Assembly (NCBI GenBank): GCA_037045225.1
Contig: JBAOHZ010000008.1
Location: 282 to 64,281 of the forward strand
From: Nitrospira sp.
GTDB taxonomy: Bacteria > Nitrospirota > Nitrospiria > Nitrospirales > Nitrospiraceae
Direction: 5' to 3'
DNA length: 64,000 nucleotides
Shown here: positions 1 through 64,000 of the stretch, piece after piece
How positions within the stretch are numbered: position 1 is the stretch's first letter
Layout of the letters: each line of letters begins with the position of its first letter
Program-made: the position numbers and the translations under genes
The notes under the pieces: model-generated
What the model saw: only the letters and a program-made list of their open reading frames with translations
What the model was told of the DNA's origin: nothing
Databases searched by the model: none

Positions 1-619
1 TCAAATGCAAAATCGGCAACACGGCTCCGTCGCGGGCGGGATTGAGAAATTTGTTGGAATGCCAACTCGTCGCAAGCGGACCGGTTTCCGCTTCGCCGTC
101 GCCCACCACGGCGGCGACGATCAACTCCGGGTTATCAAACGCTGCCCCGTACGCATGTGAGAGGGAGTACCCCAGCTCGCCGCCCTCGTGAATGGAGCCG
201 GGGGTCTCCGGCGCGACGTGACTCGGGATTCCGCCGGGGAACGAGAACTGGGTGAACAGCCGCTTCATGCCTTCCTCATCCTGGGAGATGTTGGGGTACA
301 CCTCGCTATACGTCCCCTCAAGGTAGGCGTTGGCCACCAGGCCGGGCCCGCCGTGTCCCGGGCCGGTGATATAGATGACGTTCAGGTCCTGTTCCTTGAT
401 GAGCCGGTTGAGATGAACATAGATGAGGTTCAGACCAGGGGTCGTCCCCCAATGACCGAGCAACCGCGGCTTGATGTGCGCGCGCTTGAGCGGCCGTTTC
501 AGCAGCGGATTGTCGTACAGGTAAATTTGGCCGACGGAGAGATAATTGGCCGCGCGCCAGTACGCGTCCATCTTTCGCAGCAACTCCCGGCTCAATCCTT
601 TCTGCGACACTCTGCCCAT
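1..619 (-). CDS. xfp: phosphoketolase (xylulose-5-P/fructose-6-P), N-terminal part; gene continues beyond the left edge
   Basis: Reverse translation from the ATG at 619..617 gives [34 protein letters not shown]...[19 protein letters not shown]...[26 protein letters not shown], the conserved phosphoketolase N-terminal core. It is absent from the ORF track because it is open at the window edge. Track ORF 188..901(+) is its antisense shadow. Confidence 0.85.
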
Positions 620-745
620 AAGCCTGACTCCTTCCTTTGGCTGGATCTTCTGTTCAACGTGCAGACGAGGAGCCATGCCGTGCCCGCCTGGTCCGATTCC
701 CACAGGTTTGCCATGGTGAAGTTCTGTCGCTTCTTGCCTTTTGCT

Positions 746-1087
746 TCACTGTGGAAGCGAGCGCACATACGCGAGCACTTCACGGGCCTCCTCATCGGAC
801 AGTACCCACTGCCAGGTTCCCATCGCGGTATTCGTCCTCCCATCATGGATCGTCTTGAGCAAGTCACTATCGAGTTTCTTCCGAACGGAGGCGGAGGTTA
901 GATCGGCAGGCGGTGGGTTGAACAACCGATGGCCGTCTCCCTTTCCACTGGCACCATGGCAGACCATGCAGTACTTCACGTAGAGCTGCTTACCTGGGAC
1001 AGCAGACTCTTTTGCCGCCATGACGCCACCCTCGCATGCGCCCATGAGGACGATGAGGATAAGCAGCGTATGAACTACTGCGTTCAT
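746..1087 (-). CDS. class I c-type cytochrome, secreted
   Basis: Single CMVCH haem-binding motif. Start chosen at MNAVVHTLLILIVLMGA (signal peptide) preceded by AAGGGGAGA; the track ORF extends further, to 1144. Confidence 0.7.
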   Translation of the reverse strand: MNAVVHTLLILIVLMGACEGGVMAAKESAVPGKQLYVKYCMVCHGASGKGDGHRLFNPPPADLTSASVRKKLDSDLLKTIHDGRTNTAMGTWQWVLSDEEAREVLAYVRSLPQ

Positions 1088-1171
1088 CTTCGTCTCCCCT
1101 TCACCGATCGTCGCGATATCGGTAGTCTCTCTCGCCTGGTCCATACATCACTCCTTTCGGTCAGCTCTCGG

Positions 1172-2152
1172 TCAAAACGACAGATACAGTCCTCCACCGA
1201 CCATCTCGATCTTTTGGGCGAAGAACTGCCCGTAGGGAGCGACACCGTGATAATAGTTCAGGAGCAACCTGAAGCGGCGGTCGGTGCCGGCCTTCGACCA
1301 TTCCACACCGCCGATGACGTTGGTATTGATGATCCAATGAAGTTCCTCGAAGGTCTGAAAGTCCGTGCCGAGGACCGGAGTCAGACGAAGTCGAGGCAGT
1401 GATCCCGCCAAGATCGGGGCCACGATGGTTGGTCCTCGTAACTCTATTCCCCAGTGCACCCCGTTCCGGTCCAGGGTGGCCGGTTCCCGGTGAATCAACG
1501 TGCTTCCGCCGGCGTACACCCGTCCCCACCCTCCCGGCGCGTCGAGGGACACGATCGCCTCGACCGCCTCGAAGCTCAGGTTCACCCGATTGAATCCTGG
1601 TCTGCCCAAGAGAAACTCATCGCCCAGGTGACTGCTCTGATGGTACAGCCGCACGCGGGCGGAGATGAGTCCGCTCCGCCACGAGACAGGAATCCCGATT
1701 ATGTAGTCAGCATTGATGAGGTCGGAGGAAGCGGCATCCATATCGAACTGCGCAAAGACACCGGCGAGAATGCCGACCTGCCAGCCGTTGCAACCGTTCC
1801 GCCGTCCGATGAGACCGAAGTTATCGCCGAACCCGACCGATCCGAGATTGGCAGAGGTGTTGTTGGAGCGGATGCGGGTCGCCTGCCAGGAGGCAAAAAA
1901 CTGCGGCTGTTTCGGATCGGCCCAGAGCGGACGAAAGACGTCGTTTTCGGGAAAGGCTTCCATCGCGGACGAACCGTCGCTTGAAGAGACCGTGCCGATT
2001 CCTTCATAGCGACAATCACCATGGGTCGTTTCCTCGGCAGTGGCCGGACCATGGTGACTGAGGGAGAGCAGCGCAAGGACCGTGCATTGCGCAAGCCGCG
2101 AAAGACGACGAGAGTGCTCTTGACCGATTGCTGCGTCGAGAAAGTTCCGCAT
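1172..2152 (-). CDS. DUF1207-like outer-membrane protein
   Basis: Signal peptide after MRNFLDAAIG..., motif FRPLWADPKQPQFFASW, glycine/aromatic-rich strands and a C-terminal ...GGGLYLSF. The upstream part of the track ORF (to 2407) is Arg-rich junk that overlaps the next gene. Confidence 0.5.
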   Translation of the reverse strand: MRNFLDAAIGQEHSRRLSRLAQCTVLALLSLSHHGPATAEETTHGDCRYEGIGTVSSSDGSSAMEAFPENDVFRPLWADPKQPQFFASWQATRIRSNNTSANLGSVGFGDNFGLIGRRNGCNGWQVGILAGVFAQFDMDAASSDLINADYIIGIPVSWRSGLISARVRLYHQSSHLGDEFLLGRPGFNRVNLSFEAVEAIVSLDAPGGWGRVYAGGSTLIHREPATLDRNGVHWGIELRGPTIVAPILAGSLPRLRLTPVLGTDFQTFEELHWIINTNVIGGVEWSKAGTDRRFRLLLNYYHGVAPYGQFFAQKIEMVGGGLYLSF

Positions 2153-2189
2153 GTGATCCGACTCCGGCAAAAACCTCGAAGCGAGCCTG

Positions 2190-3320
2190 TCATCGTTCTG
2201 CGGCCAAACTTGCGCGGAAACGTAACAGAGCCCCGGCAAAAAATACGGCGCCGATTCCGATGATCGCCGCAAACTGCGGCCAGACCACGTCGAAGCCGGC
2301 GCCGCGGTACAGGATGGCCTGAGCCAAACTCGTAAAATGCGTGGTCGGCGCCGCCAGCATGATGGTCTGCACGATCTCCGGCATGCTCTCGCGCGGTGTG
2401 ATGCCACCGGACAGCATCTGCAACGGCAGGATGACGAGAATCATCAGCAGCCCGAATTGCGGCATCGAGCGAGCGACCGTCGCCATGAGGATGCCCATCG
2501 AGGTCGTGGAGAACAGGTGCAGCATCGCCCCGAACAGGAACAACGGGGCGGAACCAGCGATGGGAACCCCCAAGGCTCCCTGCACGACGAACCGCAAGGA
2601 CAACCCGGTACAGATCAATACGACGAAGCCGTTCGCCCACACCTTGGCCGCCATGATCTCAAAGGGAGCGAGAGGCATGACCATCAGATGCTCGAGTGTG
2701 CCGTGCTCGCGTTCCCGAATCAGGGCGGCACCGGTCAGGATGATCGACAACATCGTCACCTGGCTGATGATCTCCATCACGCCGCCGAACCAAACGCCGC
2801 TCAGGTTGGGATTGAACTTCACACGTATCGCGAGCGTAATCGGCAGCACGGTCCCGGTCCGATGGCGCTGGACAACTTCGGCGATTTCACCCGTCACAAT
2901 GTTTTGGATGTAATTCGCGCCGATGAAGGCCTGCGTCATCCGCGTGGCATCGATGTTGACCTGAAGCGCCGGGTGCTTGCCGGCAAGCACGTCCTTTTGA
3001 AAGTCCGGAGGGATATCGAGCACAAACGTGTACTCCCCGGCATCCAGGCCAGGGTCGATCTCGTCCATCGAGATCAGTCGCGGCTGTTTGAAATAGGGAC
3101 CATAGAAGGCGCTGATGATGCGAGCCGAGAGCGGCGACGCATCCTCGTCGACGATGCCGATCGGCGCGTTATGCAGCTCTCGGGATTGAGCCGTCGCAGC
3201 CGAATAAATCATGATCGAGAAACTCGCGAGAATGAAGAAGACCAGAATCTTGTCATGCCCCAGGCTGCGCAATTCTTTGAGCCCCAGCTGGATGATATTG
3301 GATACGTGCGTCATCTTCAT
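2190..3320 (-). CDS. ABC-2 type transporter permease (YhhJ-like)
   Basis: N-terminal TM helix, large periplasmic loop, then a 5-TM ABC-2 core. It overlaps the stop of the upstream RbbA-like gene by 4 nt. Confidence 0.8.
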
Positions 3321-6064
3321 GTGCCCTGTTTTTTCAGCAAGACCACGCTGAGCAGAGTCAAGACCGGGATGAAAATCGCCAAGGCCATCAGGTACCCATA
3401 GAGGTCCCAGAAGTCTAGGCCCTTGGTAAAGGTCCCGCGACTGATCACGAGGAAATAGGTCGCCGGCCAGACCTGGCCGATAAGTGCGCCGATCCCCTCA
3501 AGCGAGGACACCGGATCGGTCAACCCCGAAAACTGGACCGTGGGCAGCATCGTCAAGATCGCTGTCCCGGCCACTGCACCGATCTGGCTACGGGTGAACG
3601 CGGACATCAGCAAGCCGATTCCCGTCGTGACGATCACATACAGAACTCCTCCCAACGTCAGCGTGATAAAACTTCCCTTGAGAGACACGTTGAACGCCAC
3701 GACCGCCAAGGCGACGAGGCCGAAGAAGCTGACCATGCTGAGGGCGACGTAGGGGAGCTGTTTTCCCAGCAGGAACTCCAGGCGTGTGACCGGCGTCACA
3801 TACAGATTCGTGATGGAGCCGAGCTCTTTCTCCCGCACCACGCCGAGGGCCGTCATGAGAGCCGGAATGAAAACCAATAACAGCGGAATCACCGCCGGAA
3901 CCATCGATTCCAGACTTTTGAAGTCCTGGTTGTAGCGGTAGCGCATCTCGAGATCGGCGAGGCCGGTCTGTGGCTGAGCGCCATCCGTGCGACGGGCGAG
4001 GTCGGCGAGGTACTGATAGTGCATGCCTTGTACGTATCCCTTGATGGTCTCGCCCCGGAACGGACTGGCGCCGTCGACCCACACGCCGACCTCGGTCCGG
4101 CGCCCTCGCTTCAGATCCCGTCCGAACCCCTCAGGGATCTCGATCGCCACGCTCAACTCGGCGCTGCGCATCCGCCGGTCCAGTTCCGCATCATCGGTGA
4201 TGAACGGACGCTCGATGAAGTAGCGTGAGCCGGCGAGATTCTGAATGTAGTCCCGGCTCTGCGGCGTTCGGTCACGGTCCAGGGCGGCGAAGCGCAGGTC
4301 CTCCACGTCCATGGTAATGCCATACCCGAGAATGAACATGAGCAGCACCGATCCCAGCAGCGCGAACGTAAGCCGGATGGGGTCCCGTTTCAGCTCCATG
4401 GCCTCGCGGTGGGCATAGGCGAACAGCCGCATGGGGCTGAACGCCCTGCCACGATCAGCTCGTGCGGGTCCCGCTGCGGAAGGCATTGTCCGGGCGGCTT
4501 CCTCAATACCCTCTTTCTGGGTCGCCTCTCCGCTTGCTTCTTCGAGATAGCCGATAAAGGCCTCCTCGAGGTTCGCAACGCCGCGAGTACGGATCACGCC
4601 TTCGGGCGTGTCGCTCACCAGCACACGCCCCGCGTGCATCAGCGAGATACGGTCGCAACGTTCCCCTTCGTTCATAAAGTGGGTGGAGATGAAGATCGTC
4701 ACGTTGTCCTTGCGGGAGAGTTCGATCAGCAATTCCCAGAACCCGTCGCGAGCGACCGGATCGACGCCGGATGTCGGCTCATCCAGGATCAACACCTCCG
4801 GCTGGTGGACCACCGCCACGGCGAGGGAGAGACGTTGGCGAATTCCCAACGGCAGCGCCTCCGCCAGATCATCCAAATAGTCTTTCAGCTTAAACCGCTG
4901 GGTGAGTTCGGACACGCGTCCTGGGATCTTCTCCGGCTGGAGGTGGAAGAGGCGGGCATGCAGCTCCAGGTTTTGCCGCACCGTGAGTTCGCTGTAGAGA
5001 GAAAACGCCTGGGACATGAAGCCGACACGCTTGCGTGTCTCCAGATCCTGGGCGTTCACCGGCCGGTCGAACAGCCTGGCATCTCCTTCCGATGCGGGCA
5101 GCAGGCCGGTGAGCATCTTCATCGTGGTGGTCTTGCCACAGCCGTTCGACCCGAGGAAGCCGAAGATCTCGCCGCGCTCGATGCGAAAACTCACATGATC
5201 GACCGCCGTAAACGTGCCGAACCGCATCGTGAGTTCATGCGCTTCGATCGCCGGCGGGCCCTCGTGTCTCCGGCGGGGAGGTATCGCGATGGCGCTGTGG
5301 CCCCGGCGTTTCTCTTCGGGGAGCAATGAGACAAAGGCGTCTTCCAACGTGCGGACGTTCAGGCGACCCTTCAGTTCCGCCGGGCTCCCTGTCGCAAGGA
5401 CCTTCCCCGCGTCCATGGCCACCAGCCAGTCGAATCGCTCAGCCTCCTCCATGTAGGCGGTGGCCACGAGTACGCTCATCCCCGCGCGCCGCTTCCTGAT
5501 CCGATCAACAAGGTCCCAGAACTGCCGGCGCGACAACGGATCAACTCCGGTGGTCGGTTCATCCAGAATCAACAGATCGGGGTCGTGAATCAGCGAGCAA
5601 CATAAGCCCAGTTTCTGTTTCATGCCGCCCGATAACTTCCCGGCGGGACGGTCCCGAAACGGTGTCAACCCCGTGCTGTGCAGCAAGTCCTTGATCCGCC
5701 ATTCGCGCTCCTCACGGTTCTGCCCGAATAGGCGGCCGAAGAAATCCACGTTTTCGAACACGGAGAGGGTCGCATAGAGGTTGCCTCCCAATCCCTGAGG
5801 CATATAGGCGATTCGCGGATAGACCTCGGTGCGATGGCGCACCGTCCCCATATCGCCACCGAGGACGTCGACCCGACCACTTTGAATTTTTTTCGCGCCG
5901 GCGAGCAAACCCAACAGACTGGATTTGCCGACTCCGTCCGGCCCGAGGAACCCCACCATGCCTCCGGCCGGAATGTCCAACGTCACCCCATCCACGGCAG
6001 TGGTGTCCCCATACCGATGGGTCACATCGGTAAGACGAGCCACTATGGTCGATGATGCACTCAT
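3317..6064 (-). CDS. rbbA: fused double-ATPase plus ABC-2 permease (RbbA/YhiH-like)
   Basis: Two nucleotide-binding domains ([11 protein letters not shown]...LSGGMKQK...[11 protein letters not shown] and [12 protein letters not shown]...[11 protein letters not shown]) followed by an ABC-2 membrane domain. The start at MSASS makes an ATGA overlap with the HlyD-family gene stop at 6061..6064. Confidence 0.85.
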
Positions 6065-7071
6065 GGGACGAGCTTCGTGTGAAGATATGAGGGCCATGGA
6101 GCGGCGGAGTCGAGTTGCACATAGGCCACCCCGGGAAGTCCCGGTTTGACGAGGGCTTCATGGCCTTTGACCAACTCCGGATCGATTTTGACTTTGATCC
6201 GAAACATCAGCTTCTCGCGTTCCGACCTGGTCTCCACCTCCTTCGGGGTGAACTGCGCCTTATCCGCGACAAACGAAACCGCCGCGGGGATGACGAGATC
6301 CGGCGCCGCATCGAGTGTAATCCTCGCCTGGGCTCCCAGCGCTATTTTCCCCGCCACCGCGGCGGGCAGGAACACCGTCATGTAGACATCGGTCGGATCG
6401 ATGAGCGTCAAGACCTTTCCTCCGGCCGCCAGCACCTCGCCTGGTTCGGCCAACCGGAATTGGACCCGGCCGCTCCGCGGGGCCAGCAGCACGCTCTCCT
6501 TGAGGTCGGCCTGAATCCGATCCATTTGGGCGAGGCTCGCCTCGATGGCCGCTGCCGCCTCGGCCAGTTGGGCCTCGGCCTGGGAGGTGGCGGCCTTGGC
6601 CGTTTTCATCTGAGCCTGGGCGCGGTCGTAGTCCTTCACGGAGATGTTGGCGTTGACGTACAGCGCCTGCGCCCGCTCCAGATCCCGCTCAGCCAACAAC
6701 TCTTCGCTTCGCTGTCGAGCGATTCCCGCCTGGGCCGTGACTTTGCCTTGTCTGGATCGCTGGATTTGCGCCTGCGCCTCTCTCAACTGAGCGTTCAGGG
6801 AACTGGTGTCCATGCGCGCCAGCGCTTCCCCGGCTTGAACCGTCTTGCCTTCATCGACCAGCACCGCCGCAATGCGGCCGGGAAACTTGGTGGCCACATC
6901 GATCTCCTGCACTTCGAGCCGTCCATTCCCGCTGCCGAATCCGATCAGCGGCGGAGTACGGAGATAGAACCACCATACGGACGTTCCCGCCGCGATCAAC
7001 AGGATGAGGACGGTGCCTCCGATGAGGCGTCGGGTCATGTTCGGATTCGGCATGGGCTCACCCTCTGGCAA
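6061..7071 (-). CDS. HlyD-family periplasmic adaptor (YhiI/YbhG-like)
   Basis: N-terminal TM anchor, lipoyl-like segments flanking a long Ala/Gln-rich coiled coil, and a C-terminal beta-barrel domain. Operon position is between the TolC-like and RbbA-like genes. Confidence 0.85.
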
Positions 7072-9492
7072 TCAGTTGCGTTGTTGTCGGTGCGCCACCG
7101 GCGACACCCCGGCGTTCATATAGAACGACTTCAACCGCTCGAACCAGGCGGTCCGCTCTTCCGAACTCTGAAAGAAGCTCATCTGTCCCACCGCCCGCTG
7201 CACCCCCATCAAATCGATCAGGAAATCGTACACGGCGTTGGCCGCCGCTTCGTTCGCCGCTATCGCGGCGTTCTGCGAATTCAGCAGCTTGATGATGTCG
7301 ACCGCTCCCCTCGAGTACTGGTCCACAACGAGATCCAAGTTCTTGCGGGCCGACTCGGCCGCTTTCCGCGAGAGTCGGATGCTGGGGAATGAAGCACCGG
7401 TTTGATACAGCGCCGTGCGGACTCGCTGATCCACTTGTTGTGCGGCTGCGGTCCGTTCGATCTGAATCTGGCGCAGTTCTTCACGGGCCTTCAACGCAGT
7501 GGCGCTTTTATTCCCGCCTTGGAACAGCGGAAAAGTCAGGCCGATACTCGCCACATAAAAATTGTTCTGCGTCTGTGCAAAGCCGACCGGCCCTAGCGGA
7601 ACGGTCAGGCTCCCCGCGCCGCCTCCCCCTTGGGCATACTGCTGGAACCCTGCGCCCTGCAGGGCGATCTCCGGGACCCAAAAGGCTCGTTGGGCGTTCG
7701 TGAGGGTCCGTTCCTTCGCCGCGATCAACGCATCCAGCCGCCGCAACTCGGGAGCCGCCTTGATCCCTTCTTCGACTTCGAAGTCTCGGTACACCTGAAA
7801 CCCCCGCGGGTTCTCGATGTACTCGAACAGCTGACGCGTATCGCCCAGCAGAGCGGGATCTTCCAGGGTTTGCTCCACCGTGGAAAACGTTTCCTCCAAG
7901 GGCCGGTTGAGCACTCGGTTCAAGGACACCTCCGCCTGCCGTTCTTGCGCCGCGGCGGACAGGACGGATTTTTGTCCGTTGGCCACCTCTGCTTCCCATC
8001 GAAAGACCTCGTCCCGCAAGGCATAGCCGACGGATTCACGGGCGGCGGCCAAATCGAGATTGGAACGCGTCAGCTTGAGATTGTCTTTTTGGATACGTTG
8101 CACGGTCTTTGTCCGAAGCACGGTCAGATAGGCGACCGCGGCAGTTTGAGCGGTATCCAGTCGCAACTGGTTCCGCTCCTCTTCACGCGACAGTTGCGTC
8201 TTCTGCTCGACCGTATAACGGGACCAGGCATCGTCCGAATAGAGGAGCTGGCGGAATCCGCCGATGGCGATGGCCGCTTGCCCGGGGGTCCCGCCTGTCC
8301 CAAATGTGTCGGGGCCTCGACCGTTGAGGACGCCGGAGGTGCCCACGAGGACCTGAGGCAGAAGGCCGGACCGTGCCTGACCGACCTGCCCGAGTCCCGC
8401 CTCCACCTTCCGGTTCGCGGCAGCCAGGTCCAGGTTCCCTTCCATGGCGTGGCGTACCGCATCGAATAATGCGAGGCGTCGCGAGGTATTGGTGACATCC
8501 TCGTTCACCAGCTCCGCCTCGCTGAGCACTTGGAAACTCGGCCACTTGTCGATGGCCCGCACCGTCGCCATGTTGATGGAGAGCTGCTCGCCCTGAGCAA
8601 AGGCGGTCTCAATCCGTCCTGCGTCGGTTCCCGAGAGAATGCGCTGGACATTCGCTGCAATCGTCCGCGCCATTCGGCGCACATCCAACTCAGGCGACAG
8701 GGCGACGGACACGCCTCGTTGGACGTCGCGCTGTCCCGAGGACGAAAAGCTGGGGAGACGACGAGCCGTGAGACCGGCCACGAGGTGGTCGAATTCGGCC
8801 GAAGGGAGGCGTACCAGCGGCGACAGGTACACGGCTTCCGTGTTCGGAGGGATTGCGGCAAGGGCCGCTTGACCGGAGCTATCGACGGGAATCACTGCGA
8901 GTTGGACCGCTTGTGCTTCCGCGATCTTGCGGGCGCGAGCTTGGAACAGCGGGAAGGTTTCCAGCAGGACGCGATCAACCAGCACACTTAACCGCCTAAA
9001 GGGAAACACCTCTTTGAACGCGGTGAGATTCCGATCGAAACTCTTCAAGGATACGAGGTAGTTCAGGTTCTTGACGCCGCTCGTTCCCTTTTTAAAGGGC
9101 AAGCCCTGCAACTGCTGATCGAGCACGAAGGGAGCGATCACCGGTTTGGACAACGGCTTCCGTTGACTCACTTCGTGCGAGGCGAGGATACCGAGCGCGA
9201 TGATGAGATCGACACGAGGCTGAGCCAGCAAGCGATCGACGGCTTGATTCACTCCCTTCGCCGACCATCCCCCCTGCAACTGTCCCTCGTCGGGGAACCG
9301 CACGTCGAACTCCCGGCTGGTCAGTTCGACGATCTCCTTCCGGATGAGGTCGCGGAATTCCGGCACGAGATCCGACGGTCCGTCCCGGACAATCCCAATC
9401 TGGACCACCGGCAACGGCTTGGTCTCCGCTTCCCTGCTCCAGAACAGGGCCAGCCCGATGCCGACGATGGAAAGCCACGTGTTGAGACGCAT
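7072..9492 (-). CDS. TolC-family outer-membrane channel fused to an N-terminal periplasmic-binding-protein-like domain
   Basis: 806 aa. Residues from about 340 to the end show the duplicated TolC-type helical/beta repeat pattern. Residues about 25-330 resemble the ABC-transporter substrate-binding fold of the PF04392 type (QIGIVRDGP...VDLIIALGILAS...NVQRILSGTDAGRIETAF...LSINMATVRAI). Confidence 0.75.
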   Translation of the reverse strand: MRLNTWLSIVGIGLALFWSREAETKPLPVVQIGIVRDGPSDLVPEFRDLIRKEIVELTSREFDVRFPDEGQLQGGWSAKGVNQAVDRLLAQPRVDLIIALGILASHEVSQRKPLSKPVIAPFVLDQQLQGLPFKKGTSGVKNLNYLVSLKSFDRNLTAFKEVFPFRRLSVLVDRVLLETFPLFQARARKIAEAQAVQLAVIPVDSSGQAALAAIPPNTEAVYLSPLVRLPSAEFDHLVAGLTARRLPSFSSSGQRDVQRGVSVALSPELDVRRMARTIAANVQRILSGTDAGRIETAFAQGEQLSINMATVRAIDKWPSFQVLSEAELVNEDVTNTSRRLALFDAVRHAMEGNLDLAAANRKVEAGLGQVGQARSGLLPQVLVGTSGVLNGRGPDTFGTGGTPGQAAIAIGGFRQLLYSDDAWSRYTVEQKTQLSREEERNQLRLDTAQTAAVAYLTVLRTKTVQRIQKDNLKLTRSNLDLAAARESVGYALRDEVFRWEAEVANGQKSVLSAAAQERQAEVSLNRVLNRPLEETFSTVEQTLEDPALLGDTRQLFEYIENPRGFQVYRDFEVEEGIKAAPELRRLDALIAAKERTLTNAQRAFWVPEIALQGAGFQQYAQGGGGAGSLTVPLGPVGFAQTQNNFYVASIGLTFPLFQGGNKSATALKAREELRQIQIERTAAAQQVDQRVRTALYQTGASFPSIRLSRKAAESARKNLDLVVDQYSRGAVDIIKLLNSQNAAIAANEAAANAVYDFLIDLMGVQRAVGQMSFFQSSEERTAWFERLKSFYMNAGVSPVAHRQQRN

Positions 9493-9585
9493 AAGCCGTC
9501 ACTCCCTCGACAACAGGGTTGCTTCTCCCTTCCCGATTCCGTTTCCGATTCGGATCGTCGCTCAACGCGAGGGCACCTCTCCGCC

Positions 9586-9607
9586 CCTGCACCGTCGACG
9601 GTGCAGG
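9586..9607. terminator. perfect 22-bp palindrome between the ADH stop and the TolC-fusion start (possible terminator or operator)
   Basis: CCTGCACCGTCGACGGTGCAGG is its own reverse complement. There is no adjacent T-run, so terminator function is uncertain. Confidence 0.3.
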
Positions 9608-9623
9608 TTGCGAAAGGGCCTCC

Positions 9624-10688
9624 TCACGCAAAGGTAATGAGCGGCTTCAAAATTCCATCAGCCTTCGTTCTCATCAGCTCGAACGCCTGCTCCACATCGT
9701 GGAATGTGAATCGATGGGTCGTCAGGGGGAGCGGATTGACGCGCCCGGTTTCCATGAGGCGCATCAGCCGTTTCATCCGTTCTGCTCCACCGGGGCAAAG
9801 CCCCGTCCTGATGACCTTGTCGCCCATGCCGACGCCCCATTCCTTGCGGGGCATCTGCACGTAGTCTCCATGCCCGTGATAGCCCACATTGGAGATGGTC
9901 CCGCCCGGACGGGTCGCCTTGATACAGGCCTCGAACGTCGCCTGAGCCCCGAGGGCCTCTATTGTGGAATCCACGCCTTGGCCGCCCGTCAGATCCAGAA
10001 TGGCGTGAACGGGATCCTGCTCTGTGAAGTCGATCACGACATCGGCTCCGAAGTCTTTCGCCAGTTGCTTCCGCTGCGGAACCGATTCCACCGCAATGAC
10101 CAGGCCGGCGCCCAACAACCGGGCTCCCGCCGTAGCCATGAGTCCGACCGGGCCCTGGGCGAAGACCGCCACCGTGCCGCCGATGGGAATATTCGCATGC
10201 TCGGCCCCCATGAATCCGGTCGACATCATGTCGGAGCAGTAGGCGGCCTGCTCATCGGTGAGTGTCGCGGGAATCGGCGCCAGGTTCGCTTGCGCGCTGT
10301 TGACGTGGAAATATTCGGCAAGGTTTCCGTCTTTCACGTTCGCAAACTTCCACCCGCCGAGCATCTCTTGACACTGCGAGGTGTAGCCGCGCAGGCAATT
10401 CTCGCACTGGTAACAGGGGGTGATCGCATTGACGGCCACCCGGTCTCCCTCCCGGAACCCCTTGACCGCGCTGCCCAGTTTGTAAATGACTCCGACGGCT
10501 TCATGGCCCAGAGTCAGGTTGGTGCGTTCTCCGATCGCCCCGCCGACGGTATGGACATCCGACGTGCAGACGAGCGCGGCGGTGGTTTTGACGATCGCAT
10601 CGTTCGGTCCCGGATCAGCGATGGGTTTTTCCATCATCCCCACCGAGCCGATCTTTTTCATGACGAATGTGTTCATGGTTTGAGGCAT
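9624..10688 (-). CDS. adh: NADP-dependent Zn alcohol dehydrogenase (secondary-alcohol / TbADH-CbADH type)
   Basis: Near-colinear with the Thermoanaerobacter/Clostridium secondary ADH pattern: CTSDVHTV, GHEAVG, GGWKFANVKDG..AEYFHVN, DMMSTGFMGAE, GPVGLMA, LCPGG. Confidence 0.9.
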   Translation of the reverse strand: MPQTMNTFVMKKIGSVGMMEKPIADPGPNDAIVKTTAALVCTSDVHTVGGAIGERTNLTLGHEAVGVIYKLGSAVKGFREGDRVAVNAITPCYQCENCLRGYTSQCQEMLGGWKFANVKDGNLAEYFHVNSAQANLAPIPATLTDEQAAYCSDMMSTGFMGAEHANIPIGGTVAVFAQGPVGLMATAGARLLGAGLVIAVESVPQRKQLAKDFGADVVIDFTEQDPVHAILDLTGGQGVDSTIEALGAQATFEACIKATRPGGTISNVGYHGHGDYVQMPRKEWGVGMGDKVIRTGLCPGGAERMKRLMRLMETGRVNPLPLTTHRFTFHDVEQAFELMRTKADGILKPLITFA

Positions 10689-11383
10689 GATTGCGTTCTT
10701 CCACTTATAACTGCCAAAATTTGCACACGCTCGTCAAGGCAAAACCTGGGCCCGGTCGTGCTTTCGCAGCAGATCATGTCAGGTTTTCTGTACGTGACTT
10801 CCCCTGCAGCCTATCTTATCCGGCGACTCAAACACTCGTGTGGTACCGCTCTTCGAGGAGCCTATCATTCGACGTTGAACCTGATAGAGACGTGCCCTTT
10901 TGCGATGAGGATGAGCCTGCCCTCCCGACTCAATCGGTCGATCGGAAGGAAGATTTGGTTCCACGTAAGGTCCTGACAGTCGAGAACGATATCGCCCGAC
11001 ATGCTGCCGGACGATCGACGAATGACTTCAAGTATTCGACTATCCGAATCACCTGCTGTCTCCCTCTGTTCGCCCACTGATGCCCTGTGACATGTGGAAT
11101 CTCTCCTTGCAACTCAGCTGCCATGAGCGGAGAAAAGAGAAAACGATTTAATGAGACGGTATACACAACGACGAGTTAGACCGGTCGAGAAAGATCTGCT
11201 GAAATTGCATCAGATGGAGGATTGTGGCGTTTCGGGCCAAACACGATGAGAGGACTGTGGTGTTGCGGGTCACACGCGAGGAATGCAAGACGTGCGTTTA
11301 AGTATCTCTAAGGAACGCCTGCATGATTCTGCGACACTTCCCCCTTCCTTCTTCTCCCGGAATTGCGACGCTGCCGGACCGAT

Positions 11384-13111
11384 TCACGCTCGCTCCCGCA
11401 CGGACAGCAGGAGCAGGTGCTTGCGGCTCGGCTGCCGAAATTCGCGAATCCGCTCCGTCGCGAGATCCGATCGGCTCTCCAGGATGACGGCATGGTTCTC
11501 TTCGGTGATGACTCTGATAGTCCCGTTGCTGTGCGCCGCCGCCAGAACCGCCTCTGGATTCTGCAGATCCGGCACCATCTGGTCCCGCTTCAGGTAGTAC
11601 ACGGCATCTTCGTTCTTCGGCCAACCGGGAATGTAGAGAAACATGGCCGGCCCCGCTTCCTTCGCCATGGACTTGATCTCCTCCGTGGCCTTTCGCGGTG
11701 AAGCGGCCTGATCGATCGCCGGAAACACATAGTTCACGACTAACACCATATAGGCTACCGCAAGCACGCCGACCATACGCAGCGCGAACTGGAGGCGGGC
11801 TGTGATCGCGGCATACAGCAGCATCCCGGCCAGGGAGACCATGATCACGACAAATACGGGAGACACGACCGGAGCCGACACCAGCCAGCGACGACGCAAC
11901 GGGGCGGCGCCGAAGAACATTCCCCCGATGAAGACAAGGGCTAGGATCACCAGGAGACCTCTCAACAACGGAGACATCGGCCGAGAGGCTTCCGGGGAAG
12001 AGTCTGACCGATGATAGAAATAGCCGATCATCAGGCCGATGCCGGGAACGAGGGTCGTCAGATAGGGCTCCCGTTTGAGCGTGGCCAGGCTGAACGCCGT
12101 GAAGAGTCCCAGCACCCACACCAGCAACAACAGCTCCGTCGGATGCGAGCGCAGCGGTCGCTGCGTCCACAACAACACGAGGGCGGACGGCAGCAGCGCG
12201 CACCAGGGGAAGAAATCGGCCCACATCATGCCCAGATACCAATAAATCGGGTGGCCGTCCTTCGCGGTCCCGGCTGCCCCGGACAAGCCGCTGTTCCAGA
12301 TGGATTTGACGGCACTCTCTAGTAGAAAATGGTGCTGATACCCGGGACCCAGCATCTGCGCGTATCCCGCCATCAGCGCGACAGCCAAGGCCAGGCCGGC
12401 CCAGAAGAATCTGTCTCGCACCATTCGAGCGTCGCGCTGAATCACGGCATACAGAGCCATGATCAGCAGGGGCAGGAAAAATCCATGCATCTCCTTGAGC
12501 ATCGCTCCGAGCGCCATACTCACGAACGCGACCAGATACCAACGTGAGCTGCGACCCAGCATGTGAACCTGAATCCAGGCGAAGAGGGCCAGGGTGACCA
12601 GACACGTTAATGTCGAATCGAACAACACACGGCGTCCATACCAGAGAAAGACGTGGCTGGTTGCCACCGCCAGCGCCGCCCAGAACCCGGCCTTAGACGA
12701 CATCAACTGGGTCCCCAGCACGTAGGTCAACAGGATGGTGCCCACCGCGGCCAGCGAACCGGGGAGGCGCAAGGCAATTTCGTGGTCGCCCCAGATCGAG
12801 GTCGAGAGATTCAGCATCCAAAAAAACAACGGTGGCTTATTGAAGTAGGGAATACCTTGGTAAGTGAGGTCGAAGAATTCACCCCGCCGGGCCATCTCTC
12901 CGGCGATGCCCGCATAGAGCCCTTCGCTGCCTTCCAATAACGACAGGTGGAGGTTGGCAAAATAGGCCCAGCCGCCCACAAGAGCCAGCAACACCATCTC
13001 GAGGTACTGGCGCCCGACGAGATTCTCCCGCAGGGAGACGCAGGCTGGCCTGCAGGTGTGGGACAGAGGACCGACATCGAGCGGCGACGGAGGTACGTTC
13101 ATGTCTGCCAT
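11384..13111 (-). CDS. GT39/ArnT-like membrane glycosyltransferase
   Basis: Multi-TM N-terminal region with YFNKPPLFFW and the ...RLPGSLAAVGTILLTYVLG pattern typical of ArnT/PMT-family enzymes, plus a soluble C-terminal domain. Confidence 0.7.
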   Translation of the reverse strand: MADMNVPPSPLDVGPLSHTCRPACVSLRENLVGRQYLEMVLLALVGGWAYFANLHLSLLEGSEGLYAGIAGEMARRGEFFDLTYQGIPYFNKPPLFFWMLNLSTSIWGDHEIALRLPGSLAAVGTILLTYVLGTQLMSSKAGFWAALAVATSHVFLWYGRRVLFDSTLTCLVTLALFAWIQVHMLGRSSRWYLVAFVSMALGAMLKEMHGFFLPLLIMALYAVIQRDARMVRDRFFWAGLALAVALMAGYAQMLGPGYQHHFLLESAVKSIWNSGLSGAAGTAKDGHPIYWYLGMMWADFFPWCALLPSALVLLWTQRPLRSHPTELLLLVWVLGLFTAFSLATLKREPYLTTLVPGIGLMIGYFYHRSDSSPEASRPMSPLLRGLLVILALVFIGGMFFGAAPLRRRWLVSAPVVSPVFVVIMVSLAGMLLYAAITARLQFALRMVGVLAVAYMVLVVNYVFPAIDQAASPRKATEEIKSMAKEAGPAMFLYIPGWPKNEDAVYYLKRDQMVPDLQNPEAVLAAAHSNGTIRVITEENHAVILESRSDLATERIREFRQPSRKHLLLLSVRERA

Positions 13112-13119
13112 CGGTGATC

Positions 13120-13506
13120 CTATCGTGCCCGATCGACGGCAATGGTGATGAGAATGGCCGACTCGTCGATGGCCCGCAGCGAATGGGGCGCGCCTCCCTC
13201 CAGGACGAGTAATTGCCCCTGCCTCATCTCGACCGTCCGGCCATCGGCGATAAATTCAATCCGGCCTTGGAGCACTTGCACGGAAATCTGTCCATCCGCC
13301 TTATGTGTCCCCAATGCACTCCCCGCATGCAGCGCCCGTAACACGACCCGCATCGCTGCAGACTTCGTCAGGATAATCGTGTGGTCCTTGCCCTCCAGCC
13401 AGGCCGGCTCGAGTTTGAGTTGCCCGAGGGATGCGAGGACATCGTAGGTCGTCCACACACCCGTCGACGTCATCCCCTTCTTCTCGTCATGTTCTGCCTG
13501 TTGCAT
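13120..13506 (-). CDS. cupin-domain protein
   Basis: 128 aa with a G.H.......Q.L.G...F....-type beta-barrel pattern (LGTHKADGQISVQVLQGRIEF ... LVLEGGAPHSLRA). Its stop lies 9 nt before the ArnT-like start. Confidence 0.55.
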   Translation of the reverse strand: MQQAEHDEKKGMTSTGVWTTYDVLASLGQLKLEPAWLEGKDHTIILTKSAAMRVVLRALHAGSALGTHKADGQISVQVLQGRIEFIADGRTVEMRQGQLLVLEGGAPHSLRAIDESAILITIAVDRAR

Positions 13507-13775
13507 CGCACACCTTCCTTACCTGCATTCATTTCTTATATTTCGCATGTCGTCAGACACGAATCAAGGTCGTCGAGAGCCGTGTTGCGAAATACGGCGC
13601 TTGCCGGTCGGGCTCCATCTCGCACCATGGCAATATCCTCTCCGGTGTTCCCGTCACCTGCGTCTATGCATCGTCCGGCCGAACAAGCCCTCGTCCCACC
13701 ATCCCCTTCCTGGGATCCCGCCGCGAAAATGGCCTGTTCTTGCACAATGTGGGCATGCTCGATCGACCGCTCCCT

Positions 13776-14921
13776 CTACAAAGCGGTCTTCTGAAATCGT
13801 CTGGTTGCCACCCAGAGCGTGAGCGACCCCAGGATCAACAGCGTCGCCATCTGCGGCCAGAGAATCTCCAGCCCTACTCCTTTCAAGAAGATCCCGCGGA
13901 TGATGACGAGGAAGTAGCGCAGCGGGTTGAGGTAGGTCAGCCATTGCACAGTCTCGGGCATGTTGGCGATCGGGAAGACGAAGCCGGAGAGCAGCATGGC
14001 AGGGAAGTAATAGAAAAACGCGCTCATCATCGCCTGCTGCTGCGTCCGGCTGATGGTCGAGATGAGCAAGCCGATCCCCAGCGTGCTCATCAAATAGAGG
14101 CTCGTCGCACCGACGAGGAGCAACAGGCTGCCCCTGATGGGAACCTCGAACCAGTAGGCGGCGATCACGGTCACCAACGCCACGTCGGCGAAGCCGATCA
14201 GCGCGAACGGCAAGGTCTTGCCCAGAATGAACTCTACCTGCCTGATGGGGGTCACCATGATTTGTTCGATTGTGCCGATTTCCTTTTCGCGGACTACCGC
14301 CATGCTGGACAACATGAGCGTGACCAGCGTGACGATCAGCACGATGACGCCGGGGACGTAAAAGTTCCGCGATTCGAGATTCTCGTTGAACCAAGCGCGT
14401 GTCTCCAGCTTGACCCGAGCCGGGGTAGCCGGCTCACCGGTCGCCCGGATCACGCGCGTCTGCAGCACGGTCTCGCTGAACCGGCCAGCGATTTGACCGG
14501 CATAGTTCAGCACGATGCCCGCCGTGTCGGAGTCCGTCCCGTCCACGATGACCTGTACCGGGGCCGTCCGGCCGGCGCGGAGATCGTCCCCAAACCCTTT
14601 GTTCATCTGCAGCACCGCCTTGACCGCACCACGATCCACAAGGTCCTGCGCCTCTTCTTCCCGACCGACATACGCCACCACGTCGAAATAGCCGGAACCG
14701 GTAAACCGGGCGACCAGTTCGCGACTGGCACGGCTGTTGTCCAGATCGAAGATCGCCGTCGGGATATGGGTCACATTCGTCGTGACGGCATAGCCGAAGA
14801 CCAGCGTCTGCACGAGCGGCATCGCGAAAATCACGGTCCTCATTCGCGGATCGCGAAGGATCTGGATGAATTCCTTGATCAGCATGTGCGTGATCCGTTC
14901 GAACATCCTGTGCTCACACAA
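13776..14921 (-). CDS. ABC-2 transporter permease (YbhR/YbhS-like)
   Basis: N-terminal TM helix, periplasmic loop and 5-TM ABC-2 core. It overlaps the preceding permease gene by 8 nt. Confidence 0.8.
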   Translation of the reverse strand: MCEHRMFERITHMLIKEFIQILRDPRMRTVIFAMPLVQTLVFGYAVTTNVTHIPTAIFDLDNSRASRELVARFTGSGYFDVVAYVGREEEAQDLVDRGAVKAVLQMNKGFGDDLRAGRTAPVQVIVDGTDSDTAGIVLNYAGQIAGRFSETVLQTRVIRATGEPATPARVKLETRAWFNENLESRNFYVPGVIVLIVTLVTLMLSSMAVVREKEIGTIEQIMVTPIRQVEFILGKTLPFALIGFADVALVTVIAAYWFEVPIRGSLLLLVGATSLYLMSTLGIGLLISTISRTQQQAMMSAFFYYFPAMLLSGFVFPIANMPETVQWLTYLNPLRYFLVIIRGIFLKGVGLEILWPQMATLLILGSLTLWVATRRFQKTAL

Positions 14922-16047
14922 GCTTTTTCTTGAAGACTAGATTAGCGGCCAGGAGCACGAGCAGGCCGAAGACGGCCAGCAGCGTCGCCTCCAGCATCAG
15001 CAGCTCCAGGCCGATCCCTTTGAGATAAATGCCCTTCAACAGCGACACGAAGTACCGGGCGGGCACCACATGGGTAATGGCCTGAATCGCGTCCGGCATG
15101 TTGCTGATGTCGTACATAAACCCGGACAGCAGGAAGGCCGGCAAGAACGTGAGCACCATGGCGAGTTGACTGGCCAGCAATTGCGCTTTGGTCACGATGC
15201 TGATCAACATGCCGAGGGCAAGCGCGCCGACCAGAAAGACGGCCGCCATGCTGAACAGGAGCGCGACGTTGCCGCGCAACGGCACTCTGAACAGGAATTC
15301 GCCCATTAGCACGGCCACGAGCACATCGAATAGGCCGATTCCGAAATACGGCAGGAGTTTGCCAAGGATCAGCTCGGGGCCTTTCAACGGCGTGGAAATC
15401 ACTTGCTCCATCGTGCCGGCTTCCCACTCCCGCGCCACCGTCAGCGAGGTCAGCATCGCGGCAATGACCATCATGATCACCGCGATCAATCCCGGAATGA
15501 TGTAGTTCTTGGATTCCATATCGGCGTTGAACCAGACGCGCGGGCGCAAGTCGAGCGGAACCATGACGGTCCGGCCGCTCGTGCGGGCAGTCTGTTCGAT
15601 CGCCAGGTCCCGATTGTAGGTCCGCGCCACGGTCTCCACGTAGCCGAGTACGATCGTCGCCGTATTCGAGTCGCTGCCGTCCAGGATGGCTTGCACCCGT
15701 GCCACCCGTCCCGCTGCTAGATCCGGGCCGAAATCGGTCGGGACGATCAGCGCCGCCAGAGCGCTCCCCTCATCGATTGCCTGCTCGACTTCCGCATAGG
15801 TCTGCACATAGCGGCGCAGGCTGAAATATGACGAGCCGTCAAAATGACCGATGAAGCGGCGGCTGGTTTCCGTACCGCTCTGATCCCACACCACCAGCGG
15901 CACCGCGTCCACGTCCAAGGTCAGCGCATAGCCGAACAGGATCAACAAGAGGATGGGAATGGCGATCCCCATGACAAGGCTGCGCCAGTCCCGGCTGATA
16001 TGAATGCCCTCTTTGCGGGCGACCGCCCAGATACGCCGCCCGTTCAT
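14914..16047 (-). CDS. ABC-2 transporter permease (YbhS/YbhR-like)
   Basis: Start set at MNGRRIWAVARKEGIHISRDWRS. The 86-aa Gly/Arg-rich extension in the track ORF (to 16305) overlaps the ATPase gene and is not credible. Confidence 0.8.
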   Translation of the reverse strand: MNGRRIWAVARKEGIHISRDWRSLVMGIAIPILLLILFGYALTLDVDAVPLVVWDQSGTETSRRFIGHFDGSSYFSLRRYVQTYAEVEQAIDEGSALAALIVPTDFGPDLAAGRVARVQAILDGSDSNTATIVLGYVETVARTYNRDLAIEQTARTSGRTVMVPLDLRPRVWFNADMESKNYIIPGLIAVIMMVIAAMLTSLTVAREWEAGTMEQVISTPLKGPELILGKLLPYFGIGLFDVLVAVLMGEFLFRVPLRGNVALLFSMAAVFLVGALALGMLISIVTKAQLLASQLAMVLTFLPAFLLSGFMYDISNMPDAIQAITHVVPARYFVSLLKGIYLKGIGLELLMLEATLLAVFGLLVLLAANLVFKKKLV

Positions 16048-16538
16048 CCCGCCACCTCGGCTTGTGGCCGCTCCTGTCGATCCCGCGCCTCGATCAACGA
16101 GACAAACACGTCCTCCAGCGACGGCACGATCCGCTCCGCCCGCGACACCGACACGTTTCGATCCGCCAGCGCGCGTGCGATCCCAGTCATCACCCCCTCC
16201 GCCCGACGCTCGACCACCACGTGCACACCTTTGCCGAACAAGGCGGTCGCCTTCACTCCCTTGACGCCCTCGAGCGCCAGCATCGCCTCCTGCGGCTGCT
16301 CGCACAGCACTTCGATGATGTCGTCCTGCATGAAGCGCGTCTTCAACTCGTCGGGTGTTCCGGACGCGATCAATTCGCCACGATAGATCAACCCCAAGCG
16401 GTCGCAGTACTCGGCCTCTTCCATGTAGTGCGTGGTCACGAAGACCGTGACGCCCCGCTCGGCCAGCTCGTAAATGAGGTCCCAGAAGCTCCGGCGGCTG
16501 ATCGGGTCCACACCGGAGGTCGGCTCGTCGAGAAAAAT
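16044..16538 (-). pseudogene. 5'-truncated ABC transporter ATPase (only Walker B to the C-terminus remains)
   Basis: Homology starts abruptly at [43 protein letters not shown]. No Walker A, Q-loop or LSGG signature is present upstream; the upstream in-frame sequence is unrelated. Confidence 0.75.
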
Positions 16539-17135
16539 AGTGGAAGAAGAAGATTCGTCTGCGTCTGATGAACCATACGTGCTGGTAACGGTCGTTGATC
16601 TTTCACGCGTAGTACTCGACCCGGTATCCCAGCACCGCCCCCAACTTTCGAGGTGACAAGATACGGCCCATTCCAAGGTGTAGATGCAGGTGGAACTTAT
16701 TTTTCGCCAGGATATAGTCAATCTTTTTGGGCACAACGGGCCAACCTGTAGGAATACAGAATCCCGACGATGCCATTTTTGTCGTTGCACTCATGGAACA
16801 CGATGCGGGCCAGCCTGGCACCTTACAGTATATTTGTCCAAGGGATGGTTGCTGGATCCACCGTTGGAACTCTCGATCTCGATCGAGGGGATATAGTTGC
16901 CCGTCTTCTACGCGATGTAAGCTCGGCTCTAGCAGGATGCGGAAAAAGTCCGCCAGCGGCGTTCTCGCATCGTTCAGAGGCTCACCGTACGGCAAGAGTA
17001 CGATTCGCCTCTTCGCTCACTGCGGCCTTGCTGGACGGCCTTTTTGCGCATCCTGTTGGCTATTCTGATACCAACCGGTCACGTGAGCTGCCCGCGGCGT
17101 ATTGTGCAAAAGTCGAGTTTTTCCGCAGCCTGTTA

Positions 17136-17979
17136 GATAGTGTAGTCACGAGATTGGAAATGTGAGAGAATCGGTGAGCCACAGAAGGAGGCTCGCATGA
17201 AAGACTCGCCCCCCGCCTACCGCCGCCACGATATATCCGATGAAACATGGAAGCTTTTGGCGTCGCATTTACCGGGGCGCAAAGGCGCCTGGGGCGGTGT
17301 TGCCGAAGACAACCGCCTGTTTATCAATGCGGTCTTCTGGATTTTGAGAACGGGTGCGCCATGGCGCGATTTGCCGCCGGAATACGGCGGGTGGAGCAAC
17401 ACGCACCGCCGCTTTATCCGCTGGCGGGACAAGGGCATCTGGGAAGGGCTGCTTGAAGTTTTGATTGATGCGCCTGATTACGAATGGCTGATGATCGACG
17501 CCAGCCATTGCAAGGTTCATCCTCATGCCGCCGGAGCGCGTGGCGGCAATCAGGAGATGCGCCGCACAAAAGGGGGCTCAACACCAAACTGCATCTGGCC
17601 GTGGATGCGTTTGGTCTGCCGGTCAGAGTTATTATTACGCACGGTACCGCCGCTGATTGCACACAGGCTTCAAGGCTGATCGAGGGCATTGATGCAGATC
17701 AGCTTATCGCGGACAAGGGCTATGATACCGACGCGATCATTGAACAGGCCGCCGCGCAAGGCATGAACGCCGTGATTCCCCCGAAGAAAAATCGCGTCAA
17801 TCAAAGGCCATATGACGAAGACCTTTACAAATTGCGCCACCTGATCGAAAACGCGTTCCTGCACCTCAAAAGATGGCGCGGCATTGCAACAAGATACGCC
17901 AAAAACAGCACGTCCTTCCTTGCCGCCGTCCACATCCGTTGCCTCGCCCTCTGGCTCAATATCTCGTGACTACACTGTC
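17136..17979 (+). mobile_element. IS5-family (IS427/IS1031-like) insertion sequence
   Basis: Imperfect 19-bp terminal inverted repeats, GATAGTGTAGTCACGAGAT (17136-17154) and ATCTCGTGACTACACTGTC (17961-17979), each flanked by TA. They enclose a two-frame DDE transposase. Confidence 0.8.
17197..17969 (+). CDS. IS5-family transposase OrfAB (needs a -1 frameshift near 17566-17577)
   Basis: OrfA ...DLPPEYGGWSNTHRRFIRWRDKG...RRTKGG continues in the -1 frame as LNTKLHLAVDAFGLPVRVIITHGTAADC...DKGYD...YKLRHLIENAFLHLKRWRGIATRYAK. A slippery ACAAAAGGGGGC run sits at the frame junction. Confidence 0.8.
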
Positions 17980-18689
17980 TAGGACTCCGAGCGGTCCTAC
18001 TCTTGACCAAGACAATCCGATTGGCGAGCCACAGCAGTTACGCTTTTTCTCTGAAGAACTGCGGCAGGCAGAGGCGGAAGAAAGAGTGAGTACGATTCTA
18101 CGGTTTGAAGGGGGTGGGAGATGATACGGGTTGACTTTCGAGGCACGGGGAACGCAATGCCGGCATCAGCATGGTGTATCGCGCATTCCTAACAGCATGG
18201 AAAGCATGTGGATCGGGACAGACGGTTCCGTCCTGGATGTATATTGGTACGGTTAGCGATTGCTCATTAAAGTCTTCACCCATAAGACAGCCATGAAGAA
18301 ACAGTGGTTGATAGGTAATTAAAAAGGGGAACAATTATGAACGCAAGGAAAGCTAGCAAGTTTCTTTTTTGGGGCAGATAAGATCCGGTCGCATGCCTTG
18401 GACGCAATCATCCCGCATGGACCCAAGATTTCCGGTGCTTCCCGAGAATATTTGCTTGCAATGGCGATTAAAGGTCTTGCTTCGGAGCTTGGCGACAAGA
18501 CAGACAGACGAATGTTAGTCAGCATACAGCAAACGCTGGTTAAATTGGCAAGCGAAAGACTGGCGGCGGACTATGGTGTTGATGCCTCGTGCGGAACACC
18601 ACCGTGGAAAAAATTTACTATCCAGAGTAAGTTTCATGATGTTCTTCTTGTGAATCGGATCAATATATTTACATATATAATATATGCTC

Positions 18690-19140
18690 CCCAAAAAGCC
18701 GTCCCCTACCCGATGATGCTTCGATTCTATTTGAAGCAAGCTTTCGTAATAGTGCCGCACCATCACCAATAAGTTTTTGCGTGCGCGTTTGGGCTTTTCG
18801 CCACGACGGACCGATTTGATTCAGCAGGTCACAACCTTGGGCCCTCGCCTCTACTGGGAGGCCACGGCCGTCTTCTTCATGGGCAATCTCTTGATCCACC
18901 CATTGGTGAGCATAATCTTCAGATTCCGGGTCAGCGTGGATGGGTCGAGGTGCAGACCATTCACGATCTCGATACGCCAAATGGGGCCTGCCTTGGCCAC
19001 AAGAACTAGAAGATTAATCGGGGTTACTTTCAGGCCCAAGGGACGGAATTCAGCATCGTAATGCCCGTGAGCACACGATCAAGTTTGCGCACGCGCCCTA
19101 GTAGGCACTCACACGCGATCTGGTAAATGGTACCGCTACC
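18690..19140 (-). pseudogene. MarR-family regulator remnant (two or more frameshifts)
   Basis: Pieces in different frames: LGRVRKLDRVLTG / YDAEFRPLGLKVTPINLLVLVAKAGPIWRIEIVNGLHLDPSTLTRNLKIMLTNGWI / HEEDGRGLPVEARAQGCDLLNQIGPSWRKAQ. Together these follow the MarR winged-helix pattern. Confidence 0.45.
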
Positions 19141-19529
19141 TTGGTTCCCTGGCCTCGGGAGGCCTCTTAATGAATGGGCCGTCGGTTCGACCTTACGGGT
19201 TGTTAGCTCCCAATGATTTTAGCCAATGGGGAAGCATGTGAATTGATTACCCTTTAATATCCATTGGGCAATTAAACCCACCTCCCCTACGCTCATCTGT
19301 GGCATGATGCTCTGCGCCTTATATAGTACTAACCCTACGTGTCACAGGAGTGTTTTATATACAACAAATACGATCTCAATCTAGCTCATTTCAACTCAAT
19401 AAAACGAAGCTTACAAAAGTCCGGGAGGCGGCTTTAAGAGCGAGGTTCAGCAGAAATCACGTTGGTTTATGCGGGAGTGACTGAAAAGCTTACGAAACCG
19501 CTGCTCTTGCGATTGGCACAGAACGGTGA

Positions 19530-20522
19530 CTATTCACGTTCCGGTGATCGCCCCTTTTCTTTCTCCTGCATGCGGCTCTGTCCGGCTAAGTGACGTACCA
19601 AGTCTACCGCAAGCTGCCGATCATCTCCTCGATCAGAACGCGCCAAGGCTTTCATGACCCCTTCATAGTTTTTCATTATCTCGCGCTGAACATGTGGTGC
19701 GTGGGTCTCTCGTCTGCTACGGTCCACGCGTATGGTTTGTGTCGCGCCCTCCACGAAATGCCGAACCTTCCACCGCTCTTGAGTTGTGCGATGAATACGG
19801 CTCGTAGTGGTGGCGTCGATCCCATGTTCCCGAAGCGCTTCAGCAAATCCTTCTCGCCAACGTTGGAGATCGAGCTTTCTTGGGTTTAGCCGTGTCCCAT
19901 CAAGTCCTGCGGTTTTAACGGTGAGATGTACGTGCGGATGAGACGAAGGATGTGGGTCCGGGTCTGTCTCGAAAGTATGCAGCACCATGGCGTACTGATA
20001 ATTGGCAAACTCACGTTTCGCAAATTCACGGGCGGCGCGTTGAACCGAGATTGGGTCGGTCAGCTTCGGCATGGACAAGATGATATGAAAGGCATCGCGC
20101 ATCTCGGAATTCCCAGGGATTGGAAACCCTCCATGTTGCCATTCGCGCTTGAGATCTCCAACGGCCTCTTTACCCGTGATGATATGTCCGTCTTGATCTT
20201 CAATGTCTAGCTTCCCATCCCGAGAGATATAACTGAGATTATTTGAAATCCCGCGCAGGCCTTTCGTGGCTTTGGCGAGCTTGACCATGACCTGCGGGGC
20301 ACATCGAACCATGTCACGAAGCTTTTGCCGCACGAAGCGCGCCCGCGCCTCTGGAGTGTGTAAGTGTCCACCTGTGCCCGCGTGTGATTGGCCCCCCCGG
20401 CCTGTCCTACCCTCATGTCCTCGTCGCACGGTCGACGCAGACACATTAAAGAGGCGACTACCCCATTCATCTAAGGTGGCATCTGTGCTATTGGCAAATT
20501 GGGGCATCATTGGATGTGCCAT
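19530..20522 (-). CDS. relaxase (MobA/VirD2-type mobilisation nuclease domain)
   Basis: His-rich catalytic motif LHTFETDPDPHPSSHPHVHLTV, overall relaxase/mobilisation-nuclease layout, and translational overlap with the upstream MobC-like gene. Confidence 0.8.
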   Translation of the reverse strand: MAHPMMPQFANSTDATLDEWGSRLFNVSASTVRRGHEGRTGRGGQSHAGTGGHLHTPEARARFVRQKLRDMVRCAPQVMVKLAKATKGLRGISNNLSYISRDGKLDIEDQDGHIITGKEAVGDLKREWQHGGFPIPGNSEMRDAFHIILSMPKLTDPISVQRAAREFAKREFANYQYAMVLHTFETDPDPHPSSHPHVHLTVKTAGLDGTRLNPRKLDLQRWREGFAEALREHGIDATTTSRIHRTTQERWKVRHFVEGATQTIRVDRSRRETHAPHVQREIMKNYEGVMKALARSDRGDDRQLAVDLVRHLAGQSRMQEKEKGRSPERE

Positions 20523-21049
20523 CGCTCCAGGTTGCCTCTCATCACACTCGACACGGTGGTCGTATGAGTTTCAATGCGCCTAGATAATTCGGTGATGAGT
20601 TCGACCCGAAAGGCACTCCTCTCATCCGGAGAGGTATTCAGCGCTTTGGCGAGTTGATTCAGGTTTCTCCCGATTGCCAATAGTTGCAGGTTGGAACGGG
20701 CGAGCACTTCCAATTCTGATTGGCCAAATTGTGGGTGTCCCACGAGTCGAGTCCGAATCAAGGCAATGATCCACTTGGCAACCGTAAACCCTTGCGCCTG
20801 TGCCATCCGTTTGAGAGTACCGTGCTCGGACTCGGTGAGTTTAATCTCTACCCGAACCATGGGCCTTTCAGGTCGATTTCTGACCACGGCTCGAGGGGAT
20901 ATGGATCCGGGGAGACCACCCTGAACGACCTTGGCCAGAACTTGTCGGAGCGCATGACTCGGCTGCGTCTTCTGCCTGGCACACCAGTCTAACCAGGGTT
21001 CTTTGAGCCCTCCTAAGTCGACGCTAATAGTATTCACTCGTTTAGTCAT
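20507..21049 (-). CDS. mobC: MobC-family relaxosome accessory protein
   Basis: C-terminal LLAIGRNLNQLAKALN motif typical of MobC. Start set at MTKRVNT, preceded by GGGGGGGAG. Confidence 0.75.
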   Translation of the reverse strand: MTKRVNTISVDLGGLKEPWLDWCARQKTQPSHALRQVLAKVVQGGLPGSISPRAVVRNRPERPMVRVEIKLTESEHGTLKRMAQAQGFTVAKWIIALIRTRLVGHPQFGQSELEVLARSNLQLLAIGRNLNQLAKALNTSPDERSAFRVELITELSRRIETHTTTVSSVMRGNLERWHIQ

Positions 21050-21318
21050 ACTAGCTCCCCCCCGCCTCACCGGGCCAGGTGACCCTCTATATCCGGAACC
21101 AGCTGTTCGTCCACCGCTTCACCGGCACGCATACCCACGAATCCCTTCTGACGGGCAAACCACTCGGGAGCTGACGCACCCTTCCATTTTTGCAGAGCGG
21201 AGAAAAGACGATTTAAAAGCCCCCCTCCTCCACAGCCATTGCAGGCTCCTCCTTTGAGCTGCCCCTGCGAACGATAATGAAGCCTAGAAACAATGTAATA
21301 CAATACCCGGCGAAAGCC

Positions 21319-21327
21319 ATATCCTGC
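21319..21327 (+). other. candidate oriT nic core ATATCCTG|C
   Basis: A plus-strand 9-mer identical to the RP4 / T-DNA-border nick core (nick after ...ATCCTG). It lies 270 bp upstream of mobC, with a small GGCgaaaGCC hairpin immediately 5' of it. Confidence 0.4.
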
Positions 21328-21636
21328 AACACCATAATTAATACCAACAACCGCCTCTGAAAAATTACGACTCAGCGAGACCAACCTGGAACCCTATGCC
21401 TTTGCGATGTGAGAATTGACTGGTTGTTACAACGTCGGAGGCTTGGCCCACACCCCCGCGGGGCCAGGTGGTGGTTCCTCGACTCTTCCCCCCCGCGCGC
21501 GCGCAGGAGACAAATGAACACAGGGTGTCGCAGCCCCCTAATGGTCGATGTGCGAAAGAGTTTCGCAAAGCCGCTCTCCGAAGCAAAGCTCTATGACGGC
21601 ACAAAATAATCATGTCGGGGAGCAAGCGCGTTCAGG

Positions 21637-21896
21637 CTGGCATGCGGCGCACACACACCGAACCCATGCAGGTGATTCAGGGCCAGTAGGAAAAGAAAAG
21701 GTGCACTTCGAGGCACTCCCATCCTCGCGTATACCTGAGGTGATGACGCGTTTCATTCGTTGGTTCAACGACACCGCGCCAGGAGAGAAAAAACGAATCA
21801 GAAAAGCCGTGGTGCGGTCGGGTCGTCACGCATGTCTACTTTGAATCGATACACCCATTCGAAGATGGCAATGGCCGTATCGGCCGGGCGTGTTGA
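21637..21896 (+). pseudogene. Fic-domain gene remnant (frameshifted and truncated inside the Fic motif)
   Basis: RRTHTEPMQVIQG / KVHFEALPSSRIPEVMTRFIRWFNDTAPGEKKRIRKAVVRS / VTHVYFESIHPFEDGNGRIGRAC*, in three frames. It parallels residues of the intact Fic at 35374-36528 (WRTHEEPMQVVSG...KVHFEAPPSARVPQNMTQFIEWFNDTGPG...AHLYFETIHPFEDGNGRIGR). Confidence 0.55.
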
Positions 21897-21934
21897 TTGA
21901 GTTTGATCGCACTTTGTGCCCAAGCTTGTCCCTT

Positions 21935-23221
21935 TCAGTTCTTATCTCCCCATGATAACTGCCGCTTTCTGGCCTCCAATTTAAGCAGCGACAGCAGATA
22001 CGCGCCCCGGTTCATCACCCGGTCGTCCTTGGCTCCACCTCGTTGCCCACACATCACGCGTTCCCGAACATCACCGATTAGTTTTCGAATTCGCGTTAAG
22101 GGAATATCTCGTGCGGCCTGAGTCCAAAAAGGTGTAAACCGTTTATCTTTAATGCCGACAAAATCCAACACCTCGGCCACCGTGGCCTTGATTCGACTCT
22201 CCTCCTCCTCGTGGAGCTTGGTTGCCGGAGCCCGAAACGGCAGCAATGGGTCACGAATTCCATCGGGTAATTGACTGGCCAAACCTAAATGGCGGCAGGC
22301 ACGATCGGCTTCCCACCAGGCAGGTCCAGCCACCCACCGTACTTGAAGATCATTTTTGTCACCGTTCAAAGCGGTATATCCCCACCCATCCAAAAACCCA
22401 AGGCTCTGCAGCTCCTGATGTGCGGGATCGAGTTGCTCTCGAATTTTTGAGAGGCCTGATCGCGGCGTTAATTGCCAATTGCGTACGAGTTCCGCATAGC
22501 GAATTCTCGCTTCCCCTCCCCCATCCGGAAATAAGGCATGCAATGCTTGATGCAACAATTGAGAGATCGGGCGCGTGAGGCGGGTGAATAAGGCATGATC
22601 GACCACCCAGCAGTTACCCGAATTAAAACTTTCAACATACCAGTCGGCGAGACGAATGCGATGTACCTGCATATTCTGTGGACCGGCGTCCTCATCCAGG
22701 ACTTGCGTGAGATTTTCGAAAATATGCACCAACTGCTCCTGACCTCGCCGACCGGGCTCTGTGATCTCCAGCCCCAGAGCCGTGGCGCCCAATCGAACAA
22801 AGAAGCGGCGTAATTCCCGATAGGCTGACCCGCATTTTTTCTTGCCTGCCGCCTCAATGATGTCCTTTGCCCGCAACACGACCGTCTGTTCCAAGGGGGC
22901 ATCTTCTTTCTTCCGCTGTTGTTCTGTGAGAACTTGCTCCATGGCACGGAAGAATTCCAAATCCAACGTATTCGGGAGCCCATCTCCACCATAAACCGTT
23001 AAGCAATGTCGGTGAAGTTCATCCCCCACCTTCACCTCACTCACAATCGATTTCTTATGAGCCGTTCGAACTCCTTTGCTGGCCTTCACGCTCCAAATCT
23101 GATGGCGGTTAAGGATGCGCTCACTCTGGATAAAAGTCGGTTCAGGAATTATGACCGCGTCCACGGAGGAGGTTCCTCCGGTTGATTCTGTATTTGATCC
23201 CAAGGAGATGTGTTTACTCAC
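21935..23221 (-). CDS. plasmid replication initiator (RPA/RepA-like)
   Basis: The segment CLTVYGGDGLPNTLDLEFFRAMEQVL fits the replication-initiator-protein-A pattern. The gene lies directly beside an iteron array plus DnaA box and upstream of parBA. Confidence 0.6.
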   Translation of the reverse strand: MSKHISLGSNTESTGGTSSVDAVIIPEPTFIQSERILNRHQIWSVKASKGVRTAHKKSIVSEVKVGDELHRHCLTVYGGDGLPNTLDLEFFRAMEQVLTEQQRKKEDAPLEQTVVLRAKDIIEAAGKKKCGSAYRELRRFFVRLGATALGLEITEPGRRGQEQLVHIFENLTQVLDEDAGPQNMQVHRIRLADWYVESFNSGNCWVVDHALFTRLTRPISQLLHQALHALFPDGGGEARIRYAELVRNWQLTPRSGLSKIREQLDPAHQELQSLGFLDGWGYTALNGDKNDLQVRWVAGPAWWEADRACRHLGLASQLPDGIRDPLLPFRAPATKLHEEEESRIKATVAEVLDFVGIKDKRFTPFWTQAARDIPLTRIRKLIGDVRERVMCGQRGGAKDDRVMNRGAYLLSLLKLEARKRQLSWGDKN

Positions 23222-23337
23222 GTAGTCCTCCGTTACGTATTAGTCTTTTCTTTCGTAATTCTTTACGTAAGTCCACATTTCCACGTCTTAGTCAGAGCCA
23301 CGATCATCAATCAAATAGCGGACTTATGGGACAACAC

Positions 23338-23487
23338 AGTTTCTTTTCACTCTCACGGTTCTTTTCACTCTCACAAGATTTCTTTTGAGTCTCACCAAAT
23401 AACGGCCCATTGCTATCCTTTGCCTCTCACTAATTTCTTTTCACTCTCACGAAATCGTCCTTTGGCTCTCACTTGCCCTGTGGATAA
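23338..23487. repeat. oriV: six iterons plus a DnaA box
   Basis: Direct repeats (T)TTCTTTTCACTCTCAC at 23338-23356, 23357-23374 and 23432-23450. Variants are TTTCTTTTGAGTCTCAC (23377-23395), TCCTTTGCCTCTCAC (23414-23430) and TCCTTTGGCTCTCAC (23456-23472). TGTGGATAA (23479-23487) is the reverse complement of the TTATCCACA consensus. Confidence 0.7.
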
Positions 23488-23672
23488 CCTAGCCCCTTGC
23501 GGGCCCCGTGGCCTTGTTGGGGAAAATGTTGCTGATCCGGGAGGTATCGTCAGGACCCGCACGGGCTAATCGCAGAGCAGGAAGAAAAGTTGAATCTCCG
23601 AACCGTAAACGTTCGAAACTTGTGAGAGTCAAAAGAAGAGCGGAACCGGTCAGTCCAGAGGCGAAAGCAACG

Positions 23673-24650
23673 TCAGGAGGAAGGATTTTGTTTTTGGGCT
23701 TGGGCCACATAATCTCGAGCTTGATCTAATGCCTCCATGACGATAGGAACATCATTGAGCCGATTCGGATGAAAGCGAATGACGAGAAAAAAGGCTCCGT
23801 TGTCTCCCTTGGGAGTAAAACGCACCGACTGGGCACCTTGATTGATGCGCGGCTGACGGAGGATCTCTTCACGGATTCGCTTGGCGGTCCATTGTTGCTC
23901 AACGGCGAGGCGAGCCACCCGTTCCAGTCGAATGGGATTGGATCGCAGGGGAAGGAGCTCCTGTACATGGGTGAATGAGAGCGGAGATCCAGGCCCTAAG
24001 GTCAGATCGAGAATCGCCTCTGGAAGTTCGAGAACGTGCAAGGCCCGAGATATACGTGTTTTGTCGCACCCTAGGGCTTGGGCAAGTTCATTCTGGCGGT
24101 AGTGGTGCTGATCGATGAGTTTTCGGTAGCCCTTCGCTTCCTCAAAGCCCGAGAGATTCTTCCGCAATAGGTTATCGAGCAGGGCCTCTGCGGCTGCGGA
24201 GTCTGTGGACGCCTGTCGCACAAGTGCGGGAATCGTCTGGAGTCCCAACGCTTGCGAGGCACGCCAGCGTCGTTCACCAGCGACGATTTCATAGCGATTC
24301 TTTCCTAGCGGTCTGACATGAATCGGGGTGCGTATCCCATGCACTCGGATGTTCTCCACGAGCTCTGGGTCCGGCTCCACGTTCATGCGGGGCTGGTCCG
24401 GACTGGGTTCCAGCTGATGGAGAGGTAGATTGTAGATTCGCTCAGCGGCCTGAGCACCCTCTCGGTCTTCGTCGAGGGCATGACGGTTCTCCAAGGAAGG
24501 CGTGGCGCTTGGCGTAGCGCGGATGTCTTCCCCTAATGTCTCCTTGAGTACTTCCTCGACCGCGGACTGATTCGACATGCCCAACCCGGCCAGGGCCTTT
24601 TTACCTTCAGCCAGCAGACGCTCCCGTTCTTTGGACATCTTCTGAGACAT
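23673..24650 (-). CDS. parB: ParB-family partition protein
   Basis: ParB N-terminal box IVAGERRWRAS, followed by an HTH (NELAQALGCDKTRISRAL). Its start overlaps the parA stop. Confidence 0.85.
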   Translation of the reverse strand: MSQKMSKERERLLAEGKKALAGLGMSNQSAVEEVLKETLGEDIRATPSATPSLENRHALDEDREGAQAAERIYNLPLHQLEPSPDQPRMNVEPDPELVENIRVHGIRTPIHVRPLGKNRYEIVAGERRWRASQALGLQTIPALVRQASTDSAAAEALLDNLLRKNLSGFEEAKGYRKLIDQHHYRQNELAQALGCDKTRISRALHVLELPEAILDLTLGPGSPLSFTHVQELLPLRSNPIRLERVARLAVEQQWTAKRIREEILRQPRINQGAQSVRFTPKGDNGAFFLVIRFHPNRLNDVPIVMEALDQARDYVAQAQKQNPSS

Positions 24651-25519
24651 CAGTTGACCCCGACTTCTGATTCGCTAACAGGGGATTCCGAGCGCGGCGA
24701 GTCGTCACCCTCACCCTGTTTCGAGTGGTCAAGTGCGAGGCGCGCGATCACCTCCGCGGCCAAGCTGGCATAGTCTTCAGCTCCGGAAGCGCGCAACTCC
24801 TGCTGGAAGATGGTCTTGTTGACCATGATCGCTTTTCCGAATTCCGTATTTTCACGAATCGCAGTCTTAAAGACTTGCTCGCCAAACGTGTCTCGCATGG
24901 TTTTTACGATTGTCTTCGCCACGTTTGTACGCATGTCGCATCGAGTCAATAGATATCCCAGCAACTCGGTCTTGCGATCCGTCTTCACCACATTGACCTG
25001 TCCAATTTTTGTTTGCAGAGAGCGCAGCCCGTCCAGCGCGTACTTATCGCCGGCGCCGACCGGCACGATTACATGATGAGCCGCGTACAAGGCATTCGAC
25101 ATGAACGTCCCAAGGTTGGGGGGGCAATCGAGTAAGCAGATGAAGTAGCGACTCAAGAGCGCAGATTGCTTGAATGCCGCGTCGAGTCCCAGAAGGGCCC
25201 GAGGCGTATTTTGGATGTAACCCTCCTGCTCAAACAGGTCGATGTGTGAGGGGATGAGGTCAAGATTTTTGGTGGTTGTTTCAACAATGGCATCATCGAG
25301 CACGGCCGTGCCCCCCAAGACCTGTGCTAGCGTAATGGCACCCTTATATTCCCGCCGTTCGTGTGGAAACAGAGTTGCAGTCAGGTTGGCCTGGGGGTCG
25401 ACATCAACCACAAGGACCCGTTTCTTACCCATTCGAGCGATACCAGCGGCAAGATTCGCAGCCGTAGTAGTCTTGCCAACACCACCTTTGTGGGACGAAA
25501 TAGCGACTATTCTGGTCAC
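24650..25519 (-). CDS. parA: ParA partition ATPase
   Basis: Deviant Walker A SSHKGGVGKTTTAANLA, followed by VVDVDPQANLT. Confidence 0.9.
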   Translation of the reverse strand: MTRIVAISSHKGGVGKTTTAANLAAGIARMGKKRVLVVDVDPQANLTATLFPHERREYKGAITLAQVLGGTAVLDDAIVETTTKNLDLIPSHIDLFEQEGYIQNTPRALLGLDAAFKQSALLSRYFICLLDCPPNLGTFMSNALYAAHHVIVPVGAGDKYALDGLRSLQTKIGQVNVVKTDRKTELLGYLLTRCDMRTNVAKTIVKTMRDTFGEQVFKTAIRENTEFGKAIMVNKTIFQQELRASGAEDYASLAAEVIARLALDHSKQGEGDDSPRSESPVSESEVGVN

Positions 25520-25561
25520 TGTTAGCCCCCTAGTTATGATGAATTGTCATGCTTAATGATC

Positions 25562-25590
25562 CTCTTATCTGTGCTGACATATAATGTCAA
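25562..25590 (-). promoter_or_regulatory. candidate parA promoter with an overlapping operator palindrome
   Basis: On the minus strand, TTGACA (25590-25585), a 17-nt spacer, then TAAGAG (25567-25562). The palindrome TGACAT-ATA-ATGTCA (25575-25589) overlaps the -35. Confidence 0.35.
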
Positions 25591-25797
25591 GGACTTTTGT
25601 TGATGTATTGTGGATGGCCAAGGCAAGATCCCCTGCAAATGGGACTATTACAGCAGGTGGACTGGCTCAAGAGCGCGTCATTAATATCGTAGTTATGATG
25701 TATTTAGGCTGGAGGTACCACCAGGGGGAATAGAATCTGCCACGGAAGCTGGGCACCACATCAATGCACCCCATACTATATTATGAATCTTTGTCAA

Positions 25798-25903
25798 TTG
25801 CGTTGACGCAACCCATTTGCCGTATTCCAGCTAATTAATGTGGAGAATGGTTTACTGTATTAATTAGAAAAGTAATAAACTATTACAGTTGCGTCAACGC
25901 AAC
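25798..25903. repeat. nested inverted repeats in an AT-rich intergenic region (candidate centromere or operator)
   Basis: The outer pair, TTGCGTTGACGCAA (25798-25811) and GTTGCGTCAACGCAAC (25888-25903), are mutually inverted and each is itself palindromic. The inner pair is CTAATTAAT (25831-25839) and ATTAATTAG (25859-25867). Confidence 0.5.
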
Positions 25904-26037
25904 TGGTTTCTAGGTCACAGGCAGAGATATCCTCAGTATGCGTATTTTCACAATCATCACATCAAGATTGTGTATAACGTTTTATCCCGCATGCCTTGAT
26001 TGGTTGTTTCATTTATAATGTTTAATGACTTCGATCT

Positions 26038-26661
26038 TTAGGGGGTAGCAAACCAGTCTGGGTGATCGCGTTCGAGTTGATCCCGGTACGGAGAATGGGT
26101 CAGGTGGTACCACTTAATCAGTTTTTTGATGAGCTCATAATTCCAGGGAATGCCCAACGTTCGAAGCGAATCGCCAACCGCACTTTGTATTTGGCGCCGC
26201 TCTTCGCGCGTGAGGAGCACTTCAATCCGAGTACACTCCTTGAGCTCGCGTGCTGTGAGCTGATCGACATAGTAGGAAACCGCCGCAGGATGGGCTGTGG
26301 TAGGAGCAGCCGAAGAGGCCGCCAACCAACACACCTCATAGGCGGCGGCATTGATCGGAGTCGATTCGCGCACTTGCCGGATAAGCCCTTCCTCCATGAG
26401 CTGTGGTACATATTTTTTAATCGTCTCAAGTGCGAGCCCTGTCCAGGCACACATCTCAAGGCGTGAGGCTTCAATCAATTCTTTTCCATTGCCATGAGAC
26501 CACCGTAGCAGCTGCAGATAGAGCAATGATTTGCCTGGCGGCATTTTTCGAAACGTCGAGTGATCGAGCACCTGTCGGAATCGTTCGAAGACCAGGGGAT
26601 CAGTCACCGGTAGAGGAGACGTTGCTGAGTTTAGAGGTCCAATTCCATGAGGCATCTGCAT
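26038..26661 (-). CDS. hypothetical protein with a probable winged-helix DNA-binding domain
   Basis: 207 aa. The segment SRLEMCAWTGLALETIKKYVPQLMEEGLIRQV looks like an HTH/wHTH. No family was recognised. Confidence 0.35.
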   Translation of the reverse strand: MQMPHGIGPLNSATSPLPVTDPLVFERFRQVLDHSTFRKMPPGKSLLYLQLLRWSHGNGKELIEASRLEMCAWTGLALETIKKYVPQLMEEGLIRQVRESTPINAAAYEVCWLAASSAAPTTAHPAAVSYYVDQLTARELKECTRIEVLLTREERRQIQSAVGDSLRTLGIPWNYELIKKLIKWYHLTHSPYRDQLERDHPDWFATP

Positions 26662-26843
26662 CCCTCCAATTTGTCAGTGCGTATTCTCATGCGGTGTTTA
26701 GAACGTCTGAATTATTAAAGAAAGACAAAGAGTTACCTCTCATTCAGAGCGTTGACTCATGCCGGGATGGATTAGACGCCTAAATAAGACCCCTGTCAAT
26801 GGGGTCTGCATCGCTTGAAGATCGATTAAGTGGTCATTAGTCG

Positions 26844-28211
26844 ATGTTCAGTAGATATGGAGTTTGTAGTGTGATACAGATGACACCGCACGCCAGCGCG
26901 GGTTTTGAACGGTCGGAGGAAAACAGGTCTATGGGGTGTGAGCAGGACGACGAACCGCCGGCTGAGACGGCTGAGACGGCAGGGTCGGCAGACGGCGACC
27001 CCCGCGTGATCGACCAGGCGTTACAACCCTGGCTGCCGGCGACCCGACCCAAGGTCCAGCTCGAGACCCTCTCCATCCTCACATGGCCGACTGGGGTGGC
27101 GGTCGACAGCCCCGCGTTTGATCATTTTCTGGCCGCGGTGGTCTCGCCCTTCTGTGCCACCTATCCCGCGCGGAGTACCCAGCTCCTCTACCGCCGCAGT
27201 CTGACCTATTTTTTTCGCTGGTGGGGCCAGGCCCGCGCGAGGGAAGGCCAGCCGGACAGCTTCACCGAACAGTTGCTGCACGGCTACCGCGCCAGCCTCA
27301 CCCTCCAACAGCGGGAGGGGACACACAAACGCTTGGAGGCGCGGACGATCAACGTCTACCTCGCCAGCTTACGCGCTTTCTGTCAGTGGCTGAAACGGAC
27401 CGCACAGATCCCCTACAACCCGATGAGCGCAGTAAAGGGCATGAAAGTCGCCAAACGGTTCGTCCGGGACAGCCTGACCGAGCCCGAAGTCGAACGCCTG
27501 ATCGCCACCTTCGATGTGACCGTCACCGACCCGGCCGCCCAAGAGCAGGTGTTGCGCGATTATGCCATGACGCTACTTTGGGTCAGTACCGGCACCCGCA
27601 GCATCGAACTCGCGCGGGCGCAGCGCCGGCATCTCAATCACCGGGATGGCCACCCCATCCTCTATCTCCACCGCAAAGGCAGCAGTAGTGCCGAACAGCC
27701 GGTGGTGCTGGCACCCTGGGTGCTCGATGCGCTCACCGCCTATTTCCGGATGCATGACCGCCGGCATCATGGTGGGGGCCCCACGGAACCGTTCCGTGGT
27801 CCGCTTCCCGAGCACCCCTTGTTTGCCTGGCTGCGGGGCCCGGGCAAGTATCATTCGAAGAGGCAGAATGTCGCCCAGACTCGAGGGTGCCGGCCCTTAG
27901 GAGTCGGTTCGATTCAGGCCATGATGCGCCACCATCTCGAGGAGGCGGGCCTCAGTCGGCTGATCAACCCGGATACCCAAAGCGTCCGTCCGATCTCCCC
28001 GCATTCGCTTCGACATACGGCCGCCACGCTCGCACTGAAACATGGTGCGACGATCAGACAGGTCCAGTCCATGCTGGGTCATGCCGACATCCAGACCACC
28101 ATGATCTATCTGCACGAGAAGGACCGCATCCTGAACGCGGCCGAACACACCATCCCCGACTTTTCCGTCCCACTTCCCACCGTCTGTGACAGACGGGAGC
28201 ACCACGAGTAG
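26844..28211 (+). CDS. tyrosine recombinase / integrase (XerC/D superfamily)
   Basis: C-terminal catalytic signature: ...[11 protein letters not shown]..., [38 protein letters not shown]. The start is uncertain (26844 or 26880). Confidence 0.85.
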
Positions 28212-28861
28212 GACTCGGCGAAGAGCTACGATGACCGTGTTATCATCACGCCGCGAGGCCATTCGGAAACACCTCGGTCAGTTTATGCGTGGGCCCCGTT
28301 GACGTGACGAGATGAAGCACAAACCCGGCCACGGATCGTCAACCACGCGCGTGCAATGCCTGCAGCAAGACGTGCTCAGACACCTGGTCAAGATCGCCGG
28401 GCTAGAAGACATGACGATATGGCGCAGCAGAACCAAGGTGTGGCACCTGAGTGTGAAGCTGAAGCATCGTCCGCAGGTGTACTATCTCAGCACGCGCCGC
28501 ACGCCGCACGTGCCCCGTCCCTTCAAGCGCTTCGATGCAGCGTTAGCCGCTGGCCAGCGGGTTAGTTCCACCCGTCAGTTCAAACTCGTCTTACTGTAAG
28601 CAATATCCGCCCTCTCCTGTAGGACGAGTCTGACACTGGCTACATTCTCAGGCTGACGCTTTTGATACCCCGTAAATGCATTCGGACAAATTCAAAGGCA
28701 GGGGCCTCATCCCGTACGGACAGGTCGAGATCAGGGCTCGCGCACAGCGTGTAAGTCACCCGACCGCTGACGTGTGCGTGAGCCAGAATGACACGTAATG
28801 CCAATCCTTGCCATCTCTCCCTATGTATGGCATTGTTGGAGGTAAGAGCAGGAGGTGCACC

Positions 28862-29122
28862 ATGCAGAGCATGAATATTTCTCTCCCTGATCCCCTGAAG
28901 CAATTCGTGGATGGGCAGATCGCCCAAGGTCGCTACAGCAGCGCGAGCGAGTATGTGCGTGAGTTGATTCGAGCCGACGAAAAACGCAAAGCGGAAGACC
29001 TGCTGGAAGCGAAATTACTGGAAGGTCTGAACAGCGCCGAGAGCGTCCTGACGCCGGCGGACTGGAAGGACATTCGCAGCGAAGCCCTGGCGAAGCTGAC
29101 GGCCCGAAAGACACCGCGCTGA
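28862..29122 (+). CDS. parD: ParD-type (RHH) antitoxin
   Basis: MQSMNISLPDPLKQFVDGQIAQGRYSSASEYVRELIRADEKRK is the ParD4/CopG antitoxin pattern. Its stop overlaps the parE start. Confidence 0.8.
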   Translation: MQSMNISLPDPLKQFVDGQIAQGRYSSASEYVRELIRADEKRKAEDLLEAKLLEGLNSAESVLTPADWKDIRSEALAKLTARKTPR

Positions 29123-29442
29123 TGCCGACGGTGTATCAGCGTGCGGCAGCCAGGCGCGACCTGGTAGAGCAGTTCGTCTATCTGGCGGAAGTGGCGGGCC
29201 TGGACATGGCGCAGCGTTTTCTGACCAACGCTGAGGCCAGCTTCAACGATCTGGCCTGTCAGCCCATGCTCGGTGCCCCGCTGACGCTGCAACACCCCAG
29301 TCTCGCGGGCATCCGCAAGTGGCGCATTAAGGATTTCGACAACCAGCTGATTTTCTATCTGCCGCACCCTGACGGCGTGTCGATCGTGCGCGTGCTGCAC
29401 GCGGCACGCGACTGGTGGAGCCTGTTAGGCATCGAAACCTAA
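29122..29442 (+). CDS. parE: ParE/RelE-family toxin
   Basis: 106 aa with ...A..DL..I..YLA......A.RF ... IVRVLHAARD, typical of ParE. Confidence 0.8.
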   Translation: MPTVYQRAAARRDLVEQFVYLAEVAGLDMAQRFLTNAEASFNDLACQPMLGAPLTLQHPSLAGIRKWRIKDFDNQLIFYLPHPDGVSIVRVLHAARDWWSLLGIET

Positions 29443-29602
29443 CCGTGCAGAGGGTCGCCTCGTGCTAGAAGAAGGATAACACCTGGAATGGTTCAAACTG
29501 CTGCGCGGCTTCATTACAAACGATGTTATCAAATGGAGGGATCCCAATGTGCGAGCGAGACGAAGGATTATGGCCATGGCGGCGGTCGGTGATGTAGCTT
29601 CA

Positions 29603-30039
29603 TTATGAATAGAAGGCTCCTGAGAGCCTTTTTCGTGTGGCAGTATCGCCGAGGAACCCCTGGTCCTTGAGATTGGCGAACCAAGTCTCGGCGAAGGAGG
29701 CGAGCTCCTGCTTCAACCGTACATTGACGCGGGTCTTCTTACCATCTTCGTCATACCGGTACACCTCCTGTAGAACACCCATATAATCGTTCTGGAAAGA
29801 TAGCGGCATTGCCATGGAGGCAAGAGGGGATAACGAGAGTTCAAAGACCAGTTCGGGATCGCGCATCAGGTTGCCATTCTGTTCGCGATCGTGGCAGAGA
29901 GACACCAGGCAGTGGCCGTCTGCGGATTTCCCAATGTGTTCGACGAATAGGGCAGAGAGCCGCTCACCGTGAGGCGGACGGCGGTCTCGCTGCCGAGCAG
30001 CTGAGTCAGGACTGTCGCGAAATGGTGATAGGTGTTCAT
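29603..30039 (-). pseudogene. DUF6908-like conjugative-element protein, copy A (frameshifted)
   Basis: ATG at 30039 with AAGGAG upstream gives MNTYHHFATVLTQLLGSETAVRLTVSG. Homology to copy B then continues in another frame (LSALFVEHIGKSADGHCLVSLCHDREQNGNLMRDPELVFEL...). The span is 437 nt, not a multiple of 3, and the shift lies near 29955-29968. Confidence 0.6.
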
Positions 30040-30107
30040 CGTAGTGACTCCTTGAGGGAAGCCCCCGGCGCTGAGCGCCAGAGGCTCCCGATGGGAAGCA
30101 ACGCTGT

Positions 30108-30341
30108 TTACCGTGCTTGCCCACGGACCCAGTCCTTGGCCATTTCTGCCACGGATGCCAGGGCATCCAGATCGTTGAGACCGTAGGAAGCCGAGGTTTT
30201 CCAGTTGCCTTCCACGTCCTTATAGGGACGGGAAAAGGTGACGGAGTAGAAAATGCCTCTTTCTCCGGTATTCTCCCAGACAGCGGCGTTGACGGCGCCG
30301 CACCTGAAAGCAGTCGCTGGTTTTGAGTGTGATGTAGCCAT
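30108..30341 (-). CDS. small conserved protein, copy A (77 aa, unknown function)
   Basis: MATSHSKPATAFRCGAVNAAVWENTGERGIFYSVTFSRPYKDVEGNWKTSASYGLNDLDAL..., paralogous to 32139-32375. A GGGGGA RBS lies 6 nt upstream. Confidence 0.6.
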   Translation of the reverse strand: MATSHSKPATAFRCGAVNAAVWENTGERGIFYSVTFSRPYKDVEGNWKTSASYGLNDLDALASVAEMAKDWVRGQAR

Positions 30342-30659
30342 GTCGTTCCCCCTTTGAAAAATGTTGGTTGGCTCTCTCACAACGCTAGAGAGCCAAGCGG
30401 CATTTGAAAGAGGGGCGAGCCTGGAAGCCGGAGGGCGTACCGGCGCGGGATCCGCAGCGAACAGGACAGCGGCTCGTTGCTGGCGTGGGCGGTGCCTCGC
30501 GCCGGGGAAAAGCCCATAGGCGAGAGGGCGTCATGGTTACACAAAAAGCAAGGAAGTGGTAGGGGAGGAAGTCTTGCCGCCCTGTCAAAGGGATACTGGG
30601 CAGTTATGCCTGTCGGCGCTTTCCTTGTGAGGACCGGGGAAGGGCAAGTGCCTGGAATC
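30342..30659 (-). promoter_or_regulatory. structured non-coding leader, copy A
   Basis: Hairpin TTGGCTCTCT-9nt-AGAGAGCCAA at 30368-30396, 26 nt from the ATG. It is followed by GC-rich blocks shared with copy B (GCCGGAGGGCGTACC, GGCTGGCGTGGGCGGTGC, GAAAAGCCCA, ATGCCTG.CGGCG.TTTCCTT, GGAATC). Confidence 0.5.
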
Positions 30660-30680
30660 TCGTGGGGAAACGGATAGCCA

Positions 30681-30709
30681 TTGACATGTACGGCACTGTG
30701 CCGTACGCT
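30681..30709 (+). promoter_or_regulatory. promoter/operator of the DUF1778-GNAT toxin-antitoxin operon
   Basis: TTGACA (30681-30686), a 17-nt spacer and TACGCT. A perfect 9-nt-arm palindrome GTACGGCAC-T-GTGCCGTAC (30688-30706) spans the spacer. Confidence 0.5.
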
Positions 30710-30735
30710 TGAATCAGAAGCACAAGGAGGACATC

Positions 30736-31038
30736 ATGCCGCCGACCGATCTAGAAACAGAAGAAAAGGCTCCCCGCGTGGAGCGACTTGAAGCGCGTGT
30801 CAGTAAGGCGCAGAAGAATCTGTTTTTGCGAGCTGCGACAGTGCAGGGCCGATCGCTGACGGATTTTTTGATTGCGAGCGTGCAGGAAGCTGCGGAGAGA
30901 GCCTTGCGCGCGCATGATGTGCTGACGCTGAGCGAACGTGACCGGAGAATCTTTGTAGAGACTCTTGTGAAGCCCGCCGCGCCCAGCAAGACGCTTCGTC
31001 AGGCTGCGACACGCTACAAGGAGAGGACGAGGATCTAG
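30736..31038 (+). CDS. DUF1778 (TacA-like) antitoxin
   Basis: RLEARVSKAQKNLFLRAATVQGRSLTDFLIASVQEAAERAL is the RHH DUF1778 pattern. An AAGGAGGA RBS is present. Confidence 0.8.
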   Translation: MPPTDLETEEKAPRVERLEARVSKAQKNLFLRAATVQGRSLTDFLIASVQEAAERALRAHDVLTLSERDRRIFVETLVKPAAPSKTLRQAATRYKERTRI

Positions 31039-31563
31039 TTGCTTGGGAAAAAGAGGGATACCCCCTACCGCGTTGAGGCGCTCGGCAAGCAGCATGACAA
31101 GGAAGGGTTTACCTGCGGCAGCGGGCCGCTGGATCACTACCTTGAGGTACAGGCGGGGCAGGACACGCGAAAGCGCGTGGCCGCGACTTTTGTACTGTGC
31201 GAGGGGGAAAGTAACAGGGTGATTGGGTTCTACACCCTTTCGGCTATCAGCGTGGACATTGGCGCGTGGCCGGAGAGTGTGGCGAAGAAACTCCCTCGGT
31301 ATCCGGTCATCCCGGCCACACTCCTCGGGCGCTTGGCCATCGACAAGCAGCGTCAGGGGCGAGGGGCCGGAGAACATCTTCTCATGGACGCCCTGCATCG
31401 CAGCTGGCGCACTGCACGGGAGGTCGCGTCGGTGGCAGTGGTAGTCGATGCGAAAGACCGTCGGGCCGCTGAGTTTTACACACAGTATGATTTCACGCCG
31501 CTGGTAGACCCGCCGATCAGGCTCTTTTTGCCCATGAGCGTGATCGAAAAATTGTTTTCTTGA
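31039..31563 (+). CDS. GNAT-family acetyltransferase toxin (TacT-like)
   Basis: ...FTCGSGPLDHYL......RVAATFVL......VIGFYTLSA...LGRLAIDKQRQGRGAGEHLL..., directly downstream of the DUF1778 gene. Confidence 0.8.
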   Translation: MLGKKRDTPYRVEALGKQHDKEGFTCGSGPLDHYLEVQAGQDTRKRVAATFVLCEGESNRVIGFYTLSAISVDIGAWPESVAKKLPRYPVIPATLLGRLAIDKQRQGRGAGEHLLMDALHRSWRTAREVASVAVVVDAKDRRAAEFYTQYDFTPLVDPPIRLFLPMSVIEKLFS

Positions 31564-31705
31564 AGAAGGCGAACGCGTAAACCAGCCGTTACTTGTTGTA
31601 TGTAGTGCCTGTTCAAACCTCCGCTAGGGGTGTAGGGGATGTCGCACACACAACCAGTCGAGGACAGCGTGAACGCGCGCCGATGAGAAGGGGAGGAAAG
31701 ACAGC

Positions 31706-32128
31706 TCAGGTGAGCCGCTCCCGAATAACGGTATCGCTGAGGAATCCCTGATCCTTGAGATTTTTAAACCATGTCCGGGCGAAGGATTTCAGATCCTGTT
31801 TCAAGCGCGCATTAACGTGGGTTTTCTTGCCTGAATCGTCATAGCGGTAAACCTCCTGCATCGTTCCCATGTAATCGTTCCGGAAGGAAAGAGGCTCTGC
31901 GGCAAGAGCATCCGGCCATTGGCGCAATTCAAAGACCATATCCGGGTCGCGCATGAGGTCGCCGTTCTGCGCACCATAGTGGCAGATAGAAACGAGGCGA
32001 TGGCCGTCTGTGGATTTGCCGATATCCTCAACGGACAAGGGCATGTAGCCGTTCACGGTAAGACGGATAGCGGTATCGTTGCCGAGCAACTGCGTGAGGA
32101 CTGTTGCGAAGTGTTGATATGTTTTCAT
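31706..32128 (-). CDS. DUF6908-like conjugative-element protein, copy B (intact)
   Basis: 140 aa: MKTYQHFATVLTQLLG...STDGHRLVSICHYGAQNGDLMRDPDMVFEL...FRNDYMGTMQEVYRYDDSGKKTHVNARLKQDL. The family name is from memory and should be verified. Confidence 0.6.
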   Translation of the reverse strand: MKTYQHFATVLTQLLGNDTAIRLTVNGYMPLSVEDIGKSTDGHRLVSICHYGAQNGDLMRDPDMVFELRQWPDALAAEPLSFRNDYMGTMQEVYRYDDSGKKTHVNARLKQDLKSFARTWFKNLKDQGFLSDTVIRERLT

Positions 32129-32138
32129 GATGTTCTCC

Positions 32139-32375
32139 TTATTTGTTTTTCATGATGAAAAGCCTGGCTTGAAAAGCGACATCAGCCAAAGCCTCAAGGT
32201 CGCCGGCATGGAAAGACGTGGTGTGTCTCCAGCTGTCCTCAACGCCTTTGTACGAGCGTGAGAATGTGACGCTGTAAAACATTGCCTCCCGGCTGGCGTT
32301 CTCCCAGACGGCGGCCTGAATGGTTCCCTTGCGGAAAGTCTGAGCGGGTTTCTTGGTGTCTGTTTCTGTAGCCAT
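32139..32375 (-). CDS. small conserved protein, copy B (78 aa)
   Basis: MATETDTKKPAQTFRKGTIQAAVWENASREAMFYSVTFSRSYKGVEDSWRHTTSFHAGDLEAL..., with a GGAGG RBS. Confidence 0.6.
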   Translation of the reverse strand: MATETDTKKPAQTFRKGTIQAAVWENASREAMFYSVTFSRSYKGVEDSWRHTTSFHAGDLEALADVAFQARLFIMKNK

Positions 32376-32682
32376 GTGGTTCCTCCGTTGAAAAAATGTG
32401 ATTGGCTCTCTCGCAAAGCGCCGGAGAGCCAAGGCAACATTTTTAAGGAGGAATAGCCCGGAGCCGGAGGGCGTACCCGAAGCGCGGGAGCGGCGAACAT
32501 GACAGCATTCTTAGGCTGGCGTGGGCGGTGCAGCGCGTAGGGAGAAAAGCCCACAGGCCGGAGGGCGGCGGTGGCTATAGAAAGCGGGGAAGCGGAAATC
32601 TGGCTCGCATGTCAGGGGGGACACGGGGCAGGGATGCCTGACGGCGTTTTCCTTAACGGGAAAGAGGCGGCCGCATGGAATC
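32376..32682 (-). promoter_or_regulatory. structured non-coding leader, copy B
   Basis: Hairpin TTGGCTCTC-12nt-GGAGAGCCAA at 32402-32432, 26 nt from the ATG, with the same conserved blocks as copy A. Confidence 0.5.
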
Positions 32683-32718
32683 AGTTGATGAGTGACGCGC
32701 TACACGCTACAGTGGAAG

Positions 32719-32996
32719 ATGATAGTGAGTTTCAGGCACCGGGGGCTTAAAAGGTTTTTCGAGGAGGAAGATGCCCGGAAGCTGGCACCGGATATGGTGA
32801 TCGGATTAAGGCAATTCTGGCGCGGTTGTACCAAGCGGAAGTGATTAAGGATATGAACATCCATTCCTACAGGCGTCATCCTTTGAAAGGAAGCCGGAAA
32901 GGGGAATGGGGCGTAACGGTGAGGGCGAACTAGCGCATTACCTTCCGGTTCGAGGATGGGTATGCGTTAGATGTGAATTTAGAGGATTACCATTGA
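32719..32996 (+). pseudogene. higB: higB (RelE-fold killer toxin) with a frameshift and an in-frame TAG
   Basis: MIVSFRHRGLKRFFEEEDARKLAPDMV, then a frame change, then RIKAILARLYQAEVIKDMNIHSYRRHPLKGSRKGEWGVTVRAN*RITFRFEDGYALDVNLEDYH. The TAG sits where HigB proteins have the W of NWRI. Confidence 0.7.
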
Positions 32997-33010
32997 AGAA
33001 GGAGAGTGCT

Positions 33011-33319
33011 ATGAAGGCTTTGAAAATGAAAAATCCGCCGCATCCGGGATTTTCGGTGCGCGTGGACTGTCTGGAGCCGCATGGGTTGAGCGTGACCGAA
33101 GGGGCGAAGGTTTTTGGTGTGTCGCGGTCGGCATTGAGCCATCTGGTGAACGAGGGTGCAGACCTGTCCTGGGATATGGCTATTCGTTTGTCGAAAGCGT
33201 TTGGCAGCACGCCGGAGGGATGGATGCGGCTGCAGTTTCAGTTTGATGCGGCGCAGGTGGGAGAACGGGCGAAGAAAATAAAAGTGGAGACTTTTGCTGC
33301 GGATGCGGCTTGTGTTTGA
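33011..33319 (+). CDS. higA: HigA-type XRE-family antitoxin (intact)
   Basis: NPPHPGFSVRVDCLEPHGLSVTEGAKVFGVSRSALSHLVNEGADLSWDMAIRLSKAFGSTPEGWMRLQ. Confidence 0.8.
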   Translation: MKALKMKNPPHPGFSVRVDCLEPHGLSVTEGAKVFGVSRSALSHLVNEGADLSWDMAIRLSKAFGSTPEGWMRLQFQFDAAQVGERAKKIKVETFAADAACV

Positions 33320-33357
33320 GGAGCGGTCATCAATAGCGCCATGTCGCTCCTTGATAA

Positions 33358-33670
33358 ATGTACCGGCCTGGCCTAGCATTTCAAAAATGCGGCGTCATGC
33401 TGCTGGATCTTATACCCGCCACTATGGAGCGGCATGATCTCTTCGATAATCGGGACCAACATCGCCAGACTGATGAAAGCTGTCGATCTCATCAATGCCG
33501 GGCATGGGGCACGGACGGTTCATTTCGGAGACATCGGAGGGGCAGGCCGGAATGGTCAATGCACCTGGCCTTCCGTAGCCCCCCGCTATACGACATGGTG
33601 GGAAGAATTGCCGGTTGTGAAGCTTTTCAAGAAAAAAATGAAGCGGTATCGATTAGCATCCAATTGCTAG
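33358..33670 (+). pseudogene. umuC: umuC (Y-family polymerase) 3'-end remnant, frameshifted
   Basis: FQKCGVMLLDLIPATMERHDLFDNRD in one frame and ARLMKAVDLINAGHGARTVHFG...APRYTTWWEELPVVK in another. Only the C-terminal tail of the protein is present. Confidence 0.5.
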
Positions 33671-33857
33671 GGGTCAAAGTAAGATGATGCTCTATGAGGT
33701 AGTCATTACAGCCTGTGAATTCGCAGTGTCCGTCGGCAACAACAAAAAGGTGAAGACGAATTTTGGGGTCGATCGCTCTCGACGTGACATCATCCACTGG
33801 GGAAGCCGATTTCGAAGAGGTGTTAGCGGTGGTAGCTCCCAAATCGTCCTCCGATTC

Positions 33858-34427
33858 CTAAAGAAGGTTCGCAAAAGCGCGTAGCTTCGCGACAAATTCG
33901 TTTAGTTGCTGTTTTTCCAAACATTCAAGATATTCCTCGACTGACTTGGCAGGATTTTTAAGCCTGTTGCGATGTGTTCGGCAGGCCGCAGAGACAATCC
34001 CCGGGGCAAGATCCACGACGTGCGTCAGGAATTCGTCGGGATGTTGAGCCGCGATGTCGTATTTGCCAAGTTCCTTGGCGGGAAAATCTTTTAAGTTATA
34101 GGTAACGATTACATCCCCTCTTCCTTTGATGGCAGCGGCAAGAACATGATTATCTTTAGAATCGGGAAGATGAAGTGATGGTATCAATTCTTCAAAATTT
34201 TCAACCACGCAATCCCTTACGCTCATGTCCATAAACTCACGGGTTCTTTTAAGGTCTGCGGCCGTCAGGTCGGGCCGATTTTTTAGCAGAGAAGCTGTCC
34301 ATTCATCGTGGATGCGCTGAGACCACTTCGCGCGGAAAAGATCCGTCACCGCAAGCTCCATGAGGAGATCGCGGAGCGGCGCCGGATAGAGAACGCAGGC
34401 ATCGTACAGTGCGGTGAACGTTGCCAA
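33858..34427 (-). CDS. PIN-domain toxin
   Basis: LYDACVLYPAPLRDLLMELA...DSKDNHVLAAAIKGRGDVIVTYNLKDF. It is translationally adjacent to the HTH antitoxin gene. Confidence 0.8.
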   Translation of the reverse strand: MATFTALYDACVLYPAPLRDLLMELAVTDLFRAKWSQRIHDEWTASLLKNRPDLTAADLKRTREFMDMSVRDCVVENFEELIPSLHLPDSKDNHVLAAAIKGRGDVIVTYNLKDFPAKELGKYDIAAQHPDEFLTHVVDLAPGIVSAACRTHRNRLKNPAKSVEEYLECLEKQQLNEFVAKLRAFANLL

Positions 34428-34429
34428 AA

Positions 34430-34897
34430 TTAATAGCCCATATCGAGGTGCTGTGCCTGTTTAACCAGTTCATCGAGAGCTTTTTGCCGGTCTTTGTCGA
34501 TATCCTTCTTGTAGCGCATTAGATCTTCAAACATGACACGGCGATGCGTACCGACTTTCTGATGGGGTATTTTCCCCTCTTCCAGAAGGCGGACCAGAAA
34601 GGGGCGGGAAACATTGAGGACATCTGCTGCCTGCTGTGTCGTCAGCTGGGCATGGACGGGGATTAATGTGACCGCGTTCCCGGCTGCCATCTCGGTAAGC
34701 AGATCCAGCAACAACCGAACGGCATAGGGCGGGAGGGCAAGCTTGTGGGTGGCTTTCCTCTCCTCCCCTATTTGAAAGTTTAGATTTTCAAGATGATCCA
34801 GATAGGGCGCGAGGGTACGGCTGGCTTCGCGCGCGATCGCGGCCTCCTGCGCGGTCGGTACAATTGGATCTCTTGTTCTACTGGTCATGGTGGCCAT
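34430..34897 (-). CDS. excisionase-family HTH antitoxin partner of the PIN toxin
   Basis: LTTQQAADVLNVSRPFLVRLLEEGKIPHQKVGTHRRVMFEDL. Start set at MATMTSRT. Confidence 0.75.
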   Translation of the reverse strand: MATMTSRTRDPIVPTAQEAAIAREASRTLAPYLDHLENLNFQIGEERKATHKLALPPYAVRLLLDLLTEMAAGNAVTLIPVHAQLTTQQAADVLNVSRPFLVRLLEEGKIPHQKVGTHRRVMFEDLMRYKKDIDKDRQKALDELVKQAQHLDMGY

Positions 34898-35373
34898 GGT
34901 GGTTCTCCTGTGTTCTAAGACCAGTCTAGCCCATAAACGAAATAAACGCAACAAACGAAATATTCAAAATATCCTATTTTTGCTTTTGATAAAAGCCAAA
35001 ATAGAGACCATTATAAAACAATGCTTTACATCGTTATTGGCCAAGGCGATGCTCGGTGCGGTCCGGGTAGATTTCTCTGTTCCTGCTTTCAGGATTTACG
35101 CTTGCCTGTGTTCGGGTCTTTTGCTCATTGGATTTTCACCTTCCCGTTGAGCCGGTTGGCTCACCTCCTTCTATTCTCCATCGTTAGCACCGGCGGGCCA
35201 CGTGTCGCCGTGAGTTGATCAGGCCGGGCTGCAAAGGAAGACGGTCGTTATGCTTGGGCAGCGTTGTCCCGCGTGCGCTTGTGGCGGCGCTGGCATGACG
35301 GGGGAGCGGGTTCCATGTTGGACAGTTCTGGTGGCGTAACGGGTTTCCGGGCCCTGTCTTTTAAAAAGCGATC

Positions 35374-36528
35374 TTAAAGGTTGATCTGATAGTTTCTACC
35401 TCGCCCAGCTCCCAAAGAAATTAAAGCCCCTATCTCGACCAACTCCTGCAAATCCCTGGTCGCTGTTGGTTTCGAGGTGCCTGTGATGACGATATATTTT
35501 TTGGGGCTCATCCCACCCTCAAAACCTTTGAGACCTTTCTCCAGCATCCGGCTGATGACGCGGCGCTGTCGATCATTGAGCTGATTCTGAAATCGGGCAA
35601 AAAACTTTGTTTTCTTCAGAGTGAAATCGATCTGCTGCGCGGCTTCCGTCTGTGCATCCAGAATCATCGAGACGAAGTAGTGAATCCATAGGGTAATGTC
35701 GAGTGATGTCTGTGCTGCTTTCAACGCGTCATAGTAAGCATTTTTACCGGTCTCAATAGTCTTTGACAAACTGAGAAGAATGGGGCGTCCCACGCCCTGG
35801 GATAAAGCCTTTTCGGAAAGGGCCCGTCCGATTCTTCCATTTCCGTCCTCAAAGGGGTGAATGGTTTCAAAATATAGATGGGCGATAGCAGACCGCACCG
35901 GAGACTTTCTGATTTCCATGGGGCCCCCCGGCCCAGTGTCATTGAACCACTCGATAAACTGCGTCATGTTCTGAGGCACTCGCGCGGAAGGAGGCGCTTC
36001 AAAATGCACCTTCCAGTTTCCGATCGCTCCCGACACGACTTGCATGGGTTCCTCATGGGTACGCCAGGCGCCGATCTTGTGCTTCGTATTTCCTTTCATG
36101 ATCATGGTGTGCCATGCAAACAGCTTTTCTTCCGTCAGCGTTTCTGAAACACTCTTCCGTACATCGATCATCAGCTCCGCCGCACCCTGCGCTTTTGTGT
36201 CCGTAATGCGTTCCGGGTGTTGATTCAGCCCCAAATTATTCTTAATAGACGACATCACATCACTGCGGCTGAGATATTCACCTTCGATTTCTGAGGTCTT
36301 GACGGCTTCGGCCACCATCATGTCGATAATGGTTTCTGTCTGAGTGTCTTCGGGCAAGGCCTTGAGAATGCCGCTGACATGGCCTTCCTTTTCCGCGAAG
36401 GCAAGCAGTAGATCCTCAATGTTCGTGAGGTGGTATTTAAATCGGGGCCAATTGGGGTGTTGCCAGCTGTAACGCATGAGCCGATTATACCATTTAATCG
36501 GCTCATTTTTGACTATTATTTGAGCCAT
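35374..36528 (-). CDS. fic: Fic-family protein (AMPylase-type)
   Basis: Canonical HPFEDGNGRIGR motif, a Fic_N-like N-terminus and a C-terminal wHTH. Confidence 0.9.
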   Translation of the reverse strand: MAQIIVKNEPIKWYNRLMRYSWQHPNWPRFKYHLTNIEDLLLAFAEKEGHVSGILKALPEDTQTETIIDMMVAEAVKTSEIEGEYLSRSDVMSSIKNNLGLNQHPERITDTKAQGAAELMIDVRKSVSETLTEEKLFAWHTMIMKGNTKHKIGAWRTHEEPMQVVSGAIGNWKVHFEAPPSARVPQNMTQFIEWFNDTGPGGPMEIRKSPVRSAIAHLYFETIHPFEDGNGRIGRALSEKALSQGVGRPILLSLSKTIETGKNAYYDALKAAQTSLDITLWIHYFVSMILDAQTEAAQQIDFTLKKTKFFARFQNQLNDRQRRVISRMLEKGLKGFEGGMSPKKYIVITGTSKPTATRDLQELVEIGALISLGAGRGRNYQINL

Positions 36529-36724
36529 TTATAGAATGTAATAGCCTCTCCAGATGTTAAACCGTTGAATTGTGATCGGGTTGTCGTGGCGGTCATCGGT
36601 GATGTAACCATCCGGCGCTGGTTCATCGTGCGGCCCGCAGAACATGAAACGGCGCAACACCGAACACAATAAATAACAACAGGCCTCTGGCAGCGGAATG
36701 ATAAAGAGGGATGAGTGCGGCGTG

Positions 36725-37231
36725 TTAGGCCGGCCACCCCTGATCCGCAAAACTGAAGGTGCGATCGTCGCCTAGAATAATGTGGTCAAGAATGGTGATG
36801 CCGATGAGATCGCCGGCCTGACGGAGCCGGGCAGTGAGCACACGATCTTCTGAACTGGGTTGCGGATCGCCGGACGGATGATTGTGGGCGCAGATGATAG
36901 CGGCGCTATTGAGCAGGATCGCGGGTTTGAAGACTTCGCGCGGATGGACGATGCTGAGCGTGAGAGAACCAATGGACACGATGTTGACGCCGATGACTGC
37001 ATGTTTGGCGTCCAGACAGGCAACAAGGAACTGTTCACGATCGAGACCCTGATAGAGGGGCCGGAGTATGGTGGCCGCTCCCGCAGAATCGCGGATGACG
37101 ACAGGCGGATCGGGGCGGGCACTTCCCGGCACCAGCTGGAGAGTGTACCGCGGGATAAGCAGCGGGTTCGTCACGTCCGGGCGAGGGACGATCGAGAATG
37201 TGGGAGTCTTCGGAGTGTATCGCTTTGTCAT
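36725..37231 (-). CDS. radC: RadC-like JAB/MPN domain protein
   Basis: HNHPSGDPQPSSED metalloprotease motif, with IGITILDHII at the C-terminus. Confidence 0.9.
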   Translation of the reverse strand: MTKRYTPKTPTFSIVPRPDVTNPLLIPRYTLQLVPGSARPDPPVVIRDSAGAATILRPLYQGLDREQFLVACLDAKHAVIGVNIVSIGSLTLSIVHPREVFKPAILLNSAAIICAHNHPSGDPQPSSEDRVLTARLRQAGDLIGITILDHIILGDDRTFSFADQGWPA

Positions 37232-37480
37232 GCTGGGACCTCTCTTGTGTTGGACTCACTGGCTCTCTCGATGAAACCGGAGAGCCGGTGTAGGACAACG
37301 GGAGGTCGAGGGCCATGCAGGCCGATGAAGCTCAGAGTGGACGGGTCACGAGCAGCGGCAGTGACAGTTTTCTGGCATTGCCGGTGCGCACGGCAGCTGG
37401 AGCGCGGCCAGCCATTGGCCCGGCATGGCAGAGCGAATTTTTCGAGAAGCTCCACCTCTTGAGGTATAGCCAAGCTACCT
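37232..37480 (-). promoter_or_regulatory. structured non-coding leader, copy C (diverged)
   Basis: Hairpin GGCTCTCT-11nt-GGAGAGCC at 37259-37288, 27 nt from the radC ATG. On the minus strand the core GCACCGGCAATGCCAGAAAACTGTCACTGCCGCTGC resembles GCACCGCCCACGCCAGC...GCTGTC...GCTGC in copies A and B. Confidence 0.4.
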
Positions 37481-37648
37481 TGGCTCGCTCTACTATGCGC
37501 ACGCTTAGGATGACTCAGGAACAAGAAGAGACGTTGTGAAAGTCAACCGTGTACGATCGACGGACATGCGAATACTAGCGGAAAGTACACAGCGGAGGGG
37601 CGCGTCATCGAAGATTCAAAGCGAGTGTATATGAAAAAGCCATATGTG

Positions 37649-37669
37649 TATATTTGGCGTCCAAATATA
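37649..37669. promoter_or_regulatory. 21-bp palindrome in the radC / virB2 divergent region (candidate operator)
   Basis: TATATTTGG-CGT-CCAAATATA, with 9-nt perfect arms, lies in an AT-rich stretch 54 nt upstream of virB2. Confidence 0.4.
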
Positions 37670-37722
37670 GATATATGGAATCTCGTTTCGTTCTGTAACC
37701 TGTCACGATTTATGGAGGACAA

Positions 37723-38061
37723 GTGATGAGCACAAGCACGGCTGACGGTAGGGCACAGGACGGAAATCAGGCGCAGGGTGGCCGAGTAGTCATGGTACAG
37801 GCGGCATCGTTCCTATTGGGCCTGGCGGTGATATTGGAGGCCCATCCTGCATGGGCACAGATTACGAAGGTCAATTCGGTGATGACTAACGTGCAAACCG
37901 TACTCGTCAGTGTGGCTGTCACGCTGTTCACCGTGGCCATAATGTGGGCCGGGTTCAAAATGGCCTTTCAACAGGCGCAATGGTCCGAGATTAGCAACCT
38001 GGTGATTGGTGGAATCTTGGTCGGCGGGGCGGCCGGGATTGCGTCCTGGCTCCTCAACTAA
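37723..38061 (+). CDS. virB2: VirB2/TrbC-type pilin
   Basis: Long signal sequence, then two hydrophobic helices (VLVSVAVTLFTVAIMWAGFKM...VIGGILVGGAAGIASWLL). It is the first gene of the T4SS cluster. Confidence 0.8.
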   Translation: MMSTSTADGRAQDGNQAQGGRVVMVQAASFLLGLAVILEAHPAWAQITKVNSVMTNVQTVLVSVAVTLFTVAIMWAGFKMAFQQAQWSEISNLVIGGILVGGAAGIASWLLN

Positions 38062-38396
38062 TGATGAGCGACGGCTTTCGCGACCCCATTTTCAAAGGAT
38101 GTACCCGGCCCGCGATGTTGGGTGGTGTACCGACGCTTCCGCTGATTCTCACGGGCGGGGCTACCCTCCTTCTATCTGTGTGGTCGTTTTACCTCGTCAG
38201 CGGCTATGTGTCGTTGCTTCTGATACTCATGGCTATTGCGGCCATAGTGACGATGCGCGAGATAACGAAGCAAGATGATCAACGTCTGCGGCAGGTGATG
38301 ATGCGAGCGCGGATGCGGGTGCGTCACATGGCGAATCGCAGCACGTGGGGTGCGATTTCGTATGGGCCGCTAAGATTTAAAAGGCGGCGGGGCTAA
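38061..38396 (+). CDS. virB3: VirB3
   Basis: DPIFKGCTRPAMLGGVP followed by a TM hairpin. An ATGA overlap links it to virB2. Confidence 0.8.
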   Translation: MMSDGFRDPIFKGCTRPAMLGGVPTLPLILTGGATLLLSVWSFYLVSGYVSLLLILMAIAAIVTMREITKQDDQRLRQVMMRARMRVRHMANRSTWGAISYGPLRFKRRRG

Positions 38397-38463
38397 GGAG
38401 CATCACGGAATGGGCTGCTGTCTGTTCCAGGCAGAGTGAGCCCAATCCCGCAGGACACACACC

Positions 38464-40905
38464 ATGAGAACTCGCTTAGAAGTCAGTAAAGCGGCCTCGG
38501 CTCAGGTTCCGGCCAGTGACTATATTCCGTTGGGCACCCCCATCACGGCCCACGTGGTCAAGCTGTCGAACACGGGCGATTACCTTGCCATCTGGCGATT
38601 GGAAGGGATCACGTTTGAAACCGCGGATCGGGCCGAGATTTTGCTGCGGAAAGAAGGGTTGCACAACTTTATTCGCGCGTTAGGAGGTGGGAACTACGCG
38701 GTGTGGTCCCATAAGATTCGTCGGGTGGTCACCGAACGGTTATCGGGCAAGTCCCCAAATGCGTTTTGTGAAGAGTTGAACGATCGCTACTATCGGTCCT
38801 TCGACAGTCATCGGCAGATGGCCACGGAATTGTATCTGTCGGTAGTGTATCGCCCCTTCCCCTCCAGAGTCCGGAGTTTTTTCACACGATTAAAGGGGCG
38901 GAGTCTGCAACAGATTCGCGATCAAGAGACCGAACATCTCGCCATTCTGGAAGATACGGCCTGCCAGCTGGAAGCCAGCTTGAGGCGCTATGAGCCTCAG
39001 CGACTCGGTACCTATACGAAACAGGACATCGTCTATTCGGAGATGCTCGCCTTTCTAGGCTATCTCATCAACGGTGTCTGGGAAGAGATCCCCTTTCGTC
39101 GCGCACCGTTGACGTCCTACCTCCCAACCTCGCGGCTCCACTTTGGCGATAAAACCGGGATGGTGGAGATCTGGCATCCGAAGGAACGGAAATTCGCGGG
39201 GTTTCTGGACATGCAGGAGTATCCTCAGTTTTCCGAGCCGGGAATGAATAACGGCATCCTCTATGGAGAGGACGAGTATATCGAGACGCAGAGCTATTCG
39301 ATCTACAACAAGCGGGATGCTCTCAAGGCGCTCGACAAACAGAAAGGCCATTTGATCGCGTCAGAAGATGCCGCGACCAGAGAAATTGAGCAAATGGATC
39401 AGGCGGCGGAAGACATCCAAAGCGGCCTCATTGATCTGGGGGAGTATCATTATACCATCGCCGTGTTCGGAGCCACGATGAACGCGGTGGCGAAGTCCCT
39501 GGCGGAACTCCGGGCCATATTTCAAGATGGATCAGGTTTTAAAATGTCCCCGGTCGATGTGATCCCGGAATGCGCGTGGTACGCCCAGATTCCCGGAAAC
39601 TGGAGCCTCAGGCCGCGAGAGGCGACGATTACCAGCCGGAATTTTGTCTGTTTGAGCCCCTTTCATAATTTCGCCCGTGGGAAACGAGCCGGCAATCCCT
39701 GGGGAGAAGCATTGGCGCTATTCAAAACGCCGAGCGGCCAACCGTATTATTTTAACTTTCATGCGTCCCCCGAAGACAAAGATTCACGGGATGAGAAATA
39801 TCCTGGCAACACCTTCATTTGTGGCACCACAGGGGTGGGAAAAACCGCCTTAGAAATGGCCTTGCTCTCGTTTGCGACGAAATACCGCGGGCTCCGCTGT
39901 GTGTTTTTTGATAAGGATCGGGGCGCCGAGATCGGGATTCGAGCGATGGGCGGCAAATACTTTCCCCTCAAGCGAGGCGCGCCAACAGGGTTTAATCCCT
40001 TCCAGCTCGAGCCGACAGCCCACAACCTGCAATTCTGCGAAAAACTGATCCGCCAGTTCATCAAGACTGCGGGACAGGACCTGCCCTTGCTATCGGCGAA
40101 GGAGCAGCACGAGATCAGCCATGCCGTGCGAATCGTGATGAGCGAGGCGGTATCACGCGAGGTGCGCTGTCTCTCATTGATCATGCAAAACCTTCCGGCC
40201 ACCGGTGAGAATAGTGTGAAGGCGCGGCTGAAGAAATGGACGAGGGGGCACCCGCTCGGATGGGCCTTCGACAATCCCTCCGATACACAGGATTTTAGCG
40301 GCGCAAGCTTGTTTGGGTACGACTATACAGAATTTCTCGATGATCCCGAGATTCGGACGCCGATCGTGGCGTACCTACTCCATCTGACTGAGAGCCTGAT
40401 TACGGGCGACCCCTTTGTCTACTTTATGGAGGAGTTCTGGAAACCCCTGCAAGACTCGATGTTCTCGGAGTTTGCCCTCAATAAACAAAAGACGATTCGA
40501 AAGCAATCCGGTCTGGGTGTGTTTGTGACTCAATCCCCATCCGACGTCCTCGGGCATCCGATTGGTAAAACCATGGTGGAGCAAAGTGTCACACAGATTT
40601 TCTTGCCGAATCCCCGAGCGGATCACGCCGACTATGTTCACGGATTCAAAGTCACCGAATCCGAATATCGGATTATCAAGAATCTGGGAGAGGCCAGCCG
40701 CATGTTTTTGGTGAAGCAAGGGCATGGGTCCGCAATTGTCACCTTTGACTTGGGTAGTATGCCAGACATTCTGAATGTCATTTCCGGGACCACAGAGAAT
40801 GTGGCATTGCTCGATCGGATCCGTGAAGACGTCGGCGATGCGCCGGAGGCCTGGATGCCAGTGCTGCACGAACGAATCGCGGCGCGGCGCGGCCTAATCA
40901 AATGA
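38464..40905 (+). CDS. virB4: VirB4 ATPase
   Basis: 813 aa with Walker A GTTGVGKTALEM and the CagE/TrbE/VirB4 layout. Confidence 0.95.
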   Translation: MRTRLEVSKAASAQVPASDYIPLGTPITAHVVKLSNTGDYLAIWRLEGITFETADRAEILLRKEGLHNFIRALGGGNYAVWSHKIRRVVTERLSGKSPNAFCEELNDRYYRSFDSHRQMATELYLSVVYRPFPSRVRSFFTRLKGRSLQQIRDQETEHLAILEDTACQLEASLRRYEPQRLGTYTKQDIVYSEMLAFLGYLINGVWEEIPFRRAPLTSYLPTSRLHFGDKTGMVEIWHPKERKFAGFLDMQEYPQFSEPGMNNGILYGEDEYIETQSYSIYNKRDALKALDKQKGHLIASEDAATREIEQMDQAAEDIQSGLIDLGEYHYTIAVFGATMNAVAKSLAELRAIFQDGSGFKMSPVDVIPECAWYAQIPGNWSLRPREATITSRNFVCLSPFHNFARGKRAGNPWGEALALFKTPSGQPYYFNFHASPEDKDSRDEKYPGNTFICGTTGVGKTALEMALLSFATKYRGLRCVFFDKDRGAEIGIRAMGGKYFPLKRGAPTGFNPFQLEPTAHNLQFCEKLIRQFIKTAGQDLPLLSAKEQHEISHAVRIVMSEAVSREVRCLSLIMQNLPATGENSVKARLKKWTRGHPLGWAFDNPSDTQDFSGASLFGYDYTEFLDDPEIRTPIVAYLLHLTESLITGDPFVYFMEEFWKPLQDSMFSEFALNKQKTIRKQSGLGVFVTQSPSDVLGHPIGKTMVEQSVTQIFLPNPRADHADYVHGFKVTESEYRIIKNLGEASRMFLVKQGHGSAIVTFDLGSMPDILNVISGTTENVALLDRIREDVGDAPEAWMPVLHERIAARRGLIK

Positions 40906-41173
40906 CGAACAGCAGGCGAACACGCAGGGCAGGGTTATCGGCTCCAGATGCATCGAGCGAGCAATCCGGGCACAGCGGGGAGACACACCAAAGCCACGAG
41001 CCAGAATGGAACGTGGTGGGCCTGGCAACCTCAGCATACCTATGGACAGCCGGGAACGACACCGCACTGGAATGACGAAGTATGCGATGGAAGTAGCTTG
41101 GATAGCGGAACAGTCTTCGCCCGTGGGAGCAACTCTAGCAGCTGAGTGGTGAGACGACAGAGCCGAGGGTGCA

Positions 41174-42214
41174 ATGGGTATCGGGACGTTTGTCGAAGGC
41201 GCGATCAACACATCACTCACGAATTATGTGACGACCTACAGCAATGCCGTCATTGATGTGCTCACGCCTATTGCGGTCACTGCCGTGGCCACCTATATCC
41301 TCTGGACCGGGTTCCAAGTGATGCGAGGGGAGGCACCAGATGCGGTGTCGACTCTTTTATGGAAGTGGTTTCGGATCGCGATGATTTCCGGTCTCGCCTT
41401 ACATGGACCGGCATATCAAACGATCGTGACAGATGGGTTGGACGGTCTACAAGGCGCCTTTGCCACGGCGTTCGGCGGCGGTCCGACGGTCGGGGCCACC
41501 GTCGATCACATGGCCGCGCCCTTCTACAGTCTGATCGAACAACTGTTCACTGACGCCAGCACCAGTCTGTTTCCCAAGTTCGCGTTACTGGTCGCCGGCT
41601 CCCTGTGTGCCGTGGCGGCGTTGGCCATGGGGTTTATTTCAATGGGTATTTATCTGGTGGCCAAGGTCTCCCTGGCCGTCCTTCTGGCGCTGGGCCCTGC
41701 CTTTATCTTCTGTGCGATGTTTCCCGTGACGCAGCGCTATGCAGAGAGTTGGGTATCGGCCGCGCTCTCTTCTGTCTTTACCAATGTGCTGATCATGGCC
41801 ACAGTCAGTTTCATGACCAGCATTGTGCACACGGCCTGTACGCAAATACTGGCCGGCTACTCACAGACCTCCATTGTGGTCGACACCTGTGGCCTCCTCT
41901 TACTCTCCTTAACCTGTGCCTATGTCTTGACTCACGTTCAATCGTTGGGTGCGGTCTTAGCAGGATCGATTTCATTTGGGAGTGCTGGAGGGGAGAGCGC
42001 ACTGGTTGCGACCGGAGGGTTACGAAGCCTTGCCCGGGCTGTAGCCATAAAGGGGAATACGCCATCCATGTCAGGGACCCTCATTAACACGTCCGGCGGT
42101 CGCTCCAAGAGCGGCCAATCTGGCACGAGTGTGGCTCTCCCGATCCCAACGAGTCCGGCAGGCTCAGATCTCTATCAACGAGGGGTGTTGGAACGATTGC
42201 AGCGCTCTACCTAA
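41174..42214 (+). CDS. virB6: VirB6/TrbL-type polytopic membrane protein
   Basis: Multiple TM helices and the typical N-terminus ...NYVTTYSNAVIDVLTPIAVTAVATYILWTGFQVMRGE. Confidence 0.8.
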   Translation: MGIGTFVEGAINTSLTNYVTTYSNAVIDVLTPIAVTAVATYILWTGFQVMRGEAPDAVSTLLWKWFRIAMISGLALHGPAYQTIVTDGLDGLQGAFATAFGGGPTVGATVDHMAAPFYSLIEQLFTDASTSLFPKFALLVAGSLCAVAALAMGFISMGIYLVAKVSLAVLLALGPAFIFCAMFPVTQRYAESWVSAALSSVFTNVLIMATVSFMTSIVHTACTQILAGYSQTSIVVDTCGLLLLSLTCAYVLTHVQSLGAVLAGSISFGSAGGESALVATGGLRSLARAVAIKGNTPSMSGTLINTSGGRSKSGQSGTSVALPIPTSPAGSDLYQRGVLERLQRST

Positions 42215-42230
42215 CCGAAGGAGGTCCCGT

Positions 42231-42947
42231 GTGCGGGTCTTGAAAAAAGCCGTTGCCCTGGGTGCGTTTATCACGCTGGTGATGGTTGGCTTTGTGCCGA
42301 GGGCAGAGGCGGGGATACCCGTCATTGATTCGGCCAACCTGGTGCAGTCTGTGATTCAGGCGATTTCCTGGATTCAACAGCTTCAGCAAATGCAGCAGCA
42401 AATTACGCAAGCGCAGTCCCAAATTGATGCCATCACGGGTTCCCGGAATATGGCGAGCCTGTTTAACAACCTCGCATTGGCTGGCGTGGTGCCCTCGGAT
42501 GTGAACGCGGTCTATGGGGCGATTCGCAGTGGGGGGATCAATGGCTTGACGACGGCGGCGCAAATTATTCGCAACAATCGCATGATTTATAACTGTGAGG
42601 GGCGAACCGGCGATGCCCTTCGAATCTGCCAAAACATTCTCAACCAAACCCCCCAATCCCAAGCGTACTACGCGAACACCTTTCGCATGTTGGAAGGCCG
42701 CCTGAATCAAATCCGCTCACTCACCAACAGCATCGATAGCACCGCCGACGAGAAAGCCTCGTTAGATCTTCAGTCGCGAATCGCCGGAGAGCAGGCACTG
42801 GTTCAGAACGATACCAATCGTATTATGACGATGCACGCCATGGCCGAAGCGGAAGAGAAGGCAGCGGAACAGGAACATCATGAACGAACCTTGCATATGT
42901 TAGCTCCGGGCACGCCTCGGGGCATCGACAGACTGACCTACCCATAG
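42231..42947 (+). CDS. VirB5/TrbJ-like minor pilus protein
   Basis: GTG start after GAAGGAGG. A signal peptide is followed by GIPVIDSANLVQSVIQAISWIQQLQQMQQQI, the TrbJ/VirB5 hallmark. Confidence 0.7.
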   Translation: MRVLKKAVALGAFITLVMVGFVPRAEAGIPVIDSANLVQSVIQAISWIQQLQQMQQQITQAQSQIDAITGSRNMASLFNNLALAGVVPSDVNAVYGAIRSGGINGLTTAAQIIRNNRMIYNCEGRTGDALRICQNILNQTPQSQAYYANTFRMLEGRLNQIRSLTNSIDSTADEKASLDLQSRIAGEQALVQNDTNRIMTMHAMAEAEEKAAEQEHHERTLHMLAPGTPRGIDRLTYP

Positions 42948-42977
42948 ACAGAGACACCGATAAGGACGGCGAAGACC

Positions 42978-43721
42978 ATGGCAGACGCAAGCCCTGTGAA
43001 GAGTGGCGATGAGCGACAATTTTACGAGCAGAGCCGTGATTGGGAAATAGATCGAAGCCTCCGTCTCAAGCAGTCCGAACGACGGGCCTGGTGGGTAGCC
43101 GGGCTGGCCTGCCTGTTGGCCTGTGGGTTGGGGATCGGGCTGGCCTGTCTTGCTCCACTGAAATCCACCATTCCGTATGTGTTCGCGGTCGATCGGGCGA
43201 CTGGAAACGTGGAGTTTGTCAGCGCGGCGGATGATCGCACCGTGATGGGGTATCAAGAATTACTCGATAAGCACTGGACTCAGAAATATGTCCTCGCGCG
43301 GGAGTCCTACTACTTCCGGCTGCTCCAGGCAGATTACGACACGGTGTTATCCATGAGTGCTGACGAGGTGGGGCGGGACTACGCGAAGATCTATGATGGG
43401 CCACACGCGCGCGACAAGAAATTCGGTGCGGGGATGGAAGTGAAGGTCAAGGTCCTGAGTGTGACGTTACACGCCGATGCTGTCGGATTAAAGGCCACCG
43501 TGCGGTTTGAAAAGACAGCCAAGCATACGGAAGCCGAGACTGTAGGCTCGCCCCAGTATTTCATCGCCACACTGGCCTATGAATATCGTATGTCGATGAA
43601 GGGCCAGGAAAAGGATCTGATTCAGAACCCGCTGGGCTACAAAGTGACGAGCTACAGAGTAGACGATGAAATTGGTACGGTCAGCCCGGCGGGCGCCCTG
43701 GCTCTGATGGAACGCCCCTAG
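42978..43721 (+). CDS. virB8: VirB8
   Basis: Single TM helix and an NTF2-like periplasmic domain (YVFAVDRATGNVEFV...WTQKYVLARESY...NPLGYKVTSYRVD). Confidence 0.85.
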   Translation: MADASPVKSGDERQFYEQSRDWEIDRSLRLKQSERRAWWVAGLACLLACGLGIGLACLAPLKSTIPYVFAVDRATGNVEFVSAADDRTVMGYQELLDKHWTQKYVLARESYYFRLLQADYDTVLSMSADEVGRDYAKIYDGPHARDKKFGAGMEVKVKVLSVTLHADAVGLKATVRFEKTAKHTEAETVGSPQYFIATLAYEYRMSMKGQEKDLIQNPLGYKVTSYRVDDEIGTVSPAGALALMERP

Positions 43722-43731
43722 AAAGGTCATC

Positions 43732-44646
43732 ATGAACGGAAAACTCAGGCGGATGGTCAGGTGTCTGATCCTTGCATTGGGGCTGGCGAATGTAGGGGTC
43801 TCCGCGGCGGAAATTCCAGAGCCTGGCGGACTCGATCAACGAGTGCGTTATGTGACGTACAAACAGGATGATGTCACCACCGTGCACGTGCGCCGCGGCG
43901 TGATCACGCGCGTCGTCCTCGGGGAAGATGAAAAAATCGTCGTGGCCGCGACGGGATTTTTGGGTGATTGTGCGAAGTCAGAAGCGGAATGGTGTATCAG
44001 GGCCGACGTGGGAACGAATCAAGTGTGGGTGAAGCCGAAGGACAACGCGACGCATAACAATCTCGAAATTCGGACGGATAAGCGGGACTACAGCCTGGAG
44101 TTTCATGTCCTTGCGGACACCAAGCTGGGACGGTCGCGCAGGCCAGCCGATGGCCACGACATCGAGGAGGCTATGTATCGGGTGATCTTCCGCCATCCGA
44201 TCCCCTTCCCGAACCCACAGACCGTCATGGCTCTCACCGCCAGTCTGGACCACACTCAGCAAGCGCGTGACAATCAACAAATTGTGGCCGATCGCCTCGC
44301 AGCCTTTACGCCGGAGCCACAGAATTGGGCCTATTCGATGGAAGTCCTGACCGGCGCGGATGAAATCGCTCCCGCGCTGGTGTTCGACGATGGACGGTTT
44401 ACCTACTTTTCATTCCCATCTAACCGTGACATTCCAGCTATTTTTTACATCTCTCCGGCCGGGGAAGAAACCCGCCTCAATTTTCACATGGAGAAGGAAC
44501 TGGCCGTGGTCCAGCGGACGGGTCGGCGCTTTGTCTTGCGGCTGGGGCAGGCGGTCGTGGGCCTGTGGAATGACGCGTACGATATGACCGGCGTCCCTCC
44601 CACCAATGGCGTGACGGTGTCGGGTGTCAGTCGCGTAGTGCGTTGA
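43732..44646 (+). CDS. virB9: VirB9
   Basis: Signal peptide and the CagX/VirB9 pattern (VRYVTYKQDDVTTV...NNLEIRTDKRDYSLEF...). Confidence 0.85.
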   Translation: MNGKLRRMVRCLILALGLANVGVSAAEIPEPGGLDQRVRYVTYKQDDVTTVHVRRGVITRVVLGEDEKIVVAATGFLGDCAKSEAEWCIRADVGTNQVWVKPKDNATHNNLEIRTDKRDYSLEFHVLADTKLGRSRRPADGHDIEEAMYRVIFRHPIPFPNPQTVMALTASLDHTQQARDNQQIVADRLAAFTPEPQNWAYSMEVLTGADEIAPALVFDDGRFTYFSFPSNRDIPAIFYISPAGEETRLNFHMEKELAVVQRTGRRFVLRLGQAVVGLWNDAYDMTGVPPTNGVTVSGVSRVVR

Positions 44647-44653
44647 GGGAGGC

Positions 44654-46057
44654 ATGATGGAACAGAACGTGGCGACAGACGGGAGCGGCGAGCTAGGGAT
44701 TGTCTCCGTCAATCATCGAGCTGGTGCGCTGGGCCATAGGGCTGCAAAACTCGGGTTCCTCGTGGTGGTGGGGTTGGTCCTTATGATCGGCCTCCTGATG
44801 GCCCTGAACAAATGGACCGCTCATCGAACCGCCGAAGCCGAGAAAGAGGAGCACGCGGCGAAGGTCGAGAATAAACCCGCCCAGGTGGGGCCGAAACGTG
44901 TGTTCGACTCGGATCCCGTGTATCAGCCTCACAAAGCTTCCTCCTCAATGGGCAAGGGTCAGGCTCACCCGGCGTCCCTCACCTCTCGGATGGTCGTTTC
45001 AGGGATGGAGAATGGTCAGATTGAAAGTGGGCAGTCGATGCCTTATGGAACTGGAAGAGATGGGGGGAAGCAACCGGGATCACGACGGCAGAGCCGATTT
45101 GGGGGAGAGGCGATCCTGGCCAGCACCCATGCTCCGACTGGACCAGCCACACAGCACCTCCAAACCACCGGACCAGAGGCCGCACTTTCATTAGTGCGCG
45201 ATCTGCTCGGCAATCCTCGCGGAGTTGGGTCGCTGGATCAAGCCCTAATCGGCGGGGCGCAAGCGATTGGCCTGAACCTTCCGGAGACGGACTTGTCCAG
45301 TTCGACGTCCGATCCTGGACAGCCCGGGCAGGGAGGTAGCGTTGGGATGCCACTCATGGGTCTCAGGCCTGCGGGACTGCCGCTCCCCCCGAGCCCTGCG
45401 CCCAGCGGCGCCGGCGCAATCGGGGGATTACTCACTCCCTCCTCCACACCGATGGTTCAAGCGGGCATGGTAGGAGACCGAAATATGCTGCTTCCAAAAG
45501 GAAGAAGCATTGATTGCGCGTTAACCATCCGTCTCGTCAATGAGGTGGCCGGCATGGCGACCTGCGTGCTCAGTTCTGATGTCTATAGCGATAACGGCCG
45601 GGTGGTGCTCCTTGATCGTGGCTCCGAAGCGGTAGGCGAATACTCCGCGACGATGGCACAGGGACAACGTCGGCTGTTCCTGTTATGGACGCGGGTGAAG
45701 ACACCGAATGGAGTGGTCATCAATCTCAACTCACCGGCCGCCGATGAATTGGGCACCTCCGGGCTTGCCGGCTATGTGGACAATCACTGGTGGGACCGTT
45801 TAGGGGCAGGATTTCTTCTCTCGGTCGTGCAGGATGCCATTGGATTTGCGACCGCGCAAGCCGCTGGCGGCGGCGGACAAGGGCAACTCTCGATCTATCA
45901 AAATTCTGCCACGACGGGCAATCGAATGGCAGAGCTTGTGTTGCAATCGACCATCAACATGAAGCCGACACTTTACAAACACCAGGGCGATCGGGCGACG
46001 ATCTTCGTGGCCCGTGACTTGGACTTTGGAACGGTCTATGCACTCCGTGCCGAGTAA
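44654..46057 (+). CDS. virB10: VirB10/TrbI
   Basis: TM helix, a Pro/Gly-rich linker and a conserved C-terminal barrel (GRSIDCALTIRLVNEVAGMATCVLSSDVYS...). Confidence 0.85.
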   Translation: MMEQNVATDGSGELGIVSVNHRAGALGHRAAKLGFLVVVGLVLMIGLLMALNKWTAHRTAEAEKEEHAAKVENKPAQVGPKRVFDSDPVYQPHKASSSMGKGQAHPASLTSRMVVSGMENGQIESGQSMPYGTGRDGGKQPGSRRQSRFGGEAILASTHAPTGPATQHLQTTGPEAALSLVRDLLGNPRGVGSLDQALIGGAQAIGLNLPETDLSSSTSDPGQPGQGGSVGMPLMGLRPAGLPLPPSPAPSGAGAIGGLLTPSSTPMVQAGMVGDRNMLLPKGRSIDCALTIRLVNEVAGMATCVLSSDVYSDNGRVVLLDRGSEAVGEYSATMAQGQRRLFLLWTRVKTPNGVVINLNSPAADELGTSGLAGYVDNHWWDRLGAGFLLSVVQDAIGFATAQAAGGGGQGQLSIYQNSATTGNRMAELVLQSTINMKPTLYKHQGDRATIFVARDLDFGTVYALRAE

Positions 46058-47147
46058 TGTCCTCGCGCACGATACCATGGTGCGCGAATTGTTGCGTCCA
46101 TTGCTCAGATTTCTCTCGCGGCCTGAGGCCACAGAAATTGTGATCAATCGTCCCGGAGAGGTCTATATCGAGGTGGGCGCGGCTTGGGCACGGTGTGATG
46201 CGCCGGACTTGACGTTGGGCCAACTCATGGCCCTCGCGACCGCCATTGCCACTTACACTGAGCAAGAGGTCGGACCACACAAACCAATACTGTCGGCCAT
46301 GCTTCCCGATGGAGAGCGCGTTCAGATTGTGCTCCCGCCGGCCGTCGAATTGGGGACCGTCTCATTCTCGATACGTCGACCCAGCGCCAGGATCAAGTCC
46401 CTGGACGAGTACGAGAATGAACAGGCGTTCCATCGCTATGTCTGGGCGCGCTCCAGTGACCTGGATGGACGTATAGGTGATCTCGACGTGGTGGAACGCA
46501 GCTTGGTGGACTGTCTGGACTCGAAACGTCTGGGGGCATTCCTTCACCAAGCTGTACGGGCGAAAAAGAACATTGCCGTGGTGGGGGAGACCGGCTCTGG
46601 CAAAACCACGCTGATGAAATCCCTCTGTCAGTCCATTCCTACCGATGAACGCCTGATGACGATTGAGGACGTGCGCGAACTGTTTTTGCCGAATCATGGG
46701 AATCGAGTCCATCTCCTGTACTCGAAAGGTGGTCTAGGCGTGGCGAAAGTGACCCCAGCGGATCTCATCGCGTCGAATATGCGGATGAAGCCGGATCGAG
46801 TCTTGTTAGCTGAGTTGCGAGGAGGGGAAGCCTTCGATTTCCTGAAGTTGCTGACCACGGGACACAGCGGCTCGATCACGTCCTATCATGCCGAGTCTTG
46901 CGCCTTGGCGGCAGAGCGCTATGTCTTTATGTGCAAGGAACATGAGCAAGCCGCCATTTATGATGCAGCGTCCCTCAAGCGCCTCGTGTCCTTGACGATC
47001 GATGTGATCGTACACGTCGTCGCGCACAACCACTATGACGTCCACGGCCAACCGACTCATAAAGAACGCTACGTCGCGGAAGTCCATTACGACCCCATCG
47101 CGAAGCTCATGGCTCGGTTCGGAGCCGCCACGGTGGTACGGGCATGA
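46014..47147 (+). CDS. virB11: VirB11 ATPase
   Basis: Walker A VVGETGSGKTTLMKSL and DRVLLAELRGGEAFDFL. The start may instead be 46038. Confidence 0.9.
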   Translation: MTWTLERSMHSVPSNVLAHDTMVRELLRPLLRFLSRPEATEIVINRPGEVYIEVGAAWARCDAPDLTLGQLMALATAIATYTEQEVGPHKPILSAMLPDGERVQIVLPPAVELGTVSFSIRRPSARIKSLDEYENEQAFHRYVWARSSDLDGRIGDLDVVERSLVDCLDSKRLGAFLHQAVRAKKNIAVVGETGSGKTTLMKSLCQSIPTDERLMTIEDVRELFLPNHGNRVHLLYSKGGLGVAKVTPADLIASNMRMKPDRVLLAELRGGEAFDFLKLLTTGHSGSITSYHAESCALAAERYVFMCKEHEQAAIYDAASLKRLVSLTIDVIVHVVAHNHYDVHGQPTHKERYVAEVHYDPIAKLMARFGAATVVRA

Positions 47148-47154
47148 GGGTCCA

Positions 47155-49266
47155 ATGCGACTGAATCTGATGGCCACGGTACTCGCGGCGCTCCTATACA
47201 TCCCGGTGGGCCTTGTGGGTGCTGATTGCCTCGCCGGGGCGATGTTCGATGTGACGAACAAACGTGTCCCGGCAGAGGTGTCCTTACAGAGGTGGCCGGA
47301 TGCCTGGCGGGCCTATCGCGATGATGCGACCCAACGCAAGCGTCTGCAACTCTCAGCCGGGCTTAGCCTCTTTATGGTGTTCGGTATTCCCGGCGTGCTG
47401 GTGATGACTCTGAAGAATGCCGCCATCCCATTACACGGTGCCGCGCGATTTGCCAGTCCGGCGGAAATTGCCCGGGCCGGATTGTACGGAGACCGCGGAG
47501 TGATCATCGGGAAGCAAGGCTCTCGATATTTGATCTATGGCGGTCAAGAATTTGTCCTGCTGGCCGCGCCAACTCGATCGGGAAAAGGGGTCAGTGTCGT
47601 CCTGCCGAACTTGCTCAACTATAACGATTCGGTGGTGGTGCTCGATATCAAAATGGAGAACTTCGCATACACATCGAAGTTTCGACAGATGCACGGCCAC
47701 GCGGTGTTTCTCTTTAACCCGTTCGGCACGGATAATCGAAGCCATCGCTGGAATCCGCTCGATGCGGTGCATCGCACGTCTCACCTCCGCGTGGGTGAAA
47801 TCCAGGCGATCGGGCATGTGCTGTACCCGACAGAGCATGTCAAAGATGCGTTTTGGAATGAGTCCGCGAGAAATTTGTTCCTCGGTCTATGCCTGTACCT
47901 CCTCGAAACACCGACGCTGCCTTGTAGCTTGGGGGAATTACTCCGACAAGCGTCCGGGAAGGGCCAACCCATCAAGGACTATGTGAATGGGCTGATGAAC
48001 AAGCGTGGCCTGGGTCATGCGCCGTTGAGCAATGAGTGTACCGAAGCCTTGCAACGCTTCTGTACCACGAGCGACAACACGATGGCCGGCATCCTGGCGA
48101 CCTTTACGGCTCCCCTCACCATATTCAGTAACCCCATTGTGGATGCGGCGACCAGCGCGACGGACATTGACCTGAGCGCGGTACGGAAGCGCCGCATGGC
48201 TATCTATGTAGGCATTCCAGCCAATCGTCTGAGCGATGCGGCCCTATTGGTGAATCTCTTCTTCTCGCAACTCATTCATTACAACACGATTGATCTCCCC
48301 GCGACCGATCCCGCGCTGAAGCACCAATGTCTGCTGTTCCTCGATGAGTTTCCGGCCATCGGACGCGTCGATATTCTGGCGAAGAGTGTGGGGTTTATCG
48401 CGGGTTATAACATCCGGCTTTTTCCCATCATCCAGAGCTTGTCCCAATTGGAATCGATCTACGGAGAGAAGGATGCGCGCACCTTGGTCACGAACCACGC
48501 CTGCCAAGTGATGTTTGCGCCCCGCGAGCAACAAGACGCACAGGAGTATTCGCACATGTTAGGCACCTACACCGCTAAAGCCGTTTCCACGGGCATGAGC
48601 TACCCGAAAGCCTGGGGCCATACAGGCCACGGCTCCACAAGCTCTAATGTATCCGACCACGCGCGGCCCCTCATGTTGCCACAGGAATTGAAGGAGTTGG
48701 GGCAGACGCGGCAAATTATCAACCTCATCAACACGAAACCCATCCTTTGCAATAAAGCCTTCTTTTACCTCGATCCGATCTTGGTGAATCGCTTGAAAAC
48801 GGTGAGCCCATTTCTCGCCAGCTTAGGCCGCAGATTGCCCACACAGAGCGAGTTCGAGACTGCCGCGTTTGTGCGTAAGGATCTCTCAGCAGACATTCCT
48901 TTCCTCGATGTGGATCTCCACATGGCCAAGGTGGAACGGCGCGTTCGTCCACTGACCGCGAACGAACCGCTAGACCTCACCAAGCTCACGATCGACACAG
49001 GGTTATTGCCGCCCGTGGTTCACCGTCCACCGAAAGTCGAAGACGTCACCCAACTGGTCGATGCATTTTTTGCGCAGTTAGAGTGGACGGAGCCGGATGC
49101 TTGCACCGTCCCAGGCGATCCGAGCATCGCGAATGGCCGTCCACTGAATTGTCCGCGAGTAGAGGACCGTCCAACGGATGAGAGCCTAGTCGCACAGTTA
49201 GCGCCTCTGCGCGCCGTCCGTGATTCATCTGGGCTGGAACGAGAGGGCTCAGGGAGGAACCTATGA
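47155..49266 (+). CDS. virD4: VirD4/TraG coupling protein
   Basis: N-terminal TM helices, Walker A APTRSGKGVSVVLPN, and LLFLDEFPAIGR (Walker B). Start at MRLNLMATVL. Confidence 0.9.
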   Translation: MRLNLMATVLAALLYIPVGLVGADCLAGAMFDVTNKRVPAEVSLQRWPDAWRAYRDDATQRKRLQLSAGLSLFMVFGIPGVLVMTLKNAAIPLHGAARFASPAEIARAGLYGDRGVIIGKQGSRYLIYGGQEFVLLAAPTRSGKGVSVVLPNLLNYNDSVVVLDIKMENFAYTSKFRQMHGHAVFLFNPFGTDNRSHRWNPLDAVHRTSHLRVGEIQAIGHVLYPTEHVKDAFWNESARNLFLGLCLYLLETPTLPCSLGELLRQASGKGQPIKDYVNGLMNKRGLGHAPLSNECTEALQRFCTTSDNTMAGILATFTAPLTIFSNPIVDAATSATDIDLSAVRKRRMAIYVGIPANRLSDAALLVNLFFSQLIHYNTIDLPATDPALKHQCLLFLDEFPAIGRVDILAKSVGFIAGYNIRLFPIIQSLSQLESIYGEKDARTLVTNHACQVMFAPREQQDAQEYSHMLGTYTAKAVSTGMSYPKAWGHTGHGSTSSNVSDHARPLMLPQELKELGQTRQIINLINTKPILCNKAFFYLDPILVNRLKTVSPFLASLGRRLPTQSEFETAAFVRKDLSADIPFLDVDLHMAKVERRVRPLTANEPLDLTKLTIDTGLLPPVVHRPPKVEDVTQLVDAFFAQLEWTEPDACTVPGDPSIANGRPLNCPRVEDRPTDESLVAQLAPLRAVRDSSGLEREGSGRNL

Positions 49267-49901
49267 AATCGTGGCGCGTTCAAGGTCTGATCCTTTACCT
49301 CGCGAGTGCGTTGTGCGTCGCCTGTGCGCCGAAGCCGGTTGTTCCATCAGGCGAGTCTCGGATCCCGGTCAATTCAGAGGAAGTGATCAGCCAATACAGG
49401 GAACGGGTAAAGGGTGATCACCGGGATCGAGTGGAGCGAAGTAGCCTCGCACGTCAAGTAGACGCGCTTACGAAACAAGTTCAGGAATTAAAAGCCTACG
49501 TGACACTGTTACAACTTCAACAACAGGAATCGGATAAAGGCCGTGTCCGCCAGGTGCAGCCTGTGGGTGTCGGCAGTCCACCGTTTCTGAGTCAAGCCGC
49601 TGATAAGACGGCCACGAAAGACAAGGCAGTGACGGTATCCCTGCCCGTATTTCCGCTCTCGACGGCGCCAATCAATGCGTCTGTGGTGCCCATGATCGCG
49701 ATGGAAGCGGTTCCCACCGATACATGCGGGCCGCGACCAGGGGCTGCGAATTTCGAGGGGTGGATCGACCTCACCTCCGATTACCTAAATCGTAGCGCTG
49801 ATGGCCGGGCCGACCATGGACCCTGCCGGTCTGTCACACGTGGTAGTGCTCCGAGCTTTGGAACAGGAGTGTGGTGTTCCGGTAGCTGCCAAGCTCAATG
49901 A
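49263..49901 (+). CDS. putative lipoprotein
   Basis: Lipobox-like LASALCVAC followed by a coiled-coil segment. The C-terminal third looks non-protein-like, so a frameshift is possible. Confidence 0.35.
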   Translation: MKSWRVQGLILYLASALCVACAPKPVVPSGESRIPVNSEEVISQYRERVKGDHRDRVERSSLARQVDALTKQVQELKAYVTLLQLQQQESDKGRVRQVQPVGVGSPPFLSQAADKTATKDKAVTVSLPVFPLSTAPINASVVPMIAMEAVPTDTCGPRPGAANFEGWIDLTSDYLNRSADGRADHGPCRSVTRGSAPSFGTGVWCSGSCQAQ

Positions 49902-50117
49902 GGGGCAAGAGATGATCATATACAACAGCAGGGTTGTTTGCCGAGACTCGTGGCTAGACGTTGACGAATACCGAAGGCCAGATGCTCCCGATCGGCGAAT
50001 GCTTCGCCATCCATGCGCCGGCCGCGGGCCGGTGAATAACTCGATGTGTTGACGGTGAGTCATGGCTATCAAACTCGATAGTGTATATGGCCCAAGAGAG
50101 CATCAGGAGAACGTCCG

Positions 50118-51215
50118 ATGAACGAATTGCGGGAGCGAAAGACTCGAGAGAGGGGCAGCGTGAATGAAATTGTTCTACCTGGGGAGGACCCACGAGACAC
50201 CGTACCACCTGAACCGTTCATGAATCAGAGCACAGCCGCCGCCGAATCGTTGCGGCGACGCTTCCTTAAAGCCGACAACAAATTTTACTTTCGTGCTGGC
50301 CATGGTGAAGCCGCGAAAGTGGCATTTTCTGATCATGGGGAACGCCTGACAACGGATCAGAATGATCACACCGTGATCCACGGCATGATGCTCCGGGCCC
50401 AAGAAAAAGGGTGGACCTCCCTCCGAGTGAAAGGGTCGGAAGGATTCAAGGTGGAGGTCTGGATTCAAGCCACCATTGCGAGCATTGAGGTAGAGGGATA
50501 CAACCCGCGTGAGATTGATCGAGCGCGACTGAACGAACGCAAGGGAGAAACACTTACGAAACAACAAAAGAGTTCGTTTGGAGAGAGGGCACCTCGCGAC
50601 CGTTCGACCATTCCTGTTGAAAAAAGTCCGACCACACTGACTGCCTCACAGAATGTGGCAATCACTACTCTTCAGGCTATTTTGCGCGAACGGGGTGACT
50701 CGGCCGCGATGATTGCGGCTGCGGTGGAGGAAGCGACCGCGCGGCTGCACGGCGAACGACTCGTGGTCGGCACAATCGTAGAACATGGCCCTGCTCGGTA
50801 CGGTCATGACGAACAGGCCCCCCAAAGCTATTTCGTCACCGTGGAGACGGCAAAAGGAGAACAAACCGTGTGGGGCGTAAATCTGGCGCGAGCGATTGAG
50901 CGAAGCGACGCCAAAATAGGCCAGGCGGTCGCCCTCATCCAACGAGCGAATGAGAGGGTGACCGTCCAGTCTCCGGTGAAGAACGAGGCCGGGGAGGTAG
51001 TGGGCATGGGGCCCCATGCTGTACGGCGTAATGTGTGGGAAGTCCTCAATCTCCAGACCCTAGGCGTCAAAGCTCGCGACACGATCACGTCCGCCGTGAG
51101 GACGACGACCCATGAACCAGTGGTGCAGGTCTTTGATCGCACGGCGGCCCACACCGATCACGTCCCCAATGAGACGCGAATGCGTGAACAGGAGCGCATC
51201 AGGATAGAACGGTAA
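50118..51215 (+). CDS. conjugative-element protein with an LPD7-like N-terminal domain
   Basis: FYFRAGHGEAAKVAFSDHGERLTTDQNDHTVIHGMMLRAQEKGWTSLRVKGSEGFKVEVW...EVEGYNP resembles the large polyvalent protein-associated domain 7. The family assignment is from memory. Confidence 0.4.
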   Translation: MNELRERKTRERGSVNEIVLPGEDPRDTVPPEPFMNQSTAAAESLRRRFLKADNKFYFRAGHGEAAKVAFSDHGERLTTDQNDHTVIHGMMLRAQEKGWTSLRVKGSEGFKVEVWIQATIASIEVEGYNPREIDRARLNERKGETLTKQQKSSFGERAPRDRSTIPVEKSPTTLTASQNVAITTLQAILRERGDSAAMIAAAVEEATARLHGERLVVGTIVEHGPARYGHDEQAPQSYFVTVETAKGEQTVWGVNLARAIERSDAKIGQAVALIQRANERVTVQSPVKNEAGEVVGMGPHAVRRNVWEVLNLQTLGVKARDTITSAVRTTTHEPVVQVFDRTAAHTDHVPNETRMREQERIRIER

Positions 51216-51221
51216 TCGAGT

Positions 51222-51926
51222 ATGCCTGTCTGGACGTTGCCTCATGTAGAGTTGTCGGACGGTGCGGTGGAAGCCATGAAGTGGCTCGGACTCATTCTGA
51301 TGACGGCGGACCATGTGCAGAAATACGGCATGATGCCGGTCGTGGCGGGGGTTTATGAGGCAGGACGATTGGCCATGCCGCTCTTTGGAATCGTGCTGGC
51401 CTACAACCTTGCTCGAGTTCGGAGCCACGATCCTGCCGTCTACGTCCGAGTACTGACTCGTCTTCTTTTCTGTGGCGTGATCGCATCAGTCCCGTTCATC
51501 GCCTTAGGAGGACTCGGGTTTGGCTGGTGGCCGCTCAACTGCATGGGGACGCTCGCTGTCGCTGTCTGCATCATGTCCGTGATCGAGTCACGTCGGCCGT
51601 TCTGGAAAACCAGAGCGGCGGCGGTGTTTCTTCTGGGTGGCGCCATGGTTGAATTTTGGTGGCCGGGAATCGCGCTCTGTGTAGGCGCATGGTTGTACTG
51701 GAAGCATCCGACTTGGGGGGCGCTCCTATTGTGGCTGGCGGGCACAGCCAGCCTCACGCTGATCAATGGCAATTGGTGGGCCTGCGCGTCGTTTGTGGTC
51801 CTCGCCGGAATGGCCTATGGCGTTACGCTCGAGATTCCGAGAGCATCACGCTTTTTCTATATCTATTATCCCGCACACCTTGCGGTCCTCCTGTTGCTGG
51901 GGTTCAGAATTCAGAACCACTCATGA
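51222..51926 (+). CDS. traX: TraX-family protein (pilin acetylase family)
   Basis: Polytopic membrane protein with MKWLGLILMTADHV near the N-terminus and FFYIYYPAHLAVLLLL near the C-terminus. Confidence 0.7.
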   Translation: MPVWTLPHVELSDGAVEAMKWLGLILMTADHVQKYGMMPVVAGVYEAGRLAMPLFGIVLAYNLARVRSHDPAVYVRVLTRLLFCGVIASVPFIALGGLGFGWWPLNCMGTLAVAVCIMSVIESRRPFWKTRAAAVFLLGGAMVEFWWPGIALCVGAWLYWKHPTWGALLLWLAGTASLTLINGNWWACASFVVLAGMAYGVTLEIPRASRFFYIYYPAHLAVLLLLGFRIQNHS

Positions 51927-52348
51927 AACATTATGGCACGACATCCAGACATCCTATCAATCGACGTTGTAATCGTTGAGCGAAGCGAGCGACATGCTTC
52001 GGCCTCTCGCGTTTCATCGTGCAACTGGGTTCGAACTGGATTCATCGAGTCCAGGATTGGCGGACCCTGCCATGACAATTGTGGCGATTGACTTGGGGCG
52101 CATCCAACTGCGGACTTCCGGACACCAGTTCTGGCACTGCCTCGAGCTTTCAGGTGACCGTCACGCTCGTATTCTCGCACTGGTAGACGGAGAAACCGGT
52201 CTGATATGCGGCAACGACGGACACGTGTGTGAAGGAGTGGCTCGTGCTCGATACAGCGATGCGCGTGAACCATTGAGCACGTCATGATGTGCGATAGCTG
52301 TGAAGGAAGACTGATCCCTTGCCGGTCAAGGACAAGCACAGAGGTCAG

Positions 52349-52738
52349 TCAAGGACGAGGAAGATGAGAAAAGCTACGATACAGCGCATCGACAATCCCC
52401 CAAGCAAATGCGATCGTAGCCAGCAAAAAGCACAGGCCAATGACGAACAGGGGGATAGTGATAAACACGAATTCAAGCAACCTGATCGAGACGTCGTAGA
52501 CGAGGCGAATACCTCTCACGGCGCCGATGCAGATGCGGGCGATCATATAGGACAACCGAGCGACCACGAACACCGCCACGAGCCCGGATCGCACCAGGCT
52601 ATGCCCCGCGCGGATCAGTCCCTGTGTCATCTGCGGCTGCGTACGAACCCAGGTCGAGTGTCGTGGGGCGGCGATGTGTTTCACCACATAATTAGCCTCA
52701 TAGATGTGAATCGTAAACGGGCTGACGGGTCTCTTCAT
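52349..52738 (-). CDS. hypothetical membrane protein
   Basis: Two or three hydrophobic helices. No family was recognised. Confidence 0.3.
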   Translation of the reverse strand: MKRPVSPFTIHIYEANYVVKHIAAPRHSTWVRTQPQMTQGLIRAGHSLVRSGLVAVFVVARLSYMIARICIGAVRGIRLVYDVSIRLLEFVFITIPLFVIGLCFLLATIAFAWGIVDALYRSFSHLPRP

Positions 52739-53110
52739 AAAACCTCCAAAACATATGGCCGTTGCTCTCTCGCCACACGTGGAGAGCGAAGGCCACTATG
52801 ATTGGAGGGTATGCGCCGATGGCCGATGAGTCGAGCGCTCACCGTGACGAGCCCGAGCACGTGCCGGGCTGTGCCGGCACAGCGGCGGCCACGGCGTGGT
52901 GCTCGAACGCGAGGCCATGGCACAGAGACATCAGCCCAGCAGCATACTTGTGTCGTCCTAGGGGTCAGACAATCCAGCAGGCCTCACGTCGTGTGGCGGC
53001 CAATGGTAGAACCGCTCACCGAGCGGGTGCCTCTTGTGGGGCGAGACCGTCGATACAAACCGGCACAGCAGGAGGAAGAAGCAGGGTCAGAAAGGAAAAA
53101 AGGTGAGGAT

Positions 53111-53410
53111 ATGACAATGAAAACGACAAAGACCATGTTGTTGGCATTGGCACTGATGGTATTGGCGCAAACATTGATGACACCGCCAGCCCAGGCGCAA
53201 GTCCTGACAGGCGATCAGCGCCTTGCATGCGAAGCGCTGCTGTGCTTAGCGGCGGGTGCGAATGCCCCACGGGAGTGCTCTAACGCCTTGGCAAAGTATG
53301 CGGCGTTGCAGGCACAGACGGCATTGCAAACACTCGCCTTGCGAAAAAACTTCCTGCAATTGTGTCCGAAGCGTAATGCTCTCGGAGCATGGGAAGGAGA
53401 ACGACGTTGA
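53111..53410 (+). CDS. TrbM-like secreted protein
   Basis: Signal peptide followed by LACEALLCLAAGANAPRECSNALAKY, the Cys pattern I associate with TrbM. RBS AAAGGTGAGG. Confidence 0.45.
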   Translation: MTMKTTKTMLLALALMVLAQTLMTPPAQAQVLTGDQRLACEALLCLAAGANAPRECSNALAKYAALQAQTALQTLALRKNFLQLCPKRNALGAWEGERR

Positions 53411-53493
53411 AGTGCTAACGTGGTGGTGGCGGGAGAGCGTCAAATCTGAGCCATCTCTTGAAGTTCGCGTACAAGCGTTCCAGTTAATATTGT

Positions 53494-53793
53494 TTATACG
53501 TGTAAATGCCTATGAGAGCCACATTCCGATGCCAGATCGCACGATAGGAAGTCGCCCTGCTTCATAGCATCCACTCGACGCCAGCCCTTCCGGGCTAAGC
53601 ACCGGTCAAGTTCCTGTTGCCCAGGCATGGGCCGATCCATTCTCGCTCCCCGAGGAGACAGACATTCATACCGGTCCCAGTGAAGCTCCTCCTGCGTTCC
53701 GCCTGGTTTGGTGTACTGAACTTCAGGAGCGCAGCCCACGAAGCCGAGCACAGCAAGTGATACAAGAAGCTTTCTGCTATGAGCAGTAGCCAT
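53494..53793 (-). CDS. small lipoprotein
   Basis: The lipobox LGFVGC follows a signal peptide. Confidence 0.4.
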   Translation of the reverse strand: MATAHSRKLLVSLAVLGFVGCAPEVQYTKPGGTQEELHWDRYECLSPRGARMDRPMPGQQELDRCLARKGWRRVDAMKQGDFLSCDLASECGSHRHLHV

Positions 53794-53951
53794 GGGTCCT
53801 GCTACAGGATAATGGTCTTCACCGCACGATTGAGAGACTCCATTCTAGCAAGCATCCTGCATACAGGTGGGTAAAATGGCCTCTTGATTTATTTGCCAAC
53901 GATAAAGCCACCAACATACATCAAGTTCGCAGGGAATGCCGCGAGTCTCAC

Positions 53952-54305
53952 CTACCATTCCAGTCCATAATGCTCTTGAAAGACCACCCAGGACGCTACA
54001 CCCAGTAATAAGAATCCTGCAAGATGTTTGGGCTTCAGCCCTTCGCCCAGATACAGCTGGGCGAAGATGATGAACACCGTCAACGTGATCACCTCTTGAA
54101 GAACCTTGAGCTGATAGGCGGAGAGCAGCTGATATCCAATCCGATTCGCGGGCACTTGCAAGCAGTACTCAAAGAATGCCACGCCCCAACTCGCGACAAT
54201 CGCAAGCCACATCGGGTTATTCATAAACCGGAGATGGCCGTACCATGCCAGGGTCATAAATATGTTCGAGCAAACAAGAAGAAGAATGGTGAGGGCATAT
54301 GTCAT
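53952..54305 (-). CDS. DMT-superfamily small membrane protein (DUF486-like)
   Basis: 117 aa, four TM helices, AWYGHLRF motif. Confidence 0.6.
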   Translation of the reverse strand: MTYALTILLLVCSNIFMTLAWYGHLRFMNNPMWLAIVASWGVAFFEYCLQVPANRIGYQLLSAYQLKVLQEVITLTVFIIFAQLYLGEGLKPKHLAGFLLLGVASWVVFQEHYGLEW

Positions 54306-54352
54306 CGCTGTCGTCTCCTGTGTCTGAGAAAGAGGACAAATACGCCAGTAGT

Positions 54353-55615
54353 TTATATGGCAGAGACGCTTGTCATGCCTCTGCGAACACGTTCGGTTTC
54401 CGTCGCGTCTTTCGTCTCGGGCATTGTTACATAAAAGAGACTGAAAGCGGCTAACGCCACGGCGGCGAGCGCCAGAAAGGCCGCATCATAACTCCACAAA
54501 TGCACCACGTAGCCTGCCGCGACATTGCTGAGTGCGGCACCAATACTTTGCGCGGTCGCAATGGCCCCTAGGGCGAGATTGTACCGGCCGGTTCCTTTCG
54601 TGAGATCGGCGACGACCGTCACCCACAGTACTCCAAAAATCCCGGCTCCGATCCCATCCAGGAGCTGAACCAGCACGATAAAGATCGGGTCATGGCTGAA
54701 CACATACAGACATCCGCGAATGGGGAGGATGGCAAACCCGATCAAGAAAATCGGTTTCCGGCCCACGCGGTCGGCGAAAGTGCCGGCCAGGGCCGCGACC
54801 GGAATCATCACGAGTTGCGCCGCAATAATGCAGGCCGACATATACAAAGACGCGCCCGTGGCTTTGCCTTCAGAGAGGAGTTGTCCTGCTAGGGGCAGCA
54901 TCGCCGCATTGGCGAAGTGAAAGAGAGTAACCGCGACCGCAAACACCACTAATTCGCGTCTGGCAAACACCGCTCGGATCCCTGAGACCGCGTCACCCCC
55001 TCTATCCGCTTCTGTGGCCTCCGCTCTGGCCAGCCGGTGATCGATATCTTCTTCCTTGATCAACAATGCGGACACGATGCTGGCCACAGCTATCGCCGCC
55101 ACGAGGTAGAAGATCCACTGTCGACCGAGGAGATAGCCGGCCGAGCCGGCCAAAAGAGCCGCTCCCACATTCCCCGCATGATTAAATGCTTCGTTGCGGC
55201 CCATCCGCCTGGCGAACCGCTTAGGCCCCACCATGCCGAGGGTAATAGTAGCGATGGCGGGAGGAAAGATCGCCGCGGCTACACCGTTGAGCGCCTGGGC
55301 GGCGAGAATAAATCCAAAAGAAGGGAAGACGGTCATCGCGGTGCAACTGATGCCGACCAGGAGTGCCGCCGCGACGACCAGGAGGCGTTTATGTGTGAAC
55401 CAGTCAAGCAGCGCGCCACAGGGGGTCTGCGCGGCCACGGTGGCGACCCCCATGGCCGACATGGCGATCCCAATGCTGGCCGCATCCCAGTGATGCGTCG
55501 CCAACAGATAGATTGCGAGGTACGGGCCCACGCCGTCGCGTACATCGGCCAAGAATACATTGAGATAGTCGAGAGCCCGGAGACTCTGTGCGCTAGCCCC
55601 AATGTTGCTATTCAT
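54353..55615 (-). CDS. MFS transporter
   Basis: 12-TM layout with MFS loop motifs. Confidence 0.75.
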   Translation of the reverse strand: MNSNIGASAQSLRALDYLNVFLADVRDGVGPYLAIYLLATHHWDAASIGIAMSAMGVATVAAQTPCGALLDWFTHKRLLVVAAALLVGISCTAMTVFPSFGFILAAQALNGVAAAIFPPAIATITLGMVGPKRFARRMGRNEAFNHAGNVGAALLAGSAGYLLGRQWIFYLVAAIAVASIVSALLIKEEDIDHRLARAEATEADRGGDAVSGIRAVFARRELVVFAVAVTLFHFANAAMLPLAGQLLSEGKATGASLYMSACIIAAQLVMIPVAALAGTFADRVGRKPIFLIGFAILPIRGCLYVFSHDPIFIVLVQLLDGIGAGIFGVLWVTVVADLTKGTGRYNLALGAIATAQSIGAALSNVAAGYVVHLWSYDAAFLALAAVALAAFSLFYVTMPETKDATETERVRRGMTSVSAI

Positions 55616-55754
55616 TCAATCGTTCCTTTGTCTTACGGTGCTGGGTCTAGGTCAAGCTCTCTCGGAAGTTGCGCACAGGCTTACCAGTATGATCGAGTGA
55701 TCCCTGACTCATCAGGTCGAAAGATTGTAGGACTCTGACCCCTCTGTCCACACG

Positions 55755-55782
55755 CTAGCCGTGGCGCATGCACCACGGCTAG
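55755..55782 (-). terminator. stem-loop after the 55805-56542 gene
   Basis: CTAGCCGTGG-8nt-CCACGGCTAG (10-bp stem) sits 23 nt past the stop. There is no clear U-tract. Confidence 0.35.
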
Positions 55783-55804
55783 TTCGCATCCTGTCAATTG
55801 ATTC

Positions 55805-56542
55805 TCAACGCCGACCACCGGGACCCGGATCGCTCATAAGAGTCATTGGTTTGCCTGGGGCACCAATGGAGCTCGCTTCGATCACTCGCCCATACTCGTT
55901 TTCTACGCCGTATCCAACGACACTGATTGGTTGCCCCACTTGAAGAAGGCTCCTAAGTTGATACGCGGCGTGGGGCGGAACACGAACGATGCTACGATCC
56001 TCAAGCACCGCTCCATTCACTTCACCCCTGGGTCCATAGAGTAGAATGCGCACGATGCCGTCAGCATGCCGTTCGACCATGGACCAGTCCCTGACCGACG
56101 GTGGGAGGAGCGGCCGATCAAGTATGCCAGGCTCTCGATCCATAACGGATCGACCGGTCTGCGTATTCGTAATGACGTTCGCCCGTACGACCGGTCCCCC
56201 TCCGCTCCGATATCCCTGAATGCTCACCGAATCCTCAGGCTTGACCGTGCCCACCAACTCAGTCGCCATGTGCGGTGGGAAATGCACCTGAGTGCCATCA
56301 CTGAGAAGCAGCCCATCCACCTCGCCATGTGGATTCATCATGTACTGGGTCACTGTGCCTTGTATGAGCGGGTTGGGCTGCCCGAATCCCGTAGATGCAC
56401 CGGGAGTTGGAGCCGACGGAGCAGGCACTGGAGTCGGAAGTGGCGGTGGCGTCGGTTGTGCCTGTGCACTGGCGAACGCTAACGCCATGGTCGCAACGAG
56501 CACGGGGCCAGTGAACATGGTGTGCTGCATAATGGGTTTCAT
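55805..56542 (-). CDS. secreted protein with two internal repeats
   Basis: Signal peptide, a Pro-rich linker, then GEVDGLLLSDGTQVHFPPHMATELVGTVKPEDSVSIQGY repeated as GEVNGAVLEDRSIVRVPPHAAYQLRSLLQVGQPISVVGY. Confidence 0.5.
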   Translation of the reverse strand: MKPIMQHTMFTGPVLVATMALAFASAQAQPTPPPLPTPVPAPSAPTPGASTGFGQPNPLIQGTVTQYMMNPHGEVDGLLLSDGTQVHFPPHMATELVGTVKPEDSVSIQGYRSGGGPVVRANVITNTQTGRSVMDREPGILDRPLLPPSVRDWSMVERHADGIVRILLYGPRGEVNGAVLEDRSIVRVPPHAAYQLRSLLQVGQPISVVGYGVENEYGRVIEASSIGAPGKPMTLMSDPGPGGRR

Positions 56543-56590
56543 GGAAAACCTCCTCTAGAATGTAGGTAGCTCTGGAACGCCTGATGCCTT

Positions 56591-56920
56591 CTCAAAAGGT
56601 CCAGTGTGAACCCTTTGTACAGAAGGGACTGAGCAAGTCGCGGACCAAGGCAAGAGCAACGCGACCGCAGAGACATGCAATCCCTGTAAATTGGAAGAGC
56701 CACTGCCGCATGATCATGGAAACCATTGCTGCCAATAGGATTGCGACAGAATCGAGGCACTAGGCTGTACCGCAGGAATGAGGCTACGCCTAGAGACTAT
56801 TTCTTGCGATAAACGAGGCAAGGAACGTGAGTTGAGCAGAATTCCCCCATCAGTGAGGAACTTCCACCCAAGGCTAGCGGGTCAGCCCGTATTGCAGGAT
56901 CTTGTCGAAGAGCTGTCGGC
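56591..56920. repeat. about 330-bp repeat, copy 1 (intergenic region plus the 3' end of the ntrC-like gene)
   Basis: It aligns with 61449-61770 over its whole length, including long identical runs (for example AATTCCCCCATCAGTGAGGAACTTCCACCCA and GTATTGCAGGATCTTGTCGAAGAGCT). Confidence 0.75.
56632..56647 (-). promoter_or_regulatory. sigma-54 (-24/-12) promoter upstream of the 55805-56542 gene
   Basis: Minus strand TGGTCCGCGACTTGCT compared with the consensus TGGCACG-N4-TTGCW, with correct GG/GC spacing. The conserved palindrome CATGATCATG at 56709-56718 is a candidate enhancer site. Confidence 0.55.
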
Positions 56921-58262
56921 GACTGATTCCTAACAGATGCGCGGCCTTGGTACGATTCCACTTCGTTTCTTCTAGAGCTTGGTGGATCACACGTCGTTCA
57001 GTCTCAGCAAGAATCTCCTTGAGAGAGAGAGGGGCGGAGGCGCAGGTGGCTGAGGGGGTTGCGGCCAGCAATGCCGTCGCATACAAATCTTCAGGTAGGA
57101 CTAATCGTCCTCGTGCAATGATCGCTGCACGAGCCAGAACATTCTGCATCTCACGAATATTGCCTGCCCATGGATGTTCGTAAAGCAATGCGAGCGCCTC
57201 GGGCGAAATCGCGAGCTGTGGCCATCGATACTTTCGACCCAATAAACGGATTGTCTGTTCCGCCAGCAGGGGGATGTCGTCGCGACGATCCCGAAGAGGC
57301 GGCAGCAGAATGCTGACCACGTTCAAGCGGTAGTACAGGTCTTGCCGAAATCGATTTAGTCCAACCAAGTCCGCCAAGTCACGGTTGGTGGCGGCGATCA
57401 CCCGGACATCTACCACCACGGTACGATTGCCGCCAACTCGTTCAAACTGATTGAATTGCAGCACGCGCAGCAATTTGGCCTGTAAATCGAGGTGTAACTC
57501 TCCAATCTCATCAAGAAATAGCGTCCCGCCGTGTGCCTGCTCAAATCGGCCCATGCGCGAGCCCACCGCTCCGGTAAACGCTCCACGCTCATGACCGAAC
57601 AACTCGCTCTCCAAAAGGGTGGGGCTCAGCGCTGCACAATTCACCTTGATAAGTGGACCGCCGGCTCGGCTCGAATTCCGATGGAGGGCATTCGCCACAA
57701 GCTCTTTGCCTGTGCCTGTTTCTCCCAAGATCAGTACCGGTTCCTGTGTGCAGGCAACCTTTCCGATGGTCTTAAATATCCCCATCATCGCTGGACTACG
57801 CCCGACCAGTTCCTCTTCAGCTGAGCTGGAAGTGATTCCGTCACTCTCCGCACTTAGTGCCTGGACCTGGGCGACAAGAGCGGATTGCGTCAGGGCTCGT
57901 TTCACGGCAAACAAGACTTCGTCGAGGTCGAAGGGTTTCGTAATGTAGTCATAGGCGCCGAGTTTCATGGCCTCGATCGCGGCCTGGCTCCCCCCCATTG
58001 CCGTAATGACAATTACTGGTACGTCCTCCGTGCGATCCTGATGGTCGCGTAAAATGTCGAGGCCAGATCGGCCCGGCATTTTCAGGTCGAGTAAGACTAA
58101 TGCGATCCTCTCATCCTCCAGCATCGTTGCAGCCTGCAGGCCGTCGGCTGCTTCAATGACGGTATAGCCAGCGGCTTCGAGCAAGACACGGAGATTCGTC
58201 CGGATGAGGGCCTCATCATCTGCGACCCCAATCGTTGTGCGAGGTCTTACGCCGCCGGTCAT
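56874..58262 (-). CDS. sigma-54-dependent response regulator (NtrC/AtoC family)
   Basis: REC domain, AAA+ domain with [15 protein letters not shown] and GAFTGA (ERGAFTGAV), and a C-terminal Fis-type HTH. Confidence 0.9.
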
Positions 58263-59671
58263 TGGTCACTTTCTCGCTTCGCTATTGGCAACACGATTCG
58301 AAAGGTAGCGCCTAAACGCTCTTCCGTCACCAAGTCTATCCGCCCATCATGCTGTTGAATAATTTCCCGGCATAACGCGAGGCCCAGCCCCGTTCCATGA
58401 GATCGGGTCGTAAAGAACGGTTCGAAAAGATGTTTTTGATCTTCAGCTGATACTCCGATTCCAGTATCGGATAGAGAGATTTCGACCACTCGTTCTTCTT
58501 GAAGATAACGACTGCGGCATTTTAGACACCCACCGTCCGGCATCGCCTGTAGCGCATTGGTCGCCAAGTTGAGAAACACTTGCCTGAGCGCCTCGCCAGA
58601 TCCCAAGACAGGGGGTAGTCCGGATTGCAACTGGAGGTCCAGAGCTACCTGCTGCTCGCTCGCCTGTGCCTCCAGCAATGTGAAGGTTGCCTCGAGAATC
58701 TGATTGACATCCACAGATTGCCGCTCGGCACGATCCACCCGTGAAAAATACAAAAGTCGGCTCAGAATGTTGTTCAAACGATCGACCGCCTGGATCACCG
58801 CTTCCATCGACTCATTGGTCTTGGCTGTCTCAGGCATTCGGCCCCAGAGCTGAATGGTCGAACGAATGCCAGCTAACGGGTTTCTAATCTCATGGGCAAC
58901 ACCGGCCAACAATTTGCCAAGTGTAGCCAATTGCTCAGAGCGACGAAGTTCATTGCGTAGTCTGTCCTGCATGATTCGTTGACGCGTGAGTGATCGTACG
59001 AGTGAAATCATGAGCAATAGTGACAATGTCATGCCAACCAGCGCCAGCGTCAAGGACACCTGATAGCGCCGGACTTCAGCATGTAATTGCTCCGGCCCTG
59101 TCAATCGAAACATGACCCAGGTCGTCGCAAGAGCGGGGCGACTGGAGCCAATCGCCTCGGTGACAACAGCCACGCGGCTCGGCCCAACATCGCGGACACT
59201 GAACAACGGCTCTGTCGATGCTTCAGCGAGGCTTTGCCGAGCCTGGACTTGAATATACGGTGCCTCAAGCGGTGGTGGATCGTTTCGGGAAAGTCCTGGA
59301 TGGGGATGGGCGTTGCCGGTCGCATACCCACTGAAGCGGTCAATCGTGCCGGCCAAATAGAATCCCCCTTCTACACCGGGAAAATCCGCCACGACACCTG
59401 TGGCAATCCCGCGCAGGGCCACACCTATTTTTTCAAATGGGTCAGCCCCGCCATGAGCGAGAGATGTGACCATAGGGTCCGCTGACTTGGCCATTCGATG
59501 ACTAGCCTCGCGCAGCACAGTGCGCACGCGGAGTTCCTGCCCTGGCAATAAAGCGCTCGTAAATGCGTTCCATACTAAGACTCCGAGAGATCCAAGAAAT
59601 AGCACGAGCACGAAGGCAACTTGTATCCGCATCCCCAGGGGCCACGACAAGCGCACCGTCTCCCTCCGCAT
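58259..59671 (-). CDS. sensor histidine kinase
   Basis: Two TM helices, H-box [10 protein letters not shown] and an HATPase_c domain. It overlaps the regulator gene by 4 nt. The start is uncertain (59671 or a TTG at 59707). Confidence 0.8.
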
Positions 59672-59861
59672 GGCGTATAAGCGCCCAATATTTTGAGTGC
59701 AAGCCAATCAGCGTTCCATGAATTGAACAAGGCAAGATGCATGCGACATCATCGTCCTCAGTTAAAGAAGTGCGCGGGTGGCCAGCATGCGGTGTGCCTG
59801 TGTCAGTAATGTGTCCTTGTCCTTATAGGCCTCTCGGGACTTTCTCGTTGACCGGGAGTGT

Positions 59862-60607
59862 TTACGCTTGTGTCTGTCGCGTCGGCCATCTCTGAACAAG
59901 GAACGCAATGGCGAGGCGTGTGACGATCGACAACGCTGCGCCGAGGAAAACGACAATGACTATATTGCGCTCATCAACTGAGACGCGAGCCGTGCGCGCC
60001 GCCAGGAGCACCCTCTCGGTCTCACTCATCTTCGCGACGATCCTGCGAATCGTATCCATCACCACCTTACCGTTTTCGGCGACGATCATCGATCGAGCTG
60101 CGTCGAACCCCTGAGATGTCGCAGGGCGATGGTCGCACCGAGCTCGTCAAGCTTTTTCTCTAGAGAGGCCTCAAGGGTTGCGACCTGGTCCATCTGATTC
60201 GGACTGTCCGTCACCAGTAGGCGTAACGCCACGAGTGAGCGGGGCACCGTCTGAAGGGCGGACCGATAGGGATCCAAATACGCCGGTTCCCCGGTAATGA
60301 CGAATCCTCGTTGCCCAGTCTCCGCATCCTCAATCACAATAAACAGGTCATTGATGGTTGCAATGACCTGGTAGGTATGCACAACCAGCTCTCTGTTCTC
60401 GCGGAGAATGCCGTTGTATCGATATGAGAGATAACTACCAAATAAAAGGACAACCAGGAATGGAACCATGCTGATGAAGACCACCCGTGTAATGACCCGC
60501 GGGATCCATTGAATCATTGTGTTCGTATCTCCAAAAGGATCGACAATAGGAGAGAACTCCGACAGTAGAGCACAACCCGCACTCAGATGTGTAGAAAGGA
60601 ACGACAT
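59862..60607 (-). pseudogene. CHASE3-domain sensor gene split by a frameshift near 60090-60110
   Basis: ORF 60086-60607 (...HTYQVIATINDLFIVIEDAETGQRGFVITGEPAYLDPY...) stops at LRGSTQLDR*. The CHASE3 continuation QGFDAARSMIVAENGKVVMDTIRRIV...ERVLLAAR is in the next frame (ORF 59862-60089). Confidence 0.6.
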
Positions 60608-60892
60608 CTCGGTGACGAAAGCACCGCTGCGAAGGACCTAGCAACATCCCTGCATCGTCAATCAGATGGGGTTGTATTGTTCTGGGCTAACCGCATCTTC
60701 GATAGGAGTCTTCCGAGCCAGTTCTTTGTTGGCCAATCCTCAGCACGGCAGCGGTGGAAGGGGAAGCCGCCGATGCCTCGCTTACCATTGGAGCCTATAC
60801 TGCTCTCAGAATACAATCCGGCCGCCACGCCTAAGACATGAAGGCGACCAAGATAATGATCTTCATAACTATCTGGCCCATGTTACGTTCCT

Positions 60893-61339
60893 TCAGTATT
60901 TTGCGATGAGCGCAATCCCGCCAATCATGAGTACAACTCCCACTACACGCCAATGGTTGATCTCGTGCACCGGCATATGGAACCAGCCATAGTGGTCCAG
61001 CAAGAGGGACATGACCAGAGCTGTGGTCACGGTGAAACCGATAAAAGGTCCCGCTCCGATTTTTTGCACAAGCGTGAGCCCGGCATAGACCTGAACGGCT
61101 CCGACCAGGCCGCACAAGGGAGCCCACCACGGCATCCTTGCGAGGCCTTCGCTACTCGGAAGTGGGTTTGGAAACATTGCAAAAATGCATAAGAAGAAAG
61201 CAGTGATCAGCGCGAAGGACACGGCACTTGCGAGCCACTTGTTTTCCAAAGACTGAAAGAGCTGGGCATTCATCGCAGCGCCGCAGGTCTGCAGCGCCCC
61301 TCCCACAATGATGAAAGGGTAAATCCAGAAAGAGTTCAT
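60893..61339 (-). CDS. DMT-type membrane protein (DUF606/YdcZ-like)
   Basis: 148 aa with 4-5 TM helices. An AGGAGGAGAA RBS precedes the start. Confidence 0.55.
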   Translation of the reverse strand: MNSFWIYPFIIVGGALQTCGAAMNAQLFQSLENKWLASAVSFALITAFFLCIFAMFPNPLPSSEGLARMPWWAPLCGLVGAVQVYAGLTLVQKIGAGPFIGFTVTTALVMSLLLDHYGWFHMPVHEINHWRVVGVVLMIGGIALIAKY

Positions 61340-61448
61340 TTCTCCTCCTTACACCACCTCTGTGGCGGCAATGGCGGCAAAACCTTGAGAAGACCTCAGT
61401 GCGCCACGCACCTCCGCGAGCAGTGAGCTCTGAAAAAACCTCATGTCT

Positions 61449-61770
61449 CTCAGAAGGTCCCGCTTGAGCCGTTTGTACAGAAGGACTGAGCAAGTCGCGG
61501 ACCAGCAGGCACGAACCATGCGACTGCAGAGCGATGCACTCCTTGCAAATTGGAAGAGTCACTCCGGCATGATCATGAAACCATTGACACTAATAGGAGG
61601 ATCGACGCATTAGGCTTTGAGCAGGAATGAGGCTAGGCCGACAGACACTATCAGAGGATAAACGGGCCAAGGAACGTGGGTTGGGCAGAATTCCCCCATC
61701 AGTGAGGAACTTCCACCCAAAGGCTAGGGGGTAATTCCGTATTGCAGGATCTTGTCGAAGAGCTATCGCC
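61449..61770. repeat. about 320-bp repeat, copy 2 (includes an orphan remnant of an ntrC-like 3' end)
   Basis: See copy 1. Minus-strand reading of 61740-61775 gives ...[12 protein letters not shown], compared with [15 protein letters not shown] at the end of the intact regulator. Confidence 0.75.
61489..61504 (-). promoter_or_regulatory. sigma-54 (-24/-12) promoter upstream of the 60893-61339 gene
   Basis: The same TGGTCCGCGACTTGCT element as copy 1, with the CATGATCATG palindrome at 61568-61577. Confidence 0.55.
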
Positions 61771-61813
61771 GGGCTCGATTGCGGCATCCTTGCCATTAGA
61801 CGAAAAGATGAGC

Positions 61814-63019
61814 CTATCCCTCCTCGCTCAGACCATTGATCCGTCCGGGGCCTTTGCCATGTATTTCATCACGGGGTAAGAGATGCCGCGGGGTGTACCT
61901 CCAGCTAGCAATCAGGGTGGGAACGACAGCGCTCGCAATAACGGCCGCCACTAAGAAGGAGTATTGTTCTTGAGTCACGATGCCATGCGCCAGACCATAG
62001 AGCGACGAGATGGTGCCGAATGTCAAACCCGTGGACATCAACAGCGTGTAGTACCACCGCTCATTTTGGTCCTGTCGAAACAGTCCAATGATCGGATATA
62101 GACCGAAGATTTTGGAGGAGACCTTGCCAGCCAAGAGCGCGAGGAACACCAGCGGAGCAGATAGCAACGCCGGCAGCGAGACGAGAGTACCGGCACGAAT
62201 GAAATAGAAGGGCGTGAGCAGCCCCACGGTGAGTGTGCGCAGCCGACGAATCCAGTGCGTATCCTTGGCCGCACTCCCGGCAAGCACCATGCCCGCAATG
62301 TATGCAGGAAGCACGGCTTCGCTACCCGACCATAAGGCCAATGAGCCCAGCCCAAGCAAAATGAGCATCACCCACTTTGTACGGATGGCGGCGGTTCGGT
62401 GAGCCAGATGACGGGTTAACCATGCGGTAACTGTCGGCAATGACGCCAAGACCAGGGCGCTTCCGAGGACAAAGACGATCGTCTTATAGGTAAATGGAGC
62501 GAAGAGTAGACCGAGGACAATCACCGTCCCCAGATCATTGATGAAACAGGACCCGAGAATCCCTTTGCCATACTCGGTTTTATTTAGACCGGTTTCAAGC
62601 ATCACGGCATACACTACCGCCATGGAGGTCGTCGAAAGGGCCACGCCACAGAGCCAGCTCGCTCGGGAATCCCATCCAAGGACATAGTAGGCAACAGCGG
62701 CACACCCGAGAAACGGTGCCGCGAAACCTACGAAGCCCACCACGTTGACTTCTCGCAGTTTCGACCGCAGTACCTGGGGATCAAGTTCCGCTCCAGCAAG
62801 AAAGGTGAGGACGACGGCACCAAACGCCGCAAGGAACCGTACCCATTCAGCATTTGGCGTGAGGATTTCTGGCAGCCCCCAGCAGCTCAACAGCGCGGCG
62901 GCGGCAACGCCCACACAAATTTCGACCAATGCGACCGATACGCGCAGTTGGAACGCGAGGAGGGAAGAGAGGACAGCGAGAGACAGCCAAAGCGATGCAA
63001 CCGTAAAGATCTGTTCCAT
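61814..63019 (-). CDS. cation:proton antiporter (CPA2 / Kef-type membrane domain)
   Basis: 401 aa with about 12 TM helices and the Na_H_exchanger family pattern. A GGAGGA RBS is present. Confidence 0.8.
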   Translation of the reverse strand: MEQIFTVASLWLSLAVLSSLLAFQLRVSVALVEICVGVAAAALLSCWGLPEILTPNAEWVRFLAAFGAVVLTFLAGAELDPQVLRSKLREVNVVGFVGFAAPFLGCAAVAYYVLGWDSRASWLCGVALSTTSMAVVYAVMLETGLNKTEYGKGILGSCFINDLGTVIVLGLLFAPFTYKTIVFVLGSALVLASLPTVTAWLTRHLAHRTAAIRTKWVMLILLGLGSLALWSGSEAVLPAYIAGMVLAGSAAKDTHWIRRLRTLTVGLLTPFYFIRAGTLVSLPALLSAPLVFLALLAGKVSSKIFGLYPIIGLFRQDQNERWYYTLLMSTGLTFGTISSLYGLAHGIVTQEQYSFLVAAVIASAVVPTLIASWRYTPRHLLPRDEIHGKGPGRINGLSEEG

Positions 63020-63053
63020 TCAACAATCCTCCATCAATTCGACTGCTGGACAT

Positions 63054-63076
63054 AAAAAAACCGCCTGGGAGCGGTT
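63054..63076 (-). terminator. intrinsic terminator of the fluoride-riboswitch expression platform
   Basis: Minus strand AACCGC-TCCCAG-GCGGTT followed by TTTTTTT, 35 nt before the antiporter ATG. The 5' arm can alternatively pair with GCGGAGTTGTC (plus-strand 63090-63100) to form an antiterminator. Confidence 0.7.
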
Positions 63077-63116
63077 GTCACAGCAATAGGACAACTCCGC
63101 AGCTACATCAAGATAG

Positions 63117-63168
63117 CCTAGGAGTCATCAGCCTTCGGAAAGGCGGTTGACGGGGGACTCCATCCCCT
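63117..63168 (-). ncRNA. fluoride riboswitch aptamer (crcB motif)
   Basis: Minus strand AGGGGAUGGAGUCCCCCGUCAACCGCCUUUCCGAAGGCUGAUGACUCCUAGG matches the crcB-motif pattern GGnGAUGGnnUnCnCC..AACCGC-hairpin-GCUGAUGAnnCCUA. The pseudoknot pair GGAGU/ACUCC is present. Compare the P. syringae and B. cereus aptamers as I recall them. Confidence 0.85.
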
Positions 63169-63252
63169 GTTGCCTGTACATTACTTCAAGTTAGCGGGAG
63201 AAGGCTAGCCCTGAAAGCCCGCATGACGTGAAAGCCCTCTCGGCCGGTCGCG

Positions 63253-63280
63253 AATGATACCCGGCCAGCGGGATAGTCAA
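63253..63280 (-). promoter_or_regulatory. candidate sigma-70 promoter for the riboswitch leader
   Basis: Minus strand TTGACT (63280-63275), a 15-16 nt spacer and TATCAT(T) (63259-63253). It sits just downstream of the decayed gpmA. Confidence 0.4.
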
Positions 63281-63291
63281 AGAAATTTCCA

Positions 63292-63973
63292 CTAAGCTAT
63301 CTTTGTGCAAAACGATTCAGAAGGCACCTGGGAGGAGTTCGCTTTCAAAGCATTTGGTACTAATGCGGAGTTGCGCGTACAGTCCTGAATATACTTGGCA
63401 CATCGCCTCCCAGTTATTTCTGGCAATCAGATGGTAGCGCGCACAGCCACGTGCATCATCTGTTCTCCCGAAAGATGGTCAAGATGCACCACCAGGTCCT
63501 CAGACTATTGCCATGCGCGACGACAATGACCGTTTCTCCGGCCAGTACGTGAGGCTGTATCTTACGTTGATAGTACGCAGCACACGAGCGGCCGTGTCTT
63601 GTAAGCTTTCACCGGGCGGCCTGGCATCATAACTTCGACGCCATAGTAAGACCTGATGCTCTCCATACCGGTTGGCCGTCTTGTCTTTATTCAATCCTTA
63701 TAAACTTCCATACATCCGCTCATTGAGTGCCTCATCGTTCTCATTAGGAATAGATCCTTGTTCGACTACCGCTAACACATAACTGAGCGTTTCAATTGCT
63801 CGCACAAGCCGGGAAGTAAACGCCCGATCAAACCTATAATGTGCGAGTTCCTTGCCGGCAGCGATTGCTGCTTCCCTGCCCTTTGCTGAAAGCGGGACAT
63901 CGATCCACCCGGTGAATCGATTCTCCAGGTTCCCTTGTGATCGGCCATGTCGAAGAAGTACCAACTGCCCCAC
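63292..63973 (-). pseudogene. gpmA: 2,3-bisphosphoglycerate-dependent phosphoglycerate mutase (gpmA) with a nonsense codon and two or more frameshifts
   Basis: MGQLVLLRHGRSQGNLENRFTGWIDVPLS...[39 protein letters not shown]..., with TAA where Q is expected. The protein then continues as [26 protein letters not shown] and LVVHLDHLSGEQ in other frames. Confidence 0.7.
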
Positions 63974-64000
63974 TCATTCCCCTTTCAAATCGATCGGTCG

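Follow-up and report, generated by a model that had tools for sequence, protein, structure and literature searches.

A conserved structured element with strand polarity encloses the starts of leading-type genes in a Nitrospira conjugative element

Single-strand promoters allow plasmid anti-defence and establishment genes to be expressed before the incoming DNA becomes duplex. The Frpo and ssi single-strand promoters of F and ColIb-P9 were reportedly described by Masai and Arai in 1997, and to our knowledge such promoters are known experimentally only from F/IncI-type plasmids; elsewhere they have been found only by similarity to those. In F, Frpo1 and Frpo2 are 92% identical and lie 5 kb apart with flmAB between them (PMC9849209), and in an F-like layout the leading genes have the T-strand as template (PMC9849209, PMC11541004). 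[quoted passage not shown] A constitutive promoter is absent from it, and only in its native orientation does it block expression driven by promoters further upstream; the transferred strand of pLS20 is the non-template strand (PMC8708921). The sso elements (ssoA, ssoT, ssoU and sso1 of ICEBs1) are multi-hairpin DNAs that are active only when single-stranded and recruit RNA polymerase or primase for complementary-strand priming (PMC4595007). Lastly, the radC motif and STAXI were both described from Proteobacteria/Enterobacteriales, and STAXI itself is suspected to be single-stranded DNA (PMC2864571).

The window examined here is the whole 64,000-nucleotide stretch of Nitrospira DNA. It harbors three copies of an element of ~220-300 bases (copies A, B and C; Table 1), each directly before “first-to-enter” genes of a conjugative element. 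Over ~330 nt, copies A and B show a mean column identity of 79% in a MAFFT alignment and 72% in a stricter global alignment, while the small proteins that they precede are only 47-49% identical. Conservation in this region is far above chance and also above that of the adjacent coding sequence. A weaker similarity runs on past copy A to GGAATC at 30654-30659, and the likeness of copy B to copy A extends to GGAATC at 32677-32682.

The initial annotation had listed a series of ordered blocks shared by copies A and B, and all of them were found in the same order. One 18-mer said to be identical in both copies matches, however, at 17 of 18 bases only, as copy A has TGCTGGCG. In 64 kb there are exactly two occurrences of the hairpin TTGGCTCTC..GAGAGCCAA (0 expected), at 30368-30396 and 32402-32432; as previously noticed, the distance from each to the CAT that represents the ATG of the minus-strand small gene is exactly 26 nt. 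The proposal that the element ends at this hairpin proved false: helix P0 takes in the first 8 nt of the coding sequence, so that the element extends into the gene. A third locus, to which the initial annotation had alluded, is indeed present upstream of radC, strongly diverged.

Absence of a credible open reading frame in copies A and B, also claimed before, is borne out by the substitutions, whose power at 1/3 is 0.3x the mean and which thus lack 3-base periodicity; indels between the two copies are mostly of 1-2 nt. Both open reading frames listed there, 30385-30588 and 32150-32554, are on the minus strand and are artefacts of the list. Reading the element as a decayed open reading frame was rejected; it is conserved, structured and non-coding.

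Table 1. Positions of the element copies, their helices and the neighbouring genes in the window
Feature	Position	Strand	Remarks
Copy A, whole structured element	30334-30636	+	nhmmer E=1e-85
Copy A, P0, 5' half	30334-30341	+	GTAGCCAT, reverse complement of ATG and codons 2-3 of the small gene
Copy A, P0, 3' half	30533-30540	+	ATGGTTAC; pairs with GTAGCCAT; includes one G.T wobble, a pair formed on the + strand only
Copy A, P1 extended hairpin	30347-30415	+	includes A5/T5 segment and TTGGCTCTC hairpin (30368-30396)
Copy A, P2 long arm	30419-30529	+	CM R1 119.2 bits, E=2.4e-25
Copy A, 3' domain	30544-30623	+	outer helix AAAAGC/GCTTTC around hairpins P4, P5 and P6 (GGCA-GTTA-TGCC)
Copy B, whole structured element	32368-32664	+	nhmmer E=6.5e-67; CM R1 95 bits
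Copy B, P0	32368-32375 with 32571-32578	+	two G.T wobbles
Copy B, P1	32381-32452	+	
Copy B, P2	32456-32566	+	
Copy B, 3' domain	32580-32651	+	
Copy C, diverged, upstream of radC	37220-37436	+	CM R1 19.6 bits, E=0.11 (marginal)
Copy C, P0	37220-37231 with 37425-37436	+	TCGCTTTGTCAT with ATGGCAGAGCGA; 12 bp, two T.G wobbles
Copy C, P1	GACCTC at 37237 to GAGGTC at 37302-37307	+	encloses hairpin CTGGCTCTCTC (37259) / GGAGAGCCGG (37279)
Copy C, P2 apex	37352-37387	+	
Small 77-aa gene after copy A	30108-30341	-	family of 98 clusters
Small 78-aa gene after copy B	32139-32375	-	
DUF6908 gene, module A, frameshift-split	29603-30039	-	Pfam PF21849, 9e-29 on 29603-29980; N-terminus in another frame
DUF6908 gene, module B, intact	31706-32128	-	Pfam, 2.4e-39
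TacA-TacT toxin-antitoxin pair, between copies A and B	30736-31563	+	Pfam
RadC-like JAB gene after copy C	36725-37231	-	Pfam PF04002, 2.8e-42
NikA/MobC-like accessory gene and MobA/VirD2-like relaxase	19530-21070	-	Pfam; used only to infer the transferred strand
Putative oriT, upstream of relaxase genes	~21071-21934		

The fold is a three-way junction (P0, P1, P2) supported by covariation, to which copies A and B add a 3' domain. In P0, the complement of the ATG and first codons pairs with a copy located ~200 nt away. In P1, the complement of the ribosome-binding site pairs with a copy of that site; thus, in copy A, the Shine-Dalgarno complement TCCCCC pairs with GAGGGG. P2 is a long arm of ~70% GC with conserved purine-purine mismatches, and in copy A it is made of the helices GCCT/GGGC, GCC/GGC, GGGC/GCCC, CCGGCGCG/CGCGCCGG and an apical GCAGCGAACAGGACAGC/GCTGGCGTGGGCGGTGC. 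An inner stem of the type CAGC.AAC/GTT.GCTG with GACAGC as its loop had been drawn for both copies; it holds for copy A only, and across the family GACAGC lies inside a stem, as GCAGCGAACATGACAGC / GCTGGCGTGGGCGGTGC. Tetraloops of the GNRA or UNCG type are absent from the fold, which has one conserved tetraloop, mostly GTTA. GNNA loops are also stable in DNA.

A search for homologues yielded 28 non-redundant copies, and those labelled with an organism come from Nitrospira/Nitrospirales. Where two loci encode proteins of 30-50% identity, identity amounts to 74% in the element and to 58% in the coding sequence. The curated structure leaves 90.8% of cells paired, versus 40-48% when partners are slid, and double changes are found at 20 pairs versus 9.5 in shuffles (0 of 500 shuffles reached 20). 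Long-range compensatory changes affect P0, P2d, P2e and P5, the latter in 4 of its 4 pairs. The sequence of P0 varies in step with the initial codons of the gene downstream, and six different genes give the pairs GTAGCC/GGCTAC, GCAGCC/GGCTGC, GTAGTC/GACTAC, GTATCC/GGATAC, GGTTTTCA/TGAAAACC and TCGCTTTGTCAT/ATGGCAGAGCGA. At locus L003 the apical P2 hairpin has been cleanly deleted and the base of the arm retained. Use of the element is modular, as it is found before at least four unrelated genes. A conserved, covarying structure among homologues, which the initial annotation had named as a check, is therefore present: the element is a conserved secondary structure supported by covariation. At two distant loci, L093 (a metagenome contig) and L092 (Opitutus terrae), the start region folds back without clear strand asymmetry.

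When we examined which strand folds, the two strands turned out to differ. The RNAalifold consensus energy is -55.9 kcal/mol on the plus strand (SCI 0.41) and -18.3 on the minus strand (SCI 0.17), where P2 is not recovered; with DNA parameters, the values are -17.8 and -5.3. For the curated structure, the plus strand gives the more stable fold in all 27 sequences under RNA parameters and in 26 of the 27 under DNA parameters. Wobbles tell the same polarity, with ~174 G.U cells versus ~55 A.C cells. P0 contains 1, 2 and 2 G.T wobbles in copies A, B and C, respectively, and each of these would turn into an A.C mismatch on the minus strand. Single sequences folded with DNA parameters gave z-scores of -4.76 (plus) and -2.75 (minus) for copy A (minimum free energy -68.9 kcal/mol), -3.83 and -2.21 for copy B, and -6.56 and -2.53 for copy C (-61.5 kcal/mol). 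Among the 13 minus-strand gene starts of the window, a dense fold (-0.21 to -0.25 kcal/mol per nt) is found only at the three element-bearing regions; a P0-type closure is seen at these three and at the relaxase start, the latter likely by chance. Hence the folding strand is the plus strand, the template of the downstream genes, and this is the polarity required of an element of the Frpo/ssi type. Several G.T wobbles, some in tandem (P1b), occur in the consensus; such pairs are better tolerated in RNA than in DNA.

The gene context resembles that of a leading region, as the initial annotation had surmised: the repeats sit in front of leading-region-type genes on a conjugative element. The relaxase operon, RPA, ParB, ParA, orf207, both modules, PIN, Fic and RadC are all encoded on the minus strand in the interval from the putative oriT to the T4SS, which is an F-like layout, and synteny is kept in L073, L001 and L090. 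Gene order alone (relaxase, putative oriT, T4SS) suggests that the plus strand is likely the transferred strand. A candidate nick motif, TATCCTG|C, lies at 21320-21327 (+), but the window contains 15 matches versus 8 expected, which is statistically not unusual, and no inverted repeat was found flanking it. The 77-aa small protein of copy A has no match in Pfam or NCBIfam; for its 78-aa paralogue, the product of the copy B gene, the AF2 model has four strands and one helix (pLDDT 90). The toxin-antitoxin arrangement of copies A and B recurs in L001, L017 and L073. A further copy, L090:2215-2384, precedes radC, as copy C does, and both thus have the gene context that characterizes the radC motif.

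Compared with Frpo/ssi, the element is alike in being non-coding and ~300 nt long, in occurring as two to three repeats per leading region directly upstream of leading genes, in folding on the template strand of those genes, and in having a toxin-antitoxin pair between repeats (TacA-TacT here, flmAB in F; PMC9849209). It differs in its architecture, a three-way junction with a 3' domain where Frpo/ssi have a single long hairpin; in enclosing the Shine-Dalgarno sequence and start codon, with ~70% GC in the P2 arm; in lacking sequence similarity and reconstituted -35/-10 boxes; and in its hosts, as the organism-labelled loci are Nitrospira/Nitrospirales. Homology to Frpo/ssi was not found: copy A, searched by blastn (word size 11) against 72,556 PLSDB plasmids, had no match. 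A consensus scan of 30000-32800 on both strands detected 0 sigma-70-like promoters, and no TTGACA-N17-TATAAT-like pair was seen when the 3' arms of P1, P2 and P0 were read by eye. In the absence of a -35/-10 pair in any 3' arm, promoter mimicry, the defining mechanism of Frpo, does not apply. The Frpo/ssi-type reading thus stands as regards the template-strand fold and the leading-gene context and fails as regards sequence homology, promoter boxes and a single long hairpin. With neither homology nor -35/-10 boxes, and with a three-way junction that encloses the start, single-strand promoter activity is therefore an analogy, not a finding.

At the level of features only, EGeRS1 is similar in being repeated, GC-rich, structured and located upstream of the ribosome-binding sites of several different establishment operons, as well as in its orientation-dependent behaviour and in the lack of a detectable sigma-A/sigma-70 promoter. 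In contrast, the strand that folds here is the template, whereas the strand transferred by pLS20 is the non-template, and no start-codon pairing has been reported for EGeRS1; copy A had no match among the 72,556 PLSDB plasmids, among which pLS20 was not confirmed. Because the promoter-less EGeRS1 is similarly placed and structured on a plasmid that transfers the non-template strand, position and structure alone do not prove a function in single-stranded DNA. The sso elements share orientation specificity, a size of 150-300 nt and multiple hairpins, but are not tied to a gene start and are usually single-copy; no conserved sso motif was recognised, and a TAGCGT in a copy A loop (minus strand) is not kept in homologues. 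With the radC motif (RF01754) and STAXI (RF01728, a model of tandem pseudoknot repeats) the element shares a neighbourhood of radC, anti-restriction and integrase-type genes of mobile elements. However, no covariance-model match was obtained on either strand: Rfam 15, which includes both families, gave none at the gathering threshold, and neither radC nor STAXI matched at E<=10 on stretches of 340-400 nt, contrary to what had been suggested. Finally, the hok/sok fold-back and FinP antisense resemble the element in a long-range pairing that hides Shine-Dalgarno and start codon and in antisense overlap with a translation-initiation region in the leading or transfer region; here, however, polarity favours the strand opposite the mRNA, and the size of the element, its conserved P2 and its 3' domain have no counterpart.

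A tentative but plausible interpretation, which we prefer, is that the element may serve as a structured, strand-specific signal at times when the conjugative element is single-stranded, akin to Frpo, ssi and sso in its working without being a member of those families. The acting molecule would be either the transferred strand, right after it has entered the recipient, or the strand displaced in rolling-circle replication. P0 and P1 on the plus strand would rebuild a pseudo-duplex across the translation-initiation region (from ~+8/+12 to ~-70), and P2, a sequence-conserved side arm, could be a recognition site for a polymerase, a primase or another protein. Such a signal might permit early, transient expression of the leading genes (those for the small four-strand-plus-helix protein, DUF6908, DUF4326 and RadC) and/or priming of complementary-strand synthesis. 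Its architecture would differ from that of Frpo/ssi (F, ColIb-P9) and sso, dispensing with sigma-70 boxes, and the signal would vanish upon conversion to duplex DNA.

Strand polarity would be identical if the plus strand were transcribed into a large structured non-coding RNA, a cis-antisense whose 5' part, complementary to the Shine-Dalgarno sequence and start codon, would repress translation of the leading genes or set its timing, while P2 and the 3' domain would provide a scaffold or modules to which proteins bind. Stability speaks for it, as the curated fold reaches -85 kcal/mol with RNA parameters and only about -28 with DNA parameters, and so do the consensus G.U pairs, the conserved purine-purine mismatches typical of structured RNAs and a multi-domain build closer to large non-coding RNAs than to a promoter hairpin. 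We nevertheless consider it unlikely: the RNA would start within at least three different coding regions in which no promoter is recognisable; the plus strand has no predicted intrinsic-terminator-like site at the element or beyond it (all three predictions fall in flanking genes, on the minus strand); the antisense segments are locked in the element's own helices P0 and P1; and neither GNRA/UNCG tetraloops nor an Rfam family is found.

Alternatively, the minus strand could act as an mRNA leader in which read-through transcripts sequester the Shine-Dalgarno sequence in P1 and the AUG in P0, yielding a translational lock or an EGeRS1-like read-through insulator for genes that would have to be kept silent in established hosts. 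Hiding the Shine-Dalgarno sequence and the AUG in P1 and P0 is exactly what such a lock would be expected to do. P0 and P1a are almost purely Watson-Crick, could form on either strand, and covary with the Shine-Dalgarno sequence (GGGGGA or GGAGGA) and the first codons. [quoted passage not shown] Such a lock is nonetheless improbable given the poor minus-strand consensus (SCI 0.17, -18.3 kcal/mol, P2 not recovered) and the lower stability of the curated fold on that strand in 27 of 27 sequences (RNA parameters). Mismatches would become pyrimidine-pyrimidine and consensus wobbles A.C, with 1-2 A.C mismatches in the P0 of all three window copies, and the reading does not account for why P2 and the 3' domain are so strongly conserved in sequence. 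An ordinary promoter/operator duplicated recently or by gene conversion, or a recombination scar, with inverted repeats that serve as duplex regulator sites, is very improbable. The palindromic TTGGCTCTC..GAGAGCCAA could be an operator, and modules are duplicated within loci; across many loci, however, the element is more conserved than the flanking coding sequences, so that it is not merely a recent duplication. Neither can duplex binding sites yield strand asymmetry, and the long-range compensatory changes in P0, P2d, P2e and P5, the clean loss of the apical P2 hairpin in L003 with its arm base kept, and the lack of a sigma-70 promoter point in the same direction.

Within the preferred interpretation of a signal acting in single-stranded DNA, a bolder version, which we hold to be quite doubtful, envisages a single-strand device for expression and priming that is independent of promoter boxes. 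The T-strand junction would mimic an open complex, with P1 as upstream duplex, the 5-6-nt template linker between Shine-Dalgarno and ATG as bubble, P0 as downstream duplex and P2 as recognition arm, and host RNA polymerase or a primase would need no -35/-10 boxes to initiate at the start codon or close to it. A mirror fold in read-through mRNAs would silence the same genes after conversion of the DNA to duplex. The cassette would be portable, as only P0 would need retuning to the first codons of any gene.

Comparative evidence, namely covariation and wobble polarity, indicates that a template-strand fold of leading-type genes is under selection. The architecture is new, with the start codon physically a part of it and sigma-70 boxes absent, and the example comes from Nitrospirota, nitrifiers without a genetic system. 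If the element is active in single-stranded DNA, the concept would widen beyond promoter mimicry to a portable “early expression” cassette; if it acts as RNA, it would represent a new class of large non-coding RNA associated with conjugation. In both cases, the small four-strand-plus-helix protein, DUF6908, DUF4326 and RadC become candidate early establishment or anti-defence genes.

Copies A and B, the structured elements that precede the two small-protein modules, are 79% identical over an alignment of ~330 nt, and the small proteins of the two modules share only 49% identity. The fixed-position hairpin TTGGCTCTC..GAGAGCCAA reported in the initial annotation occurs exactly twice in the window (0 expected); in A as in B, 26 nt separate it from CAT, the start codon in reverse complement. 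Two other details had to be amended: an 18-mer described as identical in both copies differs in its first base, and an inner stem with GACAGC in its loop, proposed for both, is found in copy A but not in copy B. Behind copy A, the split in DUF6908 means either that the gene is a pseudogene or that the assembly has an error there. Coordinates are collected in the table.

Features of the window, with two related loci (L017, L004) at the end
Feature	Coordinates	Strand	Remark
MobA/VirD2-like relaxase	19530-20522	-	
NikA/MobC-like gene	20507-21070	-	
RPA replication initiator, ParB, ParA	21935-25519	-	
Tyrosine recombinase	26844-28211	+	
Toxin-antitoxin (TA) pairs	several places	+	
Two modules (genes of copies A and B)	29603-32375	-	
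DUF6908 gene behind copy A	29603-30039	-	frameshift-split: N-terminal 30 aa in one frame, Pfam-matching remainder in another
77-aa gene behind copy A	30108-30341	-	followed by the frameshifted DUF6908 gene
78-aa paralogue behind copy B	32139-32375	-	followed by the intact DUF6908 gene
DUF6908 gene behind copy B	31706-32128	-	intact
PIN/HTH, Fic, RadC	33858-37231	-	
virB2 to virD4, T4SS	37723-49266	+	
Element directly before DUF4326 gene, L017	3077-3361	+	
Element directly before DUF4326 gene, L004	~945 onward	+	

In four Nitrospira/Nitrospirales MAG loci, detected by a scan of species genomes anchored on the small protein, homologues of that protein are preceded by the element. A DNA pattern of the most conserved block gave 80 metagenome loci, ~25 of them real, and the total rose to 28 non-redundant copies with an nhmmer profile and additional contigs. 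Two or three copies per locus are often found, as in the window (L001, L004, L017 and L073 are examples). Three matches in a pattern scan of IMG/VR were all due to chance. The element is indeed non-coding, as first proposed, with variation that lacks 3-base periodicity and indels mostly of 1-2 nt; the missing periodicity and the frame-breaking indels also rule out a coding remnant. It evolves more slowly than the downstream gene (74% vs 58% identity for the coding sequence, in locus pairs with 30-50% protein identity). Among the distant loci compared, L092, L093 and L095 gave no sequence match to the Nitrospira element. The regions upstream of the small-protein homologues in L092 (9700-10014; Opitutus terrae CP001032) and L093 (9745-10014) are G-rich on the template strand, and in both a segment ~200 nt off pairs with the start-region complement; the fold-backs of the three distant loci show no clear strand asymmetry.

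On the + strand of the window the element forms a three-way junction of helices P0, P1 and P2, with an additional 3' domain. P0 pairs GTAGCCAT, the complement of the ATG and codons 2-3, with ATGGCTAC, ~200 nt apart. P1 is an extended hairpin in which the Shine-Dalgarno complement pairs with its copy, followed by an A5/T5 segment (tandem T.G) and by the TTGGCTCTC stem. P2 is a ~115-nt arm of five helices with invariant purine-purine mismatches, and the 3' domain is an outer helix around three hairpins. The idea that some differences between copies preserve pairing was upheld in an alignment of 27 sequences: 90.8% of cells were paired vs 40-48% with slid partners, and double changes affected 20 pairs vs 9.5 in shuffles, the observed value being reached by none of 500. 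Outside P0, the sub-helices P1a and P2d, and hairpin P5, covariation is modest because all homologues belong to one lineage. One locus (L003) lacks precisely the apical part of P2 and keeps the base. The tetraloop of hairpin P6 (30599-30610 and 32627-32638 in the window, and homologues) is always GNNA (GTTA, GTGA, GGTA, GGGA or GTAA), and the commonest form is GTTA, not GNRA.

Covariation is strongest in P0, which tracks the first codons of whichever gene follows. P0 is GTAGCC/GGCTAC in the main family, where the protein starts with MAT; GCAGCC/GGCTGC before the MAA of a DUF4326 gene (Pfam 6e-30; L017, L004); GTAGTC/GACTAC before MTT, where DUF6908 follows directly (L016); GTATCC/GGATAC before MDT (L001); GGTTTTCA/TGAAAACC before MKT (two copies in L090, and L004); and TCGCTTTGTCAT/ATGGCAGAGCGA before MTKR, the start of radC in the window. 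Since the same element directly precedes DUF4326 genes (L017, L004) and DUF6908 genes (L024 and L016, where the small gene is absent), it behaves as a portable cassette.

The small protein (32139-32375, -) and its homologues make up 98 clusters (P0001-P0098) without a Pfam family. Its predicted fold (pLDDT 90) has four strands and a C-terminal helix, a topology reminiscent of the PC4/Whirly ssDNA binders. A PC4-like ssDNA binder was considered and rejected: the topology fits, yet a Foldseek search against the PDB was not significant (PC4 homologue at rank 23, E=2). A sequence profile search of the PDB gave no match. As no structural match is significant, the fold says nothing firm on function.

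Folding of both strands favoured the + strand, as the initial annotation had implied: RNAalifold gave -55.9 kcal/mol (SCI 0.41) vs -18.3 (SCI 0.17) for the - strand, and -17.8 vs -5.3 with DNA parameters. The curated structure was stabler on the + strand in 26 of 27 sequences with DNA parameters and in all 27 with RNA parameters. Around 174 G.U cells were counted vs around 55 A.C cells; among variants of Watson-Crick consensus pairs alone the ratio was ~2:1. P0 contains G.T wobbles (one in copy A, two each in B and C). Single-sequence z-scores also favoured the + strand in the three copies. Energies, wobbles and z-scores thus indicate that the folded strand is the template of the downstream genes, not the mRNA. 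The + strand has a GC skew of +0.12 to +0.19 at 30001-34000 vs ~0 elsewhere, which is due to the G-rich elements and to the genes on the minus strand.

Upstream of radC, the + strand of 37220-37436 (copy C) forms a P0/P1/P2 junction like those of A and B, with a P0 of 12-15 bp, a hairpin CTGGCTCTCTC/GGAGAGCCGG and a fold of -61.5 kcal/mol (z=-6.56; DNA parameters, + strand). Compensatory changes in its P2 apex relate it to the family. A covariance model of the P2 arm gave a marginal E=0.11, a rough value as the model was short-calibrated. Its architecture and the motifs that it shares, the GCTCTCTC hairpin and GACAG..CTGGC at fixed spacing, are the main grounds on which copy C is assigned to the family. 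In locus L090, radC and two small ORFs follow diverged copies of a similar kind. Dense folding was found at only 3 of the 13 minus-strand gene starts of the window, those preceded by A, B and C, and P0-type closure at the same three and at the relaxase start, the latter probably by chance.

The window carries a conjugative element. On the assumption of an oriT upstream of nikA and of the usual order of entry, with the relaxase gene last (PMC11541004), the + strand would be the one transferred. The T-strand would then serve as template for all non-TA genes at 21.9-37.2 kb, whose transcription would run toward oriT, as in the leading region of F (PMC9849209). Relatives keep synteny. The sole nick-like motif upstream of nikA on the + strand, TATCCTG|C at 21320-21327 (TATCCTGC), matches YATCCTG|Y, the MOBP/VirD2-type nick core; with 15 occurrences in the window vs 8 expected the motif is not statistically unusual, and this site has no flanking inverted repeat. 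A TacA-TacT pair (30736-31563, +) lies between copies A and B, and the same is seen in L001, L017 and L073. Location of flmAB between repeats has been proposed to guard against recombinational deletion of the repeats. The position of TacAT recalls that of flmAB between Frpo1 and Frpo2, single-strand promoters of F (PMC9849209). Further along, a HigB-like toxin frame (32692-32990, +) appears broken into several frames beside an intact HigA (~33012-33319), which suggests a decayed toxin with its antitoxin retained.

Kinship with known elements, raised in the initial annotation, was not supported. Rfam 15, which includes the radC (RF01754) and STAXI (RF01728) motifs (PMC2864571), gave no relevant match in the whole window at the gathering threshold, in 10 kb at E<=10 or in the elements alone at E<=10. 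The sole real Rfam match in the window is a fluoride riboswitch (crcB motif; 63112-63176, -; 54.4 bits, E=2.5e-12), outside the conjugative element. A blastn search of PLSDB was also without match. In size, repetition, position and polarity the element resembles Frpo; however, a -35/-10 pair is absent both on duplex DNA (scan) and in the pseudo-duplex arms (inspection), so the element lacks what defines the Frpo mechanism. Sigma-54 (TGGCAC-N5-TTGC) and ECF-type (GGAAC) boxes, sought by hand in P1 and the loop, were discarded: the loops have only a loose RAAC(C/G) in common, and no -10 partner is conserved. A close functional parallel is EGeRS1 of pLS20, GC-rich, promoter-less repeats with a structured, conserved ~325 nt directly preceding the RBS in several establishment operons; the repeats block read-through in one orientation; the transferred strand of pLS20 is, however, the non-template strand (PMC8708921). 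Single-strand origins (sso) likewise fold as ssDNA in an orientation-specific way but are not coupled to gene starts (PMC4595007).

What the element does admits more than one explanation. An antisense or non-coding RNA made from the + strand would have the right polarity, and the wobbles and mismatches are RNA-like, but sequence scanning detected neither a sigma-70 promoter nor a terminator for the element, and we consider this explanation rather unlikely. About equally doubtful is a translational lock in the mRNA: such a lock would account for P0 and P1, yet the polarity of P2 and of the 3' domain, together with the P0 wobbles, contradicts it. A plain duplicated promoter/operator is very improbable.

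The best-supported reading, held tentatively, is that the element may be a signal that acts on the transferred strand while this is single-stranded, working like Frpo, ssi or sso without belonging to those families. Both this signal and an mRNA lock could operate, P0 and P1 being active on either strand. As a single-strand signal, the element would give the leading genes early expression and/or priming.

Follow-up and report, generated by a model that had tools for sequence, protein, structure and literature searches.

A family of two-hairpin leaders upstream of radC and other mobile-element genes in Nitrospirota

The radC locus and related copies in the window

The window analysed here, a stretch of 64,000 nucleotides from a Nitrospira sp. 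contig, is a conjugative plasmid-like replicon. A MobA/VirD2 relaxase gene with a NikA/MobC accessory gene (19530-21384), the genes for RepA and ParBA, and a run of genes containing three copies of a structured element (A, B and C) with toxin-antitoxin-like pairs between them are all located on the minus strand. A divergent virB-type type IV secretion system starts at 37723, and coupling protein, TraX and integrase genes are also present. The gene order is relaxase, repA-parBA and copies A-C, all on the minus strand, with a fourth copy (D) beyond the secretion system genes; the oriT/nick site was not located. The same backbone order was observed in a related plasmid (L001). In other MOB systems, the relaxase operon enters last. 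By this analogy, the plus strand would be the one transferred and would serve as the template for all four operons that carry the element, and the copies would lie in what reads, from gene order only, as a leading region.

Copy C is located directly upstream of radC. A preliminary description of this DNA had placed there, at 37259-37288 and 27 nt from the radC ATG, the same hairpin as in copies A and B, written as GGCTCTCT-11nt-GGAGAGCC. The position was right to within 2 nt, and the octamers as written are not fully complementary. On the plus strand the arms are GGCTCTC (37261-37267) and GAGAGCC (37280-37286), separated by a loop of 12 nt. The stem can be extended to 37257-37290 via a T.G wobble, and the quoted distance of 27 nt to the ATG holds for this extended stem, whereas the core stem is 29 nt away. 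The pattern GGCTCTCT-N(5-20)-GGAGAGCC gave two real matches in the window (B and C) and none in 100 shuffles of it. The minus-strand core GCACCGGCAATGCCAGAAAACTGTCACTGCCGCTGC, also pointed out earlier, is present at 37387-37352 and parallels the A/B box. The spacing between GCACCG and GGCTCTC, a feature absent from the preliminary description, is exactly 101 nt in A, B and C.

The overall identity between copies A and C (55%) was barely above that of shuffled sequences (50.2 +/- 1.7%), and homology was therefore tested by structure and by relatives. A covariance model (R1; 177 positions, 35 base pairs) was derived from 46 leaders of the small-gene type, collected by a pattern in which 21 of the 177 positions were fixed; leaders of radC and ardC were left out of the training set. 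The model matched copy C at full length (model positions 1-177, covering 37229-37406) with 65.2 bits (E = 3.7e-15). It also recovered copies A and B and added the more diverged copy D. When R1 was run with the filters off over 19-56 kb of the window (37 kb), the best non-family match reached 10.9 bits. As the preliminary description had proposed, the radC upstream region is a member of the A/B element family; the element is approximately 220 nt in length. Geometry, structure and the covariance model, rather than plain sequence identity, carry the case for the homology of copy C.

The copies precede different first genes on one strand, as had been noted for A, B and C, and copy D follows the same rule. 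The genes behind A and B encode paralogous proteins of 77 and 78 aa, each accompanied by a DUF6908 gene, and form a tandemly duplicated pair. Their leaders are 74% identical, compared to 60.5% for the coding sequences behind them. The apical hairpin of copy D is GCUCUC/GAGAGC (52787-52764), and its anti-Shine-Dalgarno (anti-SD) sequence CCUCCAA pairs with UUGGAGG. The 7-bp hairpin AGCCAAG-GTAG-CTTGGCT, which had been assigned to the radC copy, is present at 37485-37468 but is probably outside the element, because its position is 5' of the conserved element; its 5' arm is not kept in the closest relatives, L063 and L014. The conserved TATACC that follows it (37468-37463) is a possible -10 candidate.

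Table 1. Coordinates of the element copies and associated features in the window
Feature	Position	Strand	Remarks
Copy C, whole leader, 5' of radC	37232..37453	-	5' limit approximate; P1 lies just upstream of the covariance model match; two RNA contigs end at 37453, other runs extend further
Copy C, hairpin I core GCACCGGCAAUGCCAG-AAAA-CUGUCACUGCCGCUGC	37352..37387	-	rod-like stem-loop with conserved internal loops; own MFE fold (((.(((((.((.(((....))).)).))))).)))
Copy C, P1 hairpin GGCCA-AUGGC-UGGCC	37406..37420	-	read from the sequence; outside the covariance model
Copy C, hairpin II	37237..37307	-	-37.3 kcal/mol, z = -4.46; family covariation
Copy C, apical hairpin GGCUCUC / GAGAGCC	37261..37286	-	stem invariant in the family, loop variable
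radC, 168 aa, RadC-like JAB domain	36725..37231	-	first gene behind copy C; Pfam PF04002, E = 2.8e-42
7-bp hairpin AGCCAAG-GUAG-CUUGGCU	37468..37485	-	5' arm not kept in L063, L014; probably not part of the element
Copy A leader, before 77-aa gene 30341..30108	30339..30565	-	model match 30339-30514, 122 bits; apical hairpin 30394-30370; RNA contigs reach 30559-30567
Copy B leader, before 78-aa gene 32375..32139	32373..32600	-	model match 32373-32550, 111 bits; apical hairpin 32430-32404
Copy D leader, newly found, more diverged, before 129-aa membrane-like ORF 52738..52349	52736..52908	-	full length, 33.2 bits, E = 4e-7 over the window; fold z = -4.87

Members, architecture and base-pair covariation of the family

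A profile of the two small proteins collected 98 homologues, the named records of which were all from Nitrospira or Nitrospirales, on contigs with the same upstream element. When 185,579 species genomes were scanned with the pattern GCCAG-N83-87-GGCTCTC-N9-13-GAGAGAGCC, 90 stretches were returned, mostly from Nitrospirota metagenome-assembled genomes (MAGs). R1 gave 91 matches across 96 sources, and the family comprises approximately 90 members, essentially all in Nitrospirota MAGs. Pattern matches in Mesorhizobium, Rheinheimera and scattered other taxa were due to chance: they had no matching ORF and were rejected by the profile HMM and the covariance model. In the majority of R1 matches, the ORF starting at the terminal AUG of the model encodes a protein of 77-79 aa. 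RadC, in two subtypes, is encoded behind copy C and at ten related loci (L005, L014, L016, L033, L052, L056, L063, L079, L093 and L095); the preliminary description had named a lack of the element in front of radC in its relatives as a refutation, and this was not observed. ArdC (ArdcN and a zincin peptidase) is found behind the element in L026, L033, L052, L057, L059, L085 and L093, whereas L028 carries one copy directly 5' of DUF6908 and another 5' of a gene for a 94-aa protein. The ORF behind copy D also belongs to this set, and the element precedes at least six unrelated gene families.

A confident beta4-alpha model was predicted for the small 77-aa protein (pLDDT 91). No significant structural relative was detected (best Foldseek E 0.48), nor any sequence match in the PDB, and a PC4/Whirly-type single-stranded DNA (ssDNA) binder was not retained as an assignment.

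Three subfamilies share one architecture: S1, including copies A and B; S2, the majority; and S3, the radC/ardC type, including copy C. The distances between GCCAG and the apical hairpin (89-91 nt), between CGGC and this hairpin (36-39 nt) and between the hairpin start and the ATG (53-57 nt) are 90, 38 and 55 nt, respectively, in copy C. These spacings are kept within 1-2 nt family-wide, across subfamilies sharing only approximately 55% identity, and the ATG distance is constant in nearly every match, regardless of the downstream gene. In hairpin I, conserved internal loops interrupt a rod (GCA.CG..C.CGCCAG, a variable loop, CUGUC..CG.UGC). Copy C has the corresponding box, GCACCGGCAATGCCAG-AAAA-CTGTCACTGCCGCTGC, and folds as the family rod. 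The outer helix of hairpin I covaries (GAGG/CCUC, CGAG/CUCG and CCGGCGCG/CGCGCCGG), with the pair 16-124 occurring as AU in 32, CG in 25 and GC in 19 cases. Most members have a short hairpin between hairpins I and II. At the position of the P1 hairpin of copy C, each subfamily has a small hairpin, the register of which differs by subfamily when inspected by eye.

The base of hairpin II is formed by the anti-SD and SD sequences, and the SD is always the 3' strand of this basal helix. Variants of the SD covary with their partners (GGAGG with CCUCC, GGGGG with CCCCC); the pair 201-292 is UA in 60 and CG in 18 cases, and 26 U.G wobbles were counted in which the G is the SD base. The middle helix is GAAAUG/CAUUUC in S2, AAAAUG/CAUUUU in S1, GUUGUCC/GGACAAC in S3 and CAUAGUGGCC/GGCCAUAUG in copy D. 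At the tip, the pairs of the GGCUCUC/GAGAGCC stem are identical in 84-86 of 86-88 rows, and the loop of 9-13 nt is free in sequence. In copy C, the anti-SD GACCUC pairs with GAGGUC of the SD and GUUG with CAAC in the middle, the apical hairpin sits on top, and flanking pairs reach up to the start-codon region, which is also paired in copy D. Folded each on its own, hairpin II adopts the same structure in copies A-D (-31 to -37 kcal/mol, z -2.9 to -5.0).

Across the family, approximately 87% of the cells at modelled pairs were able to pair, in comparison to 38-56% with slid partners (87.5% versus 44-51% in a MAFFT alignment). Changes on both sides were found in 31 of the 35 modelled pairs, and the covariation score was 0.329 versus 0.05-0.09 for slid partners, values taken from the model-fitted alignment, which leans toward the structure of the model; none of 500 shuffles reached the observed values.

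Leader sequence was also detected in public activated-sludge metatranscriptome assemblies from at least nine runs, the contigs of which are unstranded, of low depth and may include DNA. Copy A is contiguous with its coding sequence in these contigs, which extend up to 30559-30567. At least seven runs cover copy C, and fewer cover the radC coding sequence. Contig ends at 30559-30567 and 37453 looked consistent in eight runs, but four further runs blurred them, and the contigs being unstranded, they were not adopted as transcription start sites. Coverage of the leader without the coding sequence was likewise dropped as a sign of attenuation because some runs do cover the radC coding sequence. 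Two further features of copy A were discarded. The ORF 30588..30385, a potential upstream leader peptide, ends in the copy A loop and is not kept in copy B, and the family alignment contains many non-triplet indels. The CS-6 hexamer of ssoA origins (TAGCGT) occurs in the copy A loop, but this loop is not conserved.

Translational leader or DNA-level element

The reading that we prefer, at about an even chance of being right, is that a shared mRNA leader holds translation shut until it is opened by a common factor. On conjugative plasmids and integrated elements of Nitrospirota, the element of approximately 220 nt would form the 5' leader of whichever gene opens an establishment operon; it would be co-transcribed with that gene and fold into hairpin I, the short hairpin and hairpin II. 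As the base of hairpin II pairs the anti-SD with the SD and, in some copies, also involves the start-codon region, the mRNA would be closed to ribosomes by default. RNA would be the active form, with regulation at the level of translation. As unrelated genes are preceded by the same two parts, the invariant stem and hairpin I, we infer one common trans factor, a protein or a processing enzyme, which would recognise both and open or lock all leaders together. The establishment genes would then be expressed in coordination, probably transiently. This reading is favoured by the covariation of SD and anti-SD, the U.G wobbles at the G of the SD, the fixed distance to the ATG and the copies found in non-conjugative contexts. 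A 762-kb contig, for example, carries intact copies, with the small gene beside HigBA-type modules and no transfer genes within 10 kb, and such copies fit a function in ordinary double-stranded, vegetative DNA.

Several observations speak against it. In 77 of 78 members, the complementary strand is a more stable folder than the mRNA-sense strand, the difference being 14 kcal/mol under RNA parameters and 7 kcal/mol under DNA parameters; after dinucleotide-matched shuffling, the z values are -4.5 for the complementary and -3.6 for the sense strand. Among the consensus pairs, A.C/C.A cells (106) outnumber G.U cells (62), which is unusual for a selected RNA. The strand asymmetry is compositional in part, the sense strand containing 35.5% C and 25.4% G; pyrimidine-pyrimidine mismatches are as common as C.A, and counting G.U against A.C as a means of calling the folding strand gave a mixed result, confounded by this C-rich strand. 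Neither a trigger, nor an alternative 'open' fold, nor a trans factor was found, and the RNA contigs give no clear 5' end.

Possible, but on balance unlikely, is that the element acts in the transferred single strand, its hairpins serving as a single-strand promoter and/or priming signal by which establishment genes are transcribed before the complementary strand is made. This is compatible with the mRNA reading. With the DNA as the active form, SD pairing would be either incidental or an additional level of control. The four copies share one strand and point to the repA-parAB and relaxase operon, so that the presumed transferred (plus) strand would be their template, and genes of the kinds found behind them (ArdC, RadC and small putative DNA-binding proteins) are typical of leading regions (PMC11541004). 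The plus strand is the better folder throughout the same 77 of 78 members, reaching -44 to -53 kcal/mol with DNA parameters as two hairpins, not one, and several C.A mismatches of the sense strand become G.T wobbles on it, closing the internal loops. ssDNA promoters without mutual sequence relation do exist (PMC13478746), and ssDNA and RNA motifs are not reliably separable in silico (Weinberg et al., PMC5737381). However, manual reading of the three subfamilies revealed no conserved -35/-10 hexamers in the arms of hairpin I or hairpin II; where such boxes would be required, the hexamers vary by subfamily and lack A2/T6. A promoter scan of 29500-38000 gave nothing at the elements, and sigma-70 boxes sought by scan and manual reading in either arm and either hairpin, on both strands and in both template arrangements, were not conserved. 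The SD marks the exact end of hairpin II, so that a transcript initiated beyond this hairpin would have no ribosome-binding site. Moreover, a DNA-level role offers no rationale for the covariation of SD and anti-SD, intact copies are found well away from any transfer genes, and no blastn similarity to PLSDB plasmids, F-like ones included, was detected. A single long Frpo-like hairpin was also rejected, as whole-region DNA folds were multi-branched with a z of only about -2.5.

The stability of the strand opposite to the mRNA would also suit a cis-antisense RNA across the leader, in the manner of FinP-traJ, an improbable reading in which the stems belong to the antisense RNA, the variable loops give copy specificity and pairing blocks the ribosome-binding site. 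Conserved stems with loops that vary in sequence and length (9-13 nt), the location of the SD within the target and the lack of strand information in the RNA contigs agree with it. Against it, copies A, B and C showed no promoter- or terminator-like signal on the plus strand, neither antisense hairpin is followed by a U-run in their sequences, and approximately 220 nt with conserved internal loops is far beyond the needs of kissing loops.

The invariant inverted repeat, which in several establishment operons lies downstream of the presumed promoter and upstream of the SD, could instead form double-stranded operators of a plasmid repressor, with shut-off once the repressor accumulates, as in the zygotic induction by Reg576 of p576. 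Shared operators in front of ardC and neighbouring genes have a precedent (PMC6294495). This is nevertheless quite improbable: the half-site spacer varies from 9 to 13 nt, which would turn the half-sites against each other by more than 100 degrees; the helices on either side of the invariant stem show covariation rather than conservation; the arms of hairpin I form an imperfect palindrome, the asymmetric positions of which are themselves conserved; and the SD pairing is left unexplained.

We regard as very improbable a two-level element, in which hairpin I would be a promoter only while the incoming strand is single-stranded and hairpin II would gate translation of the resulting mRNA. On the complementary strand, the invariant bases of hairpin I read CTGGCG-N5-GGTGC, a sigma-54-like GG-N10-GC arrangement with the -12 GC next to the conserved bubble. 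The folded strand would aim RNA polymerase at the gene, whereas duplex DNA would aim it away. The resemblance to sigma-54 promoters is speculative: the window contains 21 occurrences of the bare core TGGC-N8-TGC, and the bases at -22, -15 and -11 are off consensus.

That the element has no dedicated function, being a promoter/5'UTR segment with incidental hairpins copied along with its genes by duplication and recombination, is scarcely credible: the tandemly duplicated A/B pair would fit, but the unrelated gene families behind the element, the better conservation of the leader than of the coding sequence between A and B, the compensatory changes in 31 of 35 pairs and the nucleotide-exact spacing across divergent subfamilies support the earlier proposal that the element is functional in cis and not a side product of that duplication.

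Relation to known systems and significance

The family gave no match in Rfam 15, including the radC motif RF01754, when copies A, B and C and S2/S3 relatives were analysed with cmscan at the gathering threshold, at E <= 10 (29500-38000) and at E <= 5 (L047, L052 and L093). Sub-threshold matches were miRNA-hairpin look-alikes of hairpin II only and are not relevant. A distant blastn search of 36700-37760 against the 72,556 plasmids of PLSDB returned a sole match, in radC coding sequence of Planococcus. The closest analogue by gene association is RF01754, which also precedes anti-restriction protein, integrase and methyltransferase genes of mobile elements; RadC, ArdC, DUF6908 and the small protein are encoded downstream of the family described here. 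RF01754 is likewise a candidate cis-regulatory structured element in radC 5' UTRs (Weinberg et al. 2010, PMC2864571). It is listed as proteobacterial, unlike the Nitrospirota family.

The Frpo/ssi/ssp elements of F-like and IncI plasmids (Masai & Arai 1997; PMC11541004; PMC13478746) are similarly repeated, structured, GC-rich and non-coding, a few hundred bases long, and stand upstream of the first genes of leading-region operons (in their case ssb, psiB and ardA/ardB) in one orientation, with the transferred strand as the template; for the present element, the leading-region position and the template strand are presumed. The defining feature of the Frpo type is the presence of -35/-10 boxes inside the stem (PMC11541004; PMC13478746), whereas no -35, -10 or UP boxes occur in the stems here. 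Furthermore, the present element has two separate hairpins instead of one long hairpin, its 3' hairpin buries the SD with covariation, its hosts belong to the phylum Nitrospirota and it lacks blastn similarity to F-like plasmids. FinP/traJ and SD-sequestering leaders resemble it in that a stable stem-loop with conserved stems and variable loops holds the ribosome-binding site of a plasmid gene; the element differs in its much greater length, in serving several unrelated genes rather than a single regulator gene and in that no antisense promoter or terminator was found. With the Reg576 operators of p576 (PMC6294495) it shares the principle of one common cis signal in front of several establishment genes, including ardC, with transient expression expected after transfer. 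The Reg576 sites, however, are short direct heptamers bound as double-stranded DNA, in contrast to the long covarying helices and variable half-site spacing observed here.

Structured cis elements in front of establishment genes are known in kind; what is new is a two-hairpin family of approximately 90 members with no matching described family in the Rfam and PLSDB searches. The association of a structured leader with DNA-handling genes of mobile elements, as in the radC motif, recurs here in an unrelated sequence family and in another phylum. The family is also a test case for distinguishing action as RNA from action as transferred-strand DNA, since the SD-burying hairpin points to RNA and the better-folding complementary strand to DNA. 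If the two-level reading were true, a class of ssDNA promoter that is new and has no relation to Frpo would exist in a non-model phylum. In Nitrospira, a key wastewater nitrifier, the element links ArdC, RadC, DUF6908 and the uncharacterised 77-aa protein as one presumptive regulon. The family offers a defined handle on the switching-on of anti-restriction and other establishment genes at entry by conjugative elements outside Enterobacteria and Firmicutes.

Genes behind and between the element copies

The first gene behind copies A and B, which encodes a 77/78-aa small protein, is followed in each case by a gene for a DUF6908 protein, giving two tandem pairs on the minus strand. The two small proteins shared only 49% identity. 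The AlphaFold2 (AF2) model of the small protein (pLDDT 91) consisted of four strands with a single helix, and no significant match to it was found in the PDB. Among the genes located between the element copies were toxin-antitoxin-like and effector-like ones, namely a gene for an HTH_3 protein, a pair encoding PIN_3 and HTH_17 proteins, and a gene for a DUF4172-Fic protein. Relatives usually had a HigBA, BrnTA or TacA module, in divergent orientation, just upstream of the element.

Like copies A–C, a fourth and more diverged copy (copy D), identified at the far end of the T4SS region, lies on the minus strand. It is directly followed by a 129-aa membrane-like ORF and then by a 142-aa ORF, for which Pfam returned no hits.

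Coordinates of the features (window positions unless a related stretch is named)
Feature	Position	Strand	Score
Small proteins of the two pairs	30108-30341, 32139-32375	-	
DUF6908 proteins of the two pairs	29603-30166, 31706-32128	-	
Toxin-antitoxin-like/effector-like genes between copies	32906-33319	+	
	33858-34954, 35374-36528	-	
Sigma-54-like bases of hairpin I	30479-30495, 32515-32531, 37372-37387	+ (reading)	
Region of virB2 RNA contig starts, AT-rich	37632-37700	+	
Copy D	52736-52908	-	33 bits
129-aa ORF	52738..52349	-	
142-aa ORF	52339..51911	-	
Fluoride riboswitch (crcB motif)	63112-63176	-	54.4 bits (gathering score 34)
Further element copies, L028	5025-5218, 7822-8000		
Further element copies, L005	2197-2383, 8127-8307		

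Copies and pattern matches in other genomes

Further copies were carried by two of the related stretches, L028 and L005. The genes directly 3' of them encoded DUF6908, a 94-aa protein containing a GNPF motif, and a second subtype of RadC (166 aa, LPRFRVSLV). Under the covariance model, L016, from a Fimbriimonadales MAG, and L079, from a Nitrospirales MAG, yielded the same scores for three copies (140.5, 55.0 and 45.2 bits), reflecting either one mobile element in bins of two phyla or a binning artefact. The 21-base anchored pattern also matched one conserved locus in many Mesorhizobium species (L015, L021, L031, L034 and others) and one locus, upstream of a pirin-like gene, in many Rheinheimera species (L030, L054, L058, L071). 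Both were rejected by the covariance model, and these matches are therefore attributed to chance, multiplied by relatedness.

Matches to other structured RNAs, and promoter-like signals

The fluoride riboswitch lies upstream of a 401-aa ORF (63019..61814). A sub-threshold match to the Vibrio antisense RNA V_AS7 of Rfam (E = 1.7e-13; 78 bits, gathering score 90) was located in the related stretch L047 (5902-6070, plus strand), approximately 2 kb from the element.

Read on the plus strand, the invariant bases of hairpin I, CTGGCG(T/A)..-N-..GGTGC, resemble a sigma-54 -24/-12 box (GG-N10-GC). This likeness may be coincidental, since the window contains 21 occurrences of the bare core, TGGC-N8-TGC. 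The RNA contigs covering virB2 began at 37632-37661 in several runs, which suggests that the promoter of the T4SS operon lies in the AT-rich stretch containing these starts and not in the element.
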